Positions 1 to 64,000 of a stretch of DNA of 64,000 nucleotides are shown here, in pieces; position 1 is the first letter of the stretch; the number at the start of each line of letters is the position of its first letter. Source of the DNA: Oscillibacter sp. (GTDB lineage: Bacteria; Bacillota; Clostridia; Oscillospirales; Oscillospiraceae); contig DPPB01000031.1 in assembly GCA_003539495.1 (NCBI GenBank), positions 21,407 through 85,406 on the forward strand. Direction: 5' to 3'. The notes beneath the pieces were generated by a model, which searched no databases, had not been told where the DNA came from, and saw nothing but the letters and a program-made list of their open reading frames with translations. Both the position numbers and the translations under genes were made by a program.

Positions 1-780
1 AAGGGCATGGTAAAGATCATCCCCATCCTGCTGGGTGTGGTGGGCAGCTACATTGTGGCCCTCATCGCCGGTCAGGTGGATTTCACCGAGGTAGGCAAGG
101 CCGACTTTGTGGGCCTGCAGCAGTTTGTCATCGCCAAGTTTGACCTGACCTCTATCCTGGTCATGGCTCCCATCGCCATCGCCGCCATGATGGAGCACAT
201 CGGCGACATCTCCGCCATCTCCTCCACCACCGGCACGAACTTCATCGCAGACCCCGGCCTGCACCGCACCCTCCTGGGCGACGGCCTGGCCACGGCGGTG
301 GCCGGTATGTTCGGCGGCCCTGCCAACACCACCTACGGTGAGAACACCGGCGTCCTGGCTCTGAGCAAGGTCTACGATCCCCGGGTCATCCGTCTGGCAG
401 CCCTGTACGCCATCATTCTCTCCTTCTCCCCCAAGTTTGACGCCCTGGTCAACTCCATCCCCACGGCCATCGTGGGCGGTGTCAGCTTCGTGCTGTACGG
501 CATGATCTCCGCTGTGGGTGTGCGCAATATGGTGGAGAACAAGGTGGACCTGACCAAGTCCCGGAACCTGATCATCGCTGCGGTGATCTTCGTCAGCGGC
601 CTGGGCTTCAGCTCCACCGGCGGCATCACCTTCACTGTGGGCAGCGCGGACATCACTCTCACGGGTCTGGCCATCGCGGCCCTGTGCGGCGTGATCCTCA
701 ACGCCATCCTCCCCGGCAACGACTACGAGTTCGGCGCAGATCCCCAGGGCGACAAGTCCGCCGACCTGGGCAGCTACTAA
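1..780 (+). CDS. pyrP: Uracil/xanthine permease (NCS2 family), C-terminal part; the N-terminus lies upstream of the window
   Basis: ORF 7..780 is open to the window edge. It is a polytopic membrane protein with the glycine-rich TM helices typical of UraA/PyrP C-terminal halves (…GENTGVLALSKV…, …GGVSFVLYGMISAVGVRN…). Confidence 0.7.
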   Translation, partial: KGMVKIIPILLGVVGSYIVALIAGQVDFTEVGKADFVGLQQFVIAKFDLTSILVMAPIAIAAMMEHIGDISAISSTTGTNFIADPGLHRTLLGDGLATAVAGMFGGPANTTYGENTGVLALSKVYDPRVIRLAALYAIILSFSPKFDALVNSIPTAIVGGVSFVLYGMISAVGVRNMVENKVDLTKSRNLIIAAVIFVSGLGFSSTGGITFTVGSADITLTGLAIAALCGVILNAILPGNDYEFGADPQGDKSADLGSY

Positions 781-789
781 AGCAAGACA

Positions 790-836
790 AAAAAATAACC
801 AAACAGGAGGCGGCCTATGCCGCCTCCTGTTTTTTG
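790..836. terminator. Bidirectional rho-independent terminator after the permease gene
   Basis: Hairpin caggaggcggc-ctat-gccgcctcctg (804-829), followed by T6 on the plus strand and preceded by an A-run (T-run on the minus strand). Confidence 0.75.
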
Positions 837-837
837 C

Positions 838-1010
838 GGGAAGGGACCTACGGCCGGGCACATGGGCCCCGCCCCTACGCACCCCATGATGGACTTCCGT
901 AGGGCGGCGTGCCCTCACGCCGCCGCAAAGGACGGACAGTGTCGTCCATCCCTACGGATGGATTTGGGGACGGTGCAACCGGGCCGATGTGGGCATCGGC
1001 CCCTACGGTC
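838..1010. repeat. GC-rich palindromic intergenic repeat, family A copy (core GTAGGGCGGCGTGCCCTCACGCCGCC, CCCTACG…CGTAGGG hairpins)
   Basis: A 26-nt core identical to the copy at 58816-58841. Contains CCCTACG-N20-CGTAGGG and CCCTACGG hairpin arms. Lies between two terminators. Confidence 0.7.
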
Positions 1011-1028
1011 TTCCCCTTTTTTCCTCAC

Positions 1029-1063
1029 AAAAAGTCCGAGCGCCCCATTTTTGGGGCGCTCGG
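1029..1063 (-). terminator. Intrinsic terminator of thrS
   Basis: Hairpin ccgagcgcccca-tttt-tggggcgctcgg, followed on the minus strand by a T-rich run. Starts 20 nt after the thrS stop. Confidence 0.7.
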
Positions 1064-1082
1064 TGCTTTTGGATTTTGATTT

Positions 1083-2876
1083 TTACTTCTTGGCCTTGCT
1101 GTCCACCACCTGGCGGAGCAGGGCGACAAACGCATCCAGGGACATGGCGCCCAGGTCGCCGTCGGCCCGGTGCCGGGGAGAGACGGTTCCGTTTTCCATG
1201 TCGCGGTCGCCTACCACTACCATGTAGGGCACCTTCTCCATCTGCGCATCGCGGATCTTCTTGCCGATCTTCTCGTTGCGGTAGTCCACCTCCACCCGGA
1301 AGCCCTGACTCTCCAAGGCCTTGGCTGCATCGGCGCAGTAGTCGGCAGCCCGGTCAGTGACGGGCAGGAAGCGCACCTGCTCGGGTGCCATCCAGGTGGG
1401 CAGGGCGCCGGCATACTCCTCAATGAGGTAGGCCAGGGTGCGCTCATAGCAGCCCAAGGAGGTACGGTGGATGATGTACGGCAGAGCCTTCTCGCCGTTT
1501 TCGTCAATATAGTACATACCGAAGCGCTGAGCCAGGAGCATATCGATCTGGATGGTGACCAGGGTATCCTCCTTGCCGAAGACGTTCTTATACTGAATGT
1601 CCAGCTTGGGGCCGTAGAAGGCGGCTTCGTCGATGCCGATCTCGTACTTCACGTCCAAATCGTCCAGTATCTGGCCCATGACGCGCTGGGCCTCGTCCCA
1701 CTGCTCCTTGGTGCCCTCGTACTTGTTGTTGGGGTTGGCGGGGTCCCACTGGGAGAAGCGGAAGGTACATTTATCCAGCAGGCCCACGGTGCCCAGGCAG
1801 TACTTGGCCAGCTCCAGGCAGCCCTTGAACTCCTCCTCCAGCTGGTCAGGCCGCAGCACCAAATGGCCCTCGGAAATAGTGAACTGGCGGACGCGGATGA
1901 GCCCGTGCATCTCGCCGGAGTCCTCATTGCGGAACAGGGTAGAGGTCTCGCCCAGGCGCATGGGCAGATCGCGGTAGGAGCGTTGGCGGTTCAGATACAC
2001 CTGGTACTGGAAGGGGCAGGTCATGGGCCGCAGGGCGAAGCACTCCTTGGTCTCGTCGTGGGGGTCGCCCAGGATGAACATACCGTCCAGATAATGATCC
2101 CAGTGGCCGGAGATTTTATAAAGCTCCCGCTTGGCCATGAGGGGGGTCTTGGTCAACAGGTAGCCGCGCTTCTGCTCAACATCCTCCACCCAGCGCTGTA
2201 AAAGCTGAATGACCCGGGCGCCCTTGGGCAGCAGAATGGGCAGGCCCTGTCCGATATAGTCCACGGTGGTGAAGTACTCCAGATCCCGGCCCAGCTTATT
2301 GTGGTCGCGCTTGAGGGCCTCCTCCCGCTGCTTCAGATACTCGTCCAGCTCCTCCTTTTTGGGAAAAGCCACGGCGTAGATACGCTGAAGCATCTTGCGG
2401 TTGCTGTCGCCGCGCCAATAGGCGCCGCAGCACTGGGTCAGCTTGATGGCATTACCCTTGATGCGGCCGGTGGAGTCCAGGTGGGGGCCTGCGCACAGGT
2501 CTACGAACTCGCCCTGCTTATAAAACGAGATGTGTGCGTCGGCGGGCAGATCATTAATAAGCTCCACCTTGTAGGGCTCGTCCTTCTCCTGCATGAAGGC
2601 AATGGCCTCGGCCCGGGGCAGCTCAAAGCGCTCCAGCTTCAGCTTTTCCTTGCAGATCTTGCGCATCTCCGCCTCCAGGGCGTCCAGATGCTCCTGGGTA
2701 AAGTTGAAGGGGGCGTCGAAGTCGTAGTAAAAGCCGCCCTCGATGCTGGGACCAATGGCCAGCTTCACCTCCGGATACAGGCGCTTAACGGCCTGGGCCA
2801 ACACATGGGAGCAGGTGTGCCAATAGGTTTTGCGATACTCCGGGTTTTCAAAGGTATAGATGTTTTCTTCGCTCAT
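1083..2876 (-). CDS. thrS: Threonine--tRNA ligase, short form lacking the N-terminal TGS domain
   Basis: 597 aa. N2 editing-domain residues (HTCSHVLAQAVKRLY), class II aaRS core motifs and the C-terminal anticodon-binding domain are present. Aligns to B. subtilis ThrS from about residue 60. Confidence 0.9.
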   Translation of the reverse strand: MSEENIYTFENPEYRKTYWHTCSHVLAQAVKRLYPEVKLAIGPSIEGGFYYDFDAPFNFTQEHLDALEAEMRKICKEKLKLERFELPRAEAIAFMQEKDEPYKVELINDLPADAHISFYKQGEFVDLCAGPHLDSTGRIKGNAIKLTQCCGAYWRGDSNRKMLQRIYAVAFPKKEELDEYLKQREEALKRDHNKLGRDLEYFTTVDYIGQGLPILLPKGARVIQLLQRWVEDVEQKRGYLLTKTPLMAKRELYKISGHWDHYLDGMFILGDPHDETKECFALRPMTCPFQYQVYLNRQRSYRDLPMRLGETSTLFRNEDSGEMHGLIRVRQFTISEGHLVLRPDQLEEEFKGCLELAKYCLGTVGLLDKCTFRFSQWDPANPNNKYEGTKEQWDEAQRVMGQILDDLDVKYEIGIDEAAFYGPKLDIQYKNVFGKEDTLVTIQIDMLLAQRFGMYYIDENGEKALPYIIHRTSLGCYERTLAYLIEEYAGALPTWMAPEQVRFLPVTDRAADYCADAAKALESQGFRVEVDYRNEKIGKKIRDAQMEKVPYMVVVGDRDMENGTVSPRHRADGDLGAMSLDAFVALLRQVVDSKAKK

Positions 2877-3135
2877 GGGTCATATTCTCCTTTCTTGGGG
2901 TGACAAAAAGCCTCACCCCTGACAAAATTCAGGGGTGAGGTAAAAAGCTTTACTCCACGGTTCCACCCTGCTTACGGAAATACTCCGTCGCTCGTGTCCT
3001 CTGTAACGGGAGGCCCCGTTCCGCTCCTCACGGACAGCTCGGGAGTGGTACCGATCCTTCCTCACCGCAGTGCGCTTTCAGCCGGGGCGCTCCTCTCTTT
3101 GGCGGCAGGCGGGGATCTCTTCTCCGTCAATGCAT
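2877..3135 (-). promoter_or_regulatory. T-box riboswitch leader of thrS with terminator/antiterminator
   Basis: The minus strand carries AGCAGGGTGGAACCGTGGAGTA (T-box consensus AGGGTGGNACCGCG) immediately 5' of the terminator hairpin cctcacccctg…aggggtgagg plus T-run (2903-2940). An AGAGAG box and a putative ACC (Thr) specifier lie in GGTACCAC (about 3045-3052). Confidence 0.8.
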
Positions 3136-3177
3136 TTTCTTGATTACAGCATATTATAAGCACCTTTTCCCGGCTTG

Positions 3178-4698
3178 TCAATGGACAAGTTGCAAATTTT
3201 TTCCCTGCAAAATTTCCTCTGCCCTGTCCACCACGGTGGCCCGGGGTGCTGCGGCCAGCAGCTTCTCCCGGCCCCGGAAGCCCCAGCTCACGCCGATATA
3301 CTTCATGGTGCAGTTTTGCGCCGTCTGAATATCCACCTCGCTGTCGCCCACATAGATGGCGCTATCCCGGGGGCAGCCCAGCTCCTTCAAGGCGCAAAGC
3401 ACCAGATCCGGCGCGGGCTTGGGCGGCAGATCGTCCCGCTGGCCGAAGGCCGGCACGCCGGGGAAGAACTTCTGGGCCAAGGCCTTGGTGGTGGGGTCGG
3501 GCTTATTGGAGACAATGGCCACCTGCACTCCGGATTTCCGGAGCCTGTCCAGCAGCTCTGGAATCCCCGGATAGGGGCGGGTCTTGATGCAGTTGTGGGC
3601 CTGGTACCAGGCCTTATACTCTGTCAGCAGGGCCGCAAATTCCTCCTCCCCCACCGTATCCGGCAGGGCCCGGCGCATGAGCTTTCCCGCGCCGTTTCCT
3701 ACAAAGGCGCGCACCTCCTCCAGCGTCCTGGCCGGGTAGCCGTGGGCCATGAGCACATGGTTCACGGAGTCCTGCATGTCCTCCAGGGTGTCCAGCAGCG
3801 TGCCGTCCATGTCAAACAGCACGGCCCGGGCCCGGGACTTTCTGTGCAGCCTCGGCAGGTACAGCAGTAGGCTGCTGCCCAGTATCAGCAACATGGCCAC
3901 ATAGTCCAGAGGTGCCGTCCGTTCCCGGAGGACTATCACCCCGAGGATCGTGGTGAAGACAGGGCTTAGCGTGCAAAACAGGCTGGCCCGGTCCGCACCG
4001 ATATGACTCCGGGCTATGGGCTGCAGGGTGTGGCCAAAGCCGGTACACACCACCGCCAGGGCGGCGATGATACCCCACTCCCCGCCGGATTGAGGCAGCC
4101 GGGGCGACTCAAACAGGAAGGAAGCCAGCAGTGCATACAGGCCCAGAAAGCCAATCCCCAGTACGCCCAGGACGGAGCCATCCGTCTTGTGGCTGATGTG
4201 CTCAGTGGTAATGATGGCCACAGCGTACAAAAAAGCCGCCAGCAATGCGATGCATTCTCCCGCCCCCAGGCGGAAGCCCCCGCCCTTTAGGGCCAGCATA
4301 GCCACACCCCCCACGGCGATAGCGGCGCACAGCAGGCCCATAGCCTTGGGCCGGATACGATGCAGAGCCGACTCCAGCAGCGGCACAAGGATGATAGCCA
4401 GATTCTCCAGCAGAGAAACCGTACCGGCGTGCGCCGTTTTGAGGGCCAGCATCTCGCAGCTCATCACCAGGAAAAAGAGGAAGCCCACCAGGGCTCCGCC
4501 CAAAATCGTGCAGCGGTCCAGCCTTCCCATCATCTTTTTGCCGAGCAGGGCAAACAGCAGTATAAATACCAGCAAAAACCGCGCCGCCAGGATATTGAAG
4601 GCGCCCATGGTGCTCAACCCCATTTTGCTGAACACAAAAGAGGTACTGCAGGCTATGATAGCCGCCGTCATCAGCACCTCTGCTTTTCTCTCAGACAT
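3178..4698 (-). CDS. Fusion protein: EamA/DMT-family 10-TM transporter (N-terminal) plus HAD-superfamily phosphatase (C-terminal, phosphoglycolate-phosphatase-like)
   Basis: The N-terminal ~300 aa have two EamA-like 5-TM halves. The C-terminal part has the HAD motif I (FDMDGTLLDT) and motifs II-IV (SNKP…, GDSEVD). Start is at ATG 4698 with RBS GAGGAGG. A TTTACT-N16-TATATAAT promoter lies upstream. Confidence 0.75.
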   Translation of the reverse strand: MSERKAEVLMTAAIIACSTSFVFSKMGLSTMGAFNILAARFLLVFILLFALLGKKMMGRLDRCTILGGALVGFLFFLVMSCEMLALKTAHAGTVSLLENLAIILVPLLESALHRIRPKAMGLLCAAIAVGGVAMLALKGGGFRLGAGECIALLAAFLYAVAIITTEHISHKTDGSVLGVLGIGFLGLYALLASFLFESPRLPQSGGEWGIIAALAVVCTGFGHTLQPIARSHIGADRASLFCTLSPVFTTILGVIVLRERTAPLDYVAMLLILGSSLLLYLPRLHRKSRARAVLFDMDGTLLDTLEDMQDSVNHVLMAHGYPARTLEEVRAFVGNGAGKLMRRALPDTVGEEEFAALLTEYKAWYQAHNCIKTRPYPGIPELLDRLRKSGVQVAIVSNKPDPTTKALAQKFFPGVPAFGQRDDLPPKPAPDLVLCALKELGCPRDSAIYVGDSEVDIQTAQNCTMKYIGVSWGFRGREKLLAAAPRATVVDRAEEILQGKNLQLVH

Positions 4699-4822
4699 TT
4701 TTATACCTCCTCGGTATCGGGTCATTTTGCCCCCGTATTATATACCGCACCGCGGCGCAAAGTAAACCCCCATATTCCTCTTTTTTATCTTTTTTTACTC
4801 CCTTTTGTGCCAAAGTTCGCAT

Positions 4823-4850
4823 TGCAAAGGTTCGCCGCCTGTGCTATACT
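4823..4850 (+). promoter_or_regulatory. Sigma-A type promoter for mscS (TTGCAA-N16-TATACT)
   Basis: Near-consensus -35 and -10 hexamers about 27 nt upstream of the mscS start. Confidence 0.6.
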
Positions 4851-4876
4851 GATGAAAAATCGCCGGGAGGTGCGGC

Positions 4877-5668
4877 ATGGAACGGATCTTGGCCTATTTC
4901 GGCTCCTACAAGTTCATTTTCAGTGTCTGCATCGTGGCCGCGGCCCTGGTGTGCTGGCTGTTGCTGCGGCATCTGATTCACCGCTTCACGGAGAAAATCA
5001 CTGCTGCCAGCGCCCTATCCGGCCGCCGCCAGACTTACCTGGCCCTGGCGCTGAACTCCGTGCGGGGGCTGCTGGCGCTGCTGGCGCTGATCCTGGTCCT
5101 GCAGGTCCACGGGGTGAATGTCTCCTCCCTGATAGCAGGCCTGGGTATCATCGGCGCCATTGTGGGCCTGGCGCTGCAGGACATGCTGAAGGATGTTATC
5201 ATGGGCACCAATATCCTCACCGGGGAGTATTTTGCCGTGGGGGATGTGATTAAGTACGGCGACCTCACCGGCGAGGTGGTGCAGTTTTCCCTGCGCTCCA
5301 CCAAGATCCGGGAGCTGGCTACCAATAACATCGTCACCGTTTCCAACCGGAACATCTTTGAGGCCACGAGGGTCAGCAATGAGCTGTTTATCACTGCTCC
5401 CACCTCCTATGCCGACGATCCCAACATCATTGAGCCCTTTTTACAGCAGCTTGCACGGGAGATTTCCGCCCTGCCGGATGTAGAGAGCTGTGATTTTCTG
5501 GGGCTGAGTAATTTAGGGGAATATTCAGTGGATTACCTATGGGGTCTGCGGGCCAAGCCCGCCGTGCAAAGCGCTGTGCGCCGCCGGGCCCTGGGCCACA
5601 TCCGCCACCGGTTTGCGGAAAATGGCTTTACCATCCCTTACCCGCAGATGGACGTACACACAGATTGA
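4877..5668 (+). CDS. mscS: Small-conductance mechanosensitive channel (MscS family)
   Basis: 263 aa with three N-terminal TM helices, then the MscS beta-domain signature (…GDVIKYGDLTGEVVQFSLRSTKIR…NNIVTVSNR…). Confidence 0.85.
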   Translation: MERILAYFGSYKFIFSVCIVAAALVCWLLLRHLIHRFTEKITAASALSGRRQTYLALALNSVRGLLALLALILVLQVHGVNVSSLIAGLGIIGAIVGLALQDMLKDVIMGTNILTGEYFAVGDVIKYGDLTGEVVQFSLRSTKIRELATNNIVTVSNRNIFEATRVSNELFITAPTSYADDPNIIEPFLQQLAREISALPDVESCDFLGLSNLGEYSVDYLWGLRAKPAVQSAVRRRALGHIRHRFAENGFTIPYPQMDVHTD

Positions 5669-5677
5669 ACACACAGC

Positions 5678-5707
5678 AAAAAGCAGGCCCAGGGCCTGCT
5701 TTTTTTG
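5678..5707. terminator. Bidirectional intrinsic terminator (mscS / ROK-kinase gene)
   Basis: aaaaagcaggcc-cag-ggcctgcttttttt: an 8-bp GC stem flanked by an A-run and a T7 run. Confidence 0.85.
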
Positions 5708-5771
5708 CCGATGAGATAATGCCGGGCTGCAGGATTTTCTTCGTTCCGCCGCCCGGCATATATTTTATTAT

Positions 5772-7088
5772 TTATTCCGCGGCAGCTTCCAGCATTGCCG
5801 CAGCGGCGGCCTGTCCCACCCGGCGGAAGGACTCCTCCGGCAGGAAAATCTCCATCCCCTCTCCGGTTTTCGCAAGCTCCGCCCGGCAGGCATTTACCAG
5901 GCATTCGCCGCCGGCGCCGTCCACGACCCGGCCCAAAAGCAGCACATTTTCGCACCCGAGCAATCGCCGATACCAGGGTAGGGTCTGCCCCAGCATGCGC
6001 CCCAAGGTGAAAAATGCATCCAATGCCCGGTCATCGCCGGCTTCCGCTCGCTCCTGGATCCAGCGCAATCTCTGCGCCGGGGTGTCTCCCTCCGGAGCAA
6101 GGCCGCATTGGGCTGCCAAGCGGATCACGCCCTCCTGGGAGAAATACCGCTCCCCCACGCCCCGGTCCCCGGACCAAGGATCCACAGAGGCGGCAGGATG
6201 CAGGTCCACCGGTAAAAATGCCAGCTCATTGAGCCAGCCGGTAATGCGTCCGCCGCCGTCCACATAGCCCCCCGCCTGGCTGGTGCCCATGGCGATGCCC
6301 AGGAGCTTCCGCCGTCCCAGGCTCACGGCCCCGGCCAGAGCCGCCACATCGCCGTCGTTGCACACGACGCAGGGAACATCCCCGCAGACCTCCCGCACCG
6401 CCCGGCGCAGAAGCTCCCGGCCGCAGTGGTCAAGCTCCGCAGCCGGCGCACTCATAAACAGGCTGGACCGGCGAATTTCGCCCTCCAGCACCACCCCGGC
6501 TGTGGAGATGCCCACGGCGTCCACCCCGGGCAGATGGGCCTTGGCTGCCCGCAGGGCCGCGGTGATGCCCTCATAGTGATAGCGCAGATCCCCGGCCGAT
6601 TTGGGCTGCCAGACCACTTCCTCGGCATAAACGGTCTCCCCGTCCATCACCGCCGCAGCCTTGCGGTCGCTGCCGCCCAGGTCGATGCCGATGCGGCAGC
6701 CCACCGTACTGGCGGATATGGGATGCACAGCCTCCTGCACCGCCGGCAGCGTCGGATGCAGCTCCACTCGAAAAGGTGCCCCATAGATGCCGGACATAAA
6801 GTCCCGGTCAAAGGTCCTGACGCCGCCCGGGCCATAGGCCTCCTGCAGCCAGCGGAAAACCGTTTCATCCGCTGTCACCAGTGTGCAGCCACCCTGGAGC
6901 CACAGGGCTGTTTTTACCAGCAGCTGCGTATATTTTTCGTCCGCTGCCTGCTGCTCCTGCGCCCGGTGCAGCCTTAGTGAAAGATGTGTGCATCCCCCGG
7001 GGCGCAGCACCGCCACCGTGGCGGTGCGGTCTGCCGTGGTCTCATGGGCCCGCACAAAGGCACCTATGGGCCGGAAATCAATCTCCAT
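5772..7088 (-). CDS. ROK-family sugar kinase/regulator-like protein with an N-terminal extension of ~160 aa
   Basis: ROK/BadF ATPase motifs: GIDLGGSDRKAAAV, GISTAGVV, VCNDGDVAALAG, GTSQAGGYVD. The most plausible start is ATG at 7088 (MEIDFRPIG…), overlapping the rsfS stop by 11 nt. The longer ORF (to 7334) runs through rsfS and is unlikely. Confidence 0.7.
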   Translation of the reverse strand: MEIDFRPIGAFVRAHETTADRTATVAVLRPGGCTHLSLRLHRAQEQQAADEKYTQLLVKTALWLQGGCTLVTADETVFRWLQEAYGPGGVRTFDRDFMSGIYGAPFRVELHPTLPAVQEAVHPISASTVGCRIGIDLGGSDRKAAAVMDGETVYAEEVVWQPKSAGDLRYHYEGITAALRAAKAHLPGVDAVGISTAGVVLEGEIRRSSLFMSAPAAELDHCGRELLRRAVREVCGDVPCVVCNDGDVAALAGAVSLGRRKLLGIAMGTSQAGGYVDGGGRITGWLNELAFLPVDLHPAASVDPWSGDRGVGERYFSQEGVIRLAAQCGLAPEGDTPAQRLRWIQERAEAGDDRALDAFFTLGRMLGQTLPWYRRLLGCENVLLLGRVVDGAGGECLVNACRAELAKTGEGMEIFLPEESFRRVGQAAAAAMLEAAAE

Positions 7089-7449
7089 CGGTGACGACGC
7101 CGGCCAGGTCCACGCTCTTGCCGTCCCGCCACAGGCGCTCCAGGCCGTAAAACTCCCGGGCCTCGCCGCTGAACACATGCACGGCGATGCAGCCGTAGTC
7201 CAGCAGCACCCAGGTGCCGCCCCGATAGCCCTCCCGGTGCAGGGGCTCCTCGCCGGCCTGCTCTGTGAGCACCTTTTCCACGTTGTCCACCAAGGCGTTG
7301 ATCTGCGTGTTGGATGAGCCGGTACATAGCACAAAATAATCCGCCAGGGTGGTCAGGTCCGCGATCTCCAGCACCTGGATCTCCCGGCCCTTCTTCTCCG
7401 ACAGTGCCCGGGCCGCCAGCAGCGCCAGTTCTCTGGGTGTTTTATTCAT
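7078..7449 (-). CDS. rsfS: Ribosomal silencing factor RsfS (Iojap)
   Basis: MNKTPRELALLAARALSEKKGREIQVLEI…LADYFVLCTGSSNTQ is the typical RsfS sequence. Start 7449 overlaps the nadD/yqeK stop (ATGA). Confidence 0.9.
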   Translation of the reverse strand: MNKTPRELALLAARALSEKKGREIQVLEIADLTTLADYFVLCTGSSNTQINALVDNVEKVLTEQAGEEPLHREGYRGGTWVLLDYGCIAVHVFSGEAREFYGLERLWRDGKSVDLAGVVTDGD

Positions 7450-8654
7450 TCTATCGTTCCTCCGATCTCTCGTTGTATATAGCTTAGAGCCTCCTGCGTA
7501 TTGGGATGCACCGGGCTGCCGTAGCCCTGCAGCTCCACGATGGAATCCGCCAGGGCCCGGCACAGGCCCCGGTCCAGGTCCTCATGCACCGCCGTGCGCA
7601 GCTCCTCCACCCCGGGAAAGCTGCGGCTGGGCTCAATATAGTCCGCCAGATAGATAATCTTCTCCAGCAGGGTCATGTCCGCCTTGCCGGTGGTGTGGTA
7701 GAAAATGGCGTTATAAATTTCGTCCGAAACGCCGAAGCGGTCCTGGGCCACCGCCGCGCCGGTCTTGGAATGGAGCAGCTTGAGATAGTTCCGCTCCATC
7801 TCGTCCAGCGGGATGGCGTAGTGTCGGCACAGGGACAGCTGCTGGGGAAGATCCAGCTTTTTGGTGCAGTCGTGGAGCAGGGCCGCGATCCTGGCCGCCG
7901 TCACATCCGCGCCGTATTTTTCCGCCAGGAAGGCCGCCTCCTGCTCCGTGCCCAGCACATGGGGCATACGCTTGGGCTTTAAATAGCTCAGGGCAATGGG
8001 CCGCAGCTCCTCCGGCGTCAGATGCTTCAGATCCGTCGCCGTGCCATACAGCCCCTTGCGCAGAATATACCCGTACACTGGCTCGGTGAGATACGCCCGG
8101 CCCCGTCCCCGGGCCAGCTCCTCCCGCAGCTGCGTGGAGGACACCTCGATGACCTCCGGGTTCATCACCACGGTCACCCGGGCTGAAAATGCCTTCTCCA
8201 GCTTTTCCTTCTGCCGGGCAAAGGCCGCCGCCTCGTCCGCCGTCCTGCGGCTGAACACCGCCAGGGTGGCCAGGCGGCAGATCTCCTCCGGCCGGCGCCA
8301 GGTCTCGAAGGAGAGAAACATGTCCGATCCCATGAGGAAAAACAGCTCATCCGCCGGATACTGCTCCCGCAGCGCCGCCAGGGTGTCGCAGCTGTAGCTG
8401 GCCCCCTGCCGCCGCAGCTCCAGGTCCGTCACCTCTGCCGGAACCGGCAGCTCCCCGGTACACAGCTGTACCATTTCCAGCCGATCCGCTGCATCGGCAC
8501 TGCCCGCAGGCAGGGGCTTGTGGGGCGGGATGGCATCCGGCACCAGCAGGAGCTTGTCCAGGCAAAGCCGCTTGGCCGCCGCTGTGGCCGCCGTCAGATG
8601 CCCCCGATGGATGGGATTGAAGGTGCCGCCGTAAATTCCGATCCGCATGGTCAC
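7446..8654 (-). CDS. nadD: Fused nicotinate-nucleotide adenylyltransferase NadD plus HD-domain hydrolase YqeK (Ap4A-hydrolase type)
   Basis: N-terminal GGTFNPIHRGH (HxGH) and SSTQLRE (ISSTxIR) motifs. The C-terminal half has an HD motif (LLHDCTK … YLADYIEP). 402 aa is about NadD plus YqeK, which are separate adjacent genes in Bacillus. Confidence 0.85.
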   Translation of the reverse strand: MTMRIGIYGGTFNPIHRGHLTAATAAAKRLCLDKLLLVPDAIPPHKPLPAGSADAADRLEMVQLCTGELPVPAEVTDLELRRQGASYSCDTLAALREQYPADELFFLMGSDMFLSFETWRRPEEICRLATLAVFSRRTADEAAAFARQKEKLEKAFSARVTVVMNPEVIEVSSTQLREELARGRGRAYLTEPVYGYILRKGLYGTATDLKHLTPEELRPIALSYLKPKRMPHVLGTEQEAAFLAEKYGADVTAARIAALLHDCTKKLDLPQQLSLCRHYAIPLDEMERNYLKLLHSKTGAAVAQDRFGVSDEIYNAIFYHTTGKADMTLLEKIIYLADYIEPSRSFPGVEELRTAVHEDLDRGLCRALADSIVELQGYGSPVHPNTQEALSYIQREIGGTIE

Positions 8655-8971
8655 ACGCTCCGGCGGGGTGCCTTCACCAGCTCGATCTTGCGCTTGGTTT
8701 TATCGTGCTGCATGCGGTACAGGACGAATTTGTTCCCGATGACCTGCACCACCTCACTGCGGGTGGCAATCTTCAGCTCCTCGGCAGCCTCCCGCGCGGT
8801 GAGCATAGAATTCTCCAGCACCTTGCCCTTAACCAGCTCCCGGGCCTCCAGGGCATCGTCCGCCTGCTTCACCAGGTTGTCGCTGATGCCGTCCTTACCT
8901 ATATGAATGATGGTGTCCAGGGTAGAGGCCAGGCCCCGCAGCTGGGCACGCTGCTTGCTTGTCAGTTCCAT
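8651..8971 (-). CDS. yhbY: RNA-binding protein YhbY (CRM domain), ribosome assembly
   Basis: 106 aa with GKDGISDNLVKQADDALEARELVKGKV, the conserved CRS1/YhbY signature. Its position before nadD matches the Bacillus yqeI locus. Confidence 0.85.
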   Translation of the reverse strand: MELTSKQRAQLRGLASTLDTIIHIGKDGISDNLVKQADDALEARELVKGKVLENSMLTAREAAEELKIATRSEVVQVIGNKFVLYRMQHDKTKRKIELVKAPRRSV

Positions 8972-8973
8972 AA

Positions 8974-9564
8974 TCAGTTCTTCTCCAAATACTCTTTTAA
9001 TTCCACCGCAAAGGCCCGCAGGGCATTGCCCCGGTGGCTGATGGCGTTCTTCTCCTCAGCTGTCAGCTGGGCAAAGGTCTTGCGCAGACCCGGCACAAAG
9101 AATACCGGGTCGTAGCCGAAGCCGCCGTCTCCCATAGGGGCGTAGGCAATGGTGCCCGGGCATTCGCCCTCCGCCGTCAGCTCTGTGCCGTCGGGGAATA
9201 GGCACACCACCGAGGTGTGGAAATGGGCCGCCCGGGTCATGGAGCCCCGCATGTTCTGCAGCAGCAGGCGGCAGCGGGCCGCGTCGTCATCCAGCCCGCC
9301 GTACCGGGCGGAGTATACCCCCGGGGCGCCGTTTAGGGCATCTACACACAGGCCGCTGTCGTCGGCGATGGCCGGCAGACCGCTGGCCTCCATGACGGCC
9401 CTGGCCTTGATGCGGGCGTTTTCCGTGAACGTTGCGCCGTCCTCCTCCGGCTCGAGGTCCAGACCCAGATCCGATTGGAGCACCACCTCCACGCCCAGCT
9501 CACCTAAGATTTTCTGCATTTCTGCCAGCTTTCCCTTGTTGTGGGATGCCAATATGAATTTCAT
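8974..9564 (-). CDS. rdgB: dITP/XTP pyrophosphatase RdgB (Ham1 family)
   Basis: MKFILASHNKGKLAEMQKIL… and FGYDPVFFVPG motifs. Adjacent to rph as in many Firmicutes. Confidence 0.9.
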   Translation of the reverse strand: MKFILASHNKGKLAEMQKILGELGVEVVLQSDLGLDLEPEEDGATFTENARIKARAVMEASGLPAIADDSGLCVDALNGAPGVYSARYGGLDDDAARCRLLLQNMRGSMTRAAHFHTSVVCLFPDGTELTAEGECPGTIAYAPMGDGGFGYDPVFFVPGLRKTFAQLTAEEKNAISHRGNALRAFAVELKEYLEKN

Positions 9565-9577
9565 AATGCCGTCTCCT

Positions 9578-10294
9578 TTACCGCTGCAAAATCTCCCGCT
9601 GCTTTTCCATCAGCTCCCGGATGCCCTTCGCGCACAGGCGCACCAGCTCCTGCTGCTCCGAGAGGGTAAAGCTTCGGCCCTCGCCGGTGCCCTGGAGCTC
9701 AATGAGTTCTCCTTTTTCGTTCATGACGCAGTTCAGGTCTACCTGGGCCCGGCTGTCCTCGCTGTAGGGCAGATCCAGCACAGGCACCTCGTCGATGATG
9801 CCCGCACTCACTGCCGCCACCTGGTGGATAATGGGGTCCCGCATTACCTTCCCCTCCGCCAGCAGCTTGCGGCAGGCCAGGGCTAGGGCCACAAAGCCGC
9901 CGGTAACGGAGGCGGTACGGGTGCCGCCGTCCCCCTGCAAAACATCGCAATCCACGGTGATAGTCCGCTCCCCCAGAGCCTCCCTGTCCACCGCCGAGCG
10001 GAGGCTGCGGCCGATAAGCCGCTGAATTTCCGCACTGCGGCCGGAGAGCTTCAGCTTGTCAATGTCCCGGTGGGAGCGCTCCCGGTTAGCCCGGGGCAGC
10101 ATGGAGTATTCCGCCGTCACCCAGCCGTGTCCTTCCGGCACATGGGGCGGCGTTTTCTCCTCCACCGAGGCGTTGCACAGCACCACCGTGTCGCCGCAGC
10201 GAATCAGGACGCTGCCCTCGGCGAATTTTATATAGTCCTTTGTCAGCTCCACGGGGCGAAGCTGGTCAAAGGCCCGTCCGTCTGCTCTGGTCAT
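9578..10294 (-). CDS. rph: Ribonuclease PH
   Basis: 238 aa with …DCDVLQGDGGTRTASVTGGFVAL…, the canonical RNase PH phosphate-binding motif. Confidence 0.9.
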   Translation of the reverse strand: MTRADGRAFDQLRPVELTKDYIKFAEGSVLIRCGDTVVLCNASVEEKTPPHVPEGHGWVTAEYSMLPRANRERSHRDIDKLKLSGRSAEIQRLIGRSLRSAVDREALGERTITVDCDVLQGDGGTRTASVTGGFVALALACRKLLAEGKVMRDPIIHQVAAVSAGIIDEVPVLDLPYSEDSRAQVDLNCVMNEKGELIELQGTGEGRSFTLSEQQELVRLCAKGIRELMEKQREILQR

Positions 10295-10307
10295 AGTCTC
10301 CCCCCTG

Positions 10308-11177
10308 TTAAAACAGATCGTTTACAAATTCCTCCGGGTCAAAGGGCTTCAGATCGTCGATACCCTCGCCCACGCCTACAAATTTAACCGGCACGCCCAG
10401 CTCCCTTGCGATGGCGATAACGATACCGCCCTTGGCCGTGCCGTCCAGCTTGGTAAGCACGATGCCCGTTAGGCCCGCCGTCTCCTTGAAGCTCCGGGCC
10501 TGGATAAGCCCGTTTTGCCCGGTGGTGGCGTCCAGCACCAGCAGCGTCTCCCGGCCCGCCTCCGGCAGCTCCCGGTCAATGATCTTGCGGAGCTTGGCCA
10601 GCTCGTTCATCAGGTTCTGCTTATTGTGCAGCCGCCCGGCGGTGTCGCACAGGACCACATCTATATTCCGGGCCTTGGCCGCCTGCAATGCATCAAACAG
10701 CACCGCTCCGGGGTCGGCCCCCTCATGCTGGCGCACAATAGGCACGTCCGCCCGCTTGGCCCATATCTCCAGCTGGTCGGCGGCAGCGGCCCGGAAGGTA
10801 TCCGCCGCGCAGAGCAGGACCTTCTTGCCCTCCGCCTTCAGGCGGTTGGCCAGCTTGCCGATGGAGGTAGTCTTTCCCACGCCGTTGACGCCGATGACCA
10901 GGATCACCGTGGGGCTCTTGGCGGTGTCCAGAGCAGTCTCGCCCACGGACAGCTTCTGCAGCAATATCTTCCGCAGCTCCGCCTTCACCTGTTCCGGATC
11001 CTTCATGTCGTAGCTGAACACGGCGTTGCGCAGGGAGTTCACCGACTCAGCGGCGATGTTCACCCCCACATCCGCCAGGATCAGGGATTCCTCCAGGTTA
11101 TCAAAAAATTCATCGTCTAGCTTTTCCCAGTTCACATCCCCGAACCAGGCCTGCTTGAGCTTGCTGAAAATACCCAT
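10308..11177 (-). CDS. ftsY: Signal recognition particle receptor FtsY (short form)
   Basis: NG domain GVNGVGKTT, DTAGR and TKLDGTAKGG motifs. Start ATG 11177 preceded by AGGAGG. The ORF-track extension to 11252 is unlikely. Confidence 0.9.
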   Translation of the reverse strand: MGIFSKLKQAWFGDVNWEKLDDEFFDNLEESLILADVGVNIAAESVNSLRNAVFSYDMKDPEQVKAELRKILLQKLSVGETALDTAKSPTVILVIGVNGVGKTTSIGKLANRLKAEGKKVLLCAADTFRAAAADQLEIWAKRADVPIVRQHEGADPGAVLFDALQAAKARNIDVVLCDTAGRLHNKQNLMNELAKLRKIIDRELPEAGRETLLVLDATTGQNGLIQARSFKETAGLTGIVLTKLDGTAKGGIVIAIARELGVPVKFVGVGEGIDDLKPFDPEEFVNDLF

Positions 11178-11255
11178 ATGCTGCCTCCTGTTGCAATAAT
11201 CAAAATGTATCGTTCCACTTTCGGCGAGCCAATACCCGCCGGGCCGCTCCATGCC

Positions 11256-11340
11256 CTTTCATAGGGGCGCCCCTCACGGTCGCCCGCCACTCAAGCAGTG
11301 GGGCGTCGAGGACGCCGCCCCCTACGAAATTCTATTGAAA
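11256..11340. repeat. Family-A-related palindromic repeat in the smc-ftsY intergenic region
   Basis: GGGGCGCCCCTCACGGTCGCCC and CCCTACGAAATTCTATTG… resemble the GGCGGCGTGCCCTCACGCCGCC / CCCTACGAAGTG… modules of the copies at 893-925 and 58787-58841. Confidence 0.5.
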
Positions 11341-11463
11341 AACGGCATGCAGGGGTCGGCCTCCCGGATGACCCGAGCCACACTTGCACTGCATTTTCTG
11401 CAATATGCCCAATGTGTCATTGTGCGGCCAGTGCGCACACCGGCTGTGGCCATCCGTTTTCCC

Positions 11464-14400
11464 TCACTTGATTTTCATTTCCTTGCTCAGCTCATTGAGG
11501 TTGGCCGTGAGCACCGTGGAGACGCCCCGCTCCTGCATAGTGATGCCGTAGAGCACGTCCGCCTCCTCCATGGTGCCGCGCCGGTGGGTGATGACGATGA
11601 ACTGAGTCTTGCCGGCAATGCGCCGCATATACCTGGCGTAGCGCACCACATTGGATTCATCCAGTGCCGCCTCGATCTCATCCATCACGCAGAACGGCGT
11701 GGGATGCACCTTCAGTATGGCGAAATACAGGGCGATGGCCACAAATGCCTTCTCCCCGCCTGAGAGCAGCGACAGGGTCTTCAGCTGCTTGCCCGGGGGC
11801 TGGGCCTTGATCTCAATGCCGCAGCGGAGGATGTCGTTTTCATCCTCTAATTCCAGGGTGGCCCGGCCGCCGCCGAACAGCTCCAGGAAGGTCTCCTGGA
11901 AGCTCTGCTTGAGTATCTCAAACTGGGTAGCGAAGATCTCCGTCATCTGCTTGGTGATCTCCTCGATGATGCCCAGCAGCTCCTCCTTGGCTTTCTCCAC
12001 GTCGTTTCGCTGGTCGGAGAGATAGGTATAGCGGGTGTTCACCCGGTCAAACTCCTCAATGGCGCCGATGTTGATGGCTCCCAGGCCCTTGATCTCCCGA
12101 TTCAGCTCGCCGATGCGCCGGGTGGCCTTGGGCACGCTCTCCAGCTCGACACGCAGGGCCTGGGCATCGCTGTGGCTTAGCTCGTACCGCTCCCACAGCT
12201 TATCCAGAATTTGCTTTTCCTCCAGAGCGCTGCCGTTTAATTTGCCCTCCAGGCGGGTCACCTCTCTCTCACAGTTGAGGAGTGTGTCATTGCAGGTGCG
12301 GCTGAGGCGGTCCGTCTGGCTGCGCCGGGTCTCCAGGGCCATCTTCTCCTCCGAGAGCTTCTGCAGTGCCTGCCGGTGCTCCTCGATGCCGCCGCGCAGC
12401 TCCCGGGCCTCCTGCTGCTGCCGCTCCTCCTCGGCCCGAGCCTGGGCCATAGCCTGCTCCATTTGGGCGCGCAGACTCTCCCGGTCGGTGTGCTCGCCCT
12501 CCAGGCTCTCCCGCAATCGGGACAGATCCTCCATGCTGCGCCGGGCGCTTTCGCCCTCGGCGGAAAGCGCCGCCTGTTGGGCCTTTTTCTCCGTCAATCG
12601 GTCCGTCATTTCACCCAAGCCCTGCCGGGCAGTCTCCTGCCGGCGCTGCAGCATTTCTATTTCCTCCCGGGTCTCTTCCGCTCGGGCAGTAAAGTCCGCA
12701 ATAGTCCGGCGGATAGTATCCATCCGTCCGGCGTCGTCGGTGCTGCGCTTTTGCAGGTTTTCCTTTTGGATGCGCAGGCTCTCTTGCTGCTGCTCCAGGC
12801 TCTCTATGAGCATGTCATAGTGATTTTTACGCCCCTCCAGGGTCAGCACCCGGTCATTGGCCTGGCGCTGCTGGTCCCGGGCCACCTCCAGCTCGTACTG
12901 GGCCTTCTGCAGCTCCCGGTTGGCACTCTCGGCCAGGAGGGTGGCTTCCTGAAGCTGAGATTGGATCTTTTTCAGCTTTTTGTGCAGCTGCTCCAGCTCC
13001 CCGGACCGGGACAGGATACCCGCATTGCGGCTGACGCTGCCGCCGGTCATGGAGCCGCCGGCGTTGATGACCTGGCCGTCCAGAGTGACGATGCGGAAGC
13101 GGTTGTCGTGGCGCTTAGCCATTTGTATGCCGCAATCCAGATCCTCCACCACCACGGTGGCACCCAGCAAATTCTCAATGACGCTGCCATAGCGCCCGTC
13201 ACAGCGTACCAGCTCCGAGGCGATGCCCACGAAGCCGTATTCGTTTTCCAGCCCGTTTTCCCGGAGGCTCCTGCCCCGGATGGTGTCCAGCGGCAGGAAG
13301 GTAGCCCGGCCGCCGTCCCGCTGTTTTAATAGGCCGATGGCGTTTTTTCCGTCGTTTTTTGTGTCCACCACAATGTGCTGCAGAGCGCCGCCCAAGGCGA
13401 TCTCAATGGCCACGCTGCAATCCTTATCGGTGTGGATGAGGTTGCCCACCGGGCCGTGGATGCCCGAGAGTGTCCGGGCCTCGGCGGCCCGCATGACGAT
13501 CTTCACCGCCTTGGAAAAGCCTTCATACTCCTTCTCCATCTCGCTGAGCAGGCGGATCCGGTCGGCGATAGTCTTTTCCTGTAGGGAGAGCTGATTTTTC
13601 TGCTCTATGCTCTCCTTGGCTCGGCGCTGGCGGCCCTCCATTTTCAGGCTGTGGCCGCCGATGATGTTGGCGGCAGCCTGCTCCTCCTCCTGGGCGGACA
13701 GCAGCTCCTTTTCGTTCTGTGCGGCCTCCCGGCGGGTCTGCGTCAGCTTTTCCTCACTCTGTGTCAGTTCCTCCGTCAGCTCCGCCGTGCGCTGGGCGAT
13801 CTCGTCCGACCCGGCAGTAATAGCAGACAGCTCTGCCTGGGCCTGGGCCGCCCCGGCCACCTCCTGGGCCTCCCGGCGGCGCAGCTGCTCCAGTTGGGCC
13901 GCCGCCGCCGCTGCCGCGTCGCTACTGCCGCGCATTTCCTCGCAGAGGGCTGCTATCTCGTTTTCCAGGGTCCGGGCGGAGGCGTCTATTTCCTCCATGC
14001 GCCGGGCCATGACCTGCATCTGCTCGTGCAGGGACTCCGTGCGGCTGCGGCTCTCGCTCATCTCCCGATCCATGCGCTCGATGGTCTCGGCGTGGTGCTG
14101 AGCCGTGGTCCGAGCCACGGCGGCGGCGGATTCATGCTCGCCTATAGCGCTCTCCAGGGCTGAGATCCTTCCTCGCTTTTCCTCGGCAGCGCAGTCGTTT
14201 TCATGGAGCAGACGGGAGCATTCCTCCGCCTGGGCATATACCCGGTCCAGCTCGTCCTGGGCCTTTTTCTGGTCGGCCTGGGCCGTCTCAAAATCCGCTT
14301 GCAGCTTCAGCCGGTCCGCCTTCAGCTTCTGCAGGTTCTCCAGCCAGACGCTGATCTCCAGGGTCCGCAGCTCATCCCGGAGCACCAGGTATTTCTTGGC

Positions 14401-15042
14401 CGTCTCCGCCTGCTTGCGCAGGGGCTCCACCTGCAGCTCCAGTTCTGTGATCTTATCGTTGATGCGCACCAGGTTCTCCTCTGTGCGCTGGAGCTTCCGC
14501 TCGGACTCCTCCTTGCGGTGGCGGTACTTGCTGATGCCCGCCGCCTCCTCGAATACCTCCCGCCTGTCGTCGCTGCGGACGGAGAGGATCTCATCGATCT
14601 TACCCTGGCCAATGATGGAATAGCCCTCCCGGCCCATGCCGGTGTCCATGAACAGCTCATTCACGTCCTTGAGCCGCACGGATTGGCGGTTGATATAATA
14701 CTCAGACTCCCCGCTGCGGTAATAGCGGCGGGTCACCGCCACCTCCGCCTCATCGCGGTTAAATATATGCTCGGTATTGTCAATGACCAGCGTCACCTGG
14801 GCAAAACCCATGGCCCGGCGCTTTTCGGTGCCGCCGAAGATTACATCCTCCATCTTGGCGCCGCGAAGCTGGCGGCTGTTTTGCTCACCCATGACCCAGC
14901 GGATGGCATCGGATATATTGGACTTTCCGGACCCATTGGGGCCCACGATGGCGGTGATGTCCTCGCCAAAGTTTAGCACCGTTTTGTCCGGAAAGGACTT
15001 GAAGCCTTGAATTTCCAAAGCCTTTAAGTACACGCAGTTCAC
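11464..15042 (-). CDS. smc: Chromosome partition protein SMC
   Basis: 1192 aa. Walker A GPNGSGKSN at the N-terminus, long coiled coils, a hinge, and C-terminal LSGGEKAFVAIAL / Walker B CVMDEIEAALD. Collinear with B. subtilis Smc. Confidence 0.95.
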   Translation of the reverse strand: MNCVYLKALEIQGFKSFPDKTVLNFGEDITAIVGPNGSGKSNISDAIRWVMGEQNSRQLRGAKMEDVIFGGTEKRRAMGFAQVTLVIDNTEHIFNRDEAEVAVTRRYYRSGESEYYINRQSVRLKDVNELFMDTGMGREGYSIIGQGKIDEILSVRSDDRREVFEEAAGISKYRHRKEESERKLQRTEENLVRINDKITELELQVEPLRKQAETAKKYLVLRDELRTLEISVWLENLQKLKADRLKLQADFETAQADQKKAQDELDRVYAQAEECSRLLHENDCAAEEKRGRISALESAIGEHESAAAVARTTAQHHAETIERMDREMSESRSRTESLHEQMQVMARRMEEIDASARTLENEIAALCEEMRGSSDAAAAAAAQLEQLRRREAQEVAGAAQAQAELSAITAGSDEIAQRTAELTEELTQSEEKLTQTRREAAQNEKELLSAQEEEQAAANIIGGHSLKMEGRQRRAKESIEQKNQLSLQEKTIADRIRLLSEMEKEYEGFSKAVKIVMRAAEARTLSGIHGPVGNLIHTDKDCSVAIEIALGGALQHIVVDTKNDGKNAIGLLKQRDGGRATFLPLDTIRGRSLRENGLENEYGFVGIASELVRCDGRYGSVIENLLGATVVVEDLDCGIQMAKRHDNRFRIVTLDGQVINAGGSMTGGSVSRNAGILSRSGELEQLHKKLKKIQSQLQEATLLAESANRELQKAQYELEVARDQQRQANDRVLTLEGRKNHYDMLIESLEQQQESLRIQKENLQKRSTDDAGRMDTIRRTIADFTARAEETREEIEMLQRRQETARQGLGEMTDRLTEKKAQQAALSAEGESARRSMEDLSRLRESLEGEHTDRESLRAQMEQAMAQARAEEERQQQEARELRGGIEEHRQALQKLSEEKMALETRRSQTDRLSRTCNDTLLNCEREVTRLEGKLNGSALEEKQILDKLWERYELSHSDAQALRVELESVPKATRRIGELNREIKGLGAINIGAIEEFDRVNTRYTYLSDQRNDVEKAKEELLGIIEEITKQMTEIFATQFEILKQSFQETFLELFGGGRATLELEDENDILRCGIEIKAQPPGKQLKTLSLLSGGEKAFVAIALYFAILKVHPTPFCVMDEIEAALDESNVVRYARYMRRIAGKTQFIVITHRRGTMEEADVLYGITMQERGVSTVLTANLNELSKEMKIK

Positions 15043-15198
15043 CTCGATTCAAAATACTGCCCTTTTCACTCGATGGCATACTTTAACTAAGTAATTGTAG
15101 CAGAAAGCGCCGCCGTTTTCAAGGCTAAAATAAATGTCCCAAGCCCAGCGTTTGTAGGACTACAACACATGCCCTCCCAAGTTCGTGAAAAAAATATC

Positions 15199-15227
15199 TT
15201 GCATTTCACTGTCGTATGGGGTACAAT
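15199..15227 (+). promoter_or_regulatory. Sigma-A type promoter (TTGCAT-N17-TACAAT) for panT-coaX
   Basis: Near-consensus hexamers about 80 nt upstream of the panT start. Confidence 0.55.
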
Positions 15228-15307
15228 GCCTTCGGCGTATACCAAACACACGCCAAAAATATGCGCTGCATCCGGATTCGCCGGAGCGGCAGCAGGAGGT
15301 TTGAAAA

Positions 15308-15877
15308 GTGAATCAGAAAACAAAGAACTTGGTGGGCGCAGGTGTGTTCACCGCCATTGTGTTGGTGCTGCAATTTTTAGGCGGTACCTTCCAAATCGGA
15401 GGGCTAAACATCAATGTATCCCTGGTACCCATTGTGGTGGGTGCTGCGGTATACGGATGGAAGGTAGGCGCCTGGCTGGGCCTCATGTCCGGCGGAGTGA
15501 TCCTCGTTGCCGGGCAGGCAGCGGCTTTCCTGCCTATCAATCCCTTGGGCACGATCGTAACGGTTTTGGTGAAAGGTACGCTGTGCGGCCTTATCGCCGG
15601 TCTTGTGTACACAGCCCTAAGCAAGAAGAATCAGTGGCTGGCCATTATCATGGCGGCCATTGTCTGCCCCGTAGTGAACACGGGCGTGTTTCTGCTGGGC
15701 TGCCTGGTGTTCTTCATGGACACTCTCAACGGCTGGGCTGCCGCTCTGGGCTATGAAAGTGCCGGAGCGTACATGGTTTTGGGTCTGGCGGGCGGCAACT
15801 TCTTACTGGAGATCGGCGTGAATGTGGTGCTGGCTCCGGTGATCTCCCGGCTTATCGCCATCGGCAAGAAGAAGTAA
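15308..15877 (+). CDS. panT: ECF-transporter substrate-specific S component, probably pantothenate (PanT-like)
   Basis: 189 aa, six TM helices, small glycine-rich ECF S-component topology. Lies immediately upstream of, and is co-transcribed with, type III pantothenate kinase. Confidence 0.6.
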   Translation: MNQKTKNLVGAGVFTAIVLVLQFLGGTFQIGGLNINVSLVPIVVGAAVYGWKVGAWLGLMSGGVILVAGQAAAFLPINPLGTIVTVLVKGTLCGLIAGLVYTALSKKNQWLAIIMAAIVCPVVNTGVFLLGCLVFFMDTLNGWAAALGYESAGAYMVLGLAGGNFLLEIGVNVVLAPVISRLIAIGKKK

Positions 15878-15881
15878 GGCG

Positions 15882-16664
15882 GTGGACGGAATGCTGCTGA
15901 CCGTTGATATAGGCAACTCCAATATCGTTTTCGGCCTGCCGGAGGGGGATGGCCGGTCGCGCAAGCTCTACCGCCTGGGCACCGTAGCAGATCGCCCGGC
16001 GGAGGAATACTTCGCCCTGGCAGATAGCCTCTTTGCCCGGGAGAGTGTGGATTTTTCTCAGGTAGACGGGGCGGTCATCTGCTCCGTGGTGCCGGTTTTG
16101 GTGCCGGTTTTGTCCCAAGTGGTACAGCACCTGACAGGAATCGTTCCCTACGTCATTACCCCTCGCTCCAAAAGTGGCTTGACCCTGGCCATCCCGGAAG
16201 CGGATACTCTGGGAAATGATATTTTGGCAGGCGATGCCGCTGCTGCGGCAGAATATCCCCTGCCTGCCATCATCTTTGATATGGGCACTGCCACCACCGT
16301 AACGGTAGTGGATCAGGACCGGCGGTACATCGGTGGGGCTATCCTGGCCGGGGTGCGGCTGGGTATCCAGGCCCTGTTTGCAGGCACGGCGCAGCTGCCG
16401 TCGGTGCCTATCCAGGCACCGAAGCAGGCCATCTGCGGCACGGCGCTGGAATCCATCCAAAGCGGCGCTGTGTTCGGCGCCGCAGCCATGATGGACGGTC
16501 TGGCAGATCGATTTGAGGCAGAGCTGGGGCAGAAATGTACGCTCCTGGCCACCGGCGGCCTGGCAGGCTGCATTGTCCCCTACTGCCGCAAGGATTTCAT
16601 CTACGACGAGAGCCTGCTGCTGCGGGGCATGGAGCGGATCTACCGGCTAAACTGCAAGCAATAG
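15882..16664 (+). CDS. coaX: Type III pantothenate kinase
   Basis: MLLTVDIGNSNIVFGL N-terminus, …IIFDMGTATT…, GGAILAG and ATGGLA: the Bvg-accessory/CoaX ASKHA motifs. Confidence 0.9.
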   Translation: MDGMLLTVDIGNSNIVFGLPEGDGRSRKLYRLGTVADRPAEEYFALADSLFARESVDFSQVDGAVICSVVPVLVPVLSQVVQHLTGIVPYVITPRSKSGLTLAIPEADTLGNDILAGDAAAAAEYPLPAIIFDMGTATTVTVVDQDRRYIGGAILAGVRLGIQALFAGTAQLPSVPIQAPKQAICGTALESIQSGAVFGAAAMMDGLADRFEAELGQKCTLLATGGLAGCIVPYCRKDFIYDESLLLRGMERIYRLNCKQ

Positions 16665-16746
16665 GTCACAAAACGCATTGCCAAGTGCCCCCAAAAAAGC
16701 CTGGCAAATACATTGTAATGAAATTTATTTAAGCCGACAAAGGGGC

Positions 16747-16789
16747 TTGCCATCTGTAATTTACAGACGGCAAGCCCCTTCAGCTTTGC
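16747..16789. terminator. Long imperfect hairpin in the convergent coaX / ABC-ATPase intergenic region (probable terminator)
   Basis: aaggggcttgccatctgtaa / ttacagacggcaagcccctt is a 20-bp stem with one mismatch. T-runs are weak. Confidence 0.4.
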
Positions 16790-17010
16790 CTTGATCCCGC
16801 AATTGCTGCAGCACTCCAGCGGTGATCATATTCAGCACCATCCGATCTGAGATGGTATCATACTTATCTAACAAATGGGGTATGGTTCATTCCTTGCGGC
16901 GTTCTGTTTTCCTATAGCATTTTTCATTACGGAGTCAGTATACACTGGCTCCGTAATCTGTTCTCCCTGCCGCTGCGTTAACATTATGTGCACAGCGGAC
17001 TATTGCCTCT

Positions 17011-17039
17011 TTGTGGGAAACCATTGGTTTTTCCCACAA
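17011..17039. terminator. Hairpin just downstream of the ABC-ATPase gene
   Basis: ttgtgggaaa-ccattggttt-ttcccacaa inverted repeat 5 nt after the stop. Confidence 0.4.
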
Positions 17040-17043
17040 GCTC

Positions 17044-17799
17044 TTATTTTCGGCACTCCTCCGTGATGCGCTGCTTCAGCTCCCGCATCTGTGGCTCGTC
17101 CACATCCCGGGGGTAGGCGTTGTCTGCCAAGCTGCACTCCCACAGGCTGCTGTCCGAGTGCATCACCACAATCTTCTGTGCAAGCAAAATCGCCTCGTCC
17201 AGCTGGTGGGTCACCAGCACAATAGTCCGGGGCATCCGAGCCTGAATCTGCAAAAGCTGGCTCTGCAGCTCTGCCCGGGTAAGAAAATCCAGGGCTGCAA
17301 AGGGCTCGTCCATTAAAAGCAGCTCCGCCTGACCGGCCAGCACCCGTGCCAAACCCAGCCGCTGCTTCATGCCTGTGGATAGCTCCGCCGGGGTCAGGTC
17401 CGCATAGTCTGTTAGGCCCACCATCTCCACAAAATCCTCTGACAGCTGCAGCCGCTCCTCCGGGGTGCGGCCCACGCCGCAGGCCATGGCTACATTGCGC
17501 AGGACGCTGGTCCAGGTGATAACATAGGGATCGGGACTGAGTACGGCACTGTGCCAGCCCTCCGGAATTTCAATCTCCCCGGAATCGGGCTGATCCTGCC
17601 CGGAAAGCAGGCGCAGCAGCGTGCTTTTTCCGCACCCGCTGCGGCCCACCAGGACGGTGAGCTGTCCCAGCGGAAAGGTCACATTCACGTCCCGCAGCAC
17701 TTGCCGTGTGCGGGTAGGAGGTTGCGCGTGGTCGATCATAATATCCGTGGATTGGGTGGTATAGGACTTGCACACATGGCGCAGAGTGATGTCGTTCAT
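17044..17799 (-). CDS. ABC transporter ATP-binding protein (NitT/TauT-like), orphan
   Basis: Walker A GRSGCGKST, signature LSTGMKQRLGLAR and Walker B LLLMDEPFAALD. No permease or binding-protein gene is adjacent. Starts 22 nt after the spoVK stop. Confidence 0.8.
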   Translation of the reverse strand: MNDITLRHVCKSYTTQSTDIMIDHAQPPTRTRQVLRDVNVTFPLGQLTVLVGRSGCGKSTLLRLLSGQDQPDSGEIEIPEGWHSAVLSPDPYVITWTSVLRNVAMACGVGRTPEERLQLSEDFVEMVGLTDYADLTPAELSTGMKQRLGLARVLAGQAELLLMDEPFAALDFLTRAELQSQLLQIQARMPRTIVLVTHQLDEAILLAQKIVVMHSDSSLWECSLADNAYPRDVDEPQMRELKQRITEECRK

Positions 17800-17821
17800 A
17801 GGTCTTGCTGCCTCGCTTTTA

Positions 17822-18853
17822 TCATTCGTCTATCTTGCCCCGGGCATGGAGCACATCGTCCGGTAGAATCTGCATCAGGTCGTCCCGGGTCACGTTCTCC
17901 ATTTTCGCCAGGCGGTTATTCTGAGCCACCAGGATATGCTCAAAGAGATTGCGCACACCCCGGGCGTTGCCAAAGGAATCGTCGGCACTCTCCTCGGCGA
18001 TGAAGTCCCGCACCAGCTCCTCGGTGCCCTGGGCCAGCACATAGCAGCCCTTCTTGCACTGCATCTTGAATATAGCTACCATCTGCTCCGGAGTATAATC
18101 CTCAAACATCAAAAAGCGGTTAAAGCGAGACTCCAGGCCTGGGTTAGAGTGGATGAACCGGTCCATCAGCTCCGTGTAGCCCGCCACGATGACCACCAGA
18201 TCGTCCCGGTGATCCTCCATAGCCTTTAGGATCGTGTCAATGGCCTCCTGGCCAAAGTCGTTTTCGCTCTTGCCGTTGAGGGCGTAGGCCTCGTCGATAA
18301 ACAGCACGCCGCCCATGGCCTTTTCAATGACCTTTTGGGTCTTTAGGGCCGTCTGGCCCACATAGCCGGCCACCAGACCGCTGCGGTCCACCTCCACCAG
18401 CTGGCCCTTGGAGAGGATATCCAGGCTGTGATAGATGCGGGACATAATGCGGGCCACGGTGGTCTTGCCGGTGCCGGGGTTGCCGGAAAAGACCATGTGC
18501 AGTGACATATCTGTGGTGGGGAGGTCATGCTCCCGGCGCAGCTTATAGACCTGGACCATGTTGATGAGGCTGCGCACCTCGGTCTTGATGGCGTCCATGC
18601 CCACATAGCTATCCAGCTCCGCCAGCAGGTCCTCGATTTTCTCCTTAGGGGGAATTTCTTCCTTTTCCTCGGGCTTTGCCGCCTGGGTCTGGGAGGCCGG
18701 TTTCTCGGATTTTTCCGATATTGGGGGCTGGTTCGTCTTTTTTTCCATCAAGGGCGTGCCCCAAAAATCCGTGTCCATGCTACGGAGGTTCCGCTCGGTC
18801 ATGGAGCGGATCAGATCCATTTGCTGCAAAATGATCTCGTCTTTTCTGTCCAT
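17822..18853 (-). CDS. spoVK: Stage V sporulation protein K-like AAA+ ATPase
   Basis: AAA+ core GNPGTGKTTVAR, Walker B VLFIDEAY and sensor motifs. Architecture as SpoVK/CbbX. Start ATG 18853 has RBS GGTGAGGAG, and the first 47 codons of the track ORF are excluded. Confidence 0.75.
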   Translation of the reverse strand: MDRKDEIILQQMDLIRSMTERNLRSMDTDFWGTPLMEKKTNQPPISEKSEKPASQTQAAKPEEKEEIPPKEKIEDLLAELDSYVGMDAIKTEVRSLINMVQVYKLRREHDLPTTDMSLHMVFSGNPGTGKTTVARIMSRIYHSLDILSKGQLVEVDRSGLVAGYVGQTALKTQKVIEKAMGGVLFIDEAYALNGKSENDFGQEAIDTILKAMEDHRDDLVVIVAGYTELMDRFIHSNPGLESRFNRFLMFEDYTPEQMVAIFKMQCKKGCYVLAQGTEELVRDFIAEESADDSFGNARGVRNLFEHILVAQNNRLAKMENVTRDDLMQILPDDVLHARGKIDE

Positions 18854-18869
18854 ATTTGCTCTCCTCACC

Positions 18870-18985
18870 AGATATAATTTGTCATTGCGAAGCCGGTGCG
18901 CACGCCGACTTCGCGATCCGTATCTCCTAAAAGATGAAAGAACGGATTCCCGCGATCGCTTCGCCCCCCGGAGTAACGGGGGATT
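18870..18985. repeat. Palindromic intergenic repeat, family B copy (GTCATTGCGAAGCCGGTGCGCAC…CTTCGCGATCCG)
   Basis: Nested inverted repeats. Related copies at 38895-39062, 58699-58748 and 59064-59110. Confidence 0.6.
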
Positions 18986-19496
18986 ACCGGGCAAAATGTA
19001 TGTTTTTCATAGCTCGGAACAGCAGGCCTGCCACAAAGCCTGTCAGCGTCCCCGTAAGCAGGGACACTCCCAGCAGCACCGGCAGATACCCCAGCACTGC
19101 CGTGCCGCCCAATACGATCATGGCGGCGCCGATCTGCCCGATATTATGGGCCGCCGCTCCGGCGATGGACACACCGTAAACGGACAACCCCCGCACCCGG
19201 CGCAGAGCTATCATCACAAGCATAGCTCCTACGCCGCCCATAAGGGAAAACAGTAAGGCCGAGGCGTTTCCCGCGAACAGGGAACCCAGCAGGCACCGGG
19301 CCACCAGAATCCCCAATGCCGGGGCGGCCCCCAGCTGGTACAGGGCAAACACCGTGACGATGTTGGCAAGGCCCAGCTTGATGCCCGGCAGAGGCACCGC
19401 CAGGGACACGGGAAACAGGTTTTCCAGCGTGCTGAGACCCAGAGCAAGGGCCGTTAAAACGGCGCAGAGGGCCAATTTTTTTGTTGTCAGCTTCAT
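18984..19496 (-). CDS. Membrane protein of the Hpre_diP_synt_I family (so-called heptaprenyl diphosphate synthase component I; probable flavin/ECF-like transporter component)
   Basis: 170 aa with 5-6 TM helices (MKLTTKKLALCAVLTALALGLS…). Last gene of the ApbE / NusG-II-domain triad. Start 19496 has RBS TAGGAGG. Confidence 0.6.
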   Translation of the reverse strand: MKLTTKKLALCAVLTALALGLSTLENLFPVSLAVPLPGIKLGLANIVTVFALYQLGAAPALGILVARCLLGSLFAGNASALLFSLMGGVGAMLVMIALRRVRGLSVYGVSIAGAAAHNIGQIGAAMIVLGGTAVLGYLPVLLGVSLLTGTLTGFVAGLLFRAMKNIHFAR

Positions 19497-19507
19497 CCGT
19501 CCGCCTC

Positions 19508-19909
19508 CTATCCCAGGATCACGTCCGCCGAGGGGGTTTTCCCCTCCAAGGTGACAACGACCTGCTCCGGCAGGCACACGATGCTCTGTCCTGCCCGGGT
19601 AATGCGCCCGGTATGGACGCAATCCTGTCCGGGGCAATCGCTGTCCGTGACGGCAGCACCGGTTTTATCCAGGATAACGGTCAGATGGTAGGTGCCGTCT
19701 ATAGCGATGGTTTTTTCCCCCGGCAGAGACGAAAGCTCCACCTGGGCCACCACCTGGCCCCGATGCTTCACAGTGGCAGTGAGGGAGCCCTCCCCCTTGT
19801 CGCCGTAGGCCAACAGAGCCGTGCCCACAGCCAGCAGCACCACCGCCAGCACCACCACCGCATCCAGCGGCTTCGGTTTTAATTCAGGCTGAGACCTCTT
19901 GGAAGTCAT
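19508..19909 (-). CDS. NusG domain II-containing membrane-anchored protein
   Basis: 133 aa: an N-terminal TM anchor then a beta domain (…LTATVKHRGQVVAQVELSSLPGEKTIAIDGTYHLTVILD…). This is the typical partner of ApbE in flavinylation gene triads. Confidence 0.55.
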   Translation of the reverse strand: MTSKRSQPELKPKPLDAVVVLAVVLLAVGTALLAYGDKGEGSLTATVKHRGQVVAQVELSSLPGEKTIAIDGTYHLTVILDKTGAAVTDSDCPGQDCVHTGRITRAGQSIVCLPEQVVVTLEGKTPSADVILG

Positions 19910-20900
19910 AGTCTGCCCCCTTTTGGGAAATGGAATCGGCCAGGCCGGGGGTGTAAAGCACCCGTCCGTCTGCCGTAATGAGCACCAGGTCAAAGGCCCC
20001 GCCGCTGTGCCGCCAAAAATCACAGGCAGCCTGCTCCCCCATGACATAGAGGGCCGTGGAATAGGCATCGGCCATAGTCCCGTTTTGTCCGATAACCGTC
20101 ACCGACAGCAGGTCTGTCTGAGCAGGGCGGCCGGTGCGGGGATCTAAAATATGCTGGTAAACGGTTCCGTCCGAGTCGGTAAAATACCGCTGGTAGCCCC
20201 CCGAGGTCACGGCGAACACATCCGTCAGCTCCAGGGTCATAGCGTAGGCGCCGGTGTCCTTCGGGTCCTGCACCGCCACGCTCCAGGCGCTGCCGTCGCT
20301 CTTTTGACCGCAGACATAAACGTTACCTCCCAAGGACACGGCGGCCCCGGTGACGGCATATTGCCGCAGCACCTGCGCCACCCGGTCGCTGGCGTAGCCC
20401 TTGGCAATGCCGCCCAGGTCCACGGCGCAGCCACTGTCCAGAGTCACGGCATTGCCATCCATATGGATATGACCACTCCCAACCAAAGGCAGCAGCGCAT
20501 CAATTTCACTTTGGGATGGGACCCGGGGACTGTCCGTGGTGATGCCCCACAGGGACACCAGGGGCGCCACCGTCACATCGAACAGGCCGCCCGTCGCGGC
20601 GCTGTAGGTCATGGCGCTTTGGAGCAGCGCCGCCGTTTCCTCGCTGACCACGGCGCTGCCGCTGTCATTCAATTTGTAAATATCGCTGGCAGAAACCGTC
20701 CGGGAAAGCTCCTGCTCCAGGCGGTTTATTTCTCGGGCTGCGGCCGCCAATGCCTCCCGGGCTCCGTCCCCGTAGGCCGCCAGACTCATATAGGTGTCCA
20801 TGGCAAAAATGTCCTGCCGCTCCGGCTCCTTGGTCTTGCCACAGGCGGTGAGGCTGCAAAGCAGCAGCGCCGCAAGGGCCGCGCACATCCATTTTTTCAC
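19884..20900 (-). CDS. apbE: FAD:protein FMN transferase ApbE, lipoprotein
   Basis: Lipobox LTAC after the signal peptide. ApbE motifs: DLGGIAKGYA, GGNV and the Mg-binding region. Confidence 0.85.
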   Translation of the reverse strand: MKKWMCAALAALLLCSLTACGKTKEPERQDIFAMDTYMSLAAYGDGAREALAAAAREINRLEQELSRTVSASDIYKLNDSGSAVVSEETAALLQSAMTYSAATGGLFDVTVAPLVSLWGITTDSPRVPSQSEIDALLPLVGSGHIHMDGNAVTLDSGCAVDLGGIAKGYASDRVAQVLRQYAVTGAAVSLGGNVYVCGQKSDGSAWSVAVQDPKDTGAYAMTLELTDVFAVTSGGYQRYFTDSDGTVYQHILDPRTGRPAQTDLLSVTVIGQNGTMADAYSTALYVMGEQAACDFWRHSGGAFDLVLITADGRVLYTPGLADSISQKGADYDFQEVSA

Positions 20901-21496
20901 AGCTCTCGCCGCCCTTCCAGGGCCCGCATGAGCGTGGCGTCATCGGCAAATTCCAGATGTCCGCCCACGGGGATGCCGTAGGCCAGCCGGGTGACCTTCA
21001 CCCCGAAGGGCTTTAGCAGCCTTGATAGATACATAGCCGTGGTCTCCCCCTCGGTGTCGGGATTGGTGGCCATGATGACCTCCCGGATGCCACCGGCAGC
21101 CACCCGCTCCACCAGGGATTTGATCTGCAGGTCGTCAGGCCCCACATGATTCATGGGTGAAAGCACCCCATGGAGCACATGGTAGCGGCCATTGTATTCC
21201 CGGCTGCGCTCAATGGCCAGCACGTCCCGGGGGTCGGCCACCACGCAGATGGTGCTCTCGTCCCGCTTGGGGGAGGCGCACACGGAGCAAAGGCCTCCGG
21301 CGGTGAGATTTTGGCACACGGGGCAGAGGGTGACGCTCTTTTTTGCATCCACAATGGCGTCGGCAAAGGCCTGGGCCTCCTCCATAGGCAGGCCCAGCAC
21401 GAAAAACGCCAGCCGCTGGGCGGACTTGCGGCCCACGCCCGGGAGCCTTGCAAACTGCTCCGTCAGTTTTTCCAGAGGTGCGGGAAAGTACTCCAT
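20897..21496 (-). CDS. recR: Recombination protein RecR
   Basis: C4 zinc finger CPVCQNLTAGGLCSVC, a Toprim domain and the helix-hairpin-helix N-terminus. Confidence 0.9.
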   Translation of the reverse strand: MEYFPAPLEKLTEQFARLPGVGRKSAQRLAFFVLGLPMEEAQAFADAIVDAKKSVTLCPVCQNLTAGGLCSVCASPKRDESTICVVADPRDVLAIERSREYNGRYHVLHGVLSPMNHVGPDDLQIKSLVERVAAGGIREVIMATNPDTEGETTAMYLSRLLKPFGVKVTRLAYGIPVGGHLEFADDATLMRALEGRREL

Positions 21497-21500
21497 AGAC

Positions 21501-22145
21501 TCACCCTCTCAGGGCCCGGATGCGGGCAGGAATATTCTCTGCCTTGTATACCGCGGAACCCGCCACCAGCACATTGGCGCCGGAGGCGATGCAGATTTTG
21601 CAGGTGTCGGGGTCCACCCCGCCATCCACCTCCAGCTCGCAAAGAGGATTCATGGCGTCGATATAGCTGCGGATCTGCTGCACCTTGGGCATCATGTCGG
21701 CCATAAATTTCTGCCCGCCGAAGCCCGGCTCCACGGTCATCACCAAAATCAGCTCCACCTCGCTTATAAACGGCAGCACTGCCGAGGCAGGGGTCTTGGG
21801 CTTTACCACCACGCCGGCCTTTTTTCCCTTGGCGTGGATCTTTTTCAGGGCCTGATGGATATTCTCCTCGGTGTCCGCCTCCACATGGCAGGTGACAATG
21901 TCGGCGCCGGCGTCGCAGAATTGCTCCACATAGCGCTCCGGACGCTCAATCATCAGGTGTACGTCCAGGGGCAGCGCCGTCACCGGACGGATGGACTTCA
22001 CCACCGGGATACCGATGGAGATATTGGGCACAAACAGGCCGTCCATCACATCCACATGGACATAGTCGGCAGAGTCAATGCGTTGGATATCCCGGCCGAG
22101 ATTAGCAAAGTCGGCAGAAAGAATGGAGGGGGCGATTTTGATCAT
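21501..22145 (-). CDS. rpe: Ribulose-phosphate 3-epimerase
   Basis: MIKIAPSILSADFANL…HVDVMDGLFVPN…VDGGV: the canonical Rpe TIM-barrel motifs. Start ATG 22145; the upstream 76 codons of the track ORF are rejected. Confidence 0.9.
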   Translation of the reverse strand: MIKIAPSILSADFANLGRDIQRIDSADYVHVDVMDGLFVPNISIGIPVVKSIRPVTALPLDVHLMIERPERYVEQFCDAGADIVTCHVEADTEENIHQALKKIHAKGKKAGVVVKPKTPASAVLPFISEVELILVMTVEPGFGGQKFMADMMPKVQQIRSYIDAMNPLCELEVDGGVDPDTCKICIASGANVLVAGSAVYKAENIPARIRALRG

Positions 22146-22421
22146 GGTGAAAGAATCCTTTCTCATTGGGTTTGACACCGGGCCGGGCCGGGGTGCATAG
22201 GATGGTGCAAGCGGCGCGAGGCGAAGTTTATCCGGGTAATGCCTGCGCAGCTTGCCCGTCCCACCGGCTCTCGCCCGCCGCTTTTCAGATAGGGGGCCGG
22301 CGGCCCTGGTCGCCGGCTCCCAGTGGGCATATTTTAACGTGTATATTATACCGCAACGGAAAGCATAATGCAACGGAGAAAATGCAAACCCTCTGCCGGT
22401 AGGCAGAGGGTTTGTCGGCTA

Positions 22422-23657
22422 TCAAATGGCGAAATTCCCGTTTATAAAAATGGGAACCTCCCGTCCATCCCGGGTGGTGCCCACAATGGAGAGATCTGCG
22501 GTCCCCACCATAAAATCCACATGGGTGACAGAATCGTTTAGGCCACGGGCCTTCAGCTGCTCCTTATCCATGTCTCGCCCCCCCTCAATGCAGGGGTAGG
22601 CCTCGCCAAAGGCGATGTGGCAGGCAGCATTTTCATCGAACAAGGTGTTATAAAACAGCAGCTTTTGGTTGGAGATAGGACTATCGTAGGGAACCAAAGC
22701 CACCTCACCGAAATAGGACGCGCCCTCATCCACGGAGATGGCCGCCTCCAGCACCGCCTGTCCCTGCTTGGCAGAGACGGACGTGATCCTGCCGTTTTCC
22801 ACAGTCATGCGGAAGCCATCGATGATGTTGCCATCGTGGACCAGGGGCATGGAGGCCACCACCGTGCCGTTGGCCCCGGTGCGCAGGGGCGCGGTGAACA
22901 GCTCCTCCGTGGGCATATTGGCCACAAAGGGCTGGCCTGCGGAGGTGCAGTCGTCCCCGGCCTCCCAGATGTGGTCCGCCGGCAACTCCACGGTCAGGTC
23001 GGTGCCAAGGGAGTTGGTGTAGTGCAGGGACTTCAGGCGCAGGGCGTTGAGCTTTTCCTTGCGCCGGGAAAGGTTTTCCAGATGCTCCTGCCAGTGGCGA
23101 ACGCTTTGTCCGTCCCCGGTGATACGCACAGCCTTGAATATGGCGTTCCACAGGCTTTCCATGGCCTGCTCCTCGGTTAGGCTGGGGAACACTCGGCCGG
23201 CCCAGGAGGGGATGGGAATAGACGCAATACACCAGGGAAAGCCGCTGCTCATCTGCAGCCGGTAAAAATCCTTCAGTGCCTTGCCGCTCACCCGCAGGGA
23301 GCGCACCCGGCGGTCCGGATCCACCCCCTTGAGATGCTCCGGGTCCTCAGCGTCAATGGCCAGATATGCCGCCCCCTCGTTTGCGTAGTCGTTAAAAAAA
23401 TGCTGCCGCCACTGGGGCACCTGGTCAAACACGGCATCCTCCGCCCGGAGGAACTTCTCCCGGGCCAGGTAGTCGTCATGCCAGTTCATCACCACCTCAC
23501 GGCAGCCCACATCGTAGGCCGCTGTAGCGCATAGCCGGGCGAAATAGGCACATTCCACCGGGCTGGAAATTACCAGGGTCTGCCCCTTCTGCACATGCAG
23601 GCCCACCTCAATGAGGAGCTTTGCATATTCCTGGAGCTTTTCATTTTTCATATCCAC
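22422..23657 (-). CDS. Aminopeptidase, M29 (AmpS/PepS thermophilic metalloprotease) family
   Basis: 411 aa with the characteristic length and conserved acidic/His metal-ligand segments of the M29 family (…EVALVPYDSPIS…HIAFGEAYP…VTHVDFMVG…). Confidence 0.7.
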   Translation of the reverse strand: MDMKNEKLQEYAKLLIEVGLHVQKGQTLVISSPVECAYFARLCATAAYDVGCREVVMNWHDDYLAREKFLRAEDAVFDQVPQWRQHFFNDYANEGAAYLAIDAEDPEHLKGVDPDRRVRSLRVSGKALKDFYRLQMSSGFPWCIASIPIPSWAGRVFPSLTEEQAMESLWNAIFKAVRITGDGQSVRHWQEHLENLSRRKEKLNALRLKSLHYTNSLGTDLTVELPADHIWEAGDDCTSAGQPFVANMPTEELFTAPLRTGANGTVVASMPLVHDGNIIDGFRMTVENGRITSVSAKQGQAVLEAAISVDEGASYFGEVALVPYDSPISNQKLLFYNTLFDENAACHIAFGEAYPCIEGGRDMDKEQLKARGLNDSVTHVDFMVGTADLSIVGTTRDGREVPIFINGNFAI

Positions 23658-23690
23658 AAATGCACTTCCTACATATAATTATTGTGTCCG

Positions 23691-25049
23691 TTATCCCAGT
23701 ATGTCCATCAGGTCATCGGTGCCTGTGGTCTTTGTGACCACCACCACATGATCCCCCTCATGGATGCAGGTGTTGCCGTCGGGGATAACAATCTCCTTAT
23801 CCCGGGCAATGGCTCCCACCAGGACTCCCTGCTTCAGGGGCAGGTCCTTCATGGGTCTGTCCAGCAGCTGGCGGCACTCCGGCCCGGCGGTGAACTCCAG
23901 CGCCTCCACCTGGCCGCCCATCATCTTATACAGGCTCTCCACAAAGCTGCCCTCGGAATTGGCCAGAGCCCGGACATAGCGGGTGATCTGATTGGCTACC
24001 AGATCCTTGGGGCTAATGATGCTGCTGATATGGGTATCCCGGACCAGGTCCATATAGTTGGGGCGGGTCATCTTGGCCAGCACCTTGCCCACGCCGGCCC
24101 GCTGGGCGCTGAGGGCCATGAGCAGGTTCTCCTCGTCCCGGTCTGTCAGGGACACAAAGGCGTCTGCCGCGAATACGCCCTCGTCCCGCAGGAGGTCGTT
24201 GTCCGTGCCGTCCCCCTCGATTACGAGAGTGTCCGGCAGCTCTGCCGAGAGGGTGATGCACTTTTGGTGGTTCATCTCCACGATCTGAGACTTGATGCCC
24301 CGCTTTTTAAGCTCCCACACCAGGTACATAGCCGTGCGGCTGCCGCCTAAAATAGACACGGCCCTCACCTTCTGCTGGGAGTGCCCCAGGCTGTGGAGTG
24401 TGTCCTGCAGCTGTCCCTTGGCGCCGATCATATAGAGCTTATCCCCGATCTGCGGCACAAACGCGCCGTTGGGAATCACCGTTTCGCCGCCATGGACCGC
24501 CACACAGAACAGCACCTTGGCCGAGGTGTGGCTACTGAACTCACTGAGGGAGCGCCCTGCCACGATGGTCTGGTCGGTGACGTCAAAGCCGATCATGTCA
24601 ATGCGGCCTCCCGCAAAGGGCTCCACCGAGAAGGCCGACGGCGTGGAGACGATCCGGGCGATCTCCTGCGCCGCCGCCAGATCAGGATTTATAACCATGT
24701 CCAGGCCGATCTCTTTTTTCAGCATGTCCGCATCCCGGCGGTACTCCGGGCTGCGCACCCGGGCGATGGTGTGGCCCGCGCCCAGCTTCTTGGCAATAAA
24801 GCAGCACAAAAGGTTCGTATCATCCAGGTTCGTTACGGCGATGACCAGGTCCGCGCTTTGGGCGCCGGCCTCCTTCAAGACCCGGATGGATGCGCCGTTG
24901 CCCTCGATGCACATAACGTCCAGAGCATTTTCCGCCCTGTGCAGCGCGACGGCGTTGTCGTCTACCATAACAATATCGTGATGCTCGCCTGCCAACTGGC
25001 TGGCAATGGCATAGCCCACCTTTCCGTTTCCCACAATAATGATCTTCAT
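23691..25049 (-). CDS. trkA: Trk potassium-uptake system NAD-binding protein TrkA (two RCK modules)
   Basis: MKIIIVGNGKVGYAIASQL and a second IGAKGQ… Rossmann repeat, i.e. tandem RCK_N/RCK_C domains. Confidence 0.85.
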   Translation of the reverse strand: MKIIIVGNGKVGYAIASQLAGEHHDIVMVDDNAVALHRAENALDVMCIEGNGASIRVLKEAGAQSADLVIAVTNLDDTNLLCCFIAKKLGAGHTIARVRSPEYRRDADMLKKEIGLDMVINPDLAAAQEIARIVSTPSAFSVEPFAGGRIDMIGFDVTDQTIVAGRSLSEFSSHTSAKVLFCVAVHGGETVIPNGAFVPQIGDKLYMIGAKGQLQDTLHSLGHSQQKVRAVSILGGSRTAMYLVWELKKRGIKSQIVEMNHQKCITLSAELPDTLVIEGDGTDNDLLRDEGVFAADAFVSLTDRDEENLLMALSAQRAGVGKVLAKMTRPNYMDLVRDTHISSIISPKDLVANQITRYVRALANSEGSFVESLYKMMGGQVEALEFTAGPECRQLLDRPMKDLPLKQGVLVGAIARDKEIVIPDGNTCIHEGDHVVVVTKTTGTDDLMDILG

Positions 25050-25825
25050 TTTGTTCCTTTCTCCCCTTCCGGTGGGTGAATGGTTTTGTTTTCTCTATAC
25101 GCAAGGCGTGAGCCGTTGTACTCTGCGCCCATAATGAGCACCTGTCCGGTCATATATAGCCACAGCAGCACCACCACAATGGTAGCAATGGAGCCGTACA
25201 GCTCCGTATAATGGGCCACCTTTTCCACATAGTAGGAAAAGGCTACGCTTAGCGCCAGCCAGGCCAGCATGCTCAGCAATACCCCCGGTACCACCTCCCG
25301 CAGCGGGCATCTTCGGCCCCTGGCCAGCATATTCAGCGGCACCAGCACCAGCAGCATGATGACCCCCAGCACCGCAAAGCGCAGGGTCTCCCACACGTTG
25401 ATAAACTGGTCCGGAATTTGGATCAGCCCCGAGACAAATTGCAGCGCCCGGCGGCCCACGGTGGTGAGCACGATGCTGGCAGCAATGGTGACGATGAGCC
25501 AAAGGGTAAAAATCAAATTACGCAGTGTACCGCCAATCATGCTGGGCGGCTGAGGCACACCATAGGCCTTGCGCACGGAGTGCATCAGGCAGCTGGTGGC
25601 CCGCAAGGGAAACCACACCGAGAAGATTAAGCTGAACACCAGCAGCTGGCGGCTGGGGCTGGTAGACACATACTCCAGATAGCTGCCCACGATGCCCAGT
25701 ACCTGCTCGGGCAAAATACGGCTCATGGCAGTAAGGGTCTCCTCAATGTCCAGATCCATCAAGCCCACCAGGGTGCTGACGAACACCAGCAGCGGGAAAA
25801 TGGCAAAGAGCAAATAATAGGTCAA
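25046..25825 (-). CDS. yihY: YihY/BrkB-family membrane protein with a disrupted N-terminus (probable frameshift at a G5 run)
   Basis: In the listed frame the protein begins MTYYLLFAIFPLLVF at a TTG. The in-frame upstream codons (no ATG/GTG/TTG start) encode …KPLAFIRDLIDRYYAHDVARDGAAL, which aligns with the conserved YihY N-terminus. A different frame (ORF 25743..26105) continues upstream from a CCCCC/GGGGG run at 25936-25940. Confidence 0.6.
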   Translation of the reverse strand: MTYYLLFAIFPLLVFVSTLVGLMDLDIEETLTAMSRILPEQVLGIVGSYLEYVSTSPSRQLLVFSLIFSVWFPLRATSCLMHSVRKAYGVPQPPSMIGGTLRNLIFTLWLIVTIAASIVLTTVGRRALQFVSGLIQIPDQFINVWETLRFAVLGVIMLLVLVPLNMLARGRRCPLREVVPGVLLSMLAWLALSVAFSYYVEKVAHYTELYGSIATIVVVLLWLYMTGQVLIMGAEYNGSRLAYRENKTIHPPEGEKGTK

Positions 25826-26003
25826 AGCCGCACCGTCCCGGGCGACGTCGTGGGCATAGTACCGGTCGATAAGATCCCGGATGAAGGCCAGCGGCTTGCC
25901 GCGTTTTTCGTTTTTGTTTCCTTTGATGCCGCTCTCCCCCTTCGGCCCGGATACACCCGGGCGTTCTGCGCCGCCTGCGTCGCAGCAGCTTTTTGGTTAT
26001 TAT

Positions 26004-26114
26004 ACCATGCCGCGACGCGGAATGGTATAATGCTGCCATATTTTTCGGCTCCCGGCGAAGCCGGGGAAAAAATGGCATAAAATATAATGGCCGCATTGCG
26101 GTCATTATACCATA
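26004..26114. promoter_or_regulatory. Two related near-perfect palindromes in the yihY / XRE divergent intergenic region (candidate operator sites)
   Basis: TATACCATGCCGCG-A-CGCGGAATGGTATA (about 26004-26032) and ATAATGGCCGCA-TT-GCGGTCATTAT (about 26088-26112) share an ATGGCCGC…GCGG.CAT core. CGGACAAGTGTCCG lies at about 26177. Confidence 0.4.
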
Positions 26115-26303
26115 GAAATACCGCGAAATAAACCTTTTCTTCCCGTGTAGTCGCTTATCAGTATAAATCCGTCCGTGTCGGACAAGTGTCCGTCAAAATC
26201 TCTAAAAATACTTCTTATTTTTGGAAAATAATTCCTATTGCTTTTTTCCATTATTATGCTATGATTGAGGAAAGTAATTTGTCATATTAAAAGAGGTGCA
26301 ATT

Positions 26304-26738
26304 ATGGATAATCTAACGAAAATCGTGCGCACGGAGATCACTCGTCAGTACAAGAGTGTGCGTCAGTTTGCCTTCGCAGTGGATATACCTCTGTCCACCA
26401 TTAACAGTGCCCTGCACAACGGCATCGGCGGTTCCTCCTTTGACACCGTAGTGCATATCTGCAAGACCCTTGGTATCAAAGCCCTATCGGACGATTCCGC
26501 CTTCTACCTGACGGACGACACGCAGGATTTGCTGACCCAGTATGCCCAGTTGGATAGCTATGGCCGGCATACCGTAGCCACCGTTCTGAAGGTGGAGGCT
26601 GATCGCTGCAAGAAAGCCGCCGACGCTTTTACCGGCGAGGCCGCTGCCTTTGGCGGCAGCTTTACCAGTGTGAATATGCCCGCAGGCGATGCCGCAGACG
26701 CTGTCAATGCTCTGCGCAGCCTGAAAAACAAGGAGTAA
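26304..26738 (+). CDS. XRE-family (Cro/C1-type HTH) transcriptional regulator
   Basis: N-terminal HTH …QYKSVRQFAFAVDIPLSTINSALHNG…. RBS AAAGAGGTG then ATG at 26304. The locus is AT-rich relative to its surroundings. Confidence 0.75.
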   Translation: MDNLTKIVRTEITRQYKSVRQFAFAVDIPLSTINSALHNGIGGSSFDTVVHICKTLGIKALSDDSAFYLTDDTQDLLTQYAQLDSYGRHTVATVLKVEADRCKKAADAFTGEAAAFGGSFTSVNMPAGDAADAVNALRSLKNKE

Positions 26739-26752
26739 GAGGGGACCGTCTC

Positions 26753-27412
26753 ATGACACCTGTGCAGCGCGAGGCGCGCACATTTTTGTCGCAGTTTCAC
26801 CGCCGGCCTTTTACGGTTTCAGATCTTGAAAAAGCCCTGCAGGAGCAGGGCTTTTCCTTGGTTGAGTACAGCCGCATTTCCAACGGCAAGGAGGTCACCA
26901 CTCTGCTCACCTCCCTGCGTCTGTTTGATTATGCCGCCAGGCAATCCGCCTTCACCTATCAGGATCCCCACCTGCGGATCGTTTTTATGCAGGAAAACCT
27001 ATCTCAGCAGGAGCAAATAATCCTGCTGAGCCATGAGCTGGGGCACATTCTGTGCCGACATTTGGATCGGTCCCCCGCTACCGGCCCCGGCAGCAGCGTC
27101 CTCCAGGAGCAGGAGGCCAATGAGTTTGCCTCTATCCTTCTGCGATATAACCGCCGCTGCAGGCCCAGGCGCATCGCCCTGTGGGGCGGCATCGGTATAG
27201 CCGTCGCCGCGGCGCTGGTGGTGCTGATCTTGTGCATTTTCCCGGCCAGCTCCAGCCAGACGGTTTACTTAACGGAATCCGGTCGGTGCTACCACAGGCA
27301 GGATTGCCAGTATGTCATTGGCAAGGATAATACTGTCACCGTAACGGAGCAGCAGGCCAAGGATTCCGGTTATGACGCCTGCACCTGGTGCTTCGACCAC
27401 AGCAGCTCATAA
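26753..27412 (+). CDS. ImmA/IrrE-family zinc metallopeptidase with a C-terminal TM helix and an extracytoplasmic Cys4 tail
   Basis: HEXXH motif HELGHILCRH. A hydrophobic segment IALWGGIGIAVAAALVVLILCIF. C-terminal …CYHRQDC…CTWC. Overlaps/abuts the XRE gene (15-nt gap), the classic XRE-ImmA pair. Confidence 0.7.
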   Translation: MTPVQREARTFLSQFHRRPFTVSDLEKALQEQGFSLVEYSRISNGKEVTTLLTSLRLFDYAARQSAFTYQDPHLRIVFMQENLSQQEQIILLSHELGHILCRHLDRSPATGPGSSVLQEQEANEFASILLRYNRRCRPRRIALWGGIGIAVAAALVVLILCIFPASSSQTVYLTESGRCYHRQDCQYVIGKDNTVTVTEQQAKDSGYDACTWCFDHSSS

Positions 27413-27562
27413 ACAGCGTATTGAAATGCTCTTTTTGCTTTGCTGCCTTCTTCATCCTGCTGACCGCATATTAGCTGCAGCCGGACGCGCCATCGGCGCT
27501 CGACAGGATTGCTAAGGTCGATGATAAGGATGGTGTGCGCTGTAAAATAGTGCGCAGAAAAA

Positions 27563-27605
27563 GACGAGTAAGCTTCCCGGAAGGGGCTGCTTACTCGTCT
27601 TTGCT
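27563..27605. terminator. Bidirectional intrinsic terminator between the ImmA gene and the surface-protein gene
   Basis: agacgagtaagc…gcttactcgtct stem flanked by an A5 and a T-rich run. A second hairpin gaggcgcggtgg-aaatt-ccaccgcgcctc lies at 27637-27665. Confidence 0.7.
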
Positions 27606-27696
27606 TTATGACTCCGGCGGAGCGCATCTCGTTTCAGAGGCGCGGTGGAAATTCCACCGCGCCTCTGCTGTTTGGATTTGGTTGCAGCCGATGGGC

Positions 27697-30600
27697 TTAC
27701 GCCTCCCGCTCCTTACGCTTCAGCACGAAGGCTGCGGCGAGAAGCGCCACGGGCAGGGCGATGACCCACACCAGCACGCCGGTGTCGCCGGTGGCGGGGG
27801 TGTCAGTGCCGGGATTCGTGGGATCGGTCTTACCGGGATCGCTGGGATCGGTCTTGCCGGGATCACTGGGATCGGTCTTGCCGGGATCATCGGGATTGGC
27901 AGGCGTATTGCCGCCGGTCTGGATGGTCACATCACTCATATCGTACAGGCTGGTCTGGCCATTTAGGAAGCGGTAGTACGACGCCAGGGCGTAGTAGCCC
28001 TGCTCGGTGGCCATACCGTTCCGCTCGCCGTCAGCGGTGTGCTTAAATCCGCCGCCGTCCACATAGAATCCGGCCAGGGCGCCCAAAACAGTGGAGCCGT
28101 TCTTCACAAAGCGGCTGTCTGTGGCGGGGTCGATGCCCAGGGCCGTCAGGGCCACGATAACTTGGGCGCAGGATTCGCTGTTCACGGTGCCCCAGCTGCC
28201 AAAGCCGCCGTCGCTGCGCTGCAGGGTGGAAAGAGCCTCCAGGGCCTTATCCACAGCGGCCTTTACGGTCTCGTTGGTCTTATAGTAGGGGGCCAGGGCC
28301 TGGATGGCCATAGCGGTCATATCGGTGTCGGCGTTCTCGCCGCTGAGGTTCCAGCCGCCGTTGGGAAGCTGGGCATCCAGGATCACCTGAATCAGCTTCT
28401 CCCGGGTCACATCACCCATGGTGGGATAATTGTGGCTATCCAGGGCAATAAGGGTGAAAATGGGGCCGTTGATGCCCTGCTTCTGCACATAGGCCATGTT
28501 ATCCAGGCCCTTCAGCAGGTTGTGGCCACCCACATTGGTGACATCCTTGCCGATAGCCGTCAGGGCCAGGATAATGCGGGCGTTGTCGGTGACCTTCGCC
28601 CGGTGCAGACGCTCATTGGCGTCAGCCATGGCCTTCACATACTCCACCACATTGTCATAGTACCCGGCGGGCACAGTGCGGCCACTGCGGGCCAGGCCGA
28701 TGACCATCCACTCGCCACCGGTGGAGCCGACGCCGGGGGTACCCAGGGCGGCGATAAAGTCGCCGGTGGTCTTGTAAATCTTCTCCAGACGCTCGCTCTG
28801 CTCGGCCAGCAGCCGGGCATAAGCCGCCTCGGCGGCGGTGAGCTTGTCGTAGTTCTTGACCTCTGCCTTCTGCTCCTCGGTCAGGGCGTCATAGGCCGCA
28901 CGGGCCGCCTGGATGGCGCTCTCGGAATCCAGGGTCACCTCGCCGATGGCGTCGATAAGCTTCTCCACAGGCTTGGCGGGCTTCAGAACCGCCAGGCGAG
29001 CCTCGGCGGCGGTGAGCTTCTCATAGCTCTTGACCTCGGCCTGCTGGGCCTCCGTCAGTGCCTCATAGGCAGCCCGGGCGGCGTCGATGGCGCCCTCAGA
29101 CTCCAGGGTCACCTCGCCGATGGCGTCGATCATATCGTCCACGGCCTTGGCAGCCTTCAGATCGGCCAGGCGAGCCTCAGCGGCGGTGAGCTTATCATAG
29201 CTCTTGACCTCGGCCTGCTGGGCCTCTGTCAGTGCCTCATAGGCAGCCCGAGCGGCAGCAATGGCATCTTCGGACTCCAGGGTCACCTCTCCGATGGCAT
29301 CGATCATGTCGTCCACAGGCTTGGCGGCCTTCAGATCGGCCAGGCGAGCCTCGGCGGCGGTGAGCTTGTCATAGCTCTTGACCTCGGCCTGCTGGGCCTC
29401 CGTCAGTGCCTCATAGGCAGCCCGGGCAGCGGCGATGGCCTCCTCGGACTCCAGGGTCACCTCGCCAATAGCGTCGATCATATCGTCCACGGCCTTGGCA
29501 GCCTTCAGATCGGCCAGGCGAGCCTCGGCAGCGGTGAGCACGTTGTAGTTGGTGACCTGCTCCTTCTGCGTCTCCGTCAGTGCCTCATAGGCAGCCCGGG
29601 CGGCGGTGATGGCCTCCTCGGACGCCAGGGTCACCTCGCCAATGGCGTCGATCTTCTCTATAACGTCGTTTACATACCAGCCCTCCAGCTTCAGGGACAG
29701 AGCGGGCAGCTGGGAAACTATAGCAGCAGCACTTGTGCCATACGGATTGTCGATACCGTCACCATAGGATAGGATGCGGTGAGTGGGGACTTTTGCAAAG
29801 CCGCCCACATTGATGGCGCCGGTCAGGTCGAAGCTCAGACCATCCCAATCCTCGGGGATGGTAATCTCAAGCTTCTGGCGGACAGGATTGCCGCTGAAGT
29901 CATACACACCACCCCAGCCGCCGGGATTGGACTTATAATATTTGCCGTCAGCACCCTTGTAGTACAGGGTGAAGTTAAAGTTATAGGCGCCGGAAATCTT
30001 CTCCTTGGGGCTAATGAGGCCATGGAACTGAACGGTCACCTTGTCCCCGGCCTTGAACTCGGTGCCTGCGGGGAGGACCTTGCCGTCCGCATCCAGGAAG
30101 TCATAGCTGACGCCCCGGGCGGTGACCACCTGGTAGGTCTTAACGCCGTCCTTCTCCACGCAGAGGATGTGCCGGCCGGTAGTGAGGCCGGTAACCGTCA
30201 CGGTGCCGTCGGCGGCCACGGTGACGCCCTTGGAGGTAAAGCCGCTAAAGCTCATCTTGTCGGTGACGGTGGAGCGGGCCACGGTGACGGTGCAGCCTTC
30301 CTCGGGCTTAAAGCTGTAGGATGCACCTGCATCGCCCAGGTAGAACAGGATGTCGTGCTCGGCATCCAATGCCTTCTGCGCATCGCTGCTTATGGTGGCA
30401 TCCATCCGGTCCATGGTCATGTTGGTGGCAATGGAGGAGCCATCCGCCCCCACGGACACCACGAACACGCCGGTGCACTCCGGCCAGATGGCGGAGAAGC
30501 CGCGGTTTTCCTTGTTGCTGGTCTGGCCCTGCATATGGGTCATGGCGTCATAGGTCACCAGGACGATGGCCGTGCCGGCCTTATTGGCCTTCATATACGC

Positions 30601-30708
30601 CAGGGAGCTGTTGTTCTCGTCGGGGGTGATGGTCACCACATCGCTGGACTGACCGTTCAGGTCCACCACGGTGTAATGCACATCCGGCAGGGCGATCTGG
30701 GCATTCAT
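27697..30708 (-). CDS. Large surface-associated protein: beta-domains, 4-5 FIVAR-like helical repeats, a prenyltransferase/terpene-cyclase-like alpha/alpha-toroid domain (the transcobalamin alpha-domain-like fold), a Pro/Asp/Thr linker and a C-terminal TM anchor
   Basis: 1003 aa. Tandem ~58-aa repeats …IDAIGEVTLESEEAIAAARAAYEALTEAQQAEVKSYDKLTAAEARLADLKAAK…. Toroid repeats …GGWNLSGENADTDMTAMAIQALAPYY…RSDGGFGSWG…SCAQVIVALTALG…. (DPSDPGKT)x3. C-terminal VLVWVIALPVALLAAAFVLKRKEREA. No N-terminal signal peptide in the listed frame. Confidence 0.7.
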   Translation of the reverse strand: MNAQIALPDVHYTVVDLNGQSSDVVTITPDENNSSLAYMKANKAGTAIVLVTYDAMTHMQGQTSNKENRGFSAIWPECTGVFVVSVGADGSSIATNMTMDRMDATISSDAQKALDAEHDILFYLGDAGASYSFKPEEGCTVTVARSTVTDKMSFSGFTSKGVTVAADGTVTVTGLTTGRHILCVEKDGVKTYQVVTARGVSYDFLDADGKVLPAGTEFKAGDKVTVQFHGLISPKEKISGAYNFNFTLYYKGADGKYYKSNPGGWGGVYDFSGNPVRQKLEITIPEDWDGLSFDLTGAINVGGFAKVPTHRILSYGDGIDNPYGTSAAAIVSQLPALSLKLEGWYVNDVIEKIDAIGEVTLASEEAITAARAAYEALTETQKEQVTNYNVLTAAEARLADLKAAKAVDDMIDAIGEVTLESEEAIAAARAAYEALTEAQQAEVKSYDKLTAAEARLADLKAAKPVDDMIDAIGEVTLESEDAIAAARAAYEALTEAQQAEVKSYDKLTAAEARLADLKAAKAVDDMIDAIGEVTLESEGAIDAARAAYEALTEAQQAEVKSYEKLTAAEARLAVLKPAKPVEKLIDAIGEVTLDSESAIQAARAAYDALTEEQKAEVKNYDKLTAAEAAYARLLAEQSERLEKIYKTTGDFIAALGTPGVGSTGGEWMVIGLARSGRTVPAGYYDNVVEYVKAMADANERLHRAKVTDNARIILALTAIGKDVTNVGGHNLLKGLDNMAYVQKQGINGPIFTLIALDSHNYPTMGDVTREKLIQVILDAQLPNGGWNLSGENADTDMTAMAIQALAPYYKTNETVKAAVDKALEALSTLQRSDGGFGSWGTVNSESCAQVIVALTALGIDPATDSRFVKNGSTVLGALAGFYVDGGGFKHTADGERNGMATEQGYYALASYYRFLNGQTSLYDMSDVTIQTGGNTPANPDDPGKTDPSDPGKTDPSDPGKTDPTNPGTDTPATGDTGVLVWVIALPVALLAAAFVLKRKEREA

Positions 30709-30726
30709 AAAGTTCTCAATGGCTTG

Positions 30727-33195
30727 CTAGCAGCGGAACACGTCCAGCTCCCGGGTCTGGCCCTGCTCCAGGTTCAGATAGCCCTTCTGATTGATATTCA
30801 GGTATACATTACCCAGGTCATAAACATTCTTATTGAAGCGGTTCACCGTGTCCTTGGTGAAGGACTCGTCCCCAATGTGCAGGTCGTCCTTGGTCACATT
30901 GAAGGTAGCGCCTGCCTTGTACTTGCCAAAGGTCCAGTAGGTCACGCCGTCCGGGTGCTGCACACGGAGGAAGTGGTTCACGCTGGTCTCCGACAGGAGG
31001 AAAGTGACGGTCATGGTGTCGCCCTCGGTCTTGGTAGACAGAGGCTTGGCGAAGTCATAGACATAGTAGTTGCCGAACTCGCCCATGCTGACAGTGGACC
31101 CGGCGGGGGCGGTGACGGTGACGGGCACGGCCACGGGGATCTTGGCAGTGAGGTCCAGCGCACCTTTATCCGTCGTTTCGCTGCGGGATTTTTTGACGGT
31201 GATGGGATTATAGTCCGCCGCCTTATCCCCCACAGGGGTCAGGGTTGCTTTCAGCGTGTCGCCCTCAACAAAAATGCCGGAGGTGCGGGTGGTGCCCCAG
31301 TTAGTGGAGGTGCCTGGCTCGGCCTTGCGGTTCATGCCGTCGGCGCTGACCACCTGGTAGTCGATGGTGTAGTCGGTGTTCTCGATCCAGCCGTTGTTGG
31401 TGGCATAGATCGCATAGACCCGCTGGAAGGTGATGGCAGTGGTGTCCTCCGCCACGGTGACAACGATGCCGCCGTTATACTGGCCGGCTTCATTGTAGCC
31501 CTGAACCCAGTAGTTGCCCACAGGCAGCTTCACATCGGCATACTTCAGTTTGTAGCCATCAGCCACGGTGGACTTGCCGGCCAGCAGGTCCACATCGCCC
31601 TTGACGCCGCCGGCATAGCTATACAGCTTCAGGGACGCCAGCTGGGCGCTATGCAGGCCCTTCAGGTCCAAGGTGACCATGGGGATCTCCTTGACCTTGG
31701 CCGTGGGATTCATCAGCGCATAGACTCCCTCGTCCTCGTTGCTCACGGCGGTGAGATAGCCGGTGAAGCCATCGGCCACGGTAAAGGTGGCCTGGCCCTT
31801 TTTATCGGTGACAGCGCCTTCAATGACGGTGACAGCGCCGGTCTCGGGATCCACCCAGCCCAGCTTGGCCCCCTCCAGGGGCTTGGCCGCAGCCTTCAGC
31901 TCGGCAGGAGTCTTGTGCAGGTAGGCACTCGAAGCGTAGAAGCCGGTGACGGTAGCGGTGACCTTCTGTCCCACATACATCTCGGCGGGAGCATCCACCC
32001 AGGTATAATAGTCCGACCAGGTGCTGTCATCCGCATACACGTAAAAGTCCACCACGTCGCCGCTGAGCAGCGGGGTATTGGTGACCATGGTGCCGTTGTA
32101 GCCGCCGCCGTAGGAGGCAGGGGTACCGTCATTGGGATACCCCTGGTTTACAAAGAAACCGCAGGCGTAGGTCTCAACGCCGAAAATCTTGGAGATCCAG
32201 CCGCTGCTGCCCACAGCCAGATACTCCCCGGCTGTTTCCTTGGTAAAGGCTTCACCAAAGACCAGCTCGTGGGCCTTGACCAGGGCGTCCAGGGCGGTCA
32301 CTCCCTCCAATGCATCGGTAAAGCCGTATTTCTCGGCTTCAAGGGCGGAAACCTCCACCTCCTGGGGTGCGTGGAGATAGGCGCCCACCATCTGGGAGCG
32401 GAGCGTCACCTTCACGGCGGCAGGGGCCTCCTGGGAAACGGTGATCTTATACTCGTGGGCCTCAGCATCTTTGTTCATGCTGGGCCAGGAGGGATCGCCG
32501 CACTTGACGGTGATGACCGTTCCGTCGGCCACAGGGATCTTAGCCGTGCGCTTGTACTCCGTGCCGTCCACGCTGGTGCGGACCTGGAAGTTCTTGTTGG
32601 TGGCGGTGGGAGTGACCTGAACGCTGCTGACCTTGGAGGACAGCTTCAGGGTATAGCTGTCGGTGTCCTTGTGAAAGGTGGGGGACAGCTGGCCATCGCT
32701 GAAGGTCAGGGCCTTGACGGTGGTGTCATTGTTATTCCAGCTGCCGCCCAGGTCGTCGCCATAGGCGCGGGTGTACATGACGCGGATCTCGTCGCCGGCC
32801 TCCAGGGTGCCTGCGGCCACGGTAAAGGCGGCGAAGCCTTCGTTGGTAAACCAATCGTTGAGGGTTCCCATCCAGCCGGAAGCGGAGCCGCCGTCAAGCT
32901 CAGACAGGCCGTTGATCTCGCTGATGTAGGTAGTGCCGGTATGGGTGTATCCCTTGGCGTCCAACGCCTCAAAGACACAGCCCATCATGGTGGAATCCCC
33001 GGTGAGCTTCACCCAGGTATCCACCAGCGTGCCGGTCCAGGCAGGAGCTTTACCATCCACAGGTTTTGTGAAGGTAGTGTTTTCCACGATGACATGGGCC
33101 TTGCCCAGGTCAACGGGCGCTGCCAGCACGGAGGTGGGCACCAGGGACAGGGCCATCACCAATGCCAGCAGCAGGGATAAAATCTTTTTCTTCAT
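30727..33195 (-). CDS. Secreted surface protein with two DUF4430 (transcobalamin beta-domain-like) domains, a cadherin-like beta-sandwich and further beta-domains
   Basis: Signal peptide MKKKILSLLLALVMALSLVPTSVLA. DUF4430 signatures …SGWMGTLNDWFTNEGFAAFTVAAGTLEAGDEIRVMYT… and …SSGWISKIFGVETYACGFFVNQGYPNDG…GDVVDFYVY…. Cadherin-like segment LTFSDGQLSPTFHKDTDSYTLKLSSKVSSVQVTPTA. By my count the stop is at 30726-30728, 17 nt before the next gene's start. Confidence 0.7.
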   Translation of the reverse strand: MKKKILSLLLALVMALSLVPTSVLAAPVDLGKAHVIVENTTFTKPVDGKAPAWTGTLVDTWVKLTGDSTMMGCVFEALDAKGYTHTGTTYISEINGLSELDGGSASGWMGTLNDWFTNEGFAAFTVAAGTLEAGDEIRVMYTRAYGDDLGGSWNNNDTTVKALTFSDGQLSPTFHKDTDSYTLKLSSKVSSVQVTPTATNKNFQVRTSVDGTEYKRTAKIPVADGTVITVKCGDPSWPSMNKDAEAHEYKITVSQEAPAAVKVTLRSQMVGAYLHAPQEVEVSALEAEKYGFTDALEGVTALDALVKAHELVFGEAFTKETAGEYLAVGSSGWISKIFGVETYACGFFVNQGYPNDGTPASYGGGYNGTMVTNTPLLSGDVVDFYVYADDSTWSDYYTWVDAPAEMYVGQKVTATVTGFYASSAYLHKTPAELKAAAKPLEGAKLGWVDPETGAVTVIEGAVTDKKGQATFTVADGFTGYLTAVSNEDEGVYALMNPTAKVKEIPMVTLDLKGLHSAQLASLKLYSYAGGVKGDVDLLAGKSTVADGYKLKYADVKLPVGNYWVQGYNEAGQYNGGIVVTVAEDTTAITFQRVYAIYATNNGWIENTDYTIDYQVVSADGMNRKAEPGTSTNWGTTRTSGIFVEGDTLKATLTPVGDKAADYNPITVKKSRSETTDKGALDLTAKIPVAVPVTVTAPAGSTVSMGEFGNYYVYDFAKPLSTKTEGDTMTVTFLLSETSVNHFLRVQHPDGVTYWTFGKYKAGATFNVTKDDLHIGDESFTKDTVNRFNKNVYDLGNVYLNINQKGYLNLEQGQTRELDVFRC

Positions 33196-33324
33196 CTCTT
33201 ATTTCCTTTCTTTCGAATTTTATGCAAACGCCTCTATGGCGAATTTGCCGAGGAACGGGGGCGGAGCGGCTTAAACTCCGGCCCCCTATGGAAAGATGCG
33301 GCTGCTGCGCCGCTTCGGCTTGGC

Positions 33325-33360
33325 AAAAAGAAACGCCCGGCTGCCATAGGCAGCCGGGCG
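33325..33360 (-). terminator. Intrinsic terminator forming the expression platform of the putative cobalamin riboswitch
   Basis: cgcccggctgcc-atag-gcagccgggcg followed (minus strand) by TTTCTTTTT. Lies within the 5' leader about 130 nt upstream of the DUF4430 gene start. Confidence 0.65.
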
Positions 33361-33545
33361 CAATAATCCCTTACATTTTGCGCTTCGACCCCGGTGATGG
33401 CAGCGGTCTGGGAGCAGCGCCTTGCGTATCTGACTTAGCCTGTCAAAGCAGGCTTCACAGTGACCGTCTCGCGGGGCTTTTCACCCCATTCCGCCGCCGG
33501 GATAATACCCGGCTCACGCTGTCCCATTATTCGGTTGTCTCCACT
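33361..33545 (-). promoter_or_regulatory. Candidate cobalamin (B12) riboswitch aptamer in the leader of the DUF4430 surface-protein gene
   Basis: Minus-strand RNA …AAUGGGACAGCG…GGAAUGGGGUGAAAAGCCCCGCGAGACGGUCACUGUGAAGCCUGCUUUGACAGGCUAAGUCAGAUACGC…CCCAGACCGCUGCC… resembles the Cbl consensus: the GGUGnAAA…CCC block, the (G)CCACUG box, and a B12-box-like AGUCAGAUAC…CCGCUGCC. A TTGTAT-N17-TAAAGT promoter lies at 33543-33571. No covariance-model scan was run. Confidence 0.5.
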
Positions 33546-33606
33546 TTAACACACCCTGCGGCAAAATACAAGCCCCTTTTCGCCATTTTTTTCGGGGCAG
33601 CGCAGA

Positions 33607-33963
33607 CTACTTCAGCCGCAGCGGCAGGCCGCAGAAGATCCGGGTGACGGAGTCCGCCTGCCGGGCCAGAGTGCACACGGCCCGGCCCACCTCCTCCCGC
33701 CATAGGCGCTGGGTCTTATCCATAGGCACCACTCCGCAGGACACGTCCGTGCAAAGCACCACGGCATCCGGCCGCAGGTTGGGCAGCACAAAGGGCTCCC
33801 CGGCGGCTACGGCGGCATACACCGCCTGCTCTAAATAGCAGATGCAGCGGCGGGAGGTGTCAAAGCCGCCGTCATAGCAGGCCAGATCCTCCTGCGTCAG
33901 GTGAAAATGCTCCATAGCGTAGGCCAGCTTCCCCTGATAGGCCCCACCGATGATGAGATCCAT
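33607..33963 (-). CDS. Truncated CobU-like protein (adenosylcobinamide kinase/guanylyltransferase paralogue lacking the central region, degenerate P-loop)
   Basis: 118 aa. N-terminal IIGGAYQGKL resembles the CobU P-loop (LSGGCKNGKS in the full-length neighbour). The C-terminal …VVLCTDVSCGVVPMDKTQRLWREEVGRAVCTLARQADSVTRIFCGLPLRLK matches the CobU C-terminus (…GLPLKLK). Confidence 0.55.
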   Translation of the reverse strand: MDLIIGGAYQGKLAYAMEHFHLTQEDLACYDGGFDTSRRCICYLEQAVYAAVAAGEPFVLPNLRPDAVVLCTDVSCGVVPMDKTQRLWREEVGRAVCTLARQADSVTRIFCGLPLRLK

Positions 33964-33975
33964 AGTCTTTCCTCC

Positions 33976-34716
33976 TTATAACAGCAGCAGCGCGGCGCTG
34001 CCGGCCAATTCACCCAAAGTGATAGCAGCACCGGAGATATCCCCGCACATGCCGCCCAAATTCCGCCGCAGAGAAAAGGCCGTGACGGCAGCCACAAAAA
34101 TAGCCATCGCCGGGGGTAAAAAGCCCCACCCGGAAACCAGCACACCCAGCCCCACGGACACAGCCCCCAAAGCCCATGCGGTGGCGGCGGCCCCCCGGCT
34201 CTGCCCCATGGCATGGTAGCCGCTGGTCTCCAATGGTTTAAGGCCCAGCACCGCCCCGGCGCTGACACACCGGGCCCCGGCGCACACCAGGGGCAGCGCC
34301 CACAGTCTGTCCGCCTCCCCCGGGCAGAGCCACACGCTGTACCCGGCCATAGCCAGCAGCACCAGGCAGATAACGGCAAAGGAGCCCACATGGGAGTCCT
34401 TGAGTATCTCCCGGCGGCGGGCCTGCTCCCGGCGGGAGAGCACCGCGTCACAACAGTCCATAAAACCGTCCAGGTGGATAAAGCCTGTGAGACACCAGGG
34501 CGCTACCGTCATGCACAGGGCAAAAATGGGTCCCGGCGCAGAAATGCGCAGCAGCAAAAGGCCGATCCCCGCCCAGATAAGCCCCAAAGCGCCGCCTAAA
34601 AAAGGCAGGCACAGGAGCATCTGCCGGTAGCAGCCGCTGTCCCAACGGCGGATGGGGTTGGGAATGGCACAAAACATCCCCCAACACATAGAAAAGCCGG
34701 TGAACCATTTTTTCAT
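33976..34716 (-). CDS. cobS: Adenosylcobinamide-GDP ribazoletransferase (cobalamin synthase)
   Basis: Polytopic membrane protein with the HLDGFMDCCDA and GGMCGDISGA CobS motifs. Confidence 0.9.
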   Translation of the reverse strand: MKKWFTGFSMCWGMFCAIPNPIRRWDSGCYRQMLLCLPFLGGALGLIWAGIGLLLLRISAPGPIFALCMTVAPWCLTGFIHLDGFMDCCDAVLSRREQARRREILKDSHVGSFAVICLVLLAMAGYSVWLCPGEADRLWALPLVCAGARCVSAGAVLGLKPLETSGYHAMGQSRGAAATAWALGAVSVGLGVLVSGWGFLPPAMAIFVAAVTAFSLRRNLGGMCGDISGAAITLGELAGSAALLLL

Positions 34717-35252
34717 ACAGGCAGTTCTCCTTTGTAAACGATGCGGCCCCCGAAGCTCACCTCTGCTACAGCGTCACACACGGCGGCCAGGCTCCGGTCG
34801 ATATGGGCCAGGCCCCGGCGATACTGCTCCGTGAGGTCGCCGTAAATCATGGCGTCGGAATAAATATAGTCGCTGACGAACACCATGCTTTTCATTCGCC
34901 GGGCCAAGGCTGTCAGCTCCCGGGCCACCCGCTCCGGGGCGGTGAGATCTATCGAGCCGTCCGGGCGGAACATCTCATTGGAAAGCAGGGCGGTGACGCT
35001 ATCCAAAAGGTAGGTACCCTCCACATCAGCATCCTGCAGTGCCGCCTCCAGCCCCAGGCCGCACTCAATGGTCTGAAAGCCCAGGCCCGAGCGGCTGGCC
35101 ACATGGCGGGCAATGCGGCTGCGGTCCTCCTCATCGTGGGGGATCATGGTGGCCAGATAATACAGCTGCCCCGGCCGGCTCAAGTACACGGCGGTCTGCT
35201 CGGCCAGTGTGGATTTCCCGTTTTTACAGCCGCCGGAGAGAAACACGGTCAT
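34713..35252 (-). CDS. cobU: Bifunctional adenosylcobinamide kinase / adenosylcobinamide-phosphate guanylyltransferase
   Basis: P-loop MTVFLSGGCKNGKST and the CobU C-terminal region. Start ATG 35252 lies 1 nt after the cobT stop (TGAtATG). Confidence 0.85.
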   Translation of the reverse strand: MTVFLSGGCKNGKSTLAEQTAVYLSRPGQLYYLATMIPHDEEDRSRIARHVASRSGLGFQTIECGLGLEAALQDADVEGTYLLDSVTALLSNEMFRPDGSIDLTAPERVARELTALARRMKSMVFVSDYIYSDAMIYGDLTEQYRRGLAHIDRSLAAVCDAVAEVSFGGRIVYKGELPV

Positions 35253-35253
35253 A

Positions 35254-36345
35254 TCAGAAGCAATCCTTTCCCCGGATGTCATCCAGATAGCTGTCGTCGA
35301 TGGCAGCGCCGGCAAAGGTGGCCATGCCCTCGGCGGCGGCGCAGGCCGCCTCCATCACCCGAAAAGCGATGGGGCAGCCGCTGCCCTCTCCCAGGCGCAT
35401 GCCCAGGTGCAGCCACGGCTCCAGGCCCAACTCCTTTACAGCGGCGGCATAGCCCACCTCGTGGGAGGCGTGAGAGGCGAAGAAATAGTCCTCTGCCGCC
35501 GGGCACAGCCGCCCGGCGCACAGGGCCGCCACCACGGAGATGAACCCATCGATGACCACCGGCAGCCGCTGCCGGGCCGCCCCCAGGAACACGCCGCACA
35601 TGGCGGCTATGTCCAATCCGCCCACCTTGCTCAAAACGTCCAGCACATCGTTTTTGTCCGGCCGGTGCAGGGCCAGGGCGTCGGTGATGACCTGCTTTTT
35701 TCGCAGGAAGCCTGCGTCGGTCATGCCGCCGCCACGGCCGGTGACAGCCTCTACCGGCAGGCCCGTCAGGGCTGCCAGCACCGCTGCGGAGGTGGTGGTG
35801 TTGCCAATGCCCATCTCCCCGGCGCCTAATATGGCCACACCCTCCTCCTTCGCCTGGCGGGCCAGCTCCATACCCGTCCAGACGGACCGGGCCGCCTCCT
35901 GCCGGGTCATAGCGGGCTCCCGCGCTAAATTGCGGGTACCGGGCAGGATCCTCCGGTTCAGGATAGCCGGGCAATCGTATTCATCGGCGATGCCCACATC
36001 CACCACCTGTATCTCATCTCCAAAGTGATGGGCCATAGCGCTCATACCGGTGCAATAGTTTGTCATGTTCACCGCCTGGGCCGCCGTGACGCTCCGGGGC
36101 GTCACGGATACGCCCTCCTCCACCACGCCGTTATCCGCACAGAGGACGATAATGCGGCAGGGGCTATAGACCGGGTGCAGCTTCCCGCTGATGCCGCACA
36201 GGCGGATATAGATATTCTCCAGCGCCCCCAGGCTGCCCGGGGGCTTGGCCAGGGTGCCCTGGTATACCGCCGCCCGGGCCATGGCATCGGCATCGGCGGG
36301 AGTGATATGGGGCAGCTCCTTTAGGAGCCGTTCTTCGTAATTCAT
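35254..36345 (-). CDS. cobT: Nicotinate-nucleotide--dimethylbenzimidazole phosphoribosyltransferase
   Basis: 363 aa with GEMGIGNTT, the catalytic Glu region and overall CobT collinearity. Start ATG 36345 overlaps the upstream gene's stop (ATGA). The 5' 185 codons of the track ORF overlap the TIM-barrel gene and are rejected. Confidence 0.9.
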   Translation of the reverse strand: MNYEERLLKELPHITPADADAMARAAVYQGTLAKPPGSLGALENIYIRLCGISGKLHPVYSPCRIIVLCADNGVVEEGVSVTPRSVTAAQAVNMTNYCTGMSAMAHHFGDEIQVVDVGIADEYDCPAILNRRILPGTRNLAREPAMTRQEAARSVWTGMELARQAKEEGVAILGAGEMGIGNTTTSAAVLAALTGLPVEAVTGRGGGMTDAGFLRKKQVITDALALHRPDKNDVLDVLSKVGGLDIAAMCGVFLGAARQRLPVVIDGFISVVAALCAGRLCPAAEDYFFASHASHEVGYAAAVKELGLEPWLHLGMRLGEGSGCPIAFRVMEAACAAAEGMATFAGAAIDDSYLDDIRGKDCF

Positions 36346-37100
36346 AGCGTTAAAAATCCTTTTTCCAGCAGCCAGCGGACGTTCTCCTCCGCCTGTAATG
36401 TCTCCAATGTATAGGTTAGGTGTTCTTCCCGGGCCAGTGCGTGCAGCACCTGCTCCATGGGGATGGTGCCCCGTTTCAGGGGGTCGTGAAGGTCCCCGCC
36501 GCCGGCATTGTTGTGCAGGTGCAGATGCCGCAGGTAGGGCCTGCACACCTCCACCCAATCCATGACCGGGGTGCGGGACAGCTCCGCATTGGCGTGGCCC
36601 ACATCCAGGCACAGCCGCAGCCGGGGGTCGTCCACCTGGCGGATGATGTCCACCGGAATCTGTGGCGACGGCTCCATGACGTTTTCCAGGCACAGGACCA
36701 TGCCCGCCGGCACCTGCGGCAGAAACTCCCGCCAAAACTCCACGGATTTCTCCACGAACCACTCCGGATAGTATACCCACGGGATAAATCCCGTGTGAAC
36801 CACCAGCAGCCGGCAACCCCAATCCTGGGCGGCAGCCAGGGCCTGGGCGTAGCGATGCCGGGCCAGGCTGACAGCCAGGGGGTCGATGGCGGCGGGACAC
36901 AGCTCATTGAACGGCGCATGGAACACAAACCGTTTCGCCGCCTGCCGGTGGCACTGTGCAGCTGTCACCACCTCCGGAATGGGGGCATCCAGATTCGCGG
37001 CAGTGCAGTATTCGGCAATCTCCAGGCCCAGACCGTACCGGGCGGCGGTCTCATCGCACCCGGCGGAAACGGTAGAAATATAGAGCTGGCTGCAGTCCAT
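36342..37100 (-). CDS. Sugar-phosphate isomerase/epimerase-like TIM-barrel protein (xylose-isomerase-like / AP-endonuclease-2 fold), first gene of the cobTUS operon
   Basis: 252 aa with the His/Glu/Asp metal-ligand pattern (…VVHTGF…CLENV…LDVGHANA…HLHLHNN…) typical of this superfamily. RBS GGAG. Stop overlaps the cobT start. Confidence 0.6.
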   Translation of the reverse strand: MDCSQLYISTVSAGCDETAARYGLGLEIAEYCTAANLDAPIPEVVTAAQCHRQAAKRFVFHAPFNELCPAAIDPLAVSLARHRYAQALAAAQDWGCRLLVVHTGFIPWVYYPEWFVEKSVEFWREFLPQVPAGMVLCLENVMEPSPQIPVDIIRQVDDPRLRLCLDVGHANAELSRTPVMDWVEVCRPYLRHLHLHNNAGGGDLHDPLKRGTIPMEQVLHALAREEHLTYTLETLQAEENVRWLLEKGFLTL

Positions 37101-37131
37101 GGCGCTTCTCCTTTTTCTTTTATGCGGGAAA

Positions 37132-37160
37132 AGTATACCACGGCAGCCCGCCCTTGTAAA
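37132..37160 (-). promoter_or_regulatory. Sigma-A promoter (TTTACA-N17-TATACT) for the TIM-barrel-cobT-cobU-cobS operon
   Basis: Consensus-like hexamers about 30 nt upstream of the ATG at 37100, immediately downstream of a terminator. Confidence 0.65.
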
Positions 37161-37204
37161 GCGCGCGGGAGCCGTTCATCCCCGTCTCAAGGGCACAAAA
37201 GTGC

Positions 37205-37235
37205 CTCCCGCTGCCGGGAGGCACTTTCTGAATTG
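37205..37235 (-). terminator. Intrinsic terminator after the flavodoxin-like gene
   Basis: gtgcctcccg-gctgc-cgggaggcac stem followed on the minus strand by TTTTGTG. Confidence 0.7.
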
Positions 37236-37250
37236 TTTCTCCGCTGCGTC

Positions 37251-37808
37251 TTACGCCTCTGTCAGGCCGTTTTCCGCCATGACCTTTTGCAGGATCGCCT
37301 CCGGGTCATTGCCCTGGATGTCCAGCCCCTCCGCCAGAAGCAGCCGGGTAGCTGGGATGCCGAAATAGTCCTCCGCCAGTGCCTTCACATACCCATAGCC
37401 AAAGCGCCCGTCAAAAGGGCCGCCCGACGTTGTGACATAGATCAGCTCCTCCGCCCGGCACATGCCCTCCGGCCGGCCGTCGGCGCCATACCGCGTCACG
37501 ATGCCCGTGGCGTAGATGTTTTCGATATAGATCTTCAGCTGAGCCGGGAAGGACAGGTCCCAGTAGGGCGCCGCTATCACGATCCGGTCCGCCGCGGCGA
37601 ACTGATGGGAATAGCGGAATATCTCGCCGTCCAGCTCGCCCCGGTCCAGCAGCTCCTCCCGATGGGGCAGCCGCTGGGGGTCCATAGCCCGGATGGGCTC
37701 ATCGTATAGTCGCAGCTCCTCGTACTCCCCCAGCTTTTTCAGCAGTGCCCGGGCCAGACGGTCCGTGCGGGAGTTCATCCGGGGGCAGCAGTTAATGTAT
37801 AGGGTCAT
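37251..37808 (-). CDS. Flavodoxin-like fold NAD(P)H-dependent FMN reductase / azoreductase-type oxidoreductase
   Basis: 185 aa. The MTLYINCCPR…RTDRLARALL N-terminus and DRIVIAAPYWDLSFPAQLK match the Flavodoxin_2/AzoR family pattern. Confidence 0.6.
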   Translation of the reverse strand: MTLYINCCPRMNSRTDRLARALLKKLGEYEELRLYDEPIRAMDPQRLPHREELLDRGELDGEIFRYSHQFAAADRIVIAAPYWDLSFPAQLKIYIENIYATGIVTRYGADGRPEGMCRAEELIYVTTSGGPFDGRFGYGYVKALAEDYFGIPATRLLLAEGLDIQGNDPEAILQKVMAENGLTEA

Positions 37809-37837
37809 GGGGTATACCTCCTCATAAAGTTGTCTTT

Positions 37838-38893
37838 TTACGCTTTTTCTATCTGCCGGGCAAAATCTGCCGCCCGCCGTTCGATACCCGGCAGGCGCAC
37901 AAGGCTCCCCCGCTCGTTGGCTGTTTCCAGCAGGCAGAAATGAGGCGGCAGGAAAAAGGACTTGTTCATATTCAGGGCCGAAATCAGCTGCCGGGCCAGT
38001 AAGTCACCCCCGGAGTAGCCGGAAACCACCAGGCCAAACAGGCGCTTGTCGTAAAACCGCTGCTGGCGAAACAGGGCCGTCAGGCGATTGACGCAGGCGG
38101 TGAGATTGGCAGACAGGGCGTCATTATAGTTGGCGCAGAGCATCACCAGCGCATCGCATCGGCGCACAGCGGGATAGACCTCCTGTACCATGGGCCCGCT
38201 TCCGTAAAAGCAGCTGCCCTGCTCACCGAAATGCAGACATGCGGTGTAGCTGCAGCCGTTGCAATCGGGCACGGTGCCGTTGCGCAGGCCGATTTCCTCC
38301 ACCTCCATCTCCGGCGGCAGCGCTCGGCGCACCAGCTCCCAAAAGGCCAGAGTGTTGGAGGTGCTGCGCTGGGAGGCATGCAGGGCCAGTATATGGCGGA
38401 TGGGCCCGGGCTTTTCCCAGGCTGCCAGCCTTTCTATCAGCTCCGAAATCGACGCCCGGAAGGCCGTCTCCTCATTCACGCCGCCTATCTGGGCCTGGAC
38501 ACGGAAATTGCGCAGCGATCCGGTGGCCTCCACCAGGGGCCGGCCCAAAAAGGCGCAGCCCGCCTGATTGGCGGCAAACACCATGTCCCGGGCCACATCC
38601 TTGGTGTAAAACTCCCCCACGCCTGTGACAATCACTCCGGCCACGCAGCCGGTAAGCAAGCTCACATCCCGCCGCAGCCGGGAGAGCATGTGATAGTACG
38701 CTTCATTGCAGCCTCCCTCGTCCAGAGCCACGGCAAACAGGAGGCGCCGACCCTGCAAGCCCTCCAGGTCTCTTTCCGGGTCAGCGAAGACGCTGCCCAG
38801 GGGCAGCAGGGGCGTGAGCATTTCCTCCAGGGCAGAGCTATATGCATTTTTCGGTAAAAGAACGGTCAGCGGCATTTTTACCCCTTCTTTCAT
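37838..38893 (-). CDS. Two-domain flavoprotein: an unknown N-terminal domain plus a C-terminal iron-sulfur-flavoprotein-like NADPH-dependent FMN reductase domain
   Basis: C-terminal …ILALHASQRSTSNTLAFWELV…CNGCSYTAC…CDALVMLCANYNDALSANL… is an Isf/FMN_red-like flavodoxin fold with a Cys cluster. No homology to the N-terminal 170 aa recognised by eye. Confidence 0.5.
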   Translation of the reverse strand: MKEGVKMPLTVLLPKNAYSSALEEMLTPLLPLGSVFADPERDLEGLQGRRLLFAVALDEGGCNEAYYHMLSRLRRDVSLLTGCVAGVIVTGVGEFYTKDVARDMVFAANQAGCAFLGRPLVEATGSLRNFRVQAQIGGVNEETAFRASISELIERLAAWEKPGPIRHILALHASQRSTSNTLAFWELVRRALPPEMEVEEIGLRNGTVPDCNGCSYTACLHFGEQGSCFYGSGPMVQEVYPAVRRCDALVMLCANYNDALSANLTACVNRLTALFRQQRFYDKRLFGLVVSGYSGGDLLARQLISALNMNKSFFLPPHFCLLETANERGSLVRLPGIERRAADFARQIEKA

Positions 38894-38894
38894 G

Positions 38895-39062
38895 GAGGCT
38901 GTCGAAAAGCCCTGTCATAGCGAAGCCAGTGCTGCGCACTGGCTTCGCTATCCGCTTTGGAAATTCGGATTTTAGGGTCTTCTTTGCAAATCTCAGGTGC
39001 TGAAGCCACGGGTTCCCACGTCGCTTCGCCCCTCGGAATGACAAAACGGAATTTTCGACAGT
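38895..39062. repeat. Family B palindromic repeat (GTCATAGCGAAGCCAGTGCTGCGCACTGGCTTCGCTATCCG plus a second half-copy) inserted between the LDH-like and flavoprotein genes
   Basis: Nested inverted repeats homologous to 18878-18925 and 59064-59110. Fills the whole 170-nt intergenic gap. Confidence 0.6.
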
Positions 39063-40292
39063 CTATTGTATAGCCTTTAATTTTTCCTCTGTCTCTTTCA
39101 GGCGGTCAAGAAGTGCCCTCGGTAACGGCAGGCGCTCAAATTCCACGCCCCCCGGCGTCATACGGTTGCGCCCGCCCATGAAAACGCCGCCTAAGTAGGC
39201 CGATGAGCAGTGCCACTGCCCCCGCAGGCACAGCAGCAGGCTCAGCGCCCCCGACGACAGGGCCGGAGCCACAAAGGGCTTAAAGCCCATTCGCCGCATC
39301 TCCAGGTTTGCATGGGCGGCCAGATCCGTCAGTTCCCGGGAGAGGGCATCGTCATAGTGCGAGATGGAGTTGGCGATGACCAGGTCCTCTCCATGGGGGC
39401 CGAAGCTGCGGCCGTCCGTGAGGAACTCCGCAAAACGGGAATCCCTTTTGGCATAATAGGCCGCCCGAGCGTTCATCACCCCCAGGCCGAAGCCCTTCAC
39501 CTGGTGGGGAAACAAGCCTCCGCCATCCAGGGTTCCATTTTCATCCCGGTTGCTCTCCAGCAGCACCGCCCGGCACAGGGGATCCACTGGATCACTGACC
39601 ACGCAAAACAGGCCCTTATACCGGGCCGCCCGGGCCTTTTTCGCATACAGCGCCGCCAGTTCCCGGTTCAGCTCGTACTGAGCCATGCGCACGTCTCCGT
39701 CTTTCACCGCCGTGTCCGGCACGAACCGGGACGCGCAGAACAGGAATACATCTCCATCAAACAGCTCCTCCGGCCCGATGATCTCCACCGGCGGCAGAGC
39801 GTCATATGCCCAGGGCAGGCCGATCTGATTCAGCTCAAATTCCCACCGCTGGGGCACGTTTTCCCGCAGGTCGCAGATGCCAATAGAGGCGATGATATCC
39901 CCGCCCAGCAGCCGCAGACCCTGGAGCAGCGTGCTGCCCACATCTCCCAGGCCCAGGAGGTTCACCCGGTATTTTCCCCTCCGCGATGGGGGGGAGAGCA
40001 GCTCCTGCCAGCGGGGGTGCAGCCGGTTCACGGCTCGCACCCGTCCCGTCCGGATGGCCTCCTCCAGCTCCGCCGGGATGGCCGGGCCCGGGGTGGAGGC
40101 ATCCAGGGTCTCCACGCCCTCCTTCTCCGTCAGCAGGGCCGCATCCGTCACCGGGAAGGTCTCCCGGCCCGTGAGCATTTCCCGGGCAAAGAGGAAAATG
40201 ATCTCTCCCTCCCCCGGCAGGGCGCCTATTCTTTCATAGGGCAGCGCCTCCCAGGCGCAGAGGGTGTGTCCCTCATAGCGATAGTAGTTCAT
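39063..40292 (-). CDS. L-lactate/malate dehydrogenase-family NAD-dependent dehydrogenase with a ~110-aa N-terminal extension
   Basis: Rossmann GxGxxG VNLLGLGDVGSTLLQGL…ICDL. LDH-like VVSDPVDPL (TNPVD equivalent). Catalytic-His region FGPHGEDLVIANS. Start ATGA overlaps the stop of the 1589-aa gene. Confidence 0.6.
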   Translation of the reverse strand: MNYYRYEGHTLCAWEALPYERIGALPGEGEIIFLFAREMLTGRETFPVTDAALLTEKEGVETLDASTPGPAIPAELEEAIRTGRVRAVNRLHPRWQELLSPPSRRGKYRVNLLGLGDVGSTLLQGLRLLGGDIIASIGICDLRENVPQRWEFELNQIGLPWAYDALPPVEIIGPEELFDGDVFLFCASRFVPDTAVKDGDVRMAQYELNRELAALYAKKARAARYKGLFCVVSDPVDPLCRAVLLESNRDENGTLDGGGLFPHQVKGFGLGVMNARAAYYAKRDSRFAEFLTDGRSFGPHGEDLVIANSISHYDDALSRELTDLAAHANLEMRRMGFKPFVAPALSSGALSLLLCLRGQWHCSSAYLGGVFMGGRNRMTPGGVEFERLPLPRALLDRLKETEEKLKAIQ

Positions 40293-43200
40293 ACCTTCGC
40301 CTCCTTTGTCATAAAGCGCATCCGCTTGAGCAGCTCGATGTCATCGTCCAGGTAGGTGGAGGCCCCCCGGCTCAGATCATAGGTCATGCTGCTTCCCTTG
40401 TCGGGGCACAGGGGCAGGATCACCGCCTCACTCAGGCGGCTGAGCGTCAGGTTCCGCGCAAAGATCCGCCGGTACTCCGTCTCCAGGGCCAGCAGGATGT
40501 TCCGGGCATTTTCCAGGCAGCACAGGCTCAGGGCCCAGGCGGTCTCCGGATCCAGCGGCCCGAACTCCGGGGAAGCATAGGGCAGGATCCGGTTCACAGA
40601 CGGCTGCAGGCCGCCCTCCATCCGCTCACTGCGGCGGATGGTATCTCCGCCGATGAAGGGATACAGCGTAGACTCCACAAAGCGCATCCGCAGATTGGGC
40701 AGGTAATATACGCCCTCGGCGTCATAGCCCAGACTCTCCATCAGATCCCGGCCGGTGCCGGTGAGATAGCCCACCAGCACCTTTTTTACCCGGGTACCGG
40801 TCTTTCGCAGCAGTGGTGCCAGGCGGCGGATACGCTTGCCGTCGTGGAGCACATCGTCCACTAAGATAGCGGGCCGGTCAAAGGCCCGAATGGTACGCAC
40901 CTGATCCTCCAGCGGGGAGTAATCCGGATATGCCTCAATGGAGTACGAGGATAGATCAGGCTCATACACCTTGTCTGTGCGCAGCGTCTTGGTGACGGTG
41001 TTGGGCACGATGACGCCGCGCATGAGCTTGCCATAGGGCACGCAGATATCCGGCCCCAGCTGCCGGGGCTGCGTAGGCTCCTCAGGTACGCCGTTGCACT
41101 CGGTGATGCGCCGCAGAAGCCTATGGTAAATCACCCCGGCAGACAGGCTCAGTACCAGCCCGCCCGGCTGGAGAAGTGTCATAGTCTCCTGCAGCCGCCG
41201 GTGCGCCGCCGCCACGGCAGCCACCACCATGGGGGCCGTAGACAAGGGGGGCTTTATGGTGGTGCCCACGTTGTTGCTGAGGATAATGGGCTGGCGCATG
41301 TCCACCGCCAGAGCGATGCGGGAGCAGCTGCCCGGCACAGGCACAAAGCCCTGCAGCCGCAGCAGATCCCGCGCCCAGGCATCCGCAAAGCCCTCCAGGG
41401 GCATATAAATGGCATAGGTGTACTCGCGGCCCAGGGCCAGGGTCAGCACCTCCGTCAAAAGCAGCTGACCCAGCTCATTCTGCTGGGAGGTCTGCGGCAC
41501 AAAAAGGCCGCTTACCAGCAGCGTCCGCCCGCCGGCGTTCTGCCGCACAAAGGCCGCCAGCTCTGCGCTCCCCAGCCGGGAGAACAGGTGCTGGGAATCC
41601 ATGCAGCAATAGGTGGCCGCCCCCAGCACCGTCTTGGTCTCCCCATTGGTCAGCAGCAGCACATCATCGCCGCTTTGGCGCAGCGCCCGCAGCACCGTCT
41701 CTGCGGCGGAGGCAGGCAGGGTCCGGCGCAGCATTGCGTTCAGGCGCTCCTCCTCCGGTCCGCAGGGGATAAACTCCAGATCCTCCGTCCGCAGCACGGG
41801 TTTATCCAGCGGCTCCCGCAGATACAGGCTGTGGCGGTAGATAAATTCCTGGGCCATGGGGTCAATAAGATGGGAGATATCCCGGTTAGCGTCCACCGCC
41901 TCCCGGATGCGGGTGGAGCTGATCTCCTCCAGCTCCTCTGGCAGGGTCAGCTCCAGCACCTTGCCGCTGATACAGCCGTAGTCCCCGACCATATCGGCAC
42001 CGGCCCGGCGGAATATCACATGGTCGAAGCTATGGATGGAATCCGGCTCCGTGGGCTTGCGATACGAGGAGGCGTGGGCCACCACGTCGCTGCCCACCAC
42101 AATGGATACCTCCCGTCCCGGGAACGCCCGGCGCAGTCGGCGCAGATTTTCGGGGTTGGCAATATTCACCGGGAAATCCTCCGGGAAGATATGCACATAA
42201 AATTCATCCGCCACAGACATGGCCGCAATCTCCCGCCGGACGCGGTAGGGCTGGGTGCGCTTAGACCAGGAAAACTCGTCGATGGCCAGCAGCACCTCAA
42301 AGCCCTCGTCCCGGATGGCCCGGACAATACCCTTGTGGGACAGGGTAAAGGGGTCAAAGGTACCGGGAAAGAAGGCCACAGGCCGAGGCGGTGAAAAGGA
42401 TACGCCCCCGCACAGCAGCTCCTGCTCCACCAAAAGCCGGTAGAGCCTGCCCAGCATGGCAGCCCGATAGTAAAAGTGCAGACCGCTCTCGCTCTCCGCC
42501 TGACATATGGCCAGGATGCGCCGGACCGTCAGCTGCAGGGACCGGCATTTCTCCTCCCGGTCCAGCACCGGCGAGCCGAACACATGTCTCCCCAGCAGAT
42601 ACATAGCCTCCTGCCGGGTACCCATGTCGATGCCCGCCGTACCCTTCATCAGCATACCCAGCAGCCGCTGGGCCCGGCCACGGCGAGTCCCCTCGTCCTC
42701 CGGAAAGCGCTCCCGATACACGGTGTAGGTCTCCAGGATCTCTGCAGCGGTATCCAGGGCTGAGGCCACGATATGCCCCTCTGAGGAGGAGAGGGAGGCA
42801 GCCAGGCCCACCAGAAGCTCATCCAGCTGCTCCGGCGGCAGCCACAGGGCAAAGCGTCCCAGATACTCCGGGATATACTTGGTGAATTCCTGCTGTCCCA
42901 GCTCCAGGCCCCGGCACAGCTCCACGGCAATCTCGTTGCGCTGATCCACGCTCAGCAGCGGTGCCAGCTCCAGCAGCGCGCCGCCGGCGCTGTGACGCAC
43001 GGTGACCCGGTCGCTGACCTTGATGAGGTTGGAGAAATGGGCGGCAATGTGCAGCACCTGACCGCCGCCGGCCTTGGCGTGCTCTGTCAGCAGGAGTATG
43101 TTCATTCTGCGGATAACCCACGGGGTGGCGGTTTTCAGGTTATCCAAGAAAATCTCCGAGATGGTCTCGTCCGGCAGGCGCACCACTTTTCCCTCCAGCA

Positions 43201-45058
43201 ATCGGCTGCGCAGGATAGACAGGGAGGTGCTGTCGCCGCAATGCATCTTTCTAAGCGCATTTTGGAGCCGCGGCTCTCCGGGCAGGGCCGCCAGCAGCGC
43301 CCGCAGCAGCAGTGCGGCAGACGTGCGCACCGTCAACTCCCGGGACCGGGCTGAAACCTCCGCAAAGCGCAGCAGCGTTTCCCGCTGCGCCGGGGTGCAG
43401 CGGTCCAGGGGCAGCGCCGCAAAGGTATCCAGCAGCCGGAATGCCACATCCGGCTCCATTCGCCCACCGCTGCGGCAATAGACCAGCAGGCAATCCAAAA
43501 AGCCCTCCTCCCGGCCCGGGCAATGCTGCAGCAGGGAGTTTACCGCAAATTTCAGGGTATATCCGATCCAACTGCGGTACTGGGGCATCAGCTTATGGTC
43601 CGGAAAGATGATTTTTTCCAAATACAGCTTCCACTGACCCAGGTCGGTGATATTGCCCAGGGGCTTGCTGTCCCGGGGGCGTTCCTTCACATAGCCCGCG
43701 TGGAAATCGGCGATGATGGCGCCCATCAGTGCCGCCGCCTGGCGGCGGATGTCACCCTCCCGGTGCATCAACAGCTCATAGAGAAACGCCAGCGTCTCCA
43801 TCTTCTGCGGCAGGCGCAGATACAGGGAGTAGGATTCGATAACCCCCAGATAGGCTCGCAGCCGCCGCCAATCCGTCTCGCCCCGGGCCTGCTCCAGCAG
43901 CTGGGCAAAGCTCCGTAGTCCCGTGAGCCGATCCATCAGCCGGATATTATGCTCCACGCATACCAGGCGCAGCACGTCCAGGGCCTCCTCATCCGTCATC
44001 AGTGCCGCCGGCTTTTCCCTCCGGGGCGGCATATTGCGGCTCTGTAGTGAGGTATCCACCCCACGCTCGCTCAAAAAGCGCTCAAAATCCCGCAGCCGGG
44101 TGTATACCCGGCGGTAGCGCTGCTTTTTCTGCTCATCCACTCCGTCCAGCTTGGACAAGATCACGTCAAATGCCTCGGACAGGGTGGAGATGCAGGTAAT
44201 CTCCTCCCCATGGGCTCCCCATATCTGCTTCACCCGGAAATCCGCATAGATCAGCAGCAGTGACTCCACAGACAGATAGTCCGGCTCTAAGTCCCACACG
44301 GAGTGGTTGGCGGCCACATGTCCGATATCCGAGAGCTTATGCCGCCGGAACCAGAGGTCCGTGTAGTAGTAGTGCAGGTACGGCACCCGCTCCCCCGGCC
44401 GGCAGCCGAATTTGCCGATGTCGTGCCCGGCGGCACTGCCGGACACCAGGGCCAGATCCACGGGGATCCCGGTCTCTCGCAATCCCCGGCCCATGGTCAC
44501 GGCGATGTGATGCACCCCCGCAATATGCTCCAGCGCCCGGAACGGCGTGACCTCCAGGCCCAGACGCATCATCTCATACACATACTCCCGCTTCCATAGC
44601 CGCAGCATCTGCCCATAGCCCGCCGCACAGGGGCTGCCCTCCAGCTCTTCCTCTTGTAAAAAGGCAAAATCCCACATGGGGTCAAAGGGCTGCAGCTCAC
44701 GCTCTGCACCAAACAGCACCTGCAGCACCGACAGCAGGAAGGCCGCACCGGCTCCGCAGGAAAAGTCCCTCCCCTGCTCCGGGAAAAGCTGCCGCCTGGC
44801 ATAATCAAAGGTATAGAGCAGCCAGCCCTCTTGAGGCGTCTGGGGGCACAGCTGCTCCAGCTCACCCCGGCACAGCTCCAGTACCTGTGCGCACTGCACC
44901 CGCCCGCCATCCAGCAGCGGTGCAAAGCGCTGCATATAGTTCTCCCGCTCCAATCCCTGCAAAAGCTCCTTCTGCCGGGCGAAATAGTCTCCCGCGGGCC
45001 GTTTTTGCAGCCTGCGCAGCAGCAGCACGTTCATCTGCCGTATCTTCTTTTTATTCAT
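40289..45058 (-). CDS. Giant multidomain protein: N-terminal HD-domain phosphohydrolase, helical central region, NadD/NMNAT-like nucleotidyltransferase, small alpha/beta (GNAT-like?) segment, C-terminal type-I phosphoribosyltransferase domain
   Basis: 1589 aa. HD motif …HHIAVTM…AAGHDIGKFG…LLLIYADF. Nucleotidyltransferase PGTFDPFTLSHKG plus ISSTRIREA (the NadD ISSTxIR motif). PRTase PRPP loop RPAILVDDVLHDGKRIRRL with a PurF-like flank. Own TTTACA-N17-TAGCAT promoter and a GGGGG RBS. Confidence 0.65.
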   Translation of the reverse strand: MNKKKIRQMNVLLLRRLQKRPAGDYFARQKELLQGLERENYMQRFAPLLDGGRVQCAQVLELCRGELEQLCPQTPQEGWLLYTFDYARRQLFPEQGRDFSCGAGAAFLLSVLQVLFGAERELQPFDPMWDFAFLQEEELEGSPCAAGYGQMLRLWKREYVYEMMRLGLEVTPFRALEHIAGVHHIAVTMGRGLRETGIPVDLALVSGSAAGHDIGKFGCRPGERVPYLHYYYTDLWFRRHKLSDIGHVAANHSVWDLEPDYLSVESLLLIYADFRVKQIWGAHGEEITCISTLSEAFDVILSKLDGVDEQKKQRYRRVYTRLRDFERFLSERGVDTSLQSRNMPPRREKPAALMTDEEALDVLRLVCVEHNIRLMDRLTGLRSFAQLLEQARGETDWRRLRAYLGVIESYSLYLRLPQKMETLAFLYELLMHREGDIRRQAAALMGAIIADFHAGYVKERPRDSKPLGNITDLGQWKLYLEKIIFPDHKLMPQYRSWIGYTLKFAVNSLLQHCPGREEGFLDCLLVYCRSGGRMEPDVAFRLLDTFAALPLDRCTPAQRETLLRFAEVSARSRELTVRTSAALLLRALLAALPGEPRLQNALRKMHCGDSTSLSILRSRLLEGKVVRLPDETISEIFLDNLKTATPWVIRRMNILLLTEHAKAGGGQVLHIAAHFSNLIKVSDRVTVRHSAGGALLELAPLLSVDQRNEIAVELCRGLELGQQEFTKYIPEYLGRFALWLPPEQLDELLVGLAASLSSSEGHIVASALDTAAEILETYTVYRERFPEDEGTRRGRAQRLLGMLMKGTAGIDMGTRQEAMYLLGRHVFGSPVLDREEKCRSLQLTVRRILAICQAESESGLHFYYRAAMLGRLYRLLVEQELLCGGVSFSPPRPVAFFPGTFDPFTLSHKGIVRAIRDEGFEVLLAIDEFSWSKRTQPYRVRREIAAMSVADEFYVHIFPEDFPVNIANPENLRRLRRAFPGREVSIVVGSDVVAHASSYRKPTEPDSIHSFDHVIFRRAGADMVGDYGCISGKVLELTLPEELEEISSTRIREAVDANRDISHLIDPMAQEFIYRHSLYLREPLDKPVLRTEDLEFIPCGPEEERLNAMLRRTLPASAAETVLRALRQSGDDVLLLTNGETKTVLGAATYCCMDSQHLFSRLGSAELAAFVRQNAGGRTLLVSGLFVPQTSQQNELGQLLLTEVLTLALGREYTYAIYMPLEGFADAWARDLLRLQGFVPVPGSCSRIALAVDMRQPIILSNNVGTTIKPPLSTAPMVVAAVAAAHRRLQETMTLLQPGGLVLSLSAGVIYHRLLRRITECNGVPEEPTQPRQLGPDICVPYGKLMRGVIVPNTVTKTLRTDKVYEPDLSSYSIEAYPDYSPLEDQVRTIRAFDRPAILVDDVLHDGKRIRRLAPLLRKTGTRVKKVLVGYLTGTGRDLMESLGYDAEGVYYLPNLRMRFVESTLYPFIGGDTIRRSERMEGGLQPSVNRILPYASPEFGPLDPETAWALSLCCLENARNILLALETEYRRIFARNLTLSRLSEAVILPLCPDKGSSMTYDLSRGASTYLDDDIELLKRMRFMTKEAKV

Positions 45059-45095
45059 GGCGGCGCCCCCTGTTTCGGTGGTTTTCTTTTCTATT

Positions 45096-45124
45096 ATGCT
45101 ACCACAGCCGCCGCCTGATGTAAA
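45096..45124 (-). promoter_or_regulatory. Sigma-A promoter (TTTACA-N17-TAGCAT) of the giant-protein / LDH-like operon
   Basis: Hexamers about 35 nt upstream of the ATG at 45058, just downstream of the glyA terminator. Confidence 0.55.
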
Positions 45125-45159
45125 CAGCGCAGATGCTCGGTTTTCTCAAGTTTTTTGGT

Positions 45160-45198
45160 CATAAAATGTCCCCTGCACAGCATTGTGCAGGGGACATT
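45160..45198 (-). terminator. Intrinsic terminator of glyA
   Basis: atgtcccctgcaca-gcat-tgtgcaggggacat, a 14-bp stem followed on the minus strand by TTTT. Confidence 0.8.
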
Positions 45199-45234
45199 TG
45201 TTCACCGTCCGTTCTCATCGGAGCCATTTGCCTG

Positions 45235-46491
45235 TTATCCTTTATACATGGGATACCGCTCCGTCAGTTCCCTTACAGCATCCAGAATAAACGCCCGATC
45301 CGCCGGGTCATTGCGGCAAGCCAGATGAATACACCGGGCAATAGTCTCCATGTCGGCGGAGCCAAAGCCCCGGGTGGTGACACAGGGAGTGCCTATGCGC
45401 ACGCCGCTGGTGACCATGGGCTTTTCCGGGTCGCCGGGAATGGCGTTTTTGTTCAGGGTAATGTGCAGCCCATCCAGCCGCTCCTGCAAATCCCGGCCGG
45501 TAATGCCATGGCTGCGCAAATCCACCAGCATCAGGTGGTTGTCCGTGCCGCCGGATACCAGGTCGAAGCCGCTGTCCCGCAGGGCATTTGCCAGGGCAGC
45601 GGCGTTTTCCACCGTCCGCCGGGCGTAATCCCGGAATGCCGGCTCCATAGCCTCTCGAAAGCACACGGCCTTCCCTGCGATGATATGCAGCAGCGGGCCG
45701 CCCTGCATACCGGGGAACACGGCGCTGTCAATTCTCTTGGCCCACTCCGCCTTGGCCAGGATCACACCGCCCCGGGGGCCCCGGAGAGTCTTGTGGGTGG
45801 TAGTGGTCACCACGTCGGCATAGGGCACGGGGCTCTCATGCTGTCCGCCGGCCACCAGCCCGGCAATGTGGGCCATATCCACCATCAGCAGTGCCCCGTA
45901 GCGGTGGGCAATGTCCGCAAATGCCTTAAAATCCAGCGCCCGGGGATAGGCCGAGGCTCCGGCCACCAGCAGCTTGGGTCGGGCCTCTTTCACGATGTCC
46001 TCCACCCGGTCATAGTCGATGCGCCCGGTCCGGGGATCCACCCCATAGCTGACAGCCCGATATAGCTTCCCCGATTGGTTCACCGACGCCCCATGGGTCA
46101 GATGTCCCCCGCCGGAGAGGTCCATGCCCACAAGGGTGTCCCCCGGCTGCAGCAGAGCCGCATAGGCCGCCAAATTTGCCTGGGCCCCGGAATGGGGCTG
46201 CACATTGGCGTGCTCTGCACCGAAAAGCGCCTTGGCCCGGTCAATGGCCAGCCGCTCAATCTCGTCCACATATTCGCATCCGCCGTAATACCGCCGCCCG
46301 GGATAGCCCTCGGCGTACTTGTTGGTCAGGCAACTGCCCATGGCGGCCATCACCGCCGGGGAGGTGATGTTCTCCGAAGCGATGAGCTCAATATTCTCCT
46401 GCTGCCGCTGATACTCCCGCCGCAGCCACGCGGACACCTCTCCATCCTCCCGGGCCAGATAGTCCATGCTTTCCTTCAAAAAATTCTCCAT
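45235..46491 (-). CDS. glyA: Serine hydroxymethyltransferase
   Basis: MENFLKESM…[15 protein letters not shown]…, a PLP lysine region and the full GlyA collinearity. Start ATG 46491. Confidence 0.95.
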
Positions 46492-46576
46492 GGTGTTGTC
46501 TCTCCTATACCGTCTTTCCCGTTCAATATTTTGCTGCAAGCCCCCTGCCGGAAAACCAAAGGTTTTCCGGCAATGT

Positions 46577-47473
46577 TCATTCCATATGCGGCCGCTCATC
46601 ACCCATGAAGAACACCGCCACGGTGCCCTTGCCTGCGTGAGAGCCGATGATGGTGCCGATGTCGCACTGAACGATTTTGCCCCTTAGGTTGGGAAACTTC
46701 TCCCCGATGGCGTCCGTCAGCAGTTTGGCGTCCTCCGGGCAATCAGAGTTGCAGATATAGCACCGTCCGGCGTAATCTGCGCCGTTTTGGGCGTGCTGCA
46801 GCATGTTTTCCACCGTCACGGCCACGGCCTTTTTCTTGCCCCGGACCTTGTCGTAGGCGATGATGCGCCCCTCGTCGTTCAGGCGCATGATGGGGCAGAT
46901 ATTCAGCACCGTGGCCACCATGGCCGCCGCGCCGGATACCCGGCCCGTCCGCCGGAACTGGGTCATGTCGGAGGAGAAGAACTGATGGTGTACCTTGTTG
47001 CGGTTCGCCAGCACCCACTGGGCGGTCTCCTCCAGGGATCTCCCCGCGTCCCGCAGGTCCGCTGCCTCGTCCACCAGCAGGCCATAGCCCGAGGAGGAGC
47101 ACAGGGAGTCGATGACCTGGATCTTCCGCTCCGGATACTTCTCCCGCAGCGTCTCGGCGGCGATGTAGGCGTTGTTCACCGAGCCGGACTGACCGGAGGT
47201 GAAGGCAATGTGCAGCAGGTCGCCCTTTTGCAGCTGCTGCTCGAAAAACTCCACATAGGTAGCCACGTTGACCTGGGAGGTCTGGGGGAGCTTCCCCTCC
47301 TGTAAAAACCGGTAAAACCGGGGCAGGGCCTCCGGATCCCGGCCCATGTCGTCCACATATTCCTGCCCGTCCACTACATAGGTGTAAAACAGAACCGGAA
47401 CCTGCCGCTGCACCAGATGCGCATAAGGGAGGTCTACCGTGGAGCAGCAGGAAAGCGTAAACTGGCTGTTCAT
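46577..47473 (-). CDS. degV: DegV-family fatty-acid-binding protein
   Basis: 298 aa with the DegV/EDD fold pattern (…CCSTVDLPY…, …[14 protein letters not shown]…). Confidence 0.8.
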
Positions 47474-47555
47474 TTCCCTCCATCTCCTTTTTCATTAATG
47501 ATATGCTATATTATGTAAACAAATCTATTATACCAAAATCTGCCGCATTGTCAAT

Positions 47556-47588
47556 AAAAACCGCCGCCTGCATAGGCGGCGGTTTTTC
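47556..47588. terminator. Bidirectional intrinsic terminator after the M18 aminopeptidase gene
   Basis: aaaaa-ccgccgcctg-cat-aggcggcgg-ttttt. Confidence 0.8.
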
Positions 47589-47601
47589 GGGTCAGGTCGT
47601 T

Positions 47602-49002
47602 TCACTCCGCCTCGTAGATAGCCTTGCAGCCCTTATAGGTCATATAGCAGTCCAGCTTGGCCACGGTCTCAAAGGGGGCGTGCATGCTCAGCACAGGGAC
47701 GCCCGCGTCCAGGGTGGCAATGTTGCGGTTGGCCATATACATGGCCACGGTGCCGCCGCCGCCGGCATCCACCTTGCCCAGCTCCGAAATGTGCCAGAGA
47801 ACATCTGCCTCGTCCAGCACCCGGCGGACATAGGCCACCGTCTCCGCCGAAGCATCGGAGGCGCCGGACTTGCCCCGGGCGCCGGTATACTTGCATAGGC
47901 CGATGCCGTAGTTGACAAAGGCGGCGTTGCGCTTTTCAAATACCTCCGGGAAGTTGGGGTCGTAGGCCGCCGTCACATCGCAGGAGAGGCAGAAGGAGTT
48001 TTCATAGCACGCCCGCAGAGGCACACCCTGCCCGTCGCACAGGTCGTGCATAAAGGTATCAAAGGCGGCGGACTGCATACCCGTAACGCCCATAGAGCCG
48101 ATCTCCTCCTTGTCCGCCAGCATACACACGGCGGTCTTGGTGGGATCAGCAAGCTCCAGGATCGCCTGCAGGCCGGCGTAGCCGCACACCCGGTCATCGT
48201 GGCCGTAGGCACCGATGAGGCTGGCGTCCAGGCCGATGTCCGTGGGCTGGGCCGCAGGGACGGCCTCCAGTTCGGCGGAGGTGAAATCGTCCTCGGTGAT
48301 GCCGTACTTTTCAAACAGCTTCTCCAGAATATGCATCTTCACCCGGTCCTTTTCGTCCTCCTCACCGGAGGGGCAGGAGCCCAGGAGAATATTCAGGCTC
48401 TCGCCGGGTACAGCCTCGTTGAGAGGCTTTTTCCCCTGCTCACCGCCCAAATGGGGCAGCAGATCGGTGATGACAAACTTGGCCTCGTCCCCCTCACCCA
48501 GCCTCACGGGCACCACGGTGCCGTCCTTCTTGGCCACCACGCCGTGGAGCTCCAGGGGGATGGTCACCCACTGGTACTTGCGGATGCCGCCGTAGTAATG
48601 GGTCTTGAAAAAGGCCATCTCGCTGTCCTCATACAGAGGATTAGGCTTCAGGTCCAGCCGGGGAGAGTCGATATGGGCGGCCACGATGTGTGCGCCCTGG
48701 GCCAGGCTCTCCCGGCCTATCACCGCCAGCATGACGCTCTTGTCCCGATTCACCCGATAGATTTTGTCCCCGGCGGCCAGGGCCGCGCCCCGCTCATAGG
48801 GCTTGAAGCCCGCCTTTTCCGCCAGCTCCACGGCCACCCGGGCGCACTCGCGCTCGGTTTTGCCCTGCTGCAGAAAGGTCTTATACAGGCCGCAGTAGCG
48901 CTCCATGGCCTGCAGCTCCTCCGCCTTGATGCGGTCATAGCCGTTCTTCCGCGGAGAAAGCAGCTTTTCCCGCAGGGCCTCTCTTTCCTCACTCATGGTC
49001 AA
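47602..49002 (-). CDS. M18-family aminopeptidase (aspartyl aminopeptidase-like)
   Basis: 466 aa with metal-ligand segments HIDSP, GAYGHDDR, MLADKEEIGSMG and MHAPFE. Confidence 0.75.
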   Translation of the reverse strand: MTMSEEREALREKLLSPRKNGYDRIKAEELQAMERYCGLYKTFLQQGKTERECARVAVELAEKAGFKPYERGAALAAGDKIYRVNRDKSVMLAVIGRESLAQGAHIVAAHIDSPRLDLKPNPLYEDSEMAFFKTHYYGGIRKYQWVTIPLELHGVVAKKDGTVVPVRLGEGDEAKFVITDLLPHLGGEQGKKPLNEAVPGESLNILLGSCPSGEEDEKDRVKMHILEKLFEKYGITEDDFTSAELEAVPAAQPTDIGLDASLIGAYGHDDRVCGYAGLQAILELADPTKTAVCMLADKEEIGSMGVTGMQSAAFDTFMHDLCDGQGVPLRACYENSFCLSCDVTAAYDPNFPEVFEKRNAAFVNYGIGLCKYTGARGKSGASDASAETVAYVRRVLDEADVLWHISELGKVDAGGGGTVAMYMANRNIATLDAGVPVLSMHAPFETVAKLDCYMTYKGCKAIYEAE

Positions 49003-50617
49003 ATACCTCCCAAATCAATTTTCTGAAAAATGTCCGTGCCTGGGCCTCAAATTCTCCGGCGCTATCCGCCCGGTTATACAGCAGCCGCCCACAGCGGCTT
49101 TCATAGTACTCCTCCGGTCGCTGGGCGCCGATGCGCAGCCGGGCATAGTCCTCGGATATGCCGTCCCGGAGCATGATACGCTGCACCCGCTGCTCTCTGG
49201 GTGCCAGCACCGCCACCGTCTCCCGGCAGTAGGCCGCCAGCCCGCTCTCAAACAGGTTGATGGCGTCCAGCCCCACAATCAGCTGCCCCTCTGCCTCCCG
49301 GCGGATCACCGGCAGCAGGTGGAAATTCACGATATCGTTGAGTCTCTGCAGGGCGTCCGGGTCGGAGAAAACGATGCCGCCCAGCTTCTGCCGGTCCAGC
49401 TTCTCCCCGTCGAACACCTCGCCGAAGGCCCGGGTAATATCCCGGCGCAGGGCGGAATTCGCAGCCAGCTCCCGGTGATACACGGCGTCGCAATCGATGA
49501 TCCGTCCCCCCAGGGTCTCCAGCGCATGCAGGGCGCTGGTCTTACCGCTGCCGGTGCCGCCGGTGATGCCGATGACAAGCTCCGGCAGACGGTCCGCGTC
49601 CACAATGTGAAAGCCCGCCGCCTTCTTCAGCCGGTTGCCCACCGCCAGGCCCAGGCCGGTATCATCCGGACACTGGGCATAGATATGTGTAACATCCGTG
49701 CTGTCAAACCGGCGCAGGGCGTCAAAGACCCGGTGGGCCTGCTGGGCGGTATCCTCCGCCGCTCCCAGGGATTGCAGCGCCCGGCCGGCAAACCGCTGCC
49801 GGAACTCCTCAAAGCAGATGACACCCTCCCTCTCCTGCAGCGCAGCCTGTATAAATGCAGCGCTGCGTTCGGGCCGGCCGGTGACCACCGTCACCGGGGC
49901 GTGGGGGGCATAGTGGCGATACTTCATACCCGGAGCCCGGGGCGGCTCGCTGCCCGTTACCTTCTGTGTAACGGCCTTGTCCACGGCCACCTCGCCCAGA
50001 ATACGGCGCAGGTCCTCCAGCGGCAGGCCGCCGGGACGCAGGAGTCGGGGCGGGCTGACGGTGAGGTCGATAATGGTGGATTCCACCCCCACCCGGCAGG
50101 GCCCGCCGTCCACGATGCCGTCTATCTTGCCGTCCATATCCTCCAGCATGTCGGCGGCGCTGGTAGGGCTGGGCCGGCCGGAGGTATTGCCGCTGGGGGC
50201 GGCCACAGGCACTCCCGCCGCCCGGATAATAGCCCGTGTAACGGCGTGATCCGGGCAGCGGACGCCCACGGTCTCTAAGCCCCCGGTGGTGCGCAGGGGC
50301 ACGATGGCTTTGCGGGGCAGGATCATGGTCAGAGGCCCCGGCCAAAACTCCCGGGCCAGGCGGTAGGCCGTATCCGGCACAACTGCGCAGAACCGCTCCA
50401 GCCAGCCGGCCTCCGGCACATGGAGGATCAGGGGATTATCCTGGGGACGACCCTTGGCCTGGAATATGTGCCCCACCGCATCCTCATTCAAGGCGTTGGC
50501 GCCCAAGCCGTAGACCGTTTCCGTGGGGATGCCCAAGAGGCCCCCCTCCCGGAGGATCTGTGCCGCTTCCTTGATTTCATTTTCCCCATTTTCTGGGTGA
50601 AATACCCTTGTTTTCAA
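48989..50617 (-). CDS. tsaC: Fusion of L-threonylcarbamoyladenylate synthase (Sua5/TsaC with the Sua5 C-terminal domain) and dephospho-CoA kinase (CoaE)
   Basis: The N-terminal YrdC fold (…GLLGIPTETVYGLGANAL…) plus the Sua5 domain. The C-terminal ~200 aa have P-loop IGITGGTGSGKTS and CoaE collinearity. Confidence 0.8.
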   Translation of the reverse strand: MKTRVFHPENGENEIKEAAQILREGGLLGIPTETVYGLGANALNEDAVGHIFQAKGRPQDNPLILHVPEAGWLERFCAVVPDTAYRLAREFWPGPLTMILPRKAIVPLRTTGGLETVGVRCPDHAVTRAIIRAAGVPVAAPSGNTSGRPSPTSAADMLEDMDGKIDGIVDGGPCRVGVESTIIDLTVSPPRLLRPGGLPLEDLRRILGEVAVDKAVTQKVTGSEPPRAPGMKYRHYAPHAPVTVVTGRPERSAAFIQAALQEREGVICFEEFRQRFAGRALQSLGAAEDTAQQAHRVFDALRRFDSTDVTHIYAQCPDDTGLGLAVGNRLKKAAGFHIVDADRLPELVIGITGGTGSGKTSALHALETLGGRIIDCDAVYHRELAANSALRRDITRAFGEVFDGEKLDRQKLGGIVFSDPDALQRLNDIVNFHLLPVIRREAEGQLIVGLDAINLFESGLAAYCRETVAVLAPREQRVQRIMLRDGISEDYARLRIGAQRPEEYYESRCGRLLYNRADSAGEFEAQARTFFRKLIWEVFDHE

Positions 50618-50725
50618 ACTGAATTTCCTCTTTATAATATATCATTAACAAATAAAGCTTCTCGTAAAAATCCTCGCAGTGTTTGCGTCCGCAGGCGCAA
50701 GCTCCGCAGCAATTCTCGCCTACTG

Positions 50726-51370
50726 TTACAGGCCCAGATCCTCGCCCACCAGAACCACCTTGATGCGCTTGGCCGGGCGGCACAGGCGGGTATGTACAAA
50801 GTGGCAGCAGCAGCTGTCAGGACTCATGCAATCGGCGCACAGGCCCGTGACATTACAGGGGGTCTTGGCCGCCGGGAAGCGCTGCACCACGCCGGGGGCG
50901 GTATAGCCGCGCACACGGCTGTAAGCCGCATCCATGTCCGGCACCACCTTGTTCATGCCCGCCACCACAATGACCTGCTTGGGGCCATAGCAGAAGGCGG
51001 CTACACGATTTCCGTTGCCGTCAATGTTGAAAAGCTGGCCATCGGCGGTGACAGCATTGGAGGAGGTCAGGAAGGTATCTGCCAAGAGGCCCTGGCGCAT
51101 CAGCTCCACCCGTTCCTCATTGGATTGGGCGGAGTCCCGGTCGATAAGTCTCTGGCCCCGGGCCCGAAGAAGGTCCTTGATCCCCAGCTCGTCCACCGTA
51201 AGGGTGCCGCCCCAAGAGACCGTATCGTCTGCAGAGATCAGCTCCAGCACCTTTTGCACAGCGGCGTCTCGGTCAGGGCAGTAATATGCCTCAAAATACC
51301 GCTTGTTCAAAGCCTCGGCCACCTTGGGTCCAGCCTTATCATACTGCATTTTTCTGGGTTTCAACATCAT
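50726..51370 (-). CDS. LUD-domain protein (YkgG/LutC-like lactate-utilisation family) with a C-terminal Cys-rich tail
   Basis: …TADGQLFNIDGNGNRVAAFCYGPKQVIVVAGMNKVVPD… is the LUD/DUF162 fold pattern. C-terminal CADCMSPDSCCCHF. Confidence 0.55.
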   Translation of the reverse strand: MMLKPRKMQYDKAGPKVAEALNKRYFEAYYCPDRDAAVQKVLELISADDTVSWGGTLTVDELGIKDLLRARGQRLIDRDSAQSNEERVELMRQGLLADTFLTSSNAVTADGQLFNIDGNGNRVAAFCYGPKQVIVVAGMNKVVPDMDAAYSRVRGYTAPGVVQRFPAAKTPCNVTGLCADCMSPDSCCCHFVHTRLCRPAKRIKVVLVGEDLGL

Positions 51371-51388
51371 CTTTTCCTCCTTATCTGA

Positions 51389-52465
51389 TTAGTTGTTGGC
51401 CTGCTGTAGTAATTTCTCAGCCTGCTGCTGGGCAGTGAGGGCGTCAATAATCCCGTCCAGATTTCCATCCAGCACCGGGCCAAGGGGAAAGCTTTTGCTT
51501 TCGCCGGACAGACGGTGATCCACCACAATCTTCTCGTGGAACCGGTAGGTTCGGATCCTCTCGGCCCGTTCGGCCCCGCCGATCTGACTTCTGCGCAGGG
51601 CCGCCTGGGCGGCGTCCTCCTCCGCCCGCTGCCGGGCGTAGAGGCGGGAGCGCAGGATTTTCATAGCCCTGTCCTTGTTTTTATACTGGCTGCGCTCGTC
51701 CTGACACTCTGCCACCAGACCCGTAGGCAGGTGCGTAATGCGGATGGCGCTCTCGGTTTTATTCACATGCTGGCCTCCGGCGCCGCCGGAGCGGTAGGTG
51801 TCTATGCGCAGGTCCTCCGGGGCGATGTAAAGCTCCGTCTCCTCCGCCTCAGGCAGCACCGCCACAGTGGCGGTGGAGGTGTGGATTCGCCCGGCGCTCT
51901 CCGTCTCCGGAACACGCTTGACACAGTGGGTACCTCCCTCAAACTTCAGCCGGGCATAGACCCCGGCCCCCTCTACGGTGAGGGTGGCCTCCTTCACACC
52001 GCTTAGCTCCGTGTCGCTGCGGTGGACCACATCAGCCTGCCAGCCGCAGCTATCGGCATAAAGCAAGTACATACGAAGAAGGTCTGCGGCAAACAAGGCC
52101 CCCTCCTCGCCGCCGACCCCGGCCCGCAGCTCCAAAATCACGCTGCGTCCGTCGTCGGGATCCTTGGGCAAAAGCAGCAGCTTCAGCTCCTGTGTGAGCC
52201 GATTCTGCCGCTCCCGGGCCTCCAGCAGCTCCTCCCGGGCCAGGTCCCGCAGCTCCGGGTCGGCAAGCATCCCCTCCGCCTCCCGCTGCATGTCCCGGGC
52301 CGCTTCCAGCTCCCGAAAGGCTATCACCACCGGTTCAAGCTCCTTCTGCTCTCTTGTCAGATCCCGCAGACGGGCAGGGTCGGCATACACCTCCGGCTGG
52401 GACAGGAGCAGCTCCACCTCCTGCAGGCGCAGGGCCGCCCGCTTCAGCTTTTCCTCCATGCTCAC
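51389..52465 (-). CDS. prfA: Peptide chain release factor 1
   Basis: GGQ motif SGGAGGQHVNKTESAIRITHLPTG and the PxT-region domains. Confidence 0.95.
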   Translation of the reverse strand: MSMEEKLKRAALRLQEVELLLSQPEVYADPARLRDLTREQKELEPVVIAFRELEAARDMQREAEGMLADPELRDLAREELLEARERQNRLTQELKLLLLPKDPDDGRSVILELRAGVGGEEGALFAADLLRMYLLYADSCGWQADVVHRSDTELSGVKEATLTVEGAGVYARLKFEGGTHCVKRVPETESAGRIHTSTATVAVLPEAEETELYIAPEDLRIDTYRSGGAGGQHVNKTESAIRITHLPTGLVAECQDERSQYKNKDRAMKILRSRLYARQRAEEDAAQAALRRSQIGGAERAERIRTYRFHEKIVVDHRLSGESKSFPLGPVLDGNLDGIIDALTAQQQAEKLLQQANN

Positions 52466-52947
52466 AGCCCCAGGGCGTTTTTGGTGTCCTGGATGAACTT
52501 ATCCCGCCAGAACTCGTAGCCCGCATCGTCCGGCCGCAGAGACACATCCGTCAGACGCATACGCTTTAGGAAGGTGGCCATGTGGGCCAGCACATCATCG
52601 CAGCGGTCGGCGCCGCCGCGGGTGACCACGCAGGAAACCTGGGGCAGCTTCCCGGCATTTTGGGCCAAAAAGCTCTTGACGGGGCTGGCGCACCGGCCCG
52701 CCCAGGCAGGAGTGCCGATGATGACCAGGCGATATTCCTGGAGCGGCCGCTCCGTCTGCACGGGGGCAATGGGGCATAGCTTTTTGCTCATAGCCTCCAG
52801 GCCTGAGCGCAGATAGCCCCGAAGCTTGCTGCGATCCTGGCCATCCTCAATTTTCACCAGCTCCGCACCCAGAGCCTGGGCGATCTCGCCCATAGCCTTC
52901 TCCGTTCTCCCGGTGCGGGAATAATATACACACAAAATGTCGCTCAC
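52462..52947 (-). CDS. Flavodoxin-family protein
   Basis: 161 aa. MSDILCVYYSRTGRTEK is the flavodoxin FMN-binding loop. Confidence 0.7.
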   Translation of the reverse strand: MSDILCVYYSRTGRTEKAMGEIAQALGAELVKIEDGQDRSKLRGYLRSGLEAMSKKLCPIAPVQTERPLQEYRLVIIGTPAWAGRCASPVKSFLAQNAGKLPQVSCVVTRGGADRCDDVLAHMATFLKRMRLTDVSLRPDDAGYEFWRDKFIQDTKNALGL

Positions 52948-52985
52948 TGCTGTGCGCTCCTTTCTGTCATCCTTCGTTATCTTGT

Positions 52986-54881
52986 TTACTCCTCCAGCTG
53001 CAGGCTCAGCTCCTCCCAGCGGGCCATCTGCTCCTGCAGGGTGTTTTCCGTTTCCATTTTTTTTGCGTAGACCTCCGCCAGCTTATCCGGATCCCGCCCC
53101 ACCTGCTGCATCTGGCCGTCCAGGTCGGCGATCTCCGTCTCCAATTTAGATATGGTGTTCTCGCAGATGGTCAGCTGCCGCCGGGCTGCCTGCTGGGAGC
53201 GGTTTCCCTTGGCAGGGCGGGTGTCTCCCTTCTTTTCCCGGACGGGCGCAGGCGTACGCTCCTGCTTTTCCTGGGCCTTCACGGCCTGATACTGGGTAAA
53301 GCCCATAGGATAGTCCGTAATAGTGCCATCGGCCAGCTCCCAGATGCGGGTGGCAAAGCGGTTTATAAAGTATCGGTCATGGCTGACAAACAGCAATGTG
53401 CCGTCAAAGGCCTCCACTGCCTCCTCCACCCACTCCCGGGCGGCAATATCCAGATGGTTGGTGGGCTCGTCCAAAATGAGAAAGCTGGTCTGCTCGTCCA
53501 TGAGCATACACAGCCGCAGGCGAGAAAGCTCGCCGCCGGAGAGGGCGGAAACACTCTTGAACACGTCCTCCCCCTGAAACTGGTACTGGGCCAGGCGGTT
53601 GCGGGCGCTCTGAGCGGTCATGCCCTTTTTCTCGTAGAGCATGGTGTCCAGGAGGCTCCGCTCCGGGTGGGCAAAGCGAATGATCTGTGGCAGGTATGCC
53701 GTGACCACTGCAGGCCCAAGGCGGATGGAGCCGCTGTCCGGTCGCTCCTGGCCCACGATCATATTCAGCAGTGTGGTTTTCCCGGTGCCGTTTTCACCCA
53801 AGAGGGCGATGCGCTCCCCCGGCTCCACCCGGAGATAGACATCCGAAAGCAGTGTTCTGTCCCCAAAGGACTTGGTAAGGCCCCGGAGCTGCAGCACCTC
53901 GTCGCCCCGAAACTCCCGGCTGGCAAACTGGGCATTCATCTTCTTGGCCTTGGTGGGCTTTTCCGTAGTGCGCATACGCTCAATACGCTTTTCCATGGAG
54001 AAGGCCCGCTTATGAAGGGCATCGTTACCCATGAAGGCCCACAGGTGCATCTGATCGGCGGCCTTTTCCAGCTGCCGGATCTTGGCCTGCTCCTTAAGAT
54101 ACTGCTTCATGCGCTCCTGGTAGCGCCGCTCCTTTTCCACGGCGTAGAAGCTGTAATTCCCGCTGTAAAACGCCGCCTTGCCGTCGGCAATTTCGATGAT
54201 GCGGGTAACGGTGCGGTCTAAAAAATAGCGGTCGTGGGAGATGGTGAGGACGGTGCCCCGAAACTTGGAAATATACTCCTCCAGCCACATGGTGGCCTGA
54301 AGGTCCAGGTGGTTGGTGGGCTCATCCAGCAGGAGGATATCCGTATCCTCCAGGATCAGGCGGCCCAGGTTCACCCGGGTCTTTTCGCCGCCGGAAAGCT
54401 CAGAGAAAAGCCGGCTGCGCATGGAGTCATCGATGGTAAGGCCATTTGCCACCTTGCTGACGGCGGTATCGGTGTCCCAGCCTCCCAATCCCTCGAACCG
54501 GGCAGAGAGGTCGCCGTAGCGCTTTAAGGTAGCGGCGCTGCTGTCCCCAGCGGCCATTTTTTCCGCCAAGGCATCCATCTCCCCTTTCAGCCGCTCCATC
54601 CGGGAAAAGGCCGTGCGCAGCACATCCTCCACAGTGTATTCCGCCGGGTAGACGGGGATCTGGGAGATGAGGCCCAGGCGCTTACCGGGAGCAATGAACA
54701 CCTCGCCCTCGTCATAGTCCAGCTCTCCGGTGAGGATCTTAAAAAGGGTGGTCTTCCCCGCCCCATTGCGGCCCAAAATGCCCACCCGCTCACCGGTATC
54801 GATCTGAAAGGTGAGGCCGTCCAATATTTTCTTTTCCAGGTCGAAGGACTTCACAAGTCCCGTGACGCCAATGTCGATCAT
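52986..54881 (-). CDS. ABC-F family ATPase (tandem ABC domains; translation factor / ribosome-protection type)
   Basis: Two Walker A motifs (GRNGAGKTT, GENGTGKTT), two LSGGE signatures, an inter-domain linker and a C-terminal coiled-coil extension. Confidence 0.85.
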   Translation of the reverse strand: MIDIGVTGLVKSFDLEKKILDGLTFQIDTGERVGILGRNGAGKTTLFKILTGELDYDEGEVFIAPGKRLGLISQIPVYPAEYTVEDVLRTAFSRMERLKGEMDALAEKMAAGDSSAATLKRYGDLSARFEGLGGWDTDTAVSKVANGLTIDDSMRSRLFSELSGGEKTRVNLGRLILEDTDILLLDEPTNHLDLQATMWLEEYISKFRGTVLTISHDRYFLDRTVTRIIEIADGKAAFYSGNYSFYAVEKERRYQERMKQYLKEQAKIRQLEKAADQMHLWAFMGNDALHKRAFSMEKRIERMRTTEKPTKAKKMNAQFASREFRGDEVLQLRGLTKSFGDRTLLSDVYLRVEPGERIALLGENGTGKTTLLNMIVGQERPDSGSIRLGPAVVTAYLPQIIRFAHPERSLLDTMLYEKKGMTAQSARNRLAQYQFQGEDVFKSVSALSGGELSRLRLCMLMDEQTSFLILDEPTNHLDIAAREWVEEAVEAFDGTLLFVSHDRYFINRFATRIWELADGTITDYPMGFTQYQAVKAQEKQERTPAPVREKKGDTRPAKGNRSQQAARRQLTICENTISKLETEIADLDGQMQQVGRDPDKLAEVYAKKMETENTLQEQMARWEELSLQLEE

Positions 54882-56233
54882 GCTTTTTCCAGTTCCTCAA
54901 CGATTTTTTCGAAATGCATGGCATGAGAGGCCTTCACCAGCACTGCGGTGCCGGGGGTGAACTCCCGGTGGAGCGTCTCACAGGCCTGCTCCACAGTGTC
55001 AAAGTGATATACATTTCCCCGGGCCGTCTCCGTCAGATACTTCATCCACTGGCCGATAGCTACCACGCACTCCAGCTTCAGCTCATTTAGCAGCAGCCCG
55101 ATCTGCTCATGGGCCTCGGCCGCTAAATCGCCCAAGTCAAACATATCCCCCAGTACGGCCATGCGCCGGGGCCGGCGGGTGCCCGCCAGCAGCCGCAGGG
55201 TCTCGGCCATAGCCTGGGGATTGGCGTTGTAGCAATCGTCAATGATGATCCGCTCCCCGGGACAGTGGATCAGCCGCATCCGGGACCCGGTGGGGGTGTA
55301 GGCCGCCACGCCACGGATGATTTCCTCCTTGCTAAGGCCCAGGTATTCCCCAATGGCCACGCCCATGGCGGCGGAATAGATCATAAACCGTCCCGGTGAG
55401 GGAATGCGCAGCGAATAGCTGTCTTTTTCCGTGGTCACAGTGCAGCTTAGGCCCTCAATGCCGCGCTCACAGATGTCCGTCACCCGGACATCGCAGTTTT
55501 CACTCTCGCCGCAGCGCAGGGTCTTAAAGGGTAAATGCAGGGTGCTTAGCAGGGGGTCGTCCCCGTTGAGCACGGCGAGGCCGCCCGCCTGCAAATTCTC
55601 GAAGATCTCGCTCTTGGCCCGGAGGACGCCCTGACGGGTGCCGTCCAGGTTGCCGATATGGGCGTCGCCTATGTTGGTGATGACGGCGATGGTAGGCCGC
55701 ACCATGGTGCCCATGCGGCGAATTTCGCCGAAGTGGTCCATGCCCGTCTCGATGACCGCCGCCTGATGCTCTTTTTCCAGCCGCAGGAGGGTCTGTGGCG
55801 TGCCCACGAAGTTATTGAAATTTGCCAAGGTCTTGAGGGTATGAAAGTGCTGGCTCAGCACCGCCGCCAGCATCTCCTTGGTGGTGGTTTTGCCCGCGGA
55901 GCCGGTGACCTGCACCATAGGGATGTCAAACTTGCCCCGATACCAGGCCGCAAGTCTTCCCAGCGCCGCCTCGGTGTCATCCACGGCGATGTAGAATTTT
56001 CCGGGCAGCAGTACCTCGGGCATTTGGGCGCACAGGCAGCCCGCCGCGCCCTTCTGAAGGGCCATGTCTATGTAGGCGTGGCCGTCGAACCGCTCGCCCA
56101 CCAGGGGCACGAACAGGTCCCCGGTCAGGATATCCCGGCTATCGGTGCTGACGCGCCGGGCGGTATCGCCGTCCTGCAGGAGCTTTCCGTCTACGGCAGC
56201 GGCAATCTCCCGGGCCGTACAGGGGATCCTCAT
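54878..56233 (-). CDS. murF: UDP-N-acetylmuramoyl-tripeptide--D-alanyl-D-alanine ligase
   Basis: Mur ligase P-loop GSAGKTTTKEM and MurF collinearity. Overlaps ddl (ATGA). Confidence 0.9.
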   Translation of the reverse strand: MRIPCTAREIAAAVDGKLLQDGDTARRVSTDSRDILTGDLFVPLVGERFDGHAYIDMALQKGAAGCLCAQMPEVLLPGKFYIAVDDTEAALGRLAAWYRGKFDIPMVQVTGSAGKTTTKEMLAAVLSQHFHTLKTLANFNNFVGTPQTLLRLEKEHQAAVIETGMDHFGEIRRMGTMVRPTIAVITNIGDAHIGNLDGTRQGVLRAKSEIFENLQAGGLAVLNGDDPLLSTLHLPFKTLRCGESENCDVRVTDICERGIEGLSCTVTTEKDSYSLRIPSPGRFMIYSAAMGVAIGEYLGLSKEEIIRGVAAYTPTGSRMRLIHCPGERIIIDDCYNANPQAMAETLRLLAGTRRPRRMAVLGDMFDLGDLAAEAHEQIGLLLNELKLECVVAIGQWMKYLTETARGNVYHFDTVEQACETLHREFTPGTAVLVKASHAMHFEKIVEELEKA

Positions 56234-57291
56234 AGCCGCTCCGCCTTTCTCACGCGCAGAGACTCCTCCGCGATCTTTTCACACAGGGTGTCGTAGTCCA
56301 TGCCTGCGGCTGCCGCCTCCTGAGGCACCAGGCTGGTGGGGGTCATGCCCGGGAGGGTGTTCACCTCCAGGCACCAGGCCCGGCCCTCCTCGTCCAGAAT
56401 AAAGTCTGTCCGGGAGTAGACGGAAAGGCCCAGGGCCTTATGCAGCTTCAGCGCCGCCTGGCCCACCTGCTTCCACTCGTCGTCCGTGATAGGGGCGGGG
56501 CAAATTTCCACGGCGCCGCCCTTCTGATACTTGGATTCATAGTCGAAATACGCATTCTTGGGGATAATCTCCACAGCAGGGAGATAGTCATCACCCAAAA
56601 CAGCCACCTGGATCTCCCGGCCCTTGATTTTCTTTTCCACCACCACATGGTCGCCATATTGGAGCATACGGCGCAGGGCACCCGCCAGCTCCTCCTTGGT
56701 GTCCGGCAGCTCCACGCCGATGGAGCTGCCGCCGTTGACGATCTTCACGGCGCAGGGCGTCTCCAGCTTCTCCACCAAAGCGGGGATATCCGCCTCGGTG
56801 TAGCGCACGTCGTGCCAGGGAGCGGTGCGGATGCCCTCGGCGTCCATAAAGCGCTTGGTGATGGCCTTGTCCATAGCCATGCCGCTGGAGACATAGTTGC
56901 TGCCGGTGTAGGGTACGCCCAGCAGGTCCAATGTGGCCTGGATACGCCCATCCTCGCCGCAGGAGCCATGGAGGGCCAGGAACACCAGGTCCGCCATGGC
57001 GCACACCTGCAAAACGCCTTGGCCCAGCATGGAGGGGCTCTGATCCCTCCGGGAGCGGCGCACCGCCTCCAGATCCGGGGCGTCGGAGGACACGCTGTGG
57101 TCGGCGCACAGGCCGTCCGGCGCATCAAAAATATCCTCTATTTTCCCGGTATAGCTCTCCAGACCCAGAAACATATCCACCAGCACCGCCCGGTGTCCCC
57201 GGCGGCGCAGGGCGCGGCAGATGCCGGTGCCGCTGGTGAGCGCCACATTGCGCTCGGTGCTGAGACCTCCTGCCAAAACAATGATCTTCAT
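56230..57291 (-). CDS. ddl: D-alanine--D-alanine ligase
   Basis: MKIIVLAGGLSTERNVAL… and the ATP-grasp region. Start ATG 57291. The upstream 44 codons of the track ORF are unlikely. Confidence 0.9.
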   Translation of the reverse strand: MKIIVLAGGLSTERNVALTSGTGICRALRRRGHRAVLVDMFLGLESYTGKIEDIFDAPDGLCADHSVSSDAPDLEAVRRSRRDQSPSMLGQGVLQVCAMADLVFLALHGSCGEDGRIQATLDLLGVPYTGSNYVSSGMAMDKAITKRFMDAEGIRTAPWHDVRYTEADIPALVEKLETPCAVKIVNGGSSIGVELPDTKEELAGALRRMLQYGDHVVVEKKIKGREIQVAVLGDDYLPAVEIIPKNAYFDYESKYQKGGAVEICPAPITDDEWKQVGQAALKLHKALGLSVYSRTDFILDEEGRAWCLEVNTLPGMTPTSLVPQEAAAAGMDYDTLCEKIAEESLRVRKAERL

Positions 57292-57420
57292 AAAGCAAAC
57301 CTCGATTCTGCCAACCGGCAAGATAATATACCAATAGTCAATTAATATACCAATAGATAGTATAGTATAGCATATCCGGCCGCAGATTACAACGGATATA
57401 CAGGAAGATTTTGATGGGTA

Positions 57421-57454
57421 CAAAAGCCGGGTGCAGTCTTACTCCGCACCCGGC
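57421..57454 (-). terminator. Intrinsic terminator after ftsW
   Basis: gccgggtgc-agtcttactcc-gcacccggc followed on the minus strand by TTTTG. A direct repeat AATATACCAATAG x2 lies at 57330-57365 in the ddl promoter region. Confidence 0.65.
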
Positions 57455-57482
57455 CTACTCTCTCTTTTTTTCTATTTTATTC

Positions 57483-58630
57483 TCACCGCAGCCACTCGGG
57501 TCGGGTGCGCTTCTGTATGCCGGAGGCCATTCCCATGGCAGCAAACAGCGTGACGATGGAGGTGCCGCCGTAGCTGACGAACGGCAGGGTCAGGCCGATG
57601 ACGGGCATCACAAACAGGCACATGCCGATGTTGCAAATCACCTGGAAGATCAGCATCGCCGCCACTCCTACACAGATATACATATCCATTTTCTGCTGGG
57701 TATGGCGCGCGATGAGCACGCAGCGGAAGATGATGGCCGCCAAAAGCGCAATGGTAAACAGGCACCCCAGCATACCCAACTCCTCGCCGATGACGGAAAA
57801 AATGAAGTCCGTGTGCCGGGCCGGCAGGCTCCAGGCGTCCTTGGCCTGGGTCTGGGTGCCGTGGAACAGGCCCTGGCCCGTGAGCTTGCCGCCGCCCAGA
57901 GCCAGGAGGCTGCGGGTCTGCTGCCAGCCCACGCCCCTAATATCCAGATCGTGGTCAAAGAGGGTCATGAACCGCTCCTTCATATAGGGGTTGATCTTAT
58001 CTGTCTCCCACAGGACATAAAAGGCGAAGCTGCCGCCCAGAATACCGATAACAAACCACCGTTTGGCCACTCCCGCCACAAAGCACATGCAGGCGAAGAC
58101 AAAAACAAACACCAGGGCGCTGCCCATGTCGCCGGACACCGCGGCATAGACCCCAACTATGAGGATCAGGTGTCCACCCAGCATGGCGATGGAAGGAACG
58201 GACTTGAGATCACGGTTTTCCTGCAGATATACAAGCTGCCGGGCCAGCAGAAGGATGAAGGTGATTTTCACGATCTCCGCCGGCTGCAGGCTCACCGGGA
58301 TGCCCTCCACGCCCAACCAGGCTCGGTTGCCGCCGGATTCCATGCCCAAGGGGGTCTTCAGCAGCAGAATCAGGACCAGACTACCGCCCAGGAGCCATTT
58401 CCAGTACTTGCTGATCTCTGCCAGGTCCAGCATGCTCATGAGCACATAGGCTACAATGCCCAGGCACAGAGCCGCCAGCTGGACAACGACATTTTTATAA
58501 GAACCCGTATAGTGGGTGGCGCTGGCAATCATCAGGCAGCCGAAAAGGGTTGTGCCCGTGCAGAGGGCAAGCAGCACCAGGTCTACCTGGCGGAAGCAGC
58601 CGACAAAAATTTCCCATATTTTGCGCAGCA
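57483..58630 (-). CDS. ftsW: SEDS-family peptidoglycan glycosyltransferase (FtsW/RodA/SpoVE)
   Basis: 10-TM SEDS topology with conserved …ERFMTLFD…, …LPFVSYGGTS…. Start at MLRKIW preceded by GGAGG. Coordinates approximate to ±2 nt. Confidence 0.85.
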
Positions 58631-58689
58631 TATGGCCGGCCTCCTTTCGTGGGGAGAGAGCATACAAAAGAAAAAAGTGAAAGTTTTTT

Positions 58690-59110
58690 TGAAAACGGGG
58701 TTTACGGATTGCCACAACCAGCCTGCGGGCCGGTCTGGCAATGACACAGTATAGGAAATGCGGTGGGACGGAACGATGCGGGCATCGTCCCCTACGAAGT
58801 GTTTACCGATAGGATTTCGTAGGGCGGCGTGCCCTCACGCCGCCGTGATGGTGCGGTGGTTATCGGGCGGCGGGCTGAGGGCAGCCCGTCCTACGGGTGG
58901 GTTACAAGAGGTGCGGTGGGGCGGTGATACACGCGCGTGCCACCCTACAAGAACTTTTGTAGGGCAGGGCCCGTGTGCCCTGCCGTGGGTGCGGGAAAGG
59001 AATCCCCCAGTCTCGGCTTTGCCGTGCCAGCCCCCTTTAGGCAAGGGGGCCTTGGGGACGGGGGTGCGGATTGCCACAACCAGTGACATCGGTCACTGGT
59101 TTCGCAATGA
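58690..59110. repeat. Composite array of palindromic repeats: family B (58699-58748, 59064-59110) flanking family A (58758-59010)
   Basis: A 26-nt identity to 893-925 (GTAGGGCGGCGTGCCCTCACGCCGCC). Multiple CCCTACG/A…GTAGGG hairpins. CGGATTGCCACAACCAG…GCAATGAC modules at both ends. Confidence 0.7.
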
Positions 59111-59269
59111 CATGGGTTTTTGCAAGAGGTGCAGTTTTGTCCGCAGAAAATACCACGACAGTATATAGTTTACCACAAGAAGTTTTTTCTGTAAACGCCT
59201 CCTCCGCTCTTTTCTTTTGTTTTTTGTCGTGCTATAATAAGCTGATTGCAGGCAAAGAGGGTGAGAAGC

Positions 59270-59698
59270 ATGGTCTATCGGACGGAGAGTGCGGCGCAGA
59301 CGGAGGCCTTAGGCCGGGAATTAGGTGCGAGGCTGCGTCCGGGCAGTGTAGTGGCCTTTCGGGGCGGCCTGGGCATGGGCAAGACCGCTTTTACCCGGGG
59401 TCTGGCCCAGGGCCTGGGCTGCACAGGCCGGGTCACAAGCCCTACCTTTACCATAGTCAACGAATACCGGGGGAATATTCCCCTGTTTCACTTCGATATG
59501 TACCGGCTGGACAGCTCCGATGCCCTCTTTGACATCGGCTGGGAGGACTATCTGGACCGGGGCGGCGTGTGCGCTGTGGAATGGAGCGAGAACGTAGCCG
59601 ATGCCATGCCTGACGGCACGGTGTATGTGACCATCCAGCGCTCTCCGGAGGGCGAAAATACCCGAAAAATTACCATTACAGGAGGCGACGCACTGTGA
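59270..59698 (+). CDS. tsaE: tRNA t6A biosynthesis ATPase TsaE (YjeE)
   Basis: P-loop GGLGMGKTAFTRG and TsaE collinearity. Start ATG 59270 has RBS AAAGAGGGTGAG. TATAAT at 59233. Confidence 0.85.
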   Translation: MVYRTESAAQTEALGRELGARLRPGSVVAFRGGLGMGKTAFTRGLAQGLGCTGRVTSPTFTIVNEYRGNIPLFHFDMYRLDSSDALFDIGWEDYLDRGGVCAVEWSENVADAMPDGTVYVTIQRSPEGENTRKITITGGDAL

Positions 59699-60408
59699 AA
59701 ACCCTGGCGCTGGAGACCTCGGCCAAGAGCGTGTCCGTGGCCGTGACGGAGGACGGCAGGGTGCTGGCCTCCTCCTACCAAAATATCGGTCTGACCCACA
59801 GTGTGACATTGATGCCGCTGCTGGACGGGATGCTGCAAAACGCGGGGCTGGCTCTTTCAGACATGGATCTTTTAGCCGTGGCGGCAGGGCCGGGCAGCTT
59901 TACAGGCCTGCGCATCGGCGTTTCGGCTCTGAAGGGCCTGGCCTGGGCAGAGGATAAGCCCTGCTGCGGCGTGTCCACCCTGGAGGCCATGGCCCAGAAC
60001 GGGCGGCTGTTTGAGGGCACCGTCATCTGTGCCATGGACGCCCGGCGCAGCCAGGTATATAACGCCCTGTTCCGCTGTGAGGACGGCCAATTGACCCGCC
60101 TGTGCCCGGATCGAGCCATCGGTCTGGAGGAACTGGCGCAGGAGCTGAAGGAGGACGAAAATCCCAAGCTGGCCGTGGGCGACGGCGCCCACCTGTGCCG
60201 GGACTACCTCAATAGCCACGGTATCCCCTGTCGCCTGGCGCCGGAGAATGGACTATACCAATCCGCTGTGGGGGTGGCCCTGGTGGCAGAGGACATGGCC
60301 CGCCGGGGCGAGACCGTCAGCGGCCGGGATCTGGCGCCCACCTATCTGCGCCTTTCTCAGGCGGAGCGGGAGAGGCTTGAAAAGGGCTTGAAGATCACAT
60401 TGGATTGA
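59695..60408 (+). CDS. tsaB: tRNA t6A biosynthesis protein TsaB (YeaZ)
   Basis: [17 protein letters not shown]…[11 protein letters not shown] is the ASKHA/YeaZ signature. Overlaps tsaE (ATGA). Confidence 0.85.
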
Positions 60409-60458
60409 CAGGCCCTATCATTTCGTTTTTAATTTTTTTATATACGGAGGATACTTCT

Positions 60459-61100
60459 ATGAGCACAAAATTCCCCACCCTGCACATTGTAAACCACCCC
60501 CTGGTGCAGCACAAGCTGTCAGTGATGCGCGACAAGAACACCAGCGTAAAGGATTTCCGCACCCTGGTGGGTGAGATCGCCATGCTGCTGACCTATGAGG
60601 CCACCCGGGATCTGCCCATGACCACTAAGACCATTGAGACCCCCCTGTGCTCTTATGAAGCTCCCGTGCTGGCCGGCAAAAAAATGGCCATCGTGCCCAT
60701 TCTGCGGGCGGGCCTTGGCTTTGAGGATGGTATTCTGACACTGGTGCCCTCCGCCCGTGTGGCCCACATCGGCATGTACCGGGACGAGGAGACTCTGGTG
60801 CCTCACTTCTACTTTTTGAAGTACCCCAAGGATATTACGGACCGGGATGTGCTCATCGTTGACCCCATGCTGGCCACCGGCGGCAGCGCTGACATGGCCA
60901 TCACCAAAATGAAGGAGCTGGGCTGCAAGAGCATCAAGCTCATGATTCTGGTAGCCGCTCCCGAGGGCGTACAGTACATCTATGACCGCCACCCCGACGT
61001 GGAGATTTACTGCGCCGCTCTGGACGATCATCTGGACAAGAACGGCTACATCGTCCCCGGCCTGGGTGACGCCGGTGACCGTATCTTCGGCACCAAGTGA
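60459..61100 (+). CDS. upp: Uracil phosphoribosyltransferase
   Basis: …[16 protein letters not shown]…, the PRPP loop [12 protein letters not shown] and the C-terminal [18 protein letters not shown]. Confidence 0.95.
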
Positions 61101-61267
61101 TCCCGGCGAAGGGGCTGGCTGCAGTGCGCATGTTTTTGTGTGCTACGCAATAATTCCATGCCGGCAGCCTGAGAGATAATTTTTCTCTGCTACTGTGGGT
61201 GCGAAAAATGCTCCCCATTCTTTGCACCCACAGGCGGCAACTCCCATAAAGCTATCAAAAAGGGGCG

Positions 61268-61300
61268 AGAAGCTGTGCTTCCCGCCCTTTTGCCTGTTTT
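61268..61300. terminator. Bidirectional terminator between upp and the SDR gene
   Basis: gggcgagaagc-tgt-gcttcccgccc with T-rich runs on both strands. Confidence 0.6.
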
Positions 61301-61309
61301 ATTAGGATT

Positions 61310-62074
61310 TTACGGCTTTTTCTGCTGCTTGCACCAGATGTTCATGATCATGCGCACCGGCAGCAGCTTTACCAGGCGCACCTGCATCCGCACGGGAAAT
61401 CCCAGAATGGACACGGTCTTACCCTTGCGCAGATCCCTCATAGCTTTTTCCACCACATCCTCGGATTCATACCACCGGTCGAAGAAGGAGACTGTGCTGT
61501 CATGAACGGCCCGGTCCATGAACTCCGTTTTCACCCACCCGGGGCATACGCACAGCACCTGGATATCCCGCCCCTTCAGCTCCCGGCCCAGGGCCCGGGA
61601 GAAGCTGAGCACATAGGCCTTGCTGGCGCCGTACACGCTCATATAGGGCACCGGCTGCCAAGCGGAGTTGGAGCCCAGGTTGATGATCTTGCTGCCCGGA
61701 TGCATGTAGGGCAGGCTCATGTGGCACATGGCGGTGAGGGCCCGGTCGTTCAGCTCCACAATGCCCAGCTGAGAGGCCATGTCCATCTCCGCAAAGGGAG
61801 TGAACTTGCCGTACCCGGCAGCGTTTACCAGGGCCACGATCTCCGGCTGCTCCCGCTCCAGAGCCTCCTGATAGCGGCGGAAGGCTTCGTCCCGGGACAG
61901 GTCCATGGCAAAGGGGACAATGGTTGCGTGCACCTGCTCCTGCAGGGCCAGAAGCCTGTCCTCCCGCCGGGCGATGACCCAGATCTCTTGGGGACTGAAT
62001 TCCCGATCCACGGCCCGCACAAAGTCCCGGCCCATACCGGAGGATGCTCCGGTAACCACAGCGATTTTTTTCAT
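61310..62074 (-). CDS. Short-chain dehydrogenase/reductase (SDR)
   Basis: MKKIAVVTGASSGMGR (TGxxxGxG) and the YxxxK region. Confidence 0.85.
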   Translation of the reverse strand: MKKIAVVTGASSGMGRDFVRAVDREFSPQEIWVIARREDRLLALQEQVHATIVPFAMDLSRDEAFRRYQEALEREQPEIVALVNAAGYGKFTPFAEMDMASQLGIVELNDRALTAMCHMSLPYMHPGSKIINLGSNSAWQPVPYMSVYGASKAYVLSFSRALGRELKGRDIQVLCVCPGWVKTEFMDRAVHDSTVSFFDRWYESEDVVEKAMRDLRKGKTVSILGFPVRMQVRLVKLLPVRMIMNIWCKQQKKP

Positions 62075-62121
62075 AGTATAGGATCCTCCTGACAGAATAA
62101 TTTGTCGGTGCTAAGGTGTAA

Positions 62122-63060
62122 TCAGTGCATGGGGCAGCCGTGGGTCTGCATGCCCGCCCGCTCCCGGCGCAGGGCCCGCTCATAGATCATCTCCCCGGCT
62201 ATAGACACGGCAATCTCTGCCGGAGTCACGGCCTTGATGGCCACACCCACGGGGGCGTGGATGGAGGAGATGGCCTCCTGGCTGACGCCGGCAGCCCGAA
62301 GCCGCTGGTTTACCGAGGCCGTCTTGGTCCGAGAGCCGATAACGCCTACATAGGCAGTGGGCTGCCGCAGAATCTGCTCCTGCACGGTGAAGTCGTGGGT
62401 GTGGCCGTTGGTCATAACCACCGCATAGTCCTCCGGCTCCACCGTGATATAGCGGCTGATGGAGGCAAAGTCTCCATAGATAAGCCGCTCCGCATCCGGA
62501 AACCGTTCCGCCGTCACCAGATCAGCCCGGTCGTCAAACACCGTCACCCGGAAGCCGATGGATTTGAGTACCGGGCACAGGGCCAGCGAGCAGTGCCCCG
62601 CCCCGAAGAGAATGGCCCGCTCCCCCACGGCAATGGGCAGGGCAAATACCTCCGCCGCCTGCGGCCGCTCCCTTGCGAGATATCCCTTCGCCCCGGACAG
62701 GGGCAGCGCCAGGTAGCCCGGCTGATATTTGGCGATGCAATCCAGAAGCGTGGCGGCCAGGACGTGCCACAGCTGGTCCTCTGCGGAAATGTAGGTGAAC
62801 AGCACCCGCACATCGCCGCCGCAGATCATGCCGATGTCGTCCGTGTCGCTGCGGTGGAGCTTGTAGTCCCGGATGTCGCCGTGACCGGCTTTCAGAAGCT
62901 CCCGGGCGTGAAGGATGGAAAGATTTTCCACATTGCCGCCGCCGATGGTGCCCGCCTGGGGCCCCTGGGCATCCACCAGCATCTGTGCGCCGGCACCCCG
63001 GGGAGCGGAGCCGGATTCCCAAACGATGGTCGCCAAAACGGTGTCACGGCCCTTTTCCAT
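62122..63060 (-). CDS. xdhC: XdhC/CoxI-family molybdoenzyme maturation protein
   Basis: N-terminal XdhC_CoxI domain (…LATIVWESGSAPRGAGAQMLV…) and C-terminal Rossmann XdhC_C (…FGAGHCSLAL…). Start ATG 63060. Confidence 0.75.
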   Translation of the reverse strand: MEKGRDTVLATIVWESGSAPRGAGAQMLVDAQGPQAGTIGGGNVENLSILHARELLKAGHGDIRDYKLHRSDTDDIGMICGGDVRVLFTYISAEDQLWHVLAATLLDCIAKYQPGYLALPLSGAKGYLARERPQAAEVFALPIAVGERAILFGAGHCSLALCPVLKSIGFRVTVFDDRADLVTAERFPDAERLIYGDFASISRYITVEPEDYAVVMTNGHTHDFTVQEQILRQPTAYVGVIGSRTKTASVNQRLRAAGVSQEAISSIHAPVGVAIKAVTPAEIAVSIAGEMIYERALRRERAGMQTHGCPMH

Positions 63061-63269
63061 TTCATACAGCAATTTTGCAAAGATCGTCTGCGTGCAGATC
63101 ACCCCTTTTGTTTGTGCATAGCTGACACTTATTCTACACTGTTTTCGGAAAAGAAACAACACAATTTGTTCGGCCATGCCGAATTATTGCTCCATTAAGC
63201 GGACTTTTTTGTTGCGCGGAAGCCAGGGGTATGATAGGATGGATAAAGAAGGAGTGAGCGCCGTAGTTA

Positions 63270-64000
63270 TGGAACGAATCAGCTTTCAAAAACCGGATCT
63301 GCACATGCACTCCGTATATTCCGACGGGACGGACACCCCGGAGAGCCTGCTGCAAAACGTCCGCGCCGCCGGGCTGGACCTGTTCGCCCTCACCGACCAT
63401 GACACCGCCGAGGGCTGTGCCGCCGTAAGAGCTCTGCTGCGGCCCGGGGACCCGGCGTTTATCGGCGGGGTGGAGTTCTCCTGCCGGGATGGGAGGGGCA
63501 AGTACCATGTGCTGGGCTACGGCTTCGACGCGGACCGGCCTGCCATCCGGGAGACGGTGGCCTATGCCCACCACAGCCGCATCCTGAAAATGCAAAATCG
63601 CTTCGGCTATCTGCGGCAGCAGTACGGGTTTACCTTTACCCCGGAGGAGCAGGCAGAGCTCATGGGACTAAAAAACCCCGGCAAGCCGCACTTTGCGGCC
63701 ATGATGTTAAAAAAAGGGTATGTAAAAACCAAGAATGAGGGATTCGAGGTGTTTGCAAACTATCGGGACACGGAGCCGGCCCTCCCGCCGGAGGACGCCA
63801 TAAGTGCCATTCTCCGCTCCGGGGGCATCCCGGTGCTGGCCCACGGCATCCTGGCCGACGGGTCGGGGGCGCTGACGGAGGAGGAGATCACGGCCCGGGT
63901 GGAGCGGTTCCGGGCGGCCGGGCTCCTGGGGCTGGAGTGCTATTACTCCGCCTTTACGCCCCGACAGAGGGAGATTATGCTAAACCTGGCGGAGAAGTTT
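63270..64000 (+). CDS. PHP-domain phosphoesterase (TrpH/YciV-like), 3' end beyond the window
   Basis: MERISFQKPDLHMHSVYSDGTD…LTDHDT is the PHP motif I/II. The ORF is open to the window end and is therefore absent from the ORF track. Confidence 0.75.

Follow-up and report, generated by a model that had tools for sequence, protein, structure and literature searches.

The window, a stretch of 64,000 nucleotides, carries on its minus strand five tightly packed genes that are predicted to form one transcription unit and probably do so (Table 1). A TIM-barrel gene leads the series and is followed by cobT, a divergent cobU (big CobU), cobS and a second, short cobU-like gene (mini-CobU). The TIM barrel and mini-CobU are two previously undescribed extras of the lower-loop operon. 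The gene identities that an earlier sequence-only reading had proposed were confirmed by Pfam, and the co-directional arrangement and the promoter that it had named were likewise recovered.

The leader between the promoter and the TIM-barrel gene comprises about 25-30 nt, and an Rfam search found no riboswitch in it. A promoter scan located three sites of such quality in the region, compared with 1.1 expected from shuffling, and a hairpin with a T-run immediately upstream of the promoter terminates the preceding gene. The stop and start codons had been described as overlapping throughout, which is true of the TIM/cobT and cobU/cobS junctions with their shared ATGA, but cobT and cobU are 1 nt apart and cobS is separated from mini-CobU by 12 nt, with a GGAGG ribosome-binding site.

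Table 1. Features of the operon and its flanks, with positions counted from the first nucleotide of the window.
Feature	Position	Strand	Evidence
Promoter, sigma-70-like, TTTACA-N17-TATACT with TG extension	37132..37160	-	10 of 12 consensus positions matched
TIM barrel, endonuclease-IV-like, 252 aa	36342..37100	-	Pfam PF01261 AP_endonuc_2, 73.7 bits
cobT, NaMN:base phosphoribosyltransferase, 363 aa	35254..36345	-	PF02277 (DBI_PRT/CobT), 412.6 bits; TIGR03160, 395 bits, above cut-off
big CobU (divergent CobU), 179 aa	34713..35252	-	PF02283, 95 bits over profile positions 1-163
cobS, cobamide-5'-phosphate synthase, membrane protein, 246 aa	33976..34716	-	PF02654, 120 bits
mini-CobU, 118 aa	33607..33963	-	PF02283, 36.1 bits, profile positions 111-168 only
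Junction 3' of mini-CobU (place of cobC in relatives)	33196..33606	-	intergenic sequence and a weak riboswitch-like element only

Corrinoid profile of the host and loss of cobC

Judging from its gene content, the host, a gut Vescimonas, is corrinoid-dependent and does not make corrinoids or vitamin B12. CbiB, CbiZ, CbiC and a PduO-type adenosyltransferase were all absent from its genome (98% complete), which encodes two proteins with B12-binding domains. The same corrinoid profile has been described for A. muciniphila by Mok et al. (PMC7733943).

The lack of a CobC-type phosphatase gene, already pointed out in the sequence-only reading, extends to the whole genome. Neither the operon nor the host genome contains a stand-alone cobC of the His_Phos_1 type, a tblastn search of the genome with congener cobC found nothing, and the sole match to the CobC model (TIGR03162) is a His_Phos_1-GNAT fusion at another locus, with about 116-118 bits and a cut-off of 162.9. 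In relatives this operon ends with a gene for a His_Phos_1 protein that matches CobC best among the NCBIfam models, and in the more distant congeners cobC stands at the operon end in 16 of 16 cases. The corresponding junction of the host is bridged by contigs from three independent public runs and is therefore no assembly artefact; its weak AdoCbl-riboswitch-like element (33424-33497; 22.7 bits, E 0.55) leads into the gene that follows. In five close relatives, among them V. fastidiosa MM35 with its complete genome, the GNAT fusion is the only His_Phos_1 protein of any kind, and by gene content cobC is lost in the whole V. fastidiosa subclade. The operonic cobCs of the relatives reach 90-105 bits on the CobC model, and the fusion, which outscores them, could accordingly cover the CobC step.

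Complementary losses in the two CobU proteins

The two CobU homologues of the operon have lost complementary parts of the canonical sequence. In big CobU the P-loop (GGCKNGKS), the guanylyl-histidine segment and LLD..N are preserved, and the motif alignment shows that its C-terminal NEVGxGIVP/RxFRD motif has been replaced; G7, G8, G12, K13, S14 and H50 are invariant in its subfamily. The guanylyl-accepting histidine corresponds to His46 of S. enterica CobU. The degenerate P-loop and the CobU C-terminus that had been recognized in mini-CobU were both verified. A pseudo-P-loop, GGAYQGKL, stands in place of Walker A GxxxxGK[ST], with Leu at position 13 in 82% of close relatives and a family consensus that is not Ser/Thr, and a three-way alignment, a comparison with CobU that had been suggested earlier, documents the absence of the guanylyl-histidine segment and the retention of precisely the canonical C-terminal motif that big CobU lost. 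Without the Walker A Ser/Thr and the histidine, catalysis by mini-CobU is unlikely.

The mini-CobU family comprises 863 clusters at 90% identity, nearly all of 118-123 aa, and 395 representative clusters at 50% identity (E<=1e-30), with the invariant motifs GGAxQGK, GVVP, RxWRE..GR and FCG. The AF2 model of mini-CobU is compact (pLDDT 95), and its top 24 Foldseek matches are all CobU (TMq 0.64-0.80). Big CobU and mini-CobU share the fold of CobU/CobP (S. enterica 1CBU/1C9K; 7TM8, 8YES, 9VIO). In canonical CobU, three copies of a single complete chain form a homotrimer, whereas the conserved motifs are here split over two chains or two fusion domains. A decaying duplicate or pseudogene, as previously considered for a protein that covers about two thirds of CobU and has a degenerate P-loop, can practically be dismissed in view of hundreds of same-length orthologues with motifs invariant down to about 30% identity, the confident compact AF2 model and the conserved fused forms.

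The distribution of mini-CobU follows that of the divergent CobU type. Among 300 sampled Clostridia, the mini gene is placed after cobS and near a divergent CobU in about 23; divergent CobU (67-138 bits) occurs in 26 genomes, of which 23 also have mini-CobU (21 separate, 2 fused) and three do not. The only mini-like sequence in the about 76 genomes with canonical CobU (147-215 bits) is an 86-aa fragment in genome G045. In about 45 of the best 150 representatives the mini domain forms the C-terminal part of a longer protein, and at least 16 clusters are fusions of big CobU and mini-CobU. The modeled complex of the two proteins has an ipSAE of 0.73, compared with 0.00 for the best of three controls, and passes a mark that 58 of 80 solved complexes and 2 of 110 mismatched pairs attain, calibration counts that apply only roughly here because the complex was modeled from our own alignments. 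The model runs share at least 97% of their contacts, with a partner pLDDT of at least 90. Since both chains are homologous to CobU, this pass may reflect no more than the known homotrimeric CobU structures. The mini-CobU residues at the predicted interface have a mean column conservation of 0.75 versus 0.48 elsewhere.

These data suggest that mini-CobU is probably a non-catalytic partner subunit of big CobU. This is close to the regulatory or binding paralogue that had been envisaged, but the role is specifically that of a partner subunit. A function of mini-CobU on its own, as a nucleotide- or corrinoid-binding carrier, a CobS-docking adaptor or an alpha-riboside kinase, appears unlikely: the invariant lysine-containing pseudo-P-loop, the nearly constant location after cobS, three clusters of CobS-mini fusions and two fusions to domains of other cob enzymes, one of the aminotransferase class and one resembling precorrin-2 dehydrogenase, would be in accordance with it, but fusions to big CobU are far commoner, the co-occurrence is specific to the CobU subfamily that is devoid of the motif retained by mini-CobU, and the missing Walker A Ser/Thr and histidine make catalysis unlikely.

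Metal site and genomic context of the TIM barrel

The nine metal ligands of endonuclease IV are invariant in 52 homologues of the TIM-barrel protein (H61, H102, E139, D166, H169, H194, D203, H205 and E233). Eight of them map in hhalign onto H109, E145, D179, H182, H216, D229, H231 and E261 of E. coli Nfo, and the ninth, H61, lies where the equivalent strand ends and is matched by the MJ1311 motif in the alignment. The AF2 model (pLDDT 96) has TIM-barrel structural matches, and the best sequence and fold matches are MJ1311 (E 5e-12) and TTHB071 (E 3e-7), with a TM of about 0.75. Endonuclease IV (Nfo), MJ1311 (3WQO) and TTHB071 (3AYT/3AYV) have the same nine-ligand three-metal centre, and the invariance of these ligands is indicative of a phosphoesterase rather than an isomerase. 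Uechi et al. reportedly described in 2014 that the MJ1311 structure has the nine endonuclease IV ligands without the DNA-binding groove.

Conservation of the TIM-barrel gene next to cob genes was found in congeners and beyond. Of the 24 congeners sampled first, 14 have the gene, always directly upstream of cobT, which corresponds to 14 of the 18 genomes with cobT and none of the six without it; genus-wide it occurs in 55 of 97 species. Four gene orders were observed, namely TIM-cobT-cobU-cobS-mini-cobC, an ECF transporter and DUF4430-TIM-cobU-cobS-mini-cobC (L134), cobT-cobU-cobS-cobC-TIM (G284), and ABC-ECF S component-DUF4430-TIM (G188). Synteny with cob genes is also seen in L134-L136, G284 and V. 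fastidiosa, and the operon of L135 contains CobU and lacks mini-CobU. The homologue of G239 adjoins pcrA-ligA, a DNA-repair setting, and the neighbours are uninformative in G204, on the short contig L137 and on a Clostridium tagluense plasmid.

Comparison with CbiR

CbiR of Akkermansia converts a cobamide to cobinamide-phosphate and an alpha-riboside (Mok et al. 2020, PMC7733943). It is an AP_endonuc_2 TIM barrel too (A. muciniphila Amuc_1679; NF041277), and the metal ligands H, E, D, H, H, D, H, E of its consensus align with H102, E139, D166, H169, H194, D203, H205 and E233. The resemblance includes the co-orientation with cobT/U/S/C, in some genomes the association with corrinoid transporters, and a host without de novo corrinoid synthesis and CbiZ. 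The TIM-barrel protein nevertheless differs from CbiR in sequence. It obtains 33.6 bits on NF041277, over profile positions 120-238 only, versus a curated equivalog cut-off of 105 bits, and ordinary Verrucomicrobiota TIM barrels score higher (42-74 bits). BLASTP against 16 CbiRs above the cut-off gave a best E of 1e-4 and 0.004-1.4 for the others, and hhalign of the family gave an E of 2e-7 to CbiR versus 7e-23 to ordinary TIM barrels. A classification as recognized CbiR was rejected on the NF041277 cut-off and the BLAST criteria that Mok et al. applied to CbiR (homologues at E<1e-3, the clade set at E<1e-14; PMC7733943). The same authors listed 282 CbiR homologues, only two of them from Firmicutes and neither adjoining cob genes (PMC7733943). 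In a tree with few outgroups, the TIM family and CbiR form separate clades on long stems (SH-aLRT 98 and 99) that are unjoined in the free topology, and the AU test does not reject their joining (p 0.59). Our best guess is that the TIM barrel is probably a CbiR-like cobamide phosphodiesterase, a candidate cutter of imported B12-like cofactors.

The sequence-only reading had considered other functions for the TIM barrel. A non-orthologous alpha-ribazole-phosphate or cobamide-phosphate phosphatase in place of CobC, or in a weaker form such a step added to its original job in the cobC-less V. fastidiosa subclade, is decidedly unlikely. Endonuclease IV has 3'-phosphatase activity too, and a metal centre of this type, the retention of just the His_Phos_1-GNAT fusion in the host and its five close relatives, and the occurrence of this fusion also in congeners without cob genes would agree with a replacement. 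However, the TIM barrel and cobC occur together in one operon in all 12 of the more distant congeners that have the TIM gene as well as in G284, L134, L135 and L136, so the two are not alternatives and the primary role of the TIM barrel is not that of CobC; moreover, the fusion protein could provide the dephosphorylation. It is quite improbable that the TIM barrel is a sugar isomerase or epimerase with the ribosyl moiety of the lower-ligand nucleotide as its substrate. Ketose 3-epimerases are among the top Foldseek matches, at a fold distance similar to that of endonuclease IV, and NCBI names the homologues 'sugar phosphate isomerase/epimerase', but epimerases of the superfamily such as the D-tagatose 3-epimerase family bind their metal through four ligands (E, D, H, E) whereas the TIM family keeps all nine of endonuclease IV, and we know of no step in nucleotide-loop assembly that requires an isomerase.

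Even less probable is an endonuclease-IV-like DNA repair nuclease of the cell with an incidental position beside cobT. This would account for the absence of a canonical nfo in the genome and for the pcrA-ligA neighbourhood in G239, and MJ1311 and TTHB071, the nearest relatives of known structure, have been named as putative homologues of endonuclease IV (PMC2770678, PMC3084264). Yet no protein of the genome, the TIM-barrel protein included, matches the nfo model TIGR00587 at E<=0.001, and unlike endonuclease IV the gene tracks cob genes in its distribution, with its restriction to cobT-bearing congeners in the 24-genome sample and its linkage to cob or B12-uptake genes in four arrangements. 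The Thermus homologue of TTHB071, for comparison, is located among sugar ABC-transporter genes and not among cob genes.

A proposed route for lower-ligand exchange

In the proposed pathway, the TIM barrel most likely cuts the nucleotide-loop phosphodiester of an imported cobamide, which would yield cobinamide-phosphate and an alpha-riboside, and CobT, according to its family assignment, would activate the new base. Big CobU with its P-loop and guanylyl-histidine would then guanylylate cobinamide-phosphate as a hetero-oligomer with mini-CobU; the partnership is supported by the data above, and mechanistically mini-CobU could supply the C-terminal motif that is missing in the big subunit and may tether the enzyme to the membrane-bound CobS. 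The latter, again by family, would join the two halves. The last dephosphorylation would proceed without a dedicated gene, with the His_Phos_1-GNAT protein, another phosphatase or the TIM enzyme itself as candidates. On balance we lean towards a scenario in which the TIM barrel acts as cobamide phosphodiesterase and mini-CobU and big CobU as a hetero-oligomer, and in which the operon would allow a Vescimonas that produces no corrinoids to equip those that it imports with a lower ligand that it selects itself.

Structure of the cob operon and its host

The organization of the operon, which comprises five head-to-tail genes, and of its surroundings is presented in the Table. The sequence and the gene assignments confirmed the five-gene operon and the promoter-like site as described in the sequence-only reading. 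The overlap of stop and start codons, which had been assumed throughout, holds for two of the four junctions (ATGA), whereas the other two genes are set apart by gaps of 1 nt and 12 nt.

Features of the cob operon and its flanks (positions in the window)
Feature	Position	Strand	Size	Remarks
Two flavin reductase-like genes	37251-38893	minus	185 aa, 351 aa	just upstream of operon; Flavodoxin_2/azoreductase-like protein and protein with C-terminal FMN_red domain; terminator between them and operon
Promoter-like site TTTACA-N17-TATACT, TG extension	37160-37132	minus		directly past terminator hairpin of preceding flavodoxin-like gene
Operon	37100 to 33607	minus		TIM barrel, cobT, cobU, cobS, mini-cobU
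TIM barrel, AP_endonuc_2	36342-37100	minus	252 aa	gene 1
Second promoter-like site TTCACA-N18-TATACT (10/12)	36770-36799	minus		within TIM-barrel gene
CobT		minus	363 aa	score above NCBI equivalog cut-off
CobU, divergent	34713-35252	minus	179 aa	gene 3
CobS		minus		gene 4
Mini-CobU	33607-33963	minus	118 aa	CobU profile matched over last third only
AdoCbl-riboswitch-like element	33424-33497	minus		weak (22.7 bits); directly downstream of operon; core 33451-33496
Region with riboswitch-like element, DUF4430 + cadherin-like protein gene and ORF	27697-33572	minus	822 aa, 1003 aa	both genes after riboswitch-like element

The operon leader is not long enough to hold a riboswitch. Rfam gave zero matches in the whole window at gathering thresholds and none in the leader at relaxed thresholds, the sole match then being the AdoCbl-like element downstream of the operon, whose core recurs on many other gut-metagenome contigs. 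The internal promoter-like site could yield a cobT-cobU-cobS-mini transcript without the TIM-barrel gene or be due to chance. The operon is a self-contained cassette for lower-ligand attachment or remodelling. Its two atypical genes, for the TIM barrel and mini-CobU, are real, conserved and hitherto undescribed, and neither is unique to the source genome.

The source assembly (2.1 Mb, 98% complete) encodes two proteins with a B12-binding domain, and no CbiB/CobD, CbiZ, CbiC or PduO-type adenosyltransferase was found in it. The lack of detected ring-synthesis genes together with the B12-binding proteins indicates that the host consumes corrinoids and cannot make the ring, and the missing CbiZ closes the CbiZ remodelling route. 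Entry to CobU-CobS is thus confined to free cobinamide or cobinamide-phosphate. This gene profile agrees with that reported for Akkermansia muciniphila by Mok et al. (PMC7733943). A copy of the TIM-barrel gene with 79% identity heads the same operon on the replicon pMM35_01 of Vescimonas fastidiosa MM35, a human-gut member of the Oscillospiraceae that is in culture. Its record agrees in coordinates with genome G492, which belongs to the genus of the window, and this places the window in a Vescimonas species. The cob operon of the 861-kb “plasmid” pMM35_01 (L143, NZ_AP023416.1, 489915-504670) adjoins a ribosomal-protein/secY/rpoA cluster; the replicon is therefore no plasmid but a second chromosome or chromid.

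The TIM-barrel family

The TIM-barrel gene is syntenic with cob genes in relatives. It is present in 14 of 24 sampled Vescimonas species, directly upstream of cobT; all 14 carriers possess cobT, and the gene was not found in the six species of the sample that lack cobT. In the whole genus it was found in 55 of 97 species. Elsewhere it precedes cobT-cobU-cobS-cobC (contig L135) or cobT-cobU-cobS-mini-cobC (contig L136), follows an ECF transporter and a DUF4430 protein in front of cobU-cobS-mini-cobC (contig L134), stands behind cobC at the operon end (genome G284), or is the last gene of a unit of ABC, ECF S component and DUF4430 genes (genome G188). An exception is genome G239, where the homologue adjoins pcrA-ligA. 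The contexts in genome G204, on the short contig L137 and on a Clostridium tagluense plasmid are uninformative, and neither the latter homologue nor the one of Thermus is linked to cobamide genes, their neighbours being unrelated genes in C. tagluense and sugar ABC-transporter genes in Thermus.

The sole NCBIfam match of the protein is CbiR, the cobamide-remodelling phosphodiesterase of A. muciniphila, with a score of 33.6 bits where the cut-off demands 105. As evidence of membership in CbiR this weak match was rejected, because ordinary TIM barrels outscore the window protein on this model. The comparison set, with an Akkermansiaceae MAG as entry point, contained 16 true CbiRs (218-263 bits) and nine ordinary TIM barrels of Verrucomicrobiota. 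BLASTP of the window family gave E-values of 1e-4 to 1.4 against the CbiRs, as compared with 1e-11 to 3e-3 for the ordinary barrels, and hhalign 2e-7 versus 7e-23. By these comparisons, ordinary barrels are at least as close to CbiR as the family is. In the phylogenetic tree both families form well-supported clades with long stems that are not joined in the free topology; a sister relationship was not rejected by the AU test (p 0.59). The list of 282 homologues in Mok et al. (PMC7733943) includes just two from Firmicutes, neither of which adjoins cob genes. The family is therefore not a recognized CbiR. As a side observation, the Akkermansia-specific 16S primer AM1 matches exactly on several short contigs (L070, L071, L080, L081, L094 and others) in MAGs labelled Bacteroidales, Collinsella, Mailhella and Muribaculaceae, probably rRNA contigs of Akkermansia that were placed in the wrong bins.

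The family comprises 1,935 clusters at 90% identity. Across 52 homologues, nine residues do not vary (H61, H102, E139, D166, H169, H194, D203, H205 and E233), and eight of these align with the three-metal-centre ligands of Escherichia coli endonuclease IV and with the corresponding positions of CbiR. This pattern points to a phosphoesterase rather than an epimerase. Among solved proteins, the orphans MJ1311 and TTHB071 come closest; on their function a literature search returned nothing usable. CbiR yields cobinamide-phosphate, from which CobU, CobT, CobS and CobC rebuild a new cobamide (Mok et al., PMC7733943). Given the gene context and the host profile resembling that of A. muciniphila, the most economical reading of the TIM barrel is a cobamide phosphodiesterase whose origin is independent or very distant; we give this specific reaction roughly an even chance.

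The last dephosphorylation

The proposal of the sequence-only reading that the TIM barrel stands in for the phosphatase CobC was not supported. In all 16 more distant congeners (other Vescimonas species) with a readable operon, it closes with a His_Phos_1 gene that overlaps mini-cobU and has CobC as its best NCBIfam match. Twelve of them also harbor the TIM-barrel gene, hence the two are not alternatives. Mutual replacement within the genus was likewise rejected, as a more sensitive search and the use of a congener cobC as query retrieved cobC from every TIM-positive distant congener. The reported absence of cobC from the operon was corroborated for the entire source genome, with the operon junction bridged by contigs of three independent runs, and cobC is absent from V. 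fastidiosa too. Five genomes of the close subclade (TIM-barrel identity 77-98%) contain no His_Phos_1 protein besides a 353-aa His_Phos_1-GNAT frame, and this consistent lack indicates that cobC was lost once in the subclade.

The best NCBIfam match of the His_Phos_1-GNAT fusion is CobC with 116 bits, which exceeds the scores of the operonic cobCs; it is also present in congeners without cob genes. The fusion is conserved in 23 of 24 sampled Vescimonas species. Its representative in the source genome (342 aa; G000:C20:156255-157280, L001:985-2013) is located outside the window and has a YgiQ-type radical SAM gene as its neighbour. The last dephosphorylation may fall to the fusion protein, to another phosphatase or, as a side activity, to the TIM enzyme.

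A probable two-chain CobU

The mini-CobU family comprises 863 clusters at 90% identity in a word-indexed search, nearly all of 118-123 aa and with full-length coverage down to 48% identity, and 395 clusters at E<=1e-30 when 1.8 billion representatives were searched with a profile. The motifs GGAxQGK, D..RC, CGVVP, RxWRE..GR and FCG.P..LK are near-invariant. AlphaFold predicts a compact structure (pLDDT 95), whose best 24 matches in the PDB are all CobU structures (TMq 0.64-0.80). Mini-CobU is not mentioned in the literature searched, a search on short or second CobUs and on CobU residue roles gave nothing usable, and ESM Atlas look-ups returned generic names only.

Full-length CobU hits in 300 evenly sampled Clostridia genomes split into two score groups, a canonical one with 147-215 bits (about 76 genomes) and a divergent one with 67-138 bits (26 genomes). 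Mini-CobU occurs in 23 of the 26 genomes with divergent CobU; in 21 it is a gene of its own 1-1.5 kb downstream, and in two it is fused. It is absent from all of the approximately 76 canonical genomes, the nearest thing being an 86-aa fragment in genome G045, and no genome of the sample with the pair encodes a canonical CobU. The commonest gene order is (cobT)-cobU-cobS-mini-(cobC), with cobU of the divergent type. In a three-way alignment the divergent CobU retains the Walker A motif, the histidine segment and LLD..N, whereas VTNEVGxGIVP...RxFRDxxGR is exchanged for its own motif VS..I.SDG..YD..TE.Y. Mini-CobU lacks the Ser/Thr of Walker A and the histidine segment and keeps the canonical C-terminal motif.

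The two proteins constitute a single open frame in genomes G229 and G125, and the protein collection contains at least 16 clusters of such fusions and three of CobS-mini fusions. WP_294428909.1 is an example of a natural fusion. About 45 of the best 150 representative matches are longer proteins (roughly 285-575 aa) in which the mini domain is C-terminal. The majority measure 285-405 aa and show two or three stretches of match, the pattern expected of fusions with the divergent CobU. The predicted complex of both chains scored 0.73 versus 0.00 for the best of three controls, above a mark passed by 58 of 80 solved complexes and two of 110 mismatched pairs, but this pass may merely mirror likeness to the solved CobU homotrimers. 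Contact agreement between runs was at least 97% and the partner pLDDT at least 90. The predicted interface of mini-CobU consists of the pseudo-P-loop, the GVVP/RxWR motif and the FCG strand, which are its most conserved residues. On the side of the partner, contact is made by the C-terminal strands and by the SD motif specific to its subfamily. Both chains probably act together, and we infer that the divergent CobU is the catalytic subunit, with mini-CobU as a pseudo-subunit completing the cleft between subunits. Mini-CobU may, in addition, tether the enzyme to CobS, as its fusions with CobS suggest.

A small cysteine-rich PF04071 “zf-like” gene follows cobC in one operon (L136:10104-10394), and in the 840-aa protein P0251 this domain is fused to divergent CobU-mini and an aminotransferase-class domain. 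The gene may be a further unrecognized member of the nucleotide-loop set.

Implications for cobamide use in gut Clostridia

Taken together, we tentatively propose, at somewhat less than even confidence, that a non-CbiR, endonuclease-IV-like TIM-barrel family hydrolyses imported cobamides for remodelling and that CobU is an obligate heteromer or tandem fusion, both being undescribed and widespread in gut Clostridia. The TIM-barrel enzyme would sometimes be wired straight to ECF/DUF4430 uptake genes and may also have freed the V. fastidiosa subclade from the need for CobC. The two-chain CobU would account for about a quarter of the sampled CobU-bearing Clostridia, with the motifs of the homotrimer split between a catalytic subunit and a pseudo-subunit. 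Since V. fastidiosa MM35 is cultured and harbors the same operon, both ideas are directly testable there.

The cobamides that a gut bacterium can use or rebuild shape competition in the microbiome, and their genome-based prediction depends on the recognition of CbiZ, CbiR and CobU. Should the TIM-barrel family prove to be a remodelling enzyme, the cobamide remodellers would include many Oscillospiraceae and related Clostridia that now count as carriers of a “sugar phosphate isomerase”. If CobU is heteromeric in these lineages, a 120-aa gene would be a required part of the pathway and not a misannotated fragment, and heterologous engineering of the B12 pathway with Clostridial genes would need both chains.

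Follow-up and report, generated by a model that had tools for sequence, protein, structure and literature searches.

We identified a gene for a 1589-aa protein in a 64,000-nucleotide stretch of Oscillibacter sp. DNA (GCA_003539495.1 DPPB01000031.1:21407-85406; the window, with positions counted from its first letter). The protein carries five domains with recognizable folds and motifs in a fixed order, and its gene is part of a conserved three-gene arrangement. To judge from sequence and fold comparisons, it is built from known folds and matches no characterized enzyme. We tentatively put forward a possible function in which PRPP-dependent ribosylation and then adenylylation yield an NAD-like dinucleotide, with the HD domain proofreading and two redox partners acting alongside. 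The features of the locus, listed by position in the window, are as follows.

37838..38893, negative strand: gene for a 351-aa flavoprotein, the third conserved module member, with an N-terminal domain of ~165 aa and an FMN_red domain
39063..40292, negative strand: gene for a 409-aa LDH/MDH-like Rossmann protein, with an ATGA overlap with the upstream stop
40289..45058, negative strand: coding sequence of the 1589-aa multidomain protein with its stop codon (ORF list and translation)
40292..41173, negative strand: type-I phosphoribosyltransferase (PRT)-fold domain and C-terminal helices, aa 1296-1589
41174..41803, negative strand: GNAT-fold domain, aa 1086-1295
41804..42403, negative strand: NadD/NMNAT-like nucleotidyltransferase (NTase) domain, aa 886-1085 (PF01467, NadD models, hhalign, motifs)
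42404..44038, negative strand: HEAT/ARM-like helical solenoid, aa 341-885 (family profile and Pfam, sub-threshold)
44039..45058, negative strand: all-helical N-terminal region with an HD-type phosphohydrolase domain, aa 1-340, core ~aa 165-340 (motifs, AF2, Foldseek)
45096..45124, negative strand: promoter-like site TTTACA-17-TAGCAT preceded by TG (consensus scan; pattern match only)

An earlier, sequence-only reading of this DNA had described the 1589-aa and 409-aa ORFs, with the stop of the large gene overlapping the start of the LDH-like gene. Both proved real; the overlap is an ATGA, with AAGGAGG 7 nt upstream. The same reading gave the large gene its own sigma-A promoter. A promoter-like match does lie at 45124-45096 on the negative strand, but it is a pattern match and is suggestive only: it scored 9/12 in the consensus scan, and the region has 5 sites of this kind where 2.3 would be expected. 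No riboswitch or leader RNA was matched by Rfam in the window or 5' of the large gene in seven loci. On its 3' side, glyA has a hairpin of 12 bp and then a short run of T.

The 1589-aa protein has 7,533 database homologues, and its five-domain architecture is kept in at least 313 clusters (50% identity, E ≤ 1e-30). Thus, the gene is real rather than a chance reading frame. In an alignment of 66 sequences, the domain order was the same in all 65 full-length homologues, down to 26% identity, and both the length of ~1550-1680 aa and the architecture held down to ~25% identity. A single 90%-identity cluster comprised 992 member sequences, and the named relatives were nearly all Clostridia. At least 349 genomes carry the gene, with Lachnospiraceae and Faecalispora strains among the carriers. 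The PRT, NTase and HD domains ranked highest in conservation and the GNAT domain lowest, with the HEAT region patchy.

The domain combination had been said to be absent from characterized enzymes, and this view held up: no curated family spans the whole protein, Pfam and NCBIfam matched single domains only, and no published description of the five-domain architecture was found in the literature. No source gave a name to any of about 165 homologues out of the 7,533, and PDB sequence searches with single proteins returned no significant match. The module is neither a phage nor a defence element; PADLOC had no match, and viral contigs yielded only two motif matches of 31-35 residues each.

The N-terminal domain had been described as a YqeK-like HD domain, of which the HD part appears to stand. 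The metal-ligand motif (H178, H212-D213, H252 and D273) was at least 90% conserved in the 66 sequences, and the AF2 model of the region had a pLDDT of 93. In a Pfam scan covering six diverse family members, the HD family scored below threshold in three (E = 0.014-0.03; 15-16 bits against a cut-off of 22). The best Foldseek matches were all HD hydrolases but weak (1xx7, 2pq7, PgpH, YedJ and an HD-GYP protein; E ~0.14-0.7), with 1xx7 at E = 0.14 and a probability of 0.99. The likeness to YqeK fell away, since no YqeK model appeared among the NCBIfam matches at E ≤ 1, no YqeK structure was among the top Foldseek matches, and the nearest folds were generic HD hydrolases. The long helical region noted after it is present and appears HEAT-like: positions 686-843 of the family profile matched the HEAT repeats of CAND2 (E = 0.003), and the HEAT/ARM Pfam matches in diverse members were all sub-threshold.

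The NaMN/NMN-adenylyltransferase-like domain was borne out by several searches. PF01467 (cytidylyltransferase-like) matched aa 896-1053 with E = 4.8e-5 and 24 bits against a gathering cut-off of 21; it was significant in four of the six diverse members and just under the cut-off in a fifth. The family profile matched NMNAT/NadD structures (E = 2e-6), and hhalign aligned the domain end to end with E. coli NadD (95.3% probability, 189 columns). The match to E. coli CoaD (PPAT) was limited to the first 43 columns (93% probability, 42% identity). The motifs FPGTFDPF(S/T)LSH and ISSTRIR are conserved, with H908 at 90% or more; the Gly of xGH is Ser in the 1589-aa protein, at a position that varies across the family. 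Where NadD has P..PP(H)K, the domain has DEFSWSK, and Ala or Ser takes the place of Trp in the WY pair. The NadD equivalog models matched with E ~4e-7, yet the scores did not reach equivalog level by the curated NCBIfam cut-offs (29.6 against 150 bits for NF000840 and 30.1 against 112 for TIGR00482). With scores so far under the cut-offs, the acceptor may be something other than a pyridine mononucleotide.

What had been seen as a small alpha/beta segment, aa 1086-1295, is indeed there, and its identity is now refined to a GNAT fold. Motif A, the Q/RxxGxG/A loop that binds the acetyl-CoA pyrophosphate, showed no conserved Gly pattern in the 33 displayed sequences, and no Pfam acetyltransferase family matched the 1589-aa protein or the diverse members. 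With its acetyl-CoA loop missing, the domain is probably not a canonical acetyltransferase. The C-terminal domain has the core fold of a type-I PRT, in agreement with the original assignment, and its sequence never reached significance (Pfam Pribosyltran on the PRT loop, E = 0.04-0.15). In the PRPP-loop region, a conserved VILVDD is followed by LLHKGYR instead of a TG.T-type loop. The flexible-loop residues of orotate PRT (OPRT) have no obvious counterparts. Given this and the non-significant sequence matches, the domain may instead be a non-catalytic sensor of nucleotides or PRPP.

The neighbouring 409-aa protein had been assigned to the LDH/MDH family with an N-terminal extension, which further comparison confirmed. 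An orthologue profile matched L-LDH and MDH structures (E = 5e-6 to 1e-3), and Pfam Ldh_1_N scored 14 bits against a cut-off of 27. Four of the six GLGDVG residues (G116, D117, V118 and G119) are invariant; conservation of D141 is 90% or higher. By motif alignment, the invariant R202, R276 and H300 are equivalent to Arg109, Arg171 and His195 of LDH, and an invariant M273 and an invariant D234 occupy the positions of Asp168 and Asn140. Because of the last two changes, the protein may not be a 2-hydroxyacid dehydrogenase. The core begins at ~aa 107; the extension of ~105 aa occurs in some lineages only and is absent in at least 14 orthologous loci.

Two flavoproteins had been placed alongside this pair. 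The one at 37838-38893 belongs to the module as its third conserved gene, which had been missed, whereas the one at 37251-37808 does not. PF03358 (FMN_red) matched aa 168-323 of the 351-aa protein with E = 2.6e-17 and 63 bits against a cut-off of 24. The N-terminal ~165 aa matched no family, and searches of the flavoprotein profile against the PDB and of NCBIfam gave no match. C211, C214, C219 and C228, spaced CX2CX4CX8C, are invariant in 25 orthologues, and this Cys4 motif probably carries an Fe-S cluster.

To examine the gene context, we surveyed 80 species loci of large-gene homologues. The LDH-like gene was directly downstream of the large gene in 62 of 68 loci, and the Cys4 FMN-reductase-like gene followed the LDH-like gene in 55 of 57. 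These two were the only conserved neighbours across the 80 loci; in six loci the large gene had neither partner inside 7 kb. Beyond the trio, de novo ORF clustering found low-frequency neighbours only, which by sequence reading were an ABC ATPase, a predicted membrane protein, a glutamate-dehydrogenase-like protein, MetK and a histidine kinase. The flanking genes were otherwise unrelated housekeeping genes. In the surveyed loci, the module had no linked transporters, riboswitches or genes of nucleotide or cofactor metabolism (for riboswitches, Rfam in the window and seven loci), and tblastn of the CobT, CobU, CobS, SHMT, DegV, M18, Sua5-CoaE and small flavodoxin proteins encoded in the window against the 80 loci revealed no conserved association.

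This survey, fixed beforehand as the test that could refute a link to cobTUS, bears directly on the earlier idea that CobT obtains NaMN, or an activated base, from the enzyme for making the lower ligand of corrinoids. The idea drew on the position of the module upstream of cobT-cobU-cobS in the window, and cobU/cobS were also found inside 5 kb at two distant loci (L069 and L070). CobT, however, was found in 0 of the 80 loci, CobU/CobS were found in 2 and on the opposite strand, and the flanks are otherwise the unrelated genes described above. Since CobT never co-occurs with the module, the corrinoid link is not supported; it is largely refuted by gene context, and supply of CobT now seems highly improbable.

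In the model that we prefer, the three conserved genes would form a module of anaerobic Clostridia with the 1589-aa protein as its catalytic core. Its PRT domain would combine PRPP with a base or acid, yielding a ribonucleoside 5'-monophosphate. The NadD-like domain would then transfer AMP from ATP onto that mononucleotide to give an NAD-like dinucleotide, and the HD domain would act as a metal-dependent phosphohydrolase that cuts product that is incorrect or in excess. A precedent exists in the mycoplasma YqeK-NadD fusion, in which the HD diphosphatase proofreads the fused NadD (PMC9426524). The GNAT-fold domain, its acetyl-CoA loop lost, may be a spacer or a ligand-binding module, and the HEAT solenoid of ~550 aa may be a scaffold, possibly docking both partners. 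The base or the dinucleotide would be made, reduced or consumed by the LDH-like NAD(H)-type Rossmann protein and the Cys4 flavoprotein. The catalytic steps, the substrate, the direction of flux and any protein-protein contacts are all our inference; ribosylation, adenylylation and HD hydrolysis in that order make a reasonable hypothesis.

The dinucleotide model is supported by the full-length alignment of the NadD-like domain with E. coli NadD, in which both nucleotide-binding motifs are kept, by the conserved HD metal-ligand motifs, by the top rank of the PRT, NTase and HD domains in conservation, by the fixed domain order and conserved gene trio, and by the HD-diphosphatase/NadD proofreading precedent (PMC9426524). 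It is weakened by the non-significance of the PRT sequence, the sub-cut-off NadD scores, the lack of linked nucleotide or cofactor genes, the residue changes in the LDH-like protein and the six loci without partners.

A role in NAD homeostasis is a less likely account, though the foremost of those that follow. The NTase would then be a true NaMN/NMN adenylyltransferase, either paralogous to NadD or the sole NadD of the cell. The HD domain would proofread or degrade Ap4A or analogues of NaAD/NAD, allosteric sensing of PRPP, nucleotides or acyl-CoA would fall to the PRT and GNAT folds, and NAD synthesis would be tied to the redox state through the partners. PurR and PyrR are regulators whose PRT-fold domains sense effectors, so sensing of this kind has a parallel, and NadD and NMNAT were the nearest families in every sequence test. 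Proofreading by an HD domain fused to NadD is also documented (PMC9426524). The NadD equivalog score (29.6 against 150 bits), the change of P..PP(H)K to DEFSWSK and of the WY Trp to Ala/Ser, and an HD domain that is not YqeK-like all speak against this account, and the PRT domain is among the best-conserved parts, a pattern more in keeping with catalysis than with sensing.

By analogy with GlnE, GlnD and RelA/SpoT, the protein might instead be a regulatory modifying enzyme, in which the NTase would adenylylate a protein such as the LDH-like partner, the HD domain would reverse the modification, the HEAT repeats would bind the target, and the PRT and GNAT domains would sense metabolites. An HD domain paired with a nucleotidyltransferase is typical of bidirectional regulators, and both are present here in one chain; the large HEAT scaffold suggests macromolecule binding, and the degenerate GNAT domain and the tight linkage of the partner genes fit as well. 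However, we know of no recorded role of the HIGH-type NadD/PPAT fold in protein adenylylation, and the NTase aligns over its full length with a small-molecule enzyme, which leaves this explanation improbable. Less probable still is CoA-type or prosthetic-group chemistry, with a PPAT-like NTase, a CoA-binding GNAT fold and the PRT domain building a phosphoribosyl-dephospho-CoA-like group. GNAT folds bind CoA, and FPGTFDPF..SH and LAI..S.SK at the N-terminal end of the NTase resemble E. coli PPAT (42% identity over 43 columns, 93% by hhalign). That likeness ends after the 43 columns, however, whereas NadD aligns throughout; the NTase has no CitC match, the GNAT CoA-pyrophosphate loop is not conserved, and acyl-carrier or lyase genes were not found near the module.

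Clostridia of the human and animal gut carry this family in abundance; conservation is strongest in the domains that build and break nucleotides, and the gene travels with two redox proteins. A more specific proposal, and a rather unlikely one, is that gut Clostridia use the three genes to make and exploit a new dinucleotide-type compound that acts as a cofactor or a signal. The PRT domain would attach its base to PRPP, the NadD-like domain would adenylylate it, and the LDH-like protein and the flavoprotein would be redox or biosynthetic partners dedicated to it. If the module does make a new dinucleotide, or controls NAD supply, it would be a missing piece of cofactor metabolism in dominant gut anaerobes. 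H908, D1401/D1402, H212-D213 and the Cys4 motif of the partner flavoprotein offer experimental handles.

Each part of the module resembles a known system and departs from it. Among type-I PRTs, orotate PRT (2yzk, 3qw4) is nearest to the C-terminal domain, which has DDLLHKGYR in place of DD..TGGT, extra N-terminal strands and long C-terminal helices. The 409-aa protein shares with L-lactate and malate dehydrogenases the GxGxxG NAD-type motif, the Asp ending beta2 and the equivalents of Arg109, Arg171 and His195; it differs in Asp168 to Met, Asn140 to Asp, a longer substrate loop and the lineage-limited ~105-aa N-terminal extension. The iron-sulfur flavoprotein Isf has a compact four-cysteine cluster. 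The 351-aa protein resembles Isf and FMN reductases (PF03358) in its significant FMN_red match and in a compact Cys4 after the first strands, and it differs from Isf in the CX2CX4CX8C spacing and the additional ~165-aa N-terminal domain. A ligase like the citrate lyase ligase CitC, in which GNAT-like and cytidylyltransferase-like folds also share one chain, was rejected as a relative: the order of the two domains is reversed, and hhalign found no match between the NTase and CitC.

NadR (HTH-NMNAT-RNK) and NadM-Nudix are cases of an NMNAT-type domain fused to further nucleotide-handling domains; the 1589-aa protein is without HTH, ribosylnicotinamide kinase and Nudix domains, and homology is confined to the NTase. 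With NadD/NMNAT (PF01467) it shares a HIGH-type Rossmann NTase, (T/S)xxH and ISSTxIR motifs and the full-length alignment to E. coli NadD, whereas its mononucleotide-binding motifs are altered and GNAT and PRT domains are added. Like the NadD-YqeK fusion, it unites an HD phosphohydrolase and a NadD-like domain in one polypeptide. However, NadD-YqeK and NadD are ~200-400 aa long against ~1589 aa here, and the HD domain, which is not YqeK-like, stands at the N terminus, with ~550 aa of HEAT repeats between it and the NadD-like domain.

Translation of the two reading frames confirmed their coordinates and lengths, as well as the ATGA overlap of stop and start, as claimed by the sequence-only reading. 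The features in question are:

40289-45058, minus strand: the big gene, an ORF of 1589 aa
39063-40292, minus strand: the LDH-like gene, an ORF of 409 aa
45124-45096, minus strand: promoter-like site TTTACA-17-TAGCAT, preceded by TG and matching the consensus at 9 of 12 positions

AAGGAGG was found 7 nt upstream of the LDH-like start. Upstream of the big gene, glyA (SHMT) ends at ~45235 and is followed, as read from the sequence, by a GC-rich hairpin of 12 bp and then a short run of T. The promoter-like site is consistent with the proposal that the big gene has its own promoter, but this evidence is weak because the site scores only 9 of 12 and five sites of that score occur in the region, compared with 2.3 expected by chance. 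No Rfam element was detected upstream of the big gene in the window or in the 7 loci scanned.

This is a genuine gene with a wide distribution. A word-indexed database search returned 7,533 homologues; the best 120 are all ~1586 aa long, 70-99% identical to the query and without a name in any source. When the last 1200 residues were used in an exhaustive HMMER search, 922 clusters (50% identity) passed E<=1e-3 and 313 passed E<=1e-30, and full-length homologues (1538-1676 aa) were recovered down to 25% identity. The domain order was identical throughout the 66 aligned full-length members. Scanning a single genome for each species gave at least 349 relatives; the best 80 of these came almost all from Clostridia, including Oscillospiraceae (Vescimonas, Dysosmobacter, Oscillibacter, Lawsonibacter), Lachnospiraceae, Anaerovoracaceae, Peptococcaceae, Sedimentibacter and Anaerotignum, with one from a Flexilinea MAG. 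The family was not found in a search of viral contigs and matched no defence-system model in a model scan. Five homologues (P0210, P0214, P0230, P0231 and P0239; ~1220-1310 aa) have no N-terminal HD part, their sequence beginning close to the HEAT region. These are either a genuine variant, split or devoid of the HD domain, or metagenomic ORFs that were truncated.

The neighbouring proteins of the window were compared with the 80 species loci by tblastn. The LDH-like gene lay directly downstream of the big gene in 62 of the 68 loci with enough flanking sequence, and the gene for a 351-aa FMN_red flavoprotein (37838-38893, minus strand, in the window) followed on the same strand in 55 of 57, at a median gap of ~115 nt. 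SHMT was present in 4 of 80 loci, and de novo ORF clustering revealed no further conserved neighbour. Since only these two partners stay with the big gene across loci, the functional unit is a three-gene module in varying housekeeping surroundings. In six loci (L013, L024, L027, L035, L060 and L061), neither partner was seen in as much as 7 kb of downstream sequence (the contig of L061 stops after ~1.7 kb); these genomes may have lost the two genes or carry them at another site.

The link to cobTUS that had been suggested did not survive this survey, which showed no conserved association. In none of the 80 loci did CobT or the 185-aa flavodoxin-like protein accompany the big gene, and CobU/CobS-like genes appeared in two related, distant loci, the only ones besides the window with any cob gene nearby, just beyond the trio:

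L069, 14730-16780, strand opposite to the trio: cobS-/cobU-like genes (tblastn)
L070, 9232-11294, strand opposite to the trio: cobS-/cobU-like genes (tblastn)

The position of the module beside cobTUS thus appears incidental. The window's CobT ORF (35254-36900, minus strand) is 548 aa as listed and overlaps the cobU ORF by ~60 nt; DBI_PRT covers aa 199-534 only, so that translation may really begin at an internal start; otherwise the protein has an unassigned N-terminal extension of ~198 aa. Directly past cobS lie two very large ORFs (27697-33195, minus strand). One, of 1003 aa, matches a prenyltransferase-like alpha-alpha toroid domain below threshold; the other, of 822 aa, combines a cadherin-like domain with DUF4430. 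These may be surface corrinoid-binding proteins, which, if true, would make better sense of the B12 theme here than the big gene does. Elsewhere, a single 542-aa ORF (48989-50617, minus strand) joins both domains of Sua5/TsaC, a threonylcarbamoyl-AMP synthase, to a dephospho-CoA kinase (CoaE) domain, an unusual fusion of tRNA-modification and CoA-pathway enzymes.

A profile of 31 LDH-like orthologues matched L-LDH and MDH structures at E 5e-6. The orthologues share an invariant G116, D117, V118 and G119 (GLGDVG motif) as well as an invariant R202, R276 and H300, and conservation of D141 is 90% or more. R202, R276 and H300 align by motif with Arg109, Arg171 and His195 of LDH. The positions of Asp168 and Asn140, however, are occupied by invariant Met273 and Asp234, so on this alignment the protein is a divergent family member with an altered active site. 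Its N-terminal extension, described as 110 aa, is present here (~105 aa) but is not universal, being missing in at least 14 loci where the big gene and the LDH-like core are at most 143 nt apart. The flavoprotein has a significant FMN_red match and an N-terminal domain (~165 aa) with no family match in profile searches. Its four invariant cysteines (CX2CX4CX8C) are reminiscent of iron-sulfur flavoproteins, of which a compact Cys4 cluster is typical. The 170-nt gap between the two partner genes contains an inverted repeat with perfectly matching arms, cgaagccagtgc...gcactggcttcg, that lacks a T-run (38920-38950, minus strand); it may be a terminator, attenuator or operator.

Residues 1-340 of the big protein are all-helical in the AF2 model (pLDDT 93), and the 66-member alignment shows H178, H212-D213, H252 and D273 conserved at 90% or more. 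Pfam HD matched below threshold in 3 of 6 diverse members, and the best Foldseek matches were weak (E 0.14-0.7), all meaningful ones being HD hydrolases. We conclude that this is probably an HD-superfamily domain, with its metal motifs kept; the proposed likeness to YqeK was not borne out, as no YqeK model matched the protein in NCBIfam profile searches. The helical region at aa 341-885 gave weak HEAT/ARM signals only. The NadD-like assignment of aa 886-1085 held up well, with PF01467 above threshold, NMNAT and NadD structures matched by the family profile at E 2e-6, and a 95% hhalign probability against E. coli NadD over 189 columns. NadD models matched at E 4e-7, yet scored far under equivalog cut-offs. 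FPGTFDPF(S/T)LSH and ISSTRIR are kept. The P..PPHK element of NadD gives way to DEFSWSK, and its WY pair to (A/S)Y.

The HD, NTase and PRT domains, the three that are conserved best, would all serve phosphoribosyl or nucleotide chemistry. In the simplest chemically coherent scheme, which we offer tentatively as one possible reading, the PRT domain would couple a base to PRPP to give a mononucleotide, the NadD-like domain would then adenylylate it with ATP, yielding a dinucleotide, and the HD domain would cleave erroneous or excess product. The last step has a precedent in mycoplasmas, in which NadD carries a fused YqeK HD domain that cleaves the NaAD analogues NadD produces (PMC9426524). Most simply, the degenerate GNAT fold would be a ligand-binding or spacer module and the HEAT solenoid a scaffold. 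The base or product may be redox-active, since two redox partners travel with the big gene.

An NAD-homeostasis enzyme with sensor domains is a rather unlikely alternative to this dinucleotide scheme, and we consider it improbable that the protein is a GlnE/GlnD-like regulator that modifies another protein. CoA-type prosthetic-group chemistry is quite improbable; in hhalign, the NTase domain aligned with E. coli PPAT over the first 43 columns only and with the CitC NTase not at all. That the protein feeds CobT, as first suggested, is scarcely credible, being contradicted by the gene context.

We found no curated family or paper matching the five-domain order, and no description of the conserved trio. 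Abundance and strong conservation mark this family, which is also open to experiment; its proposed function is hypothetical. Every domain of the big protein belongs to a known superfamily, but none attains subfamily-level membership; the protein is probably a multidomain nucleotide-metabolising enzyme built from known folds.
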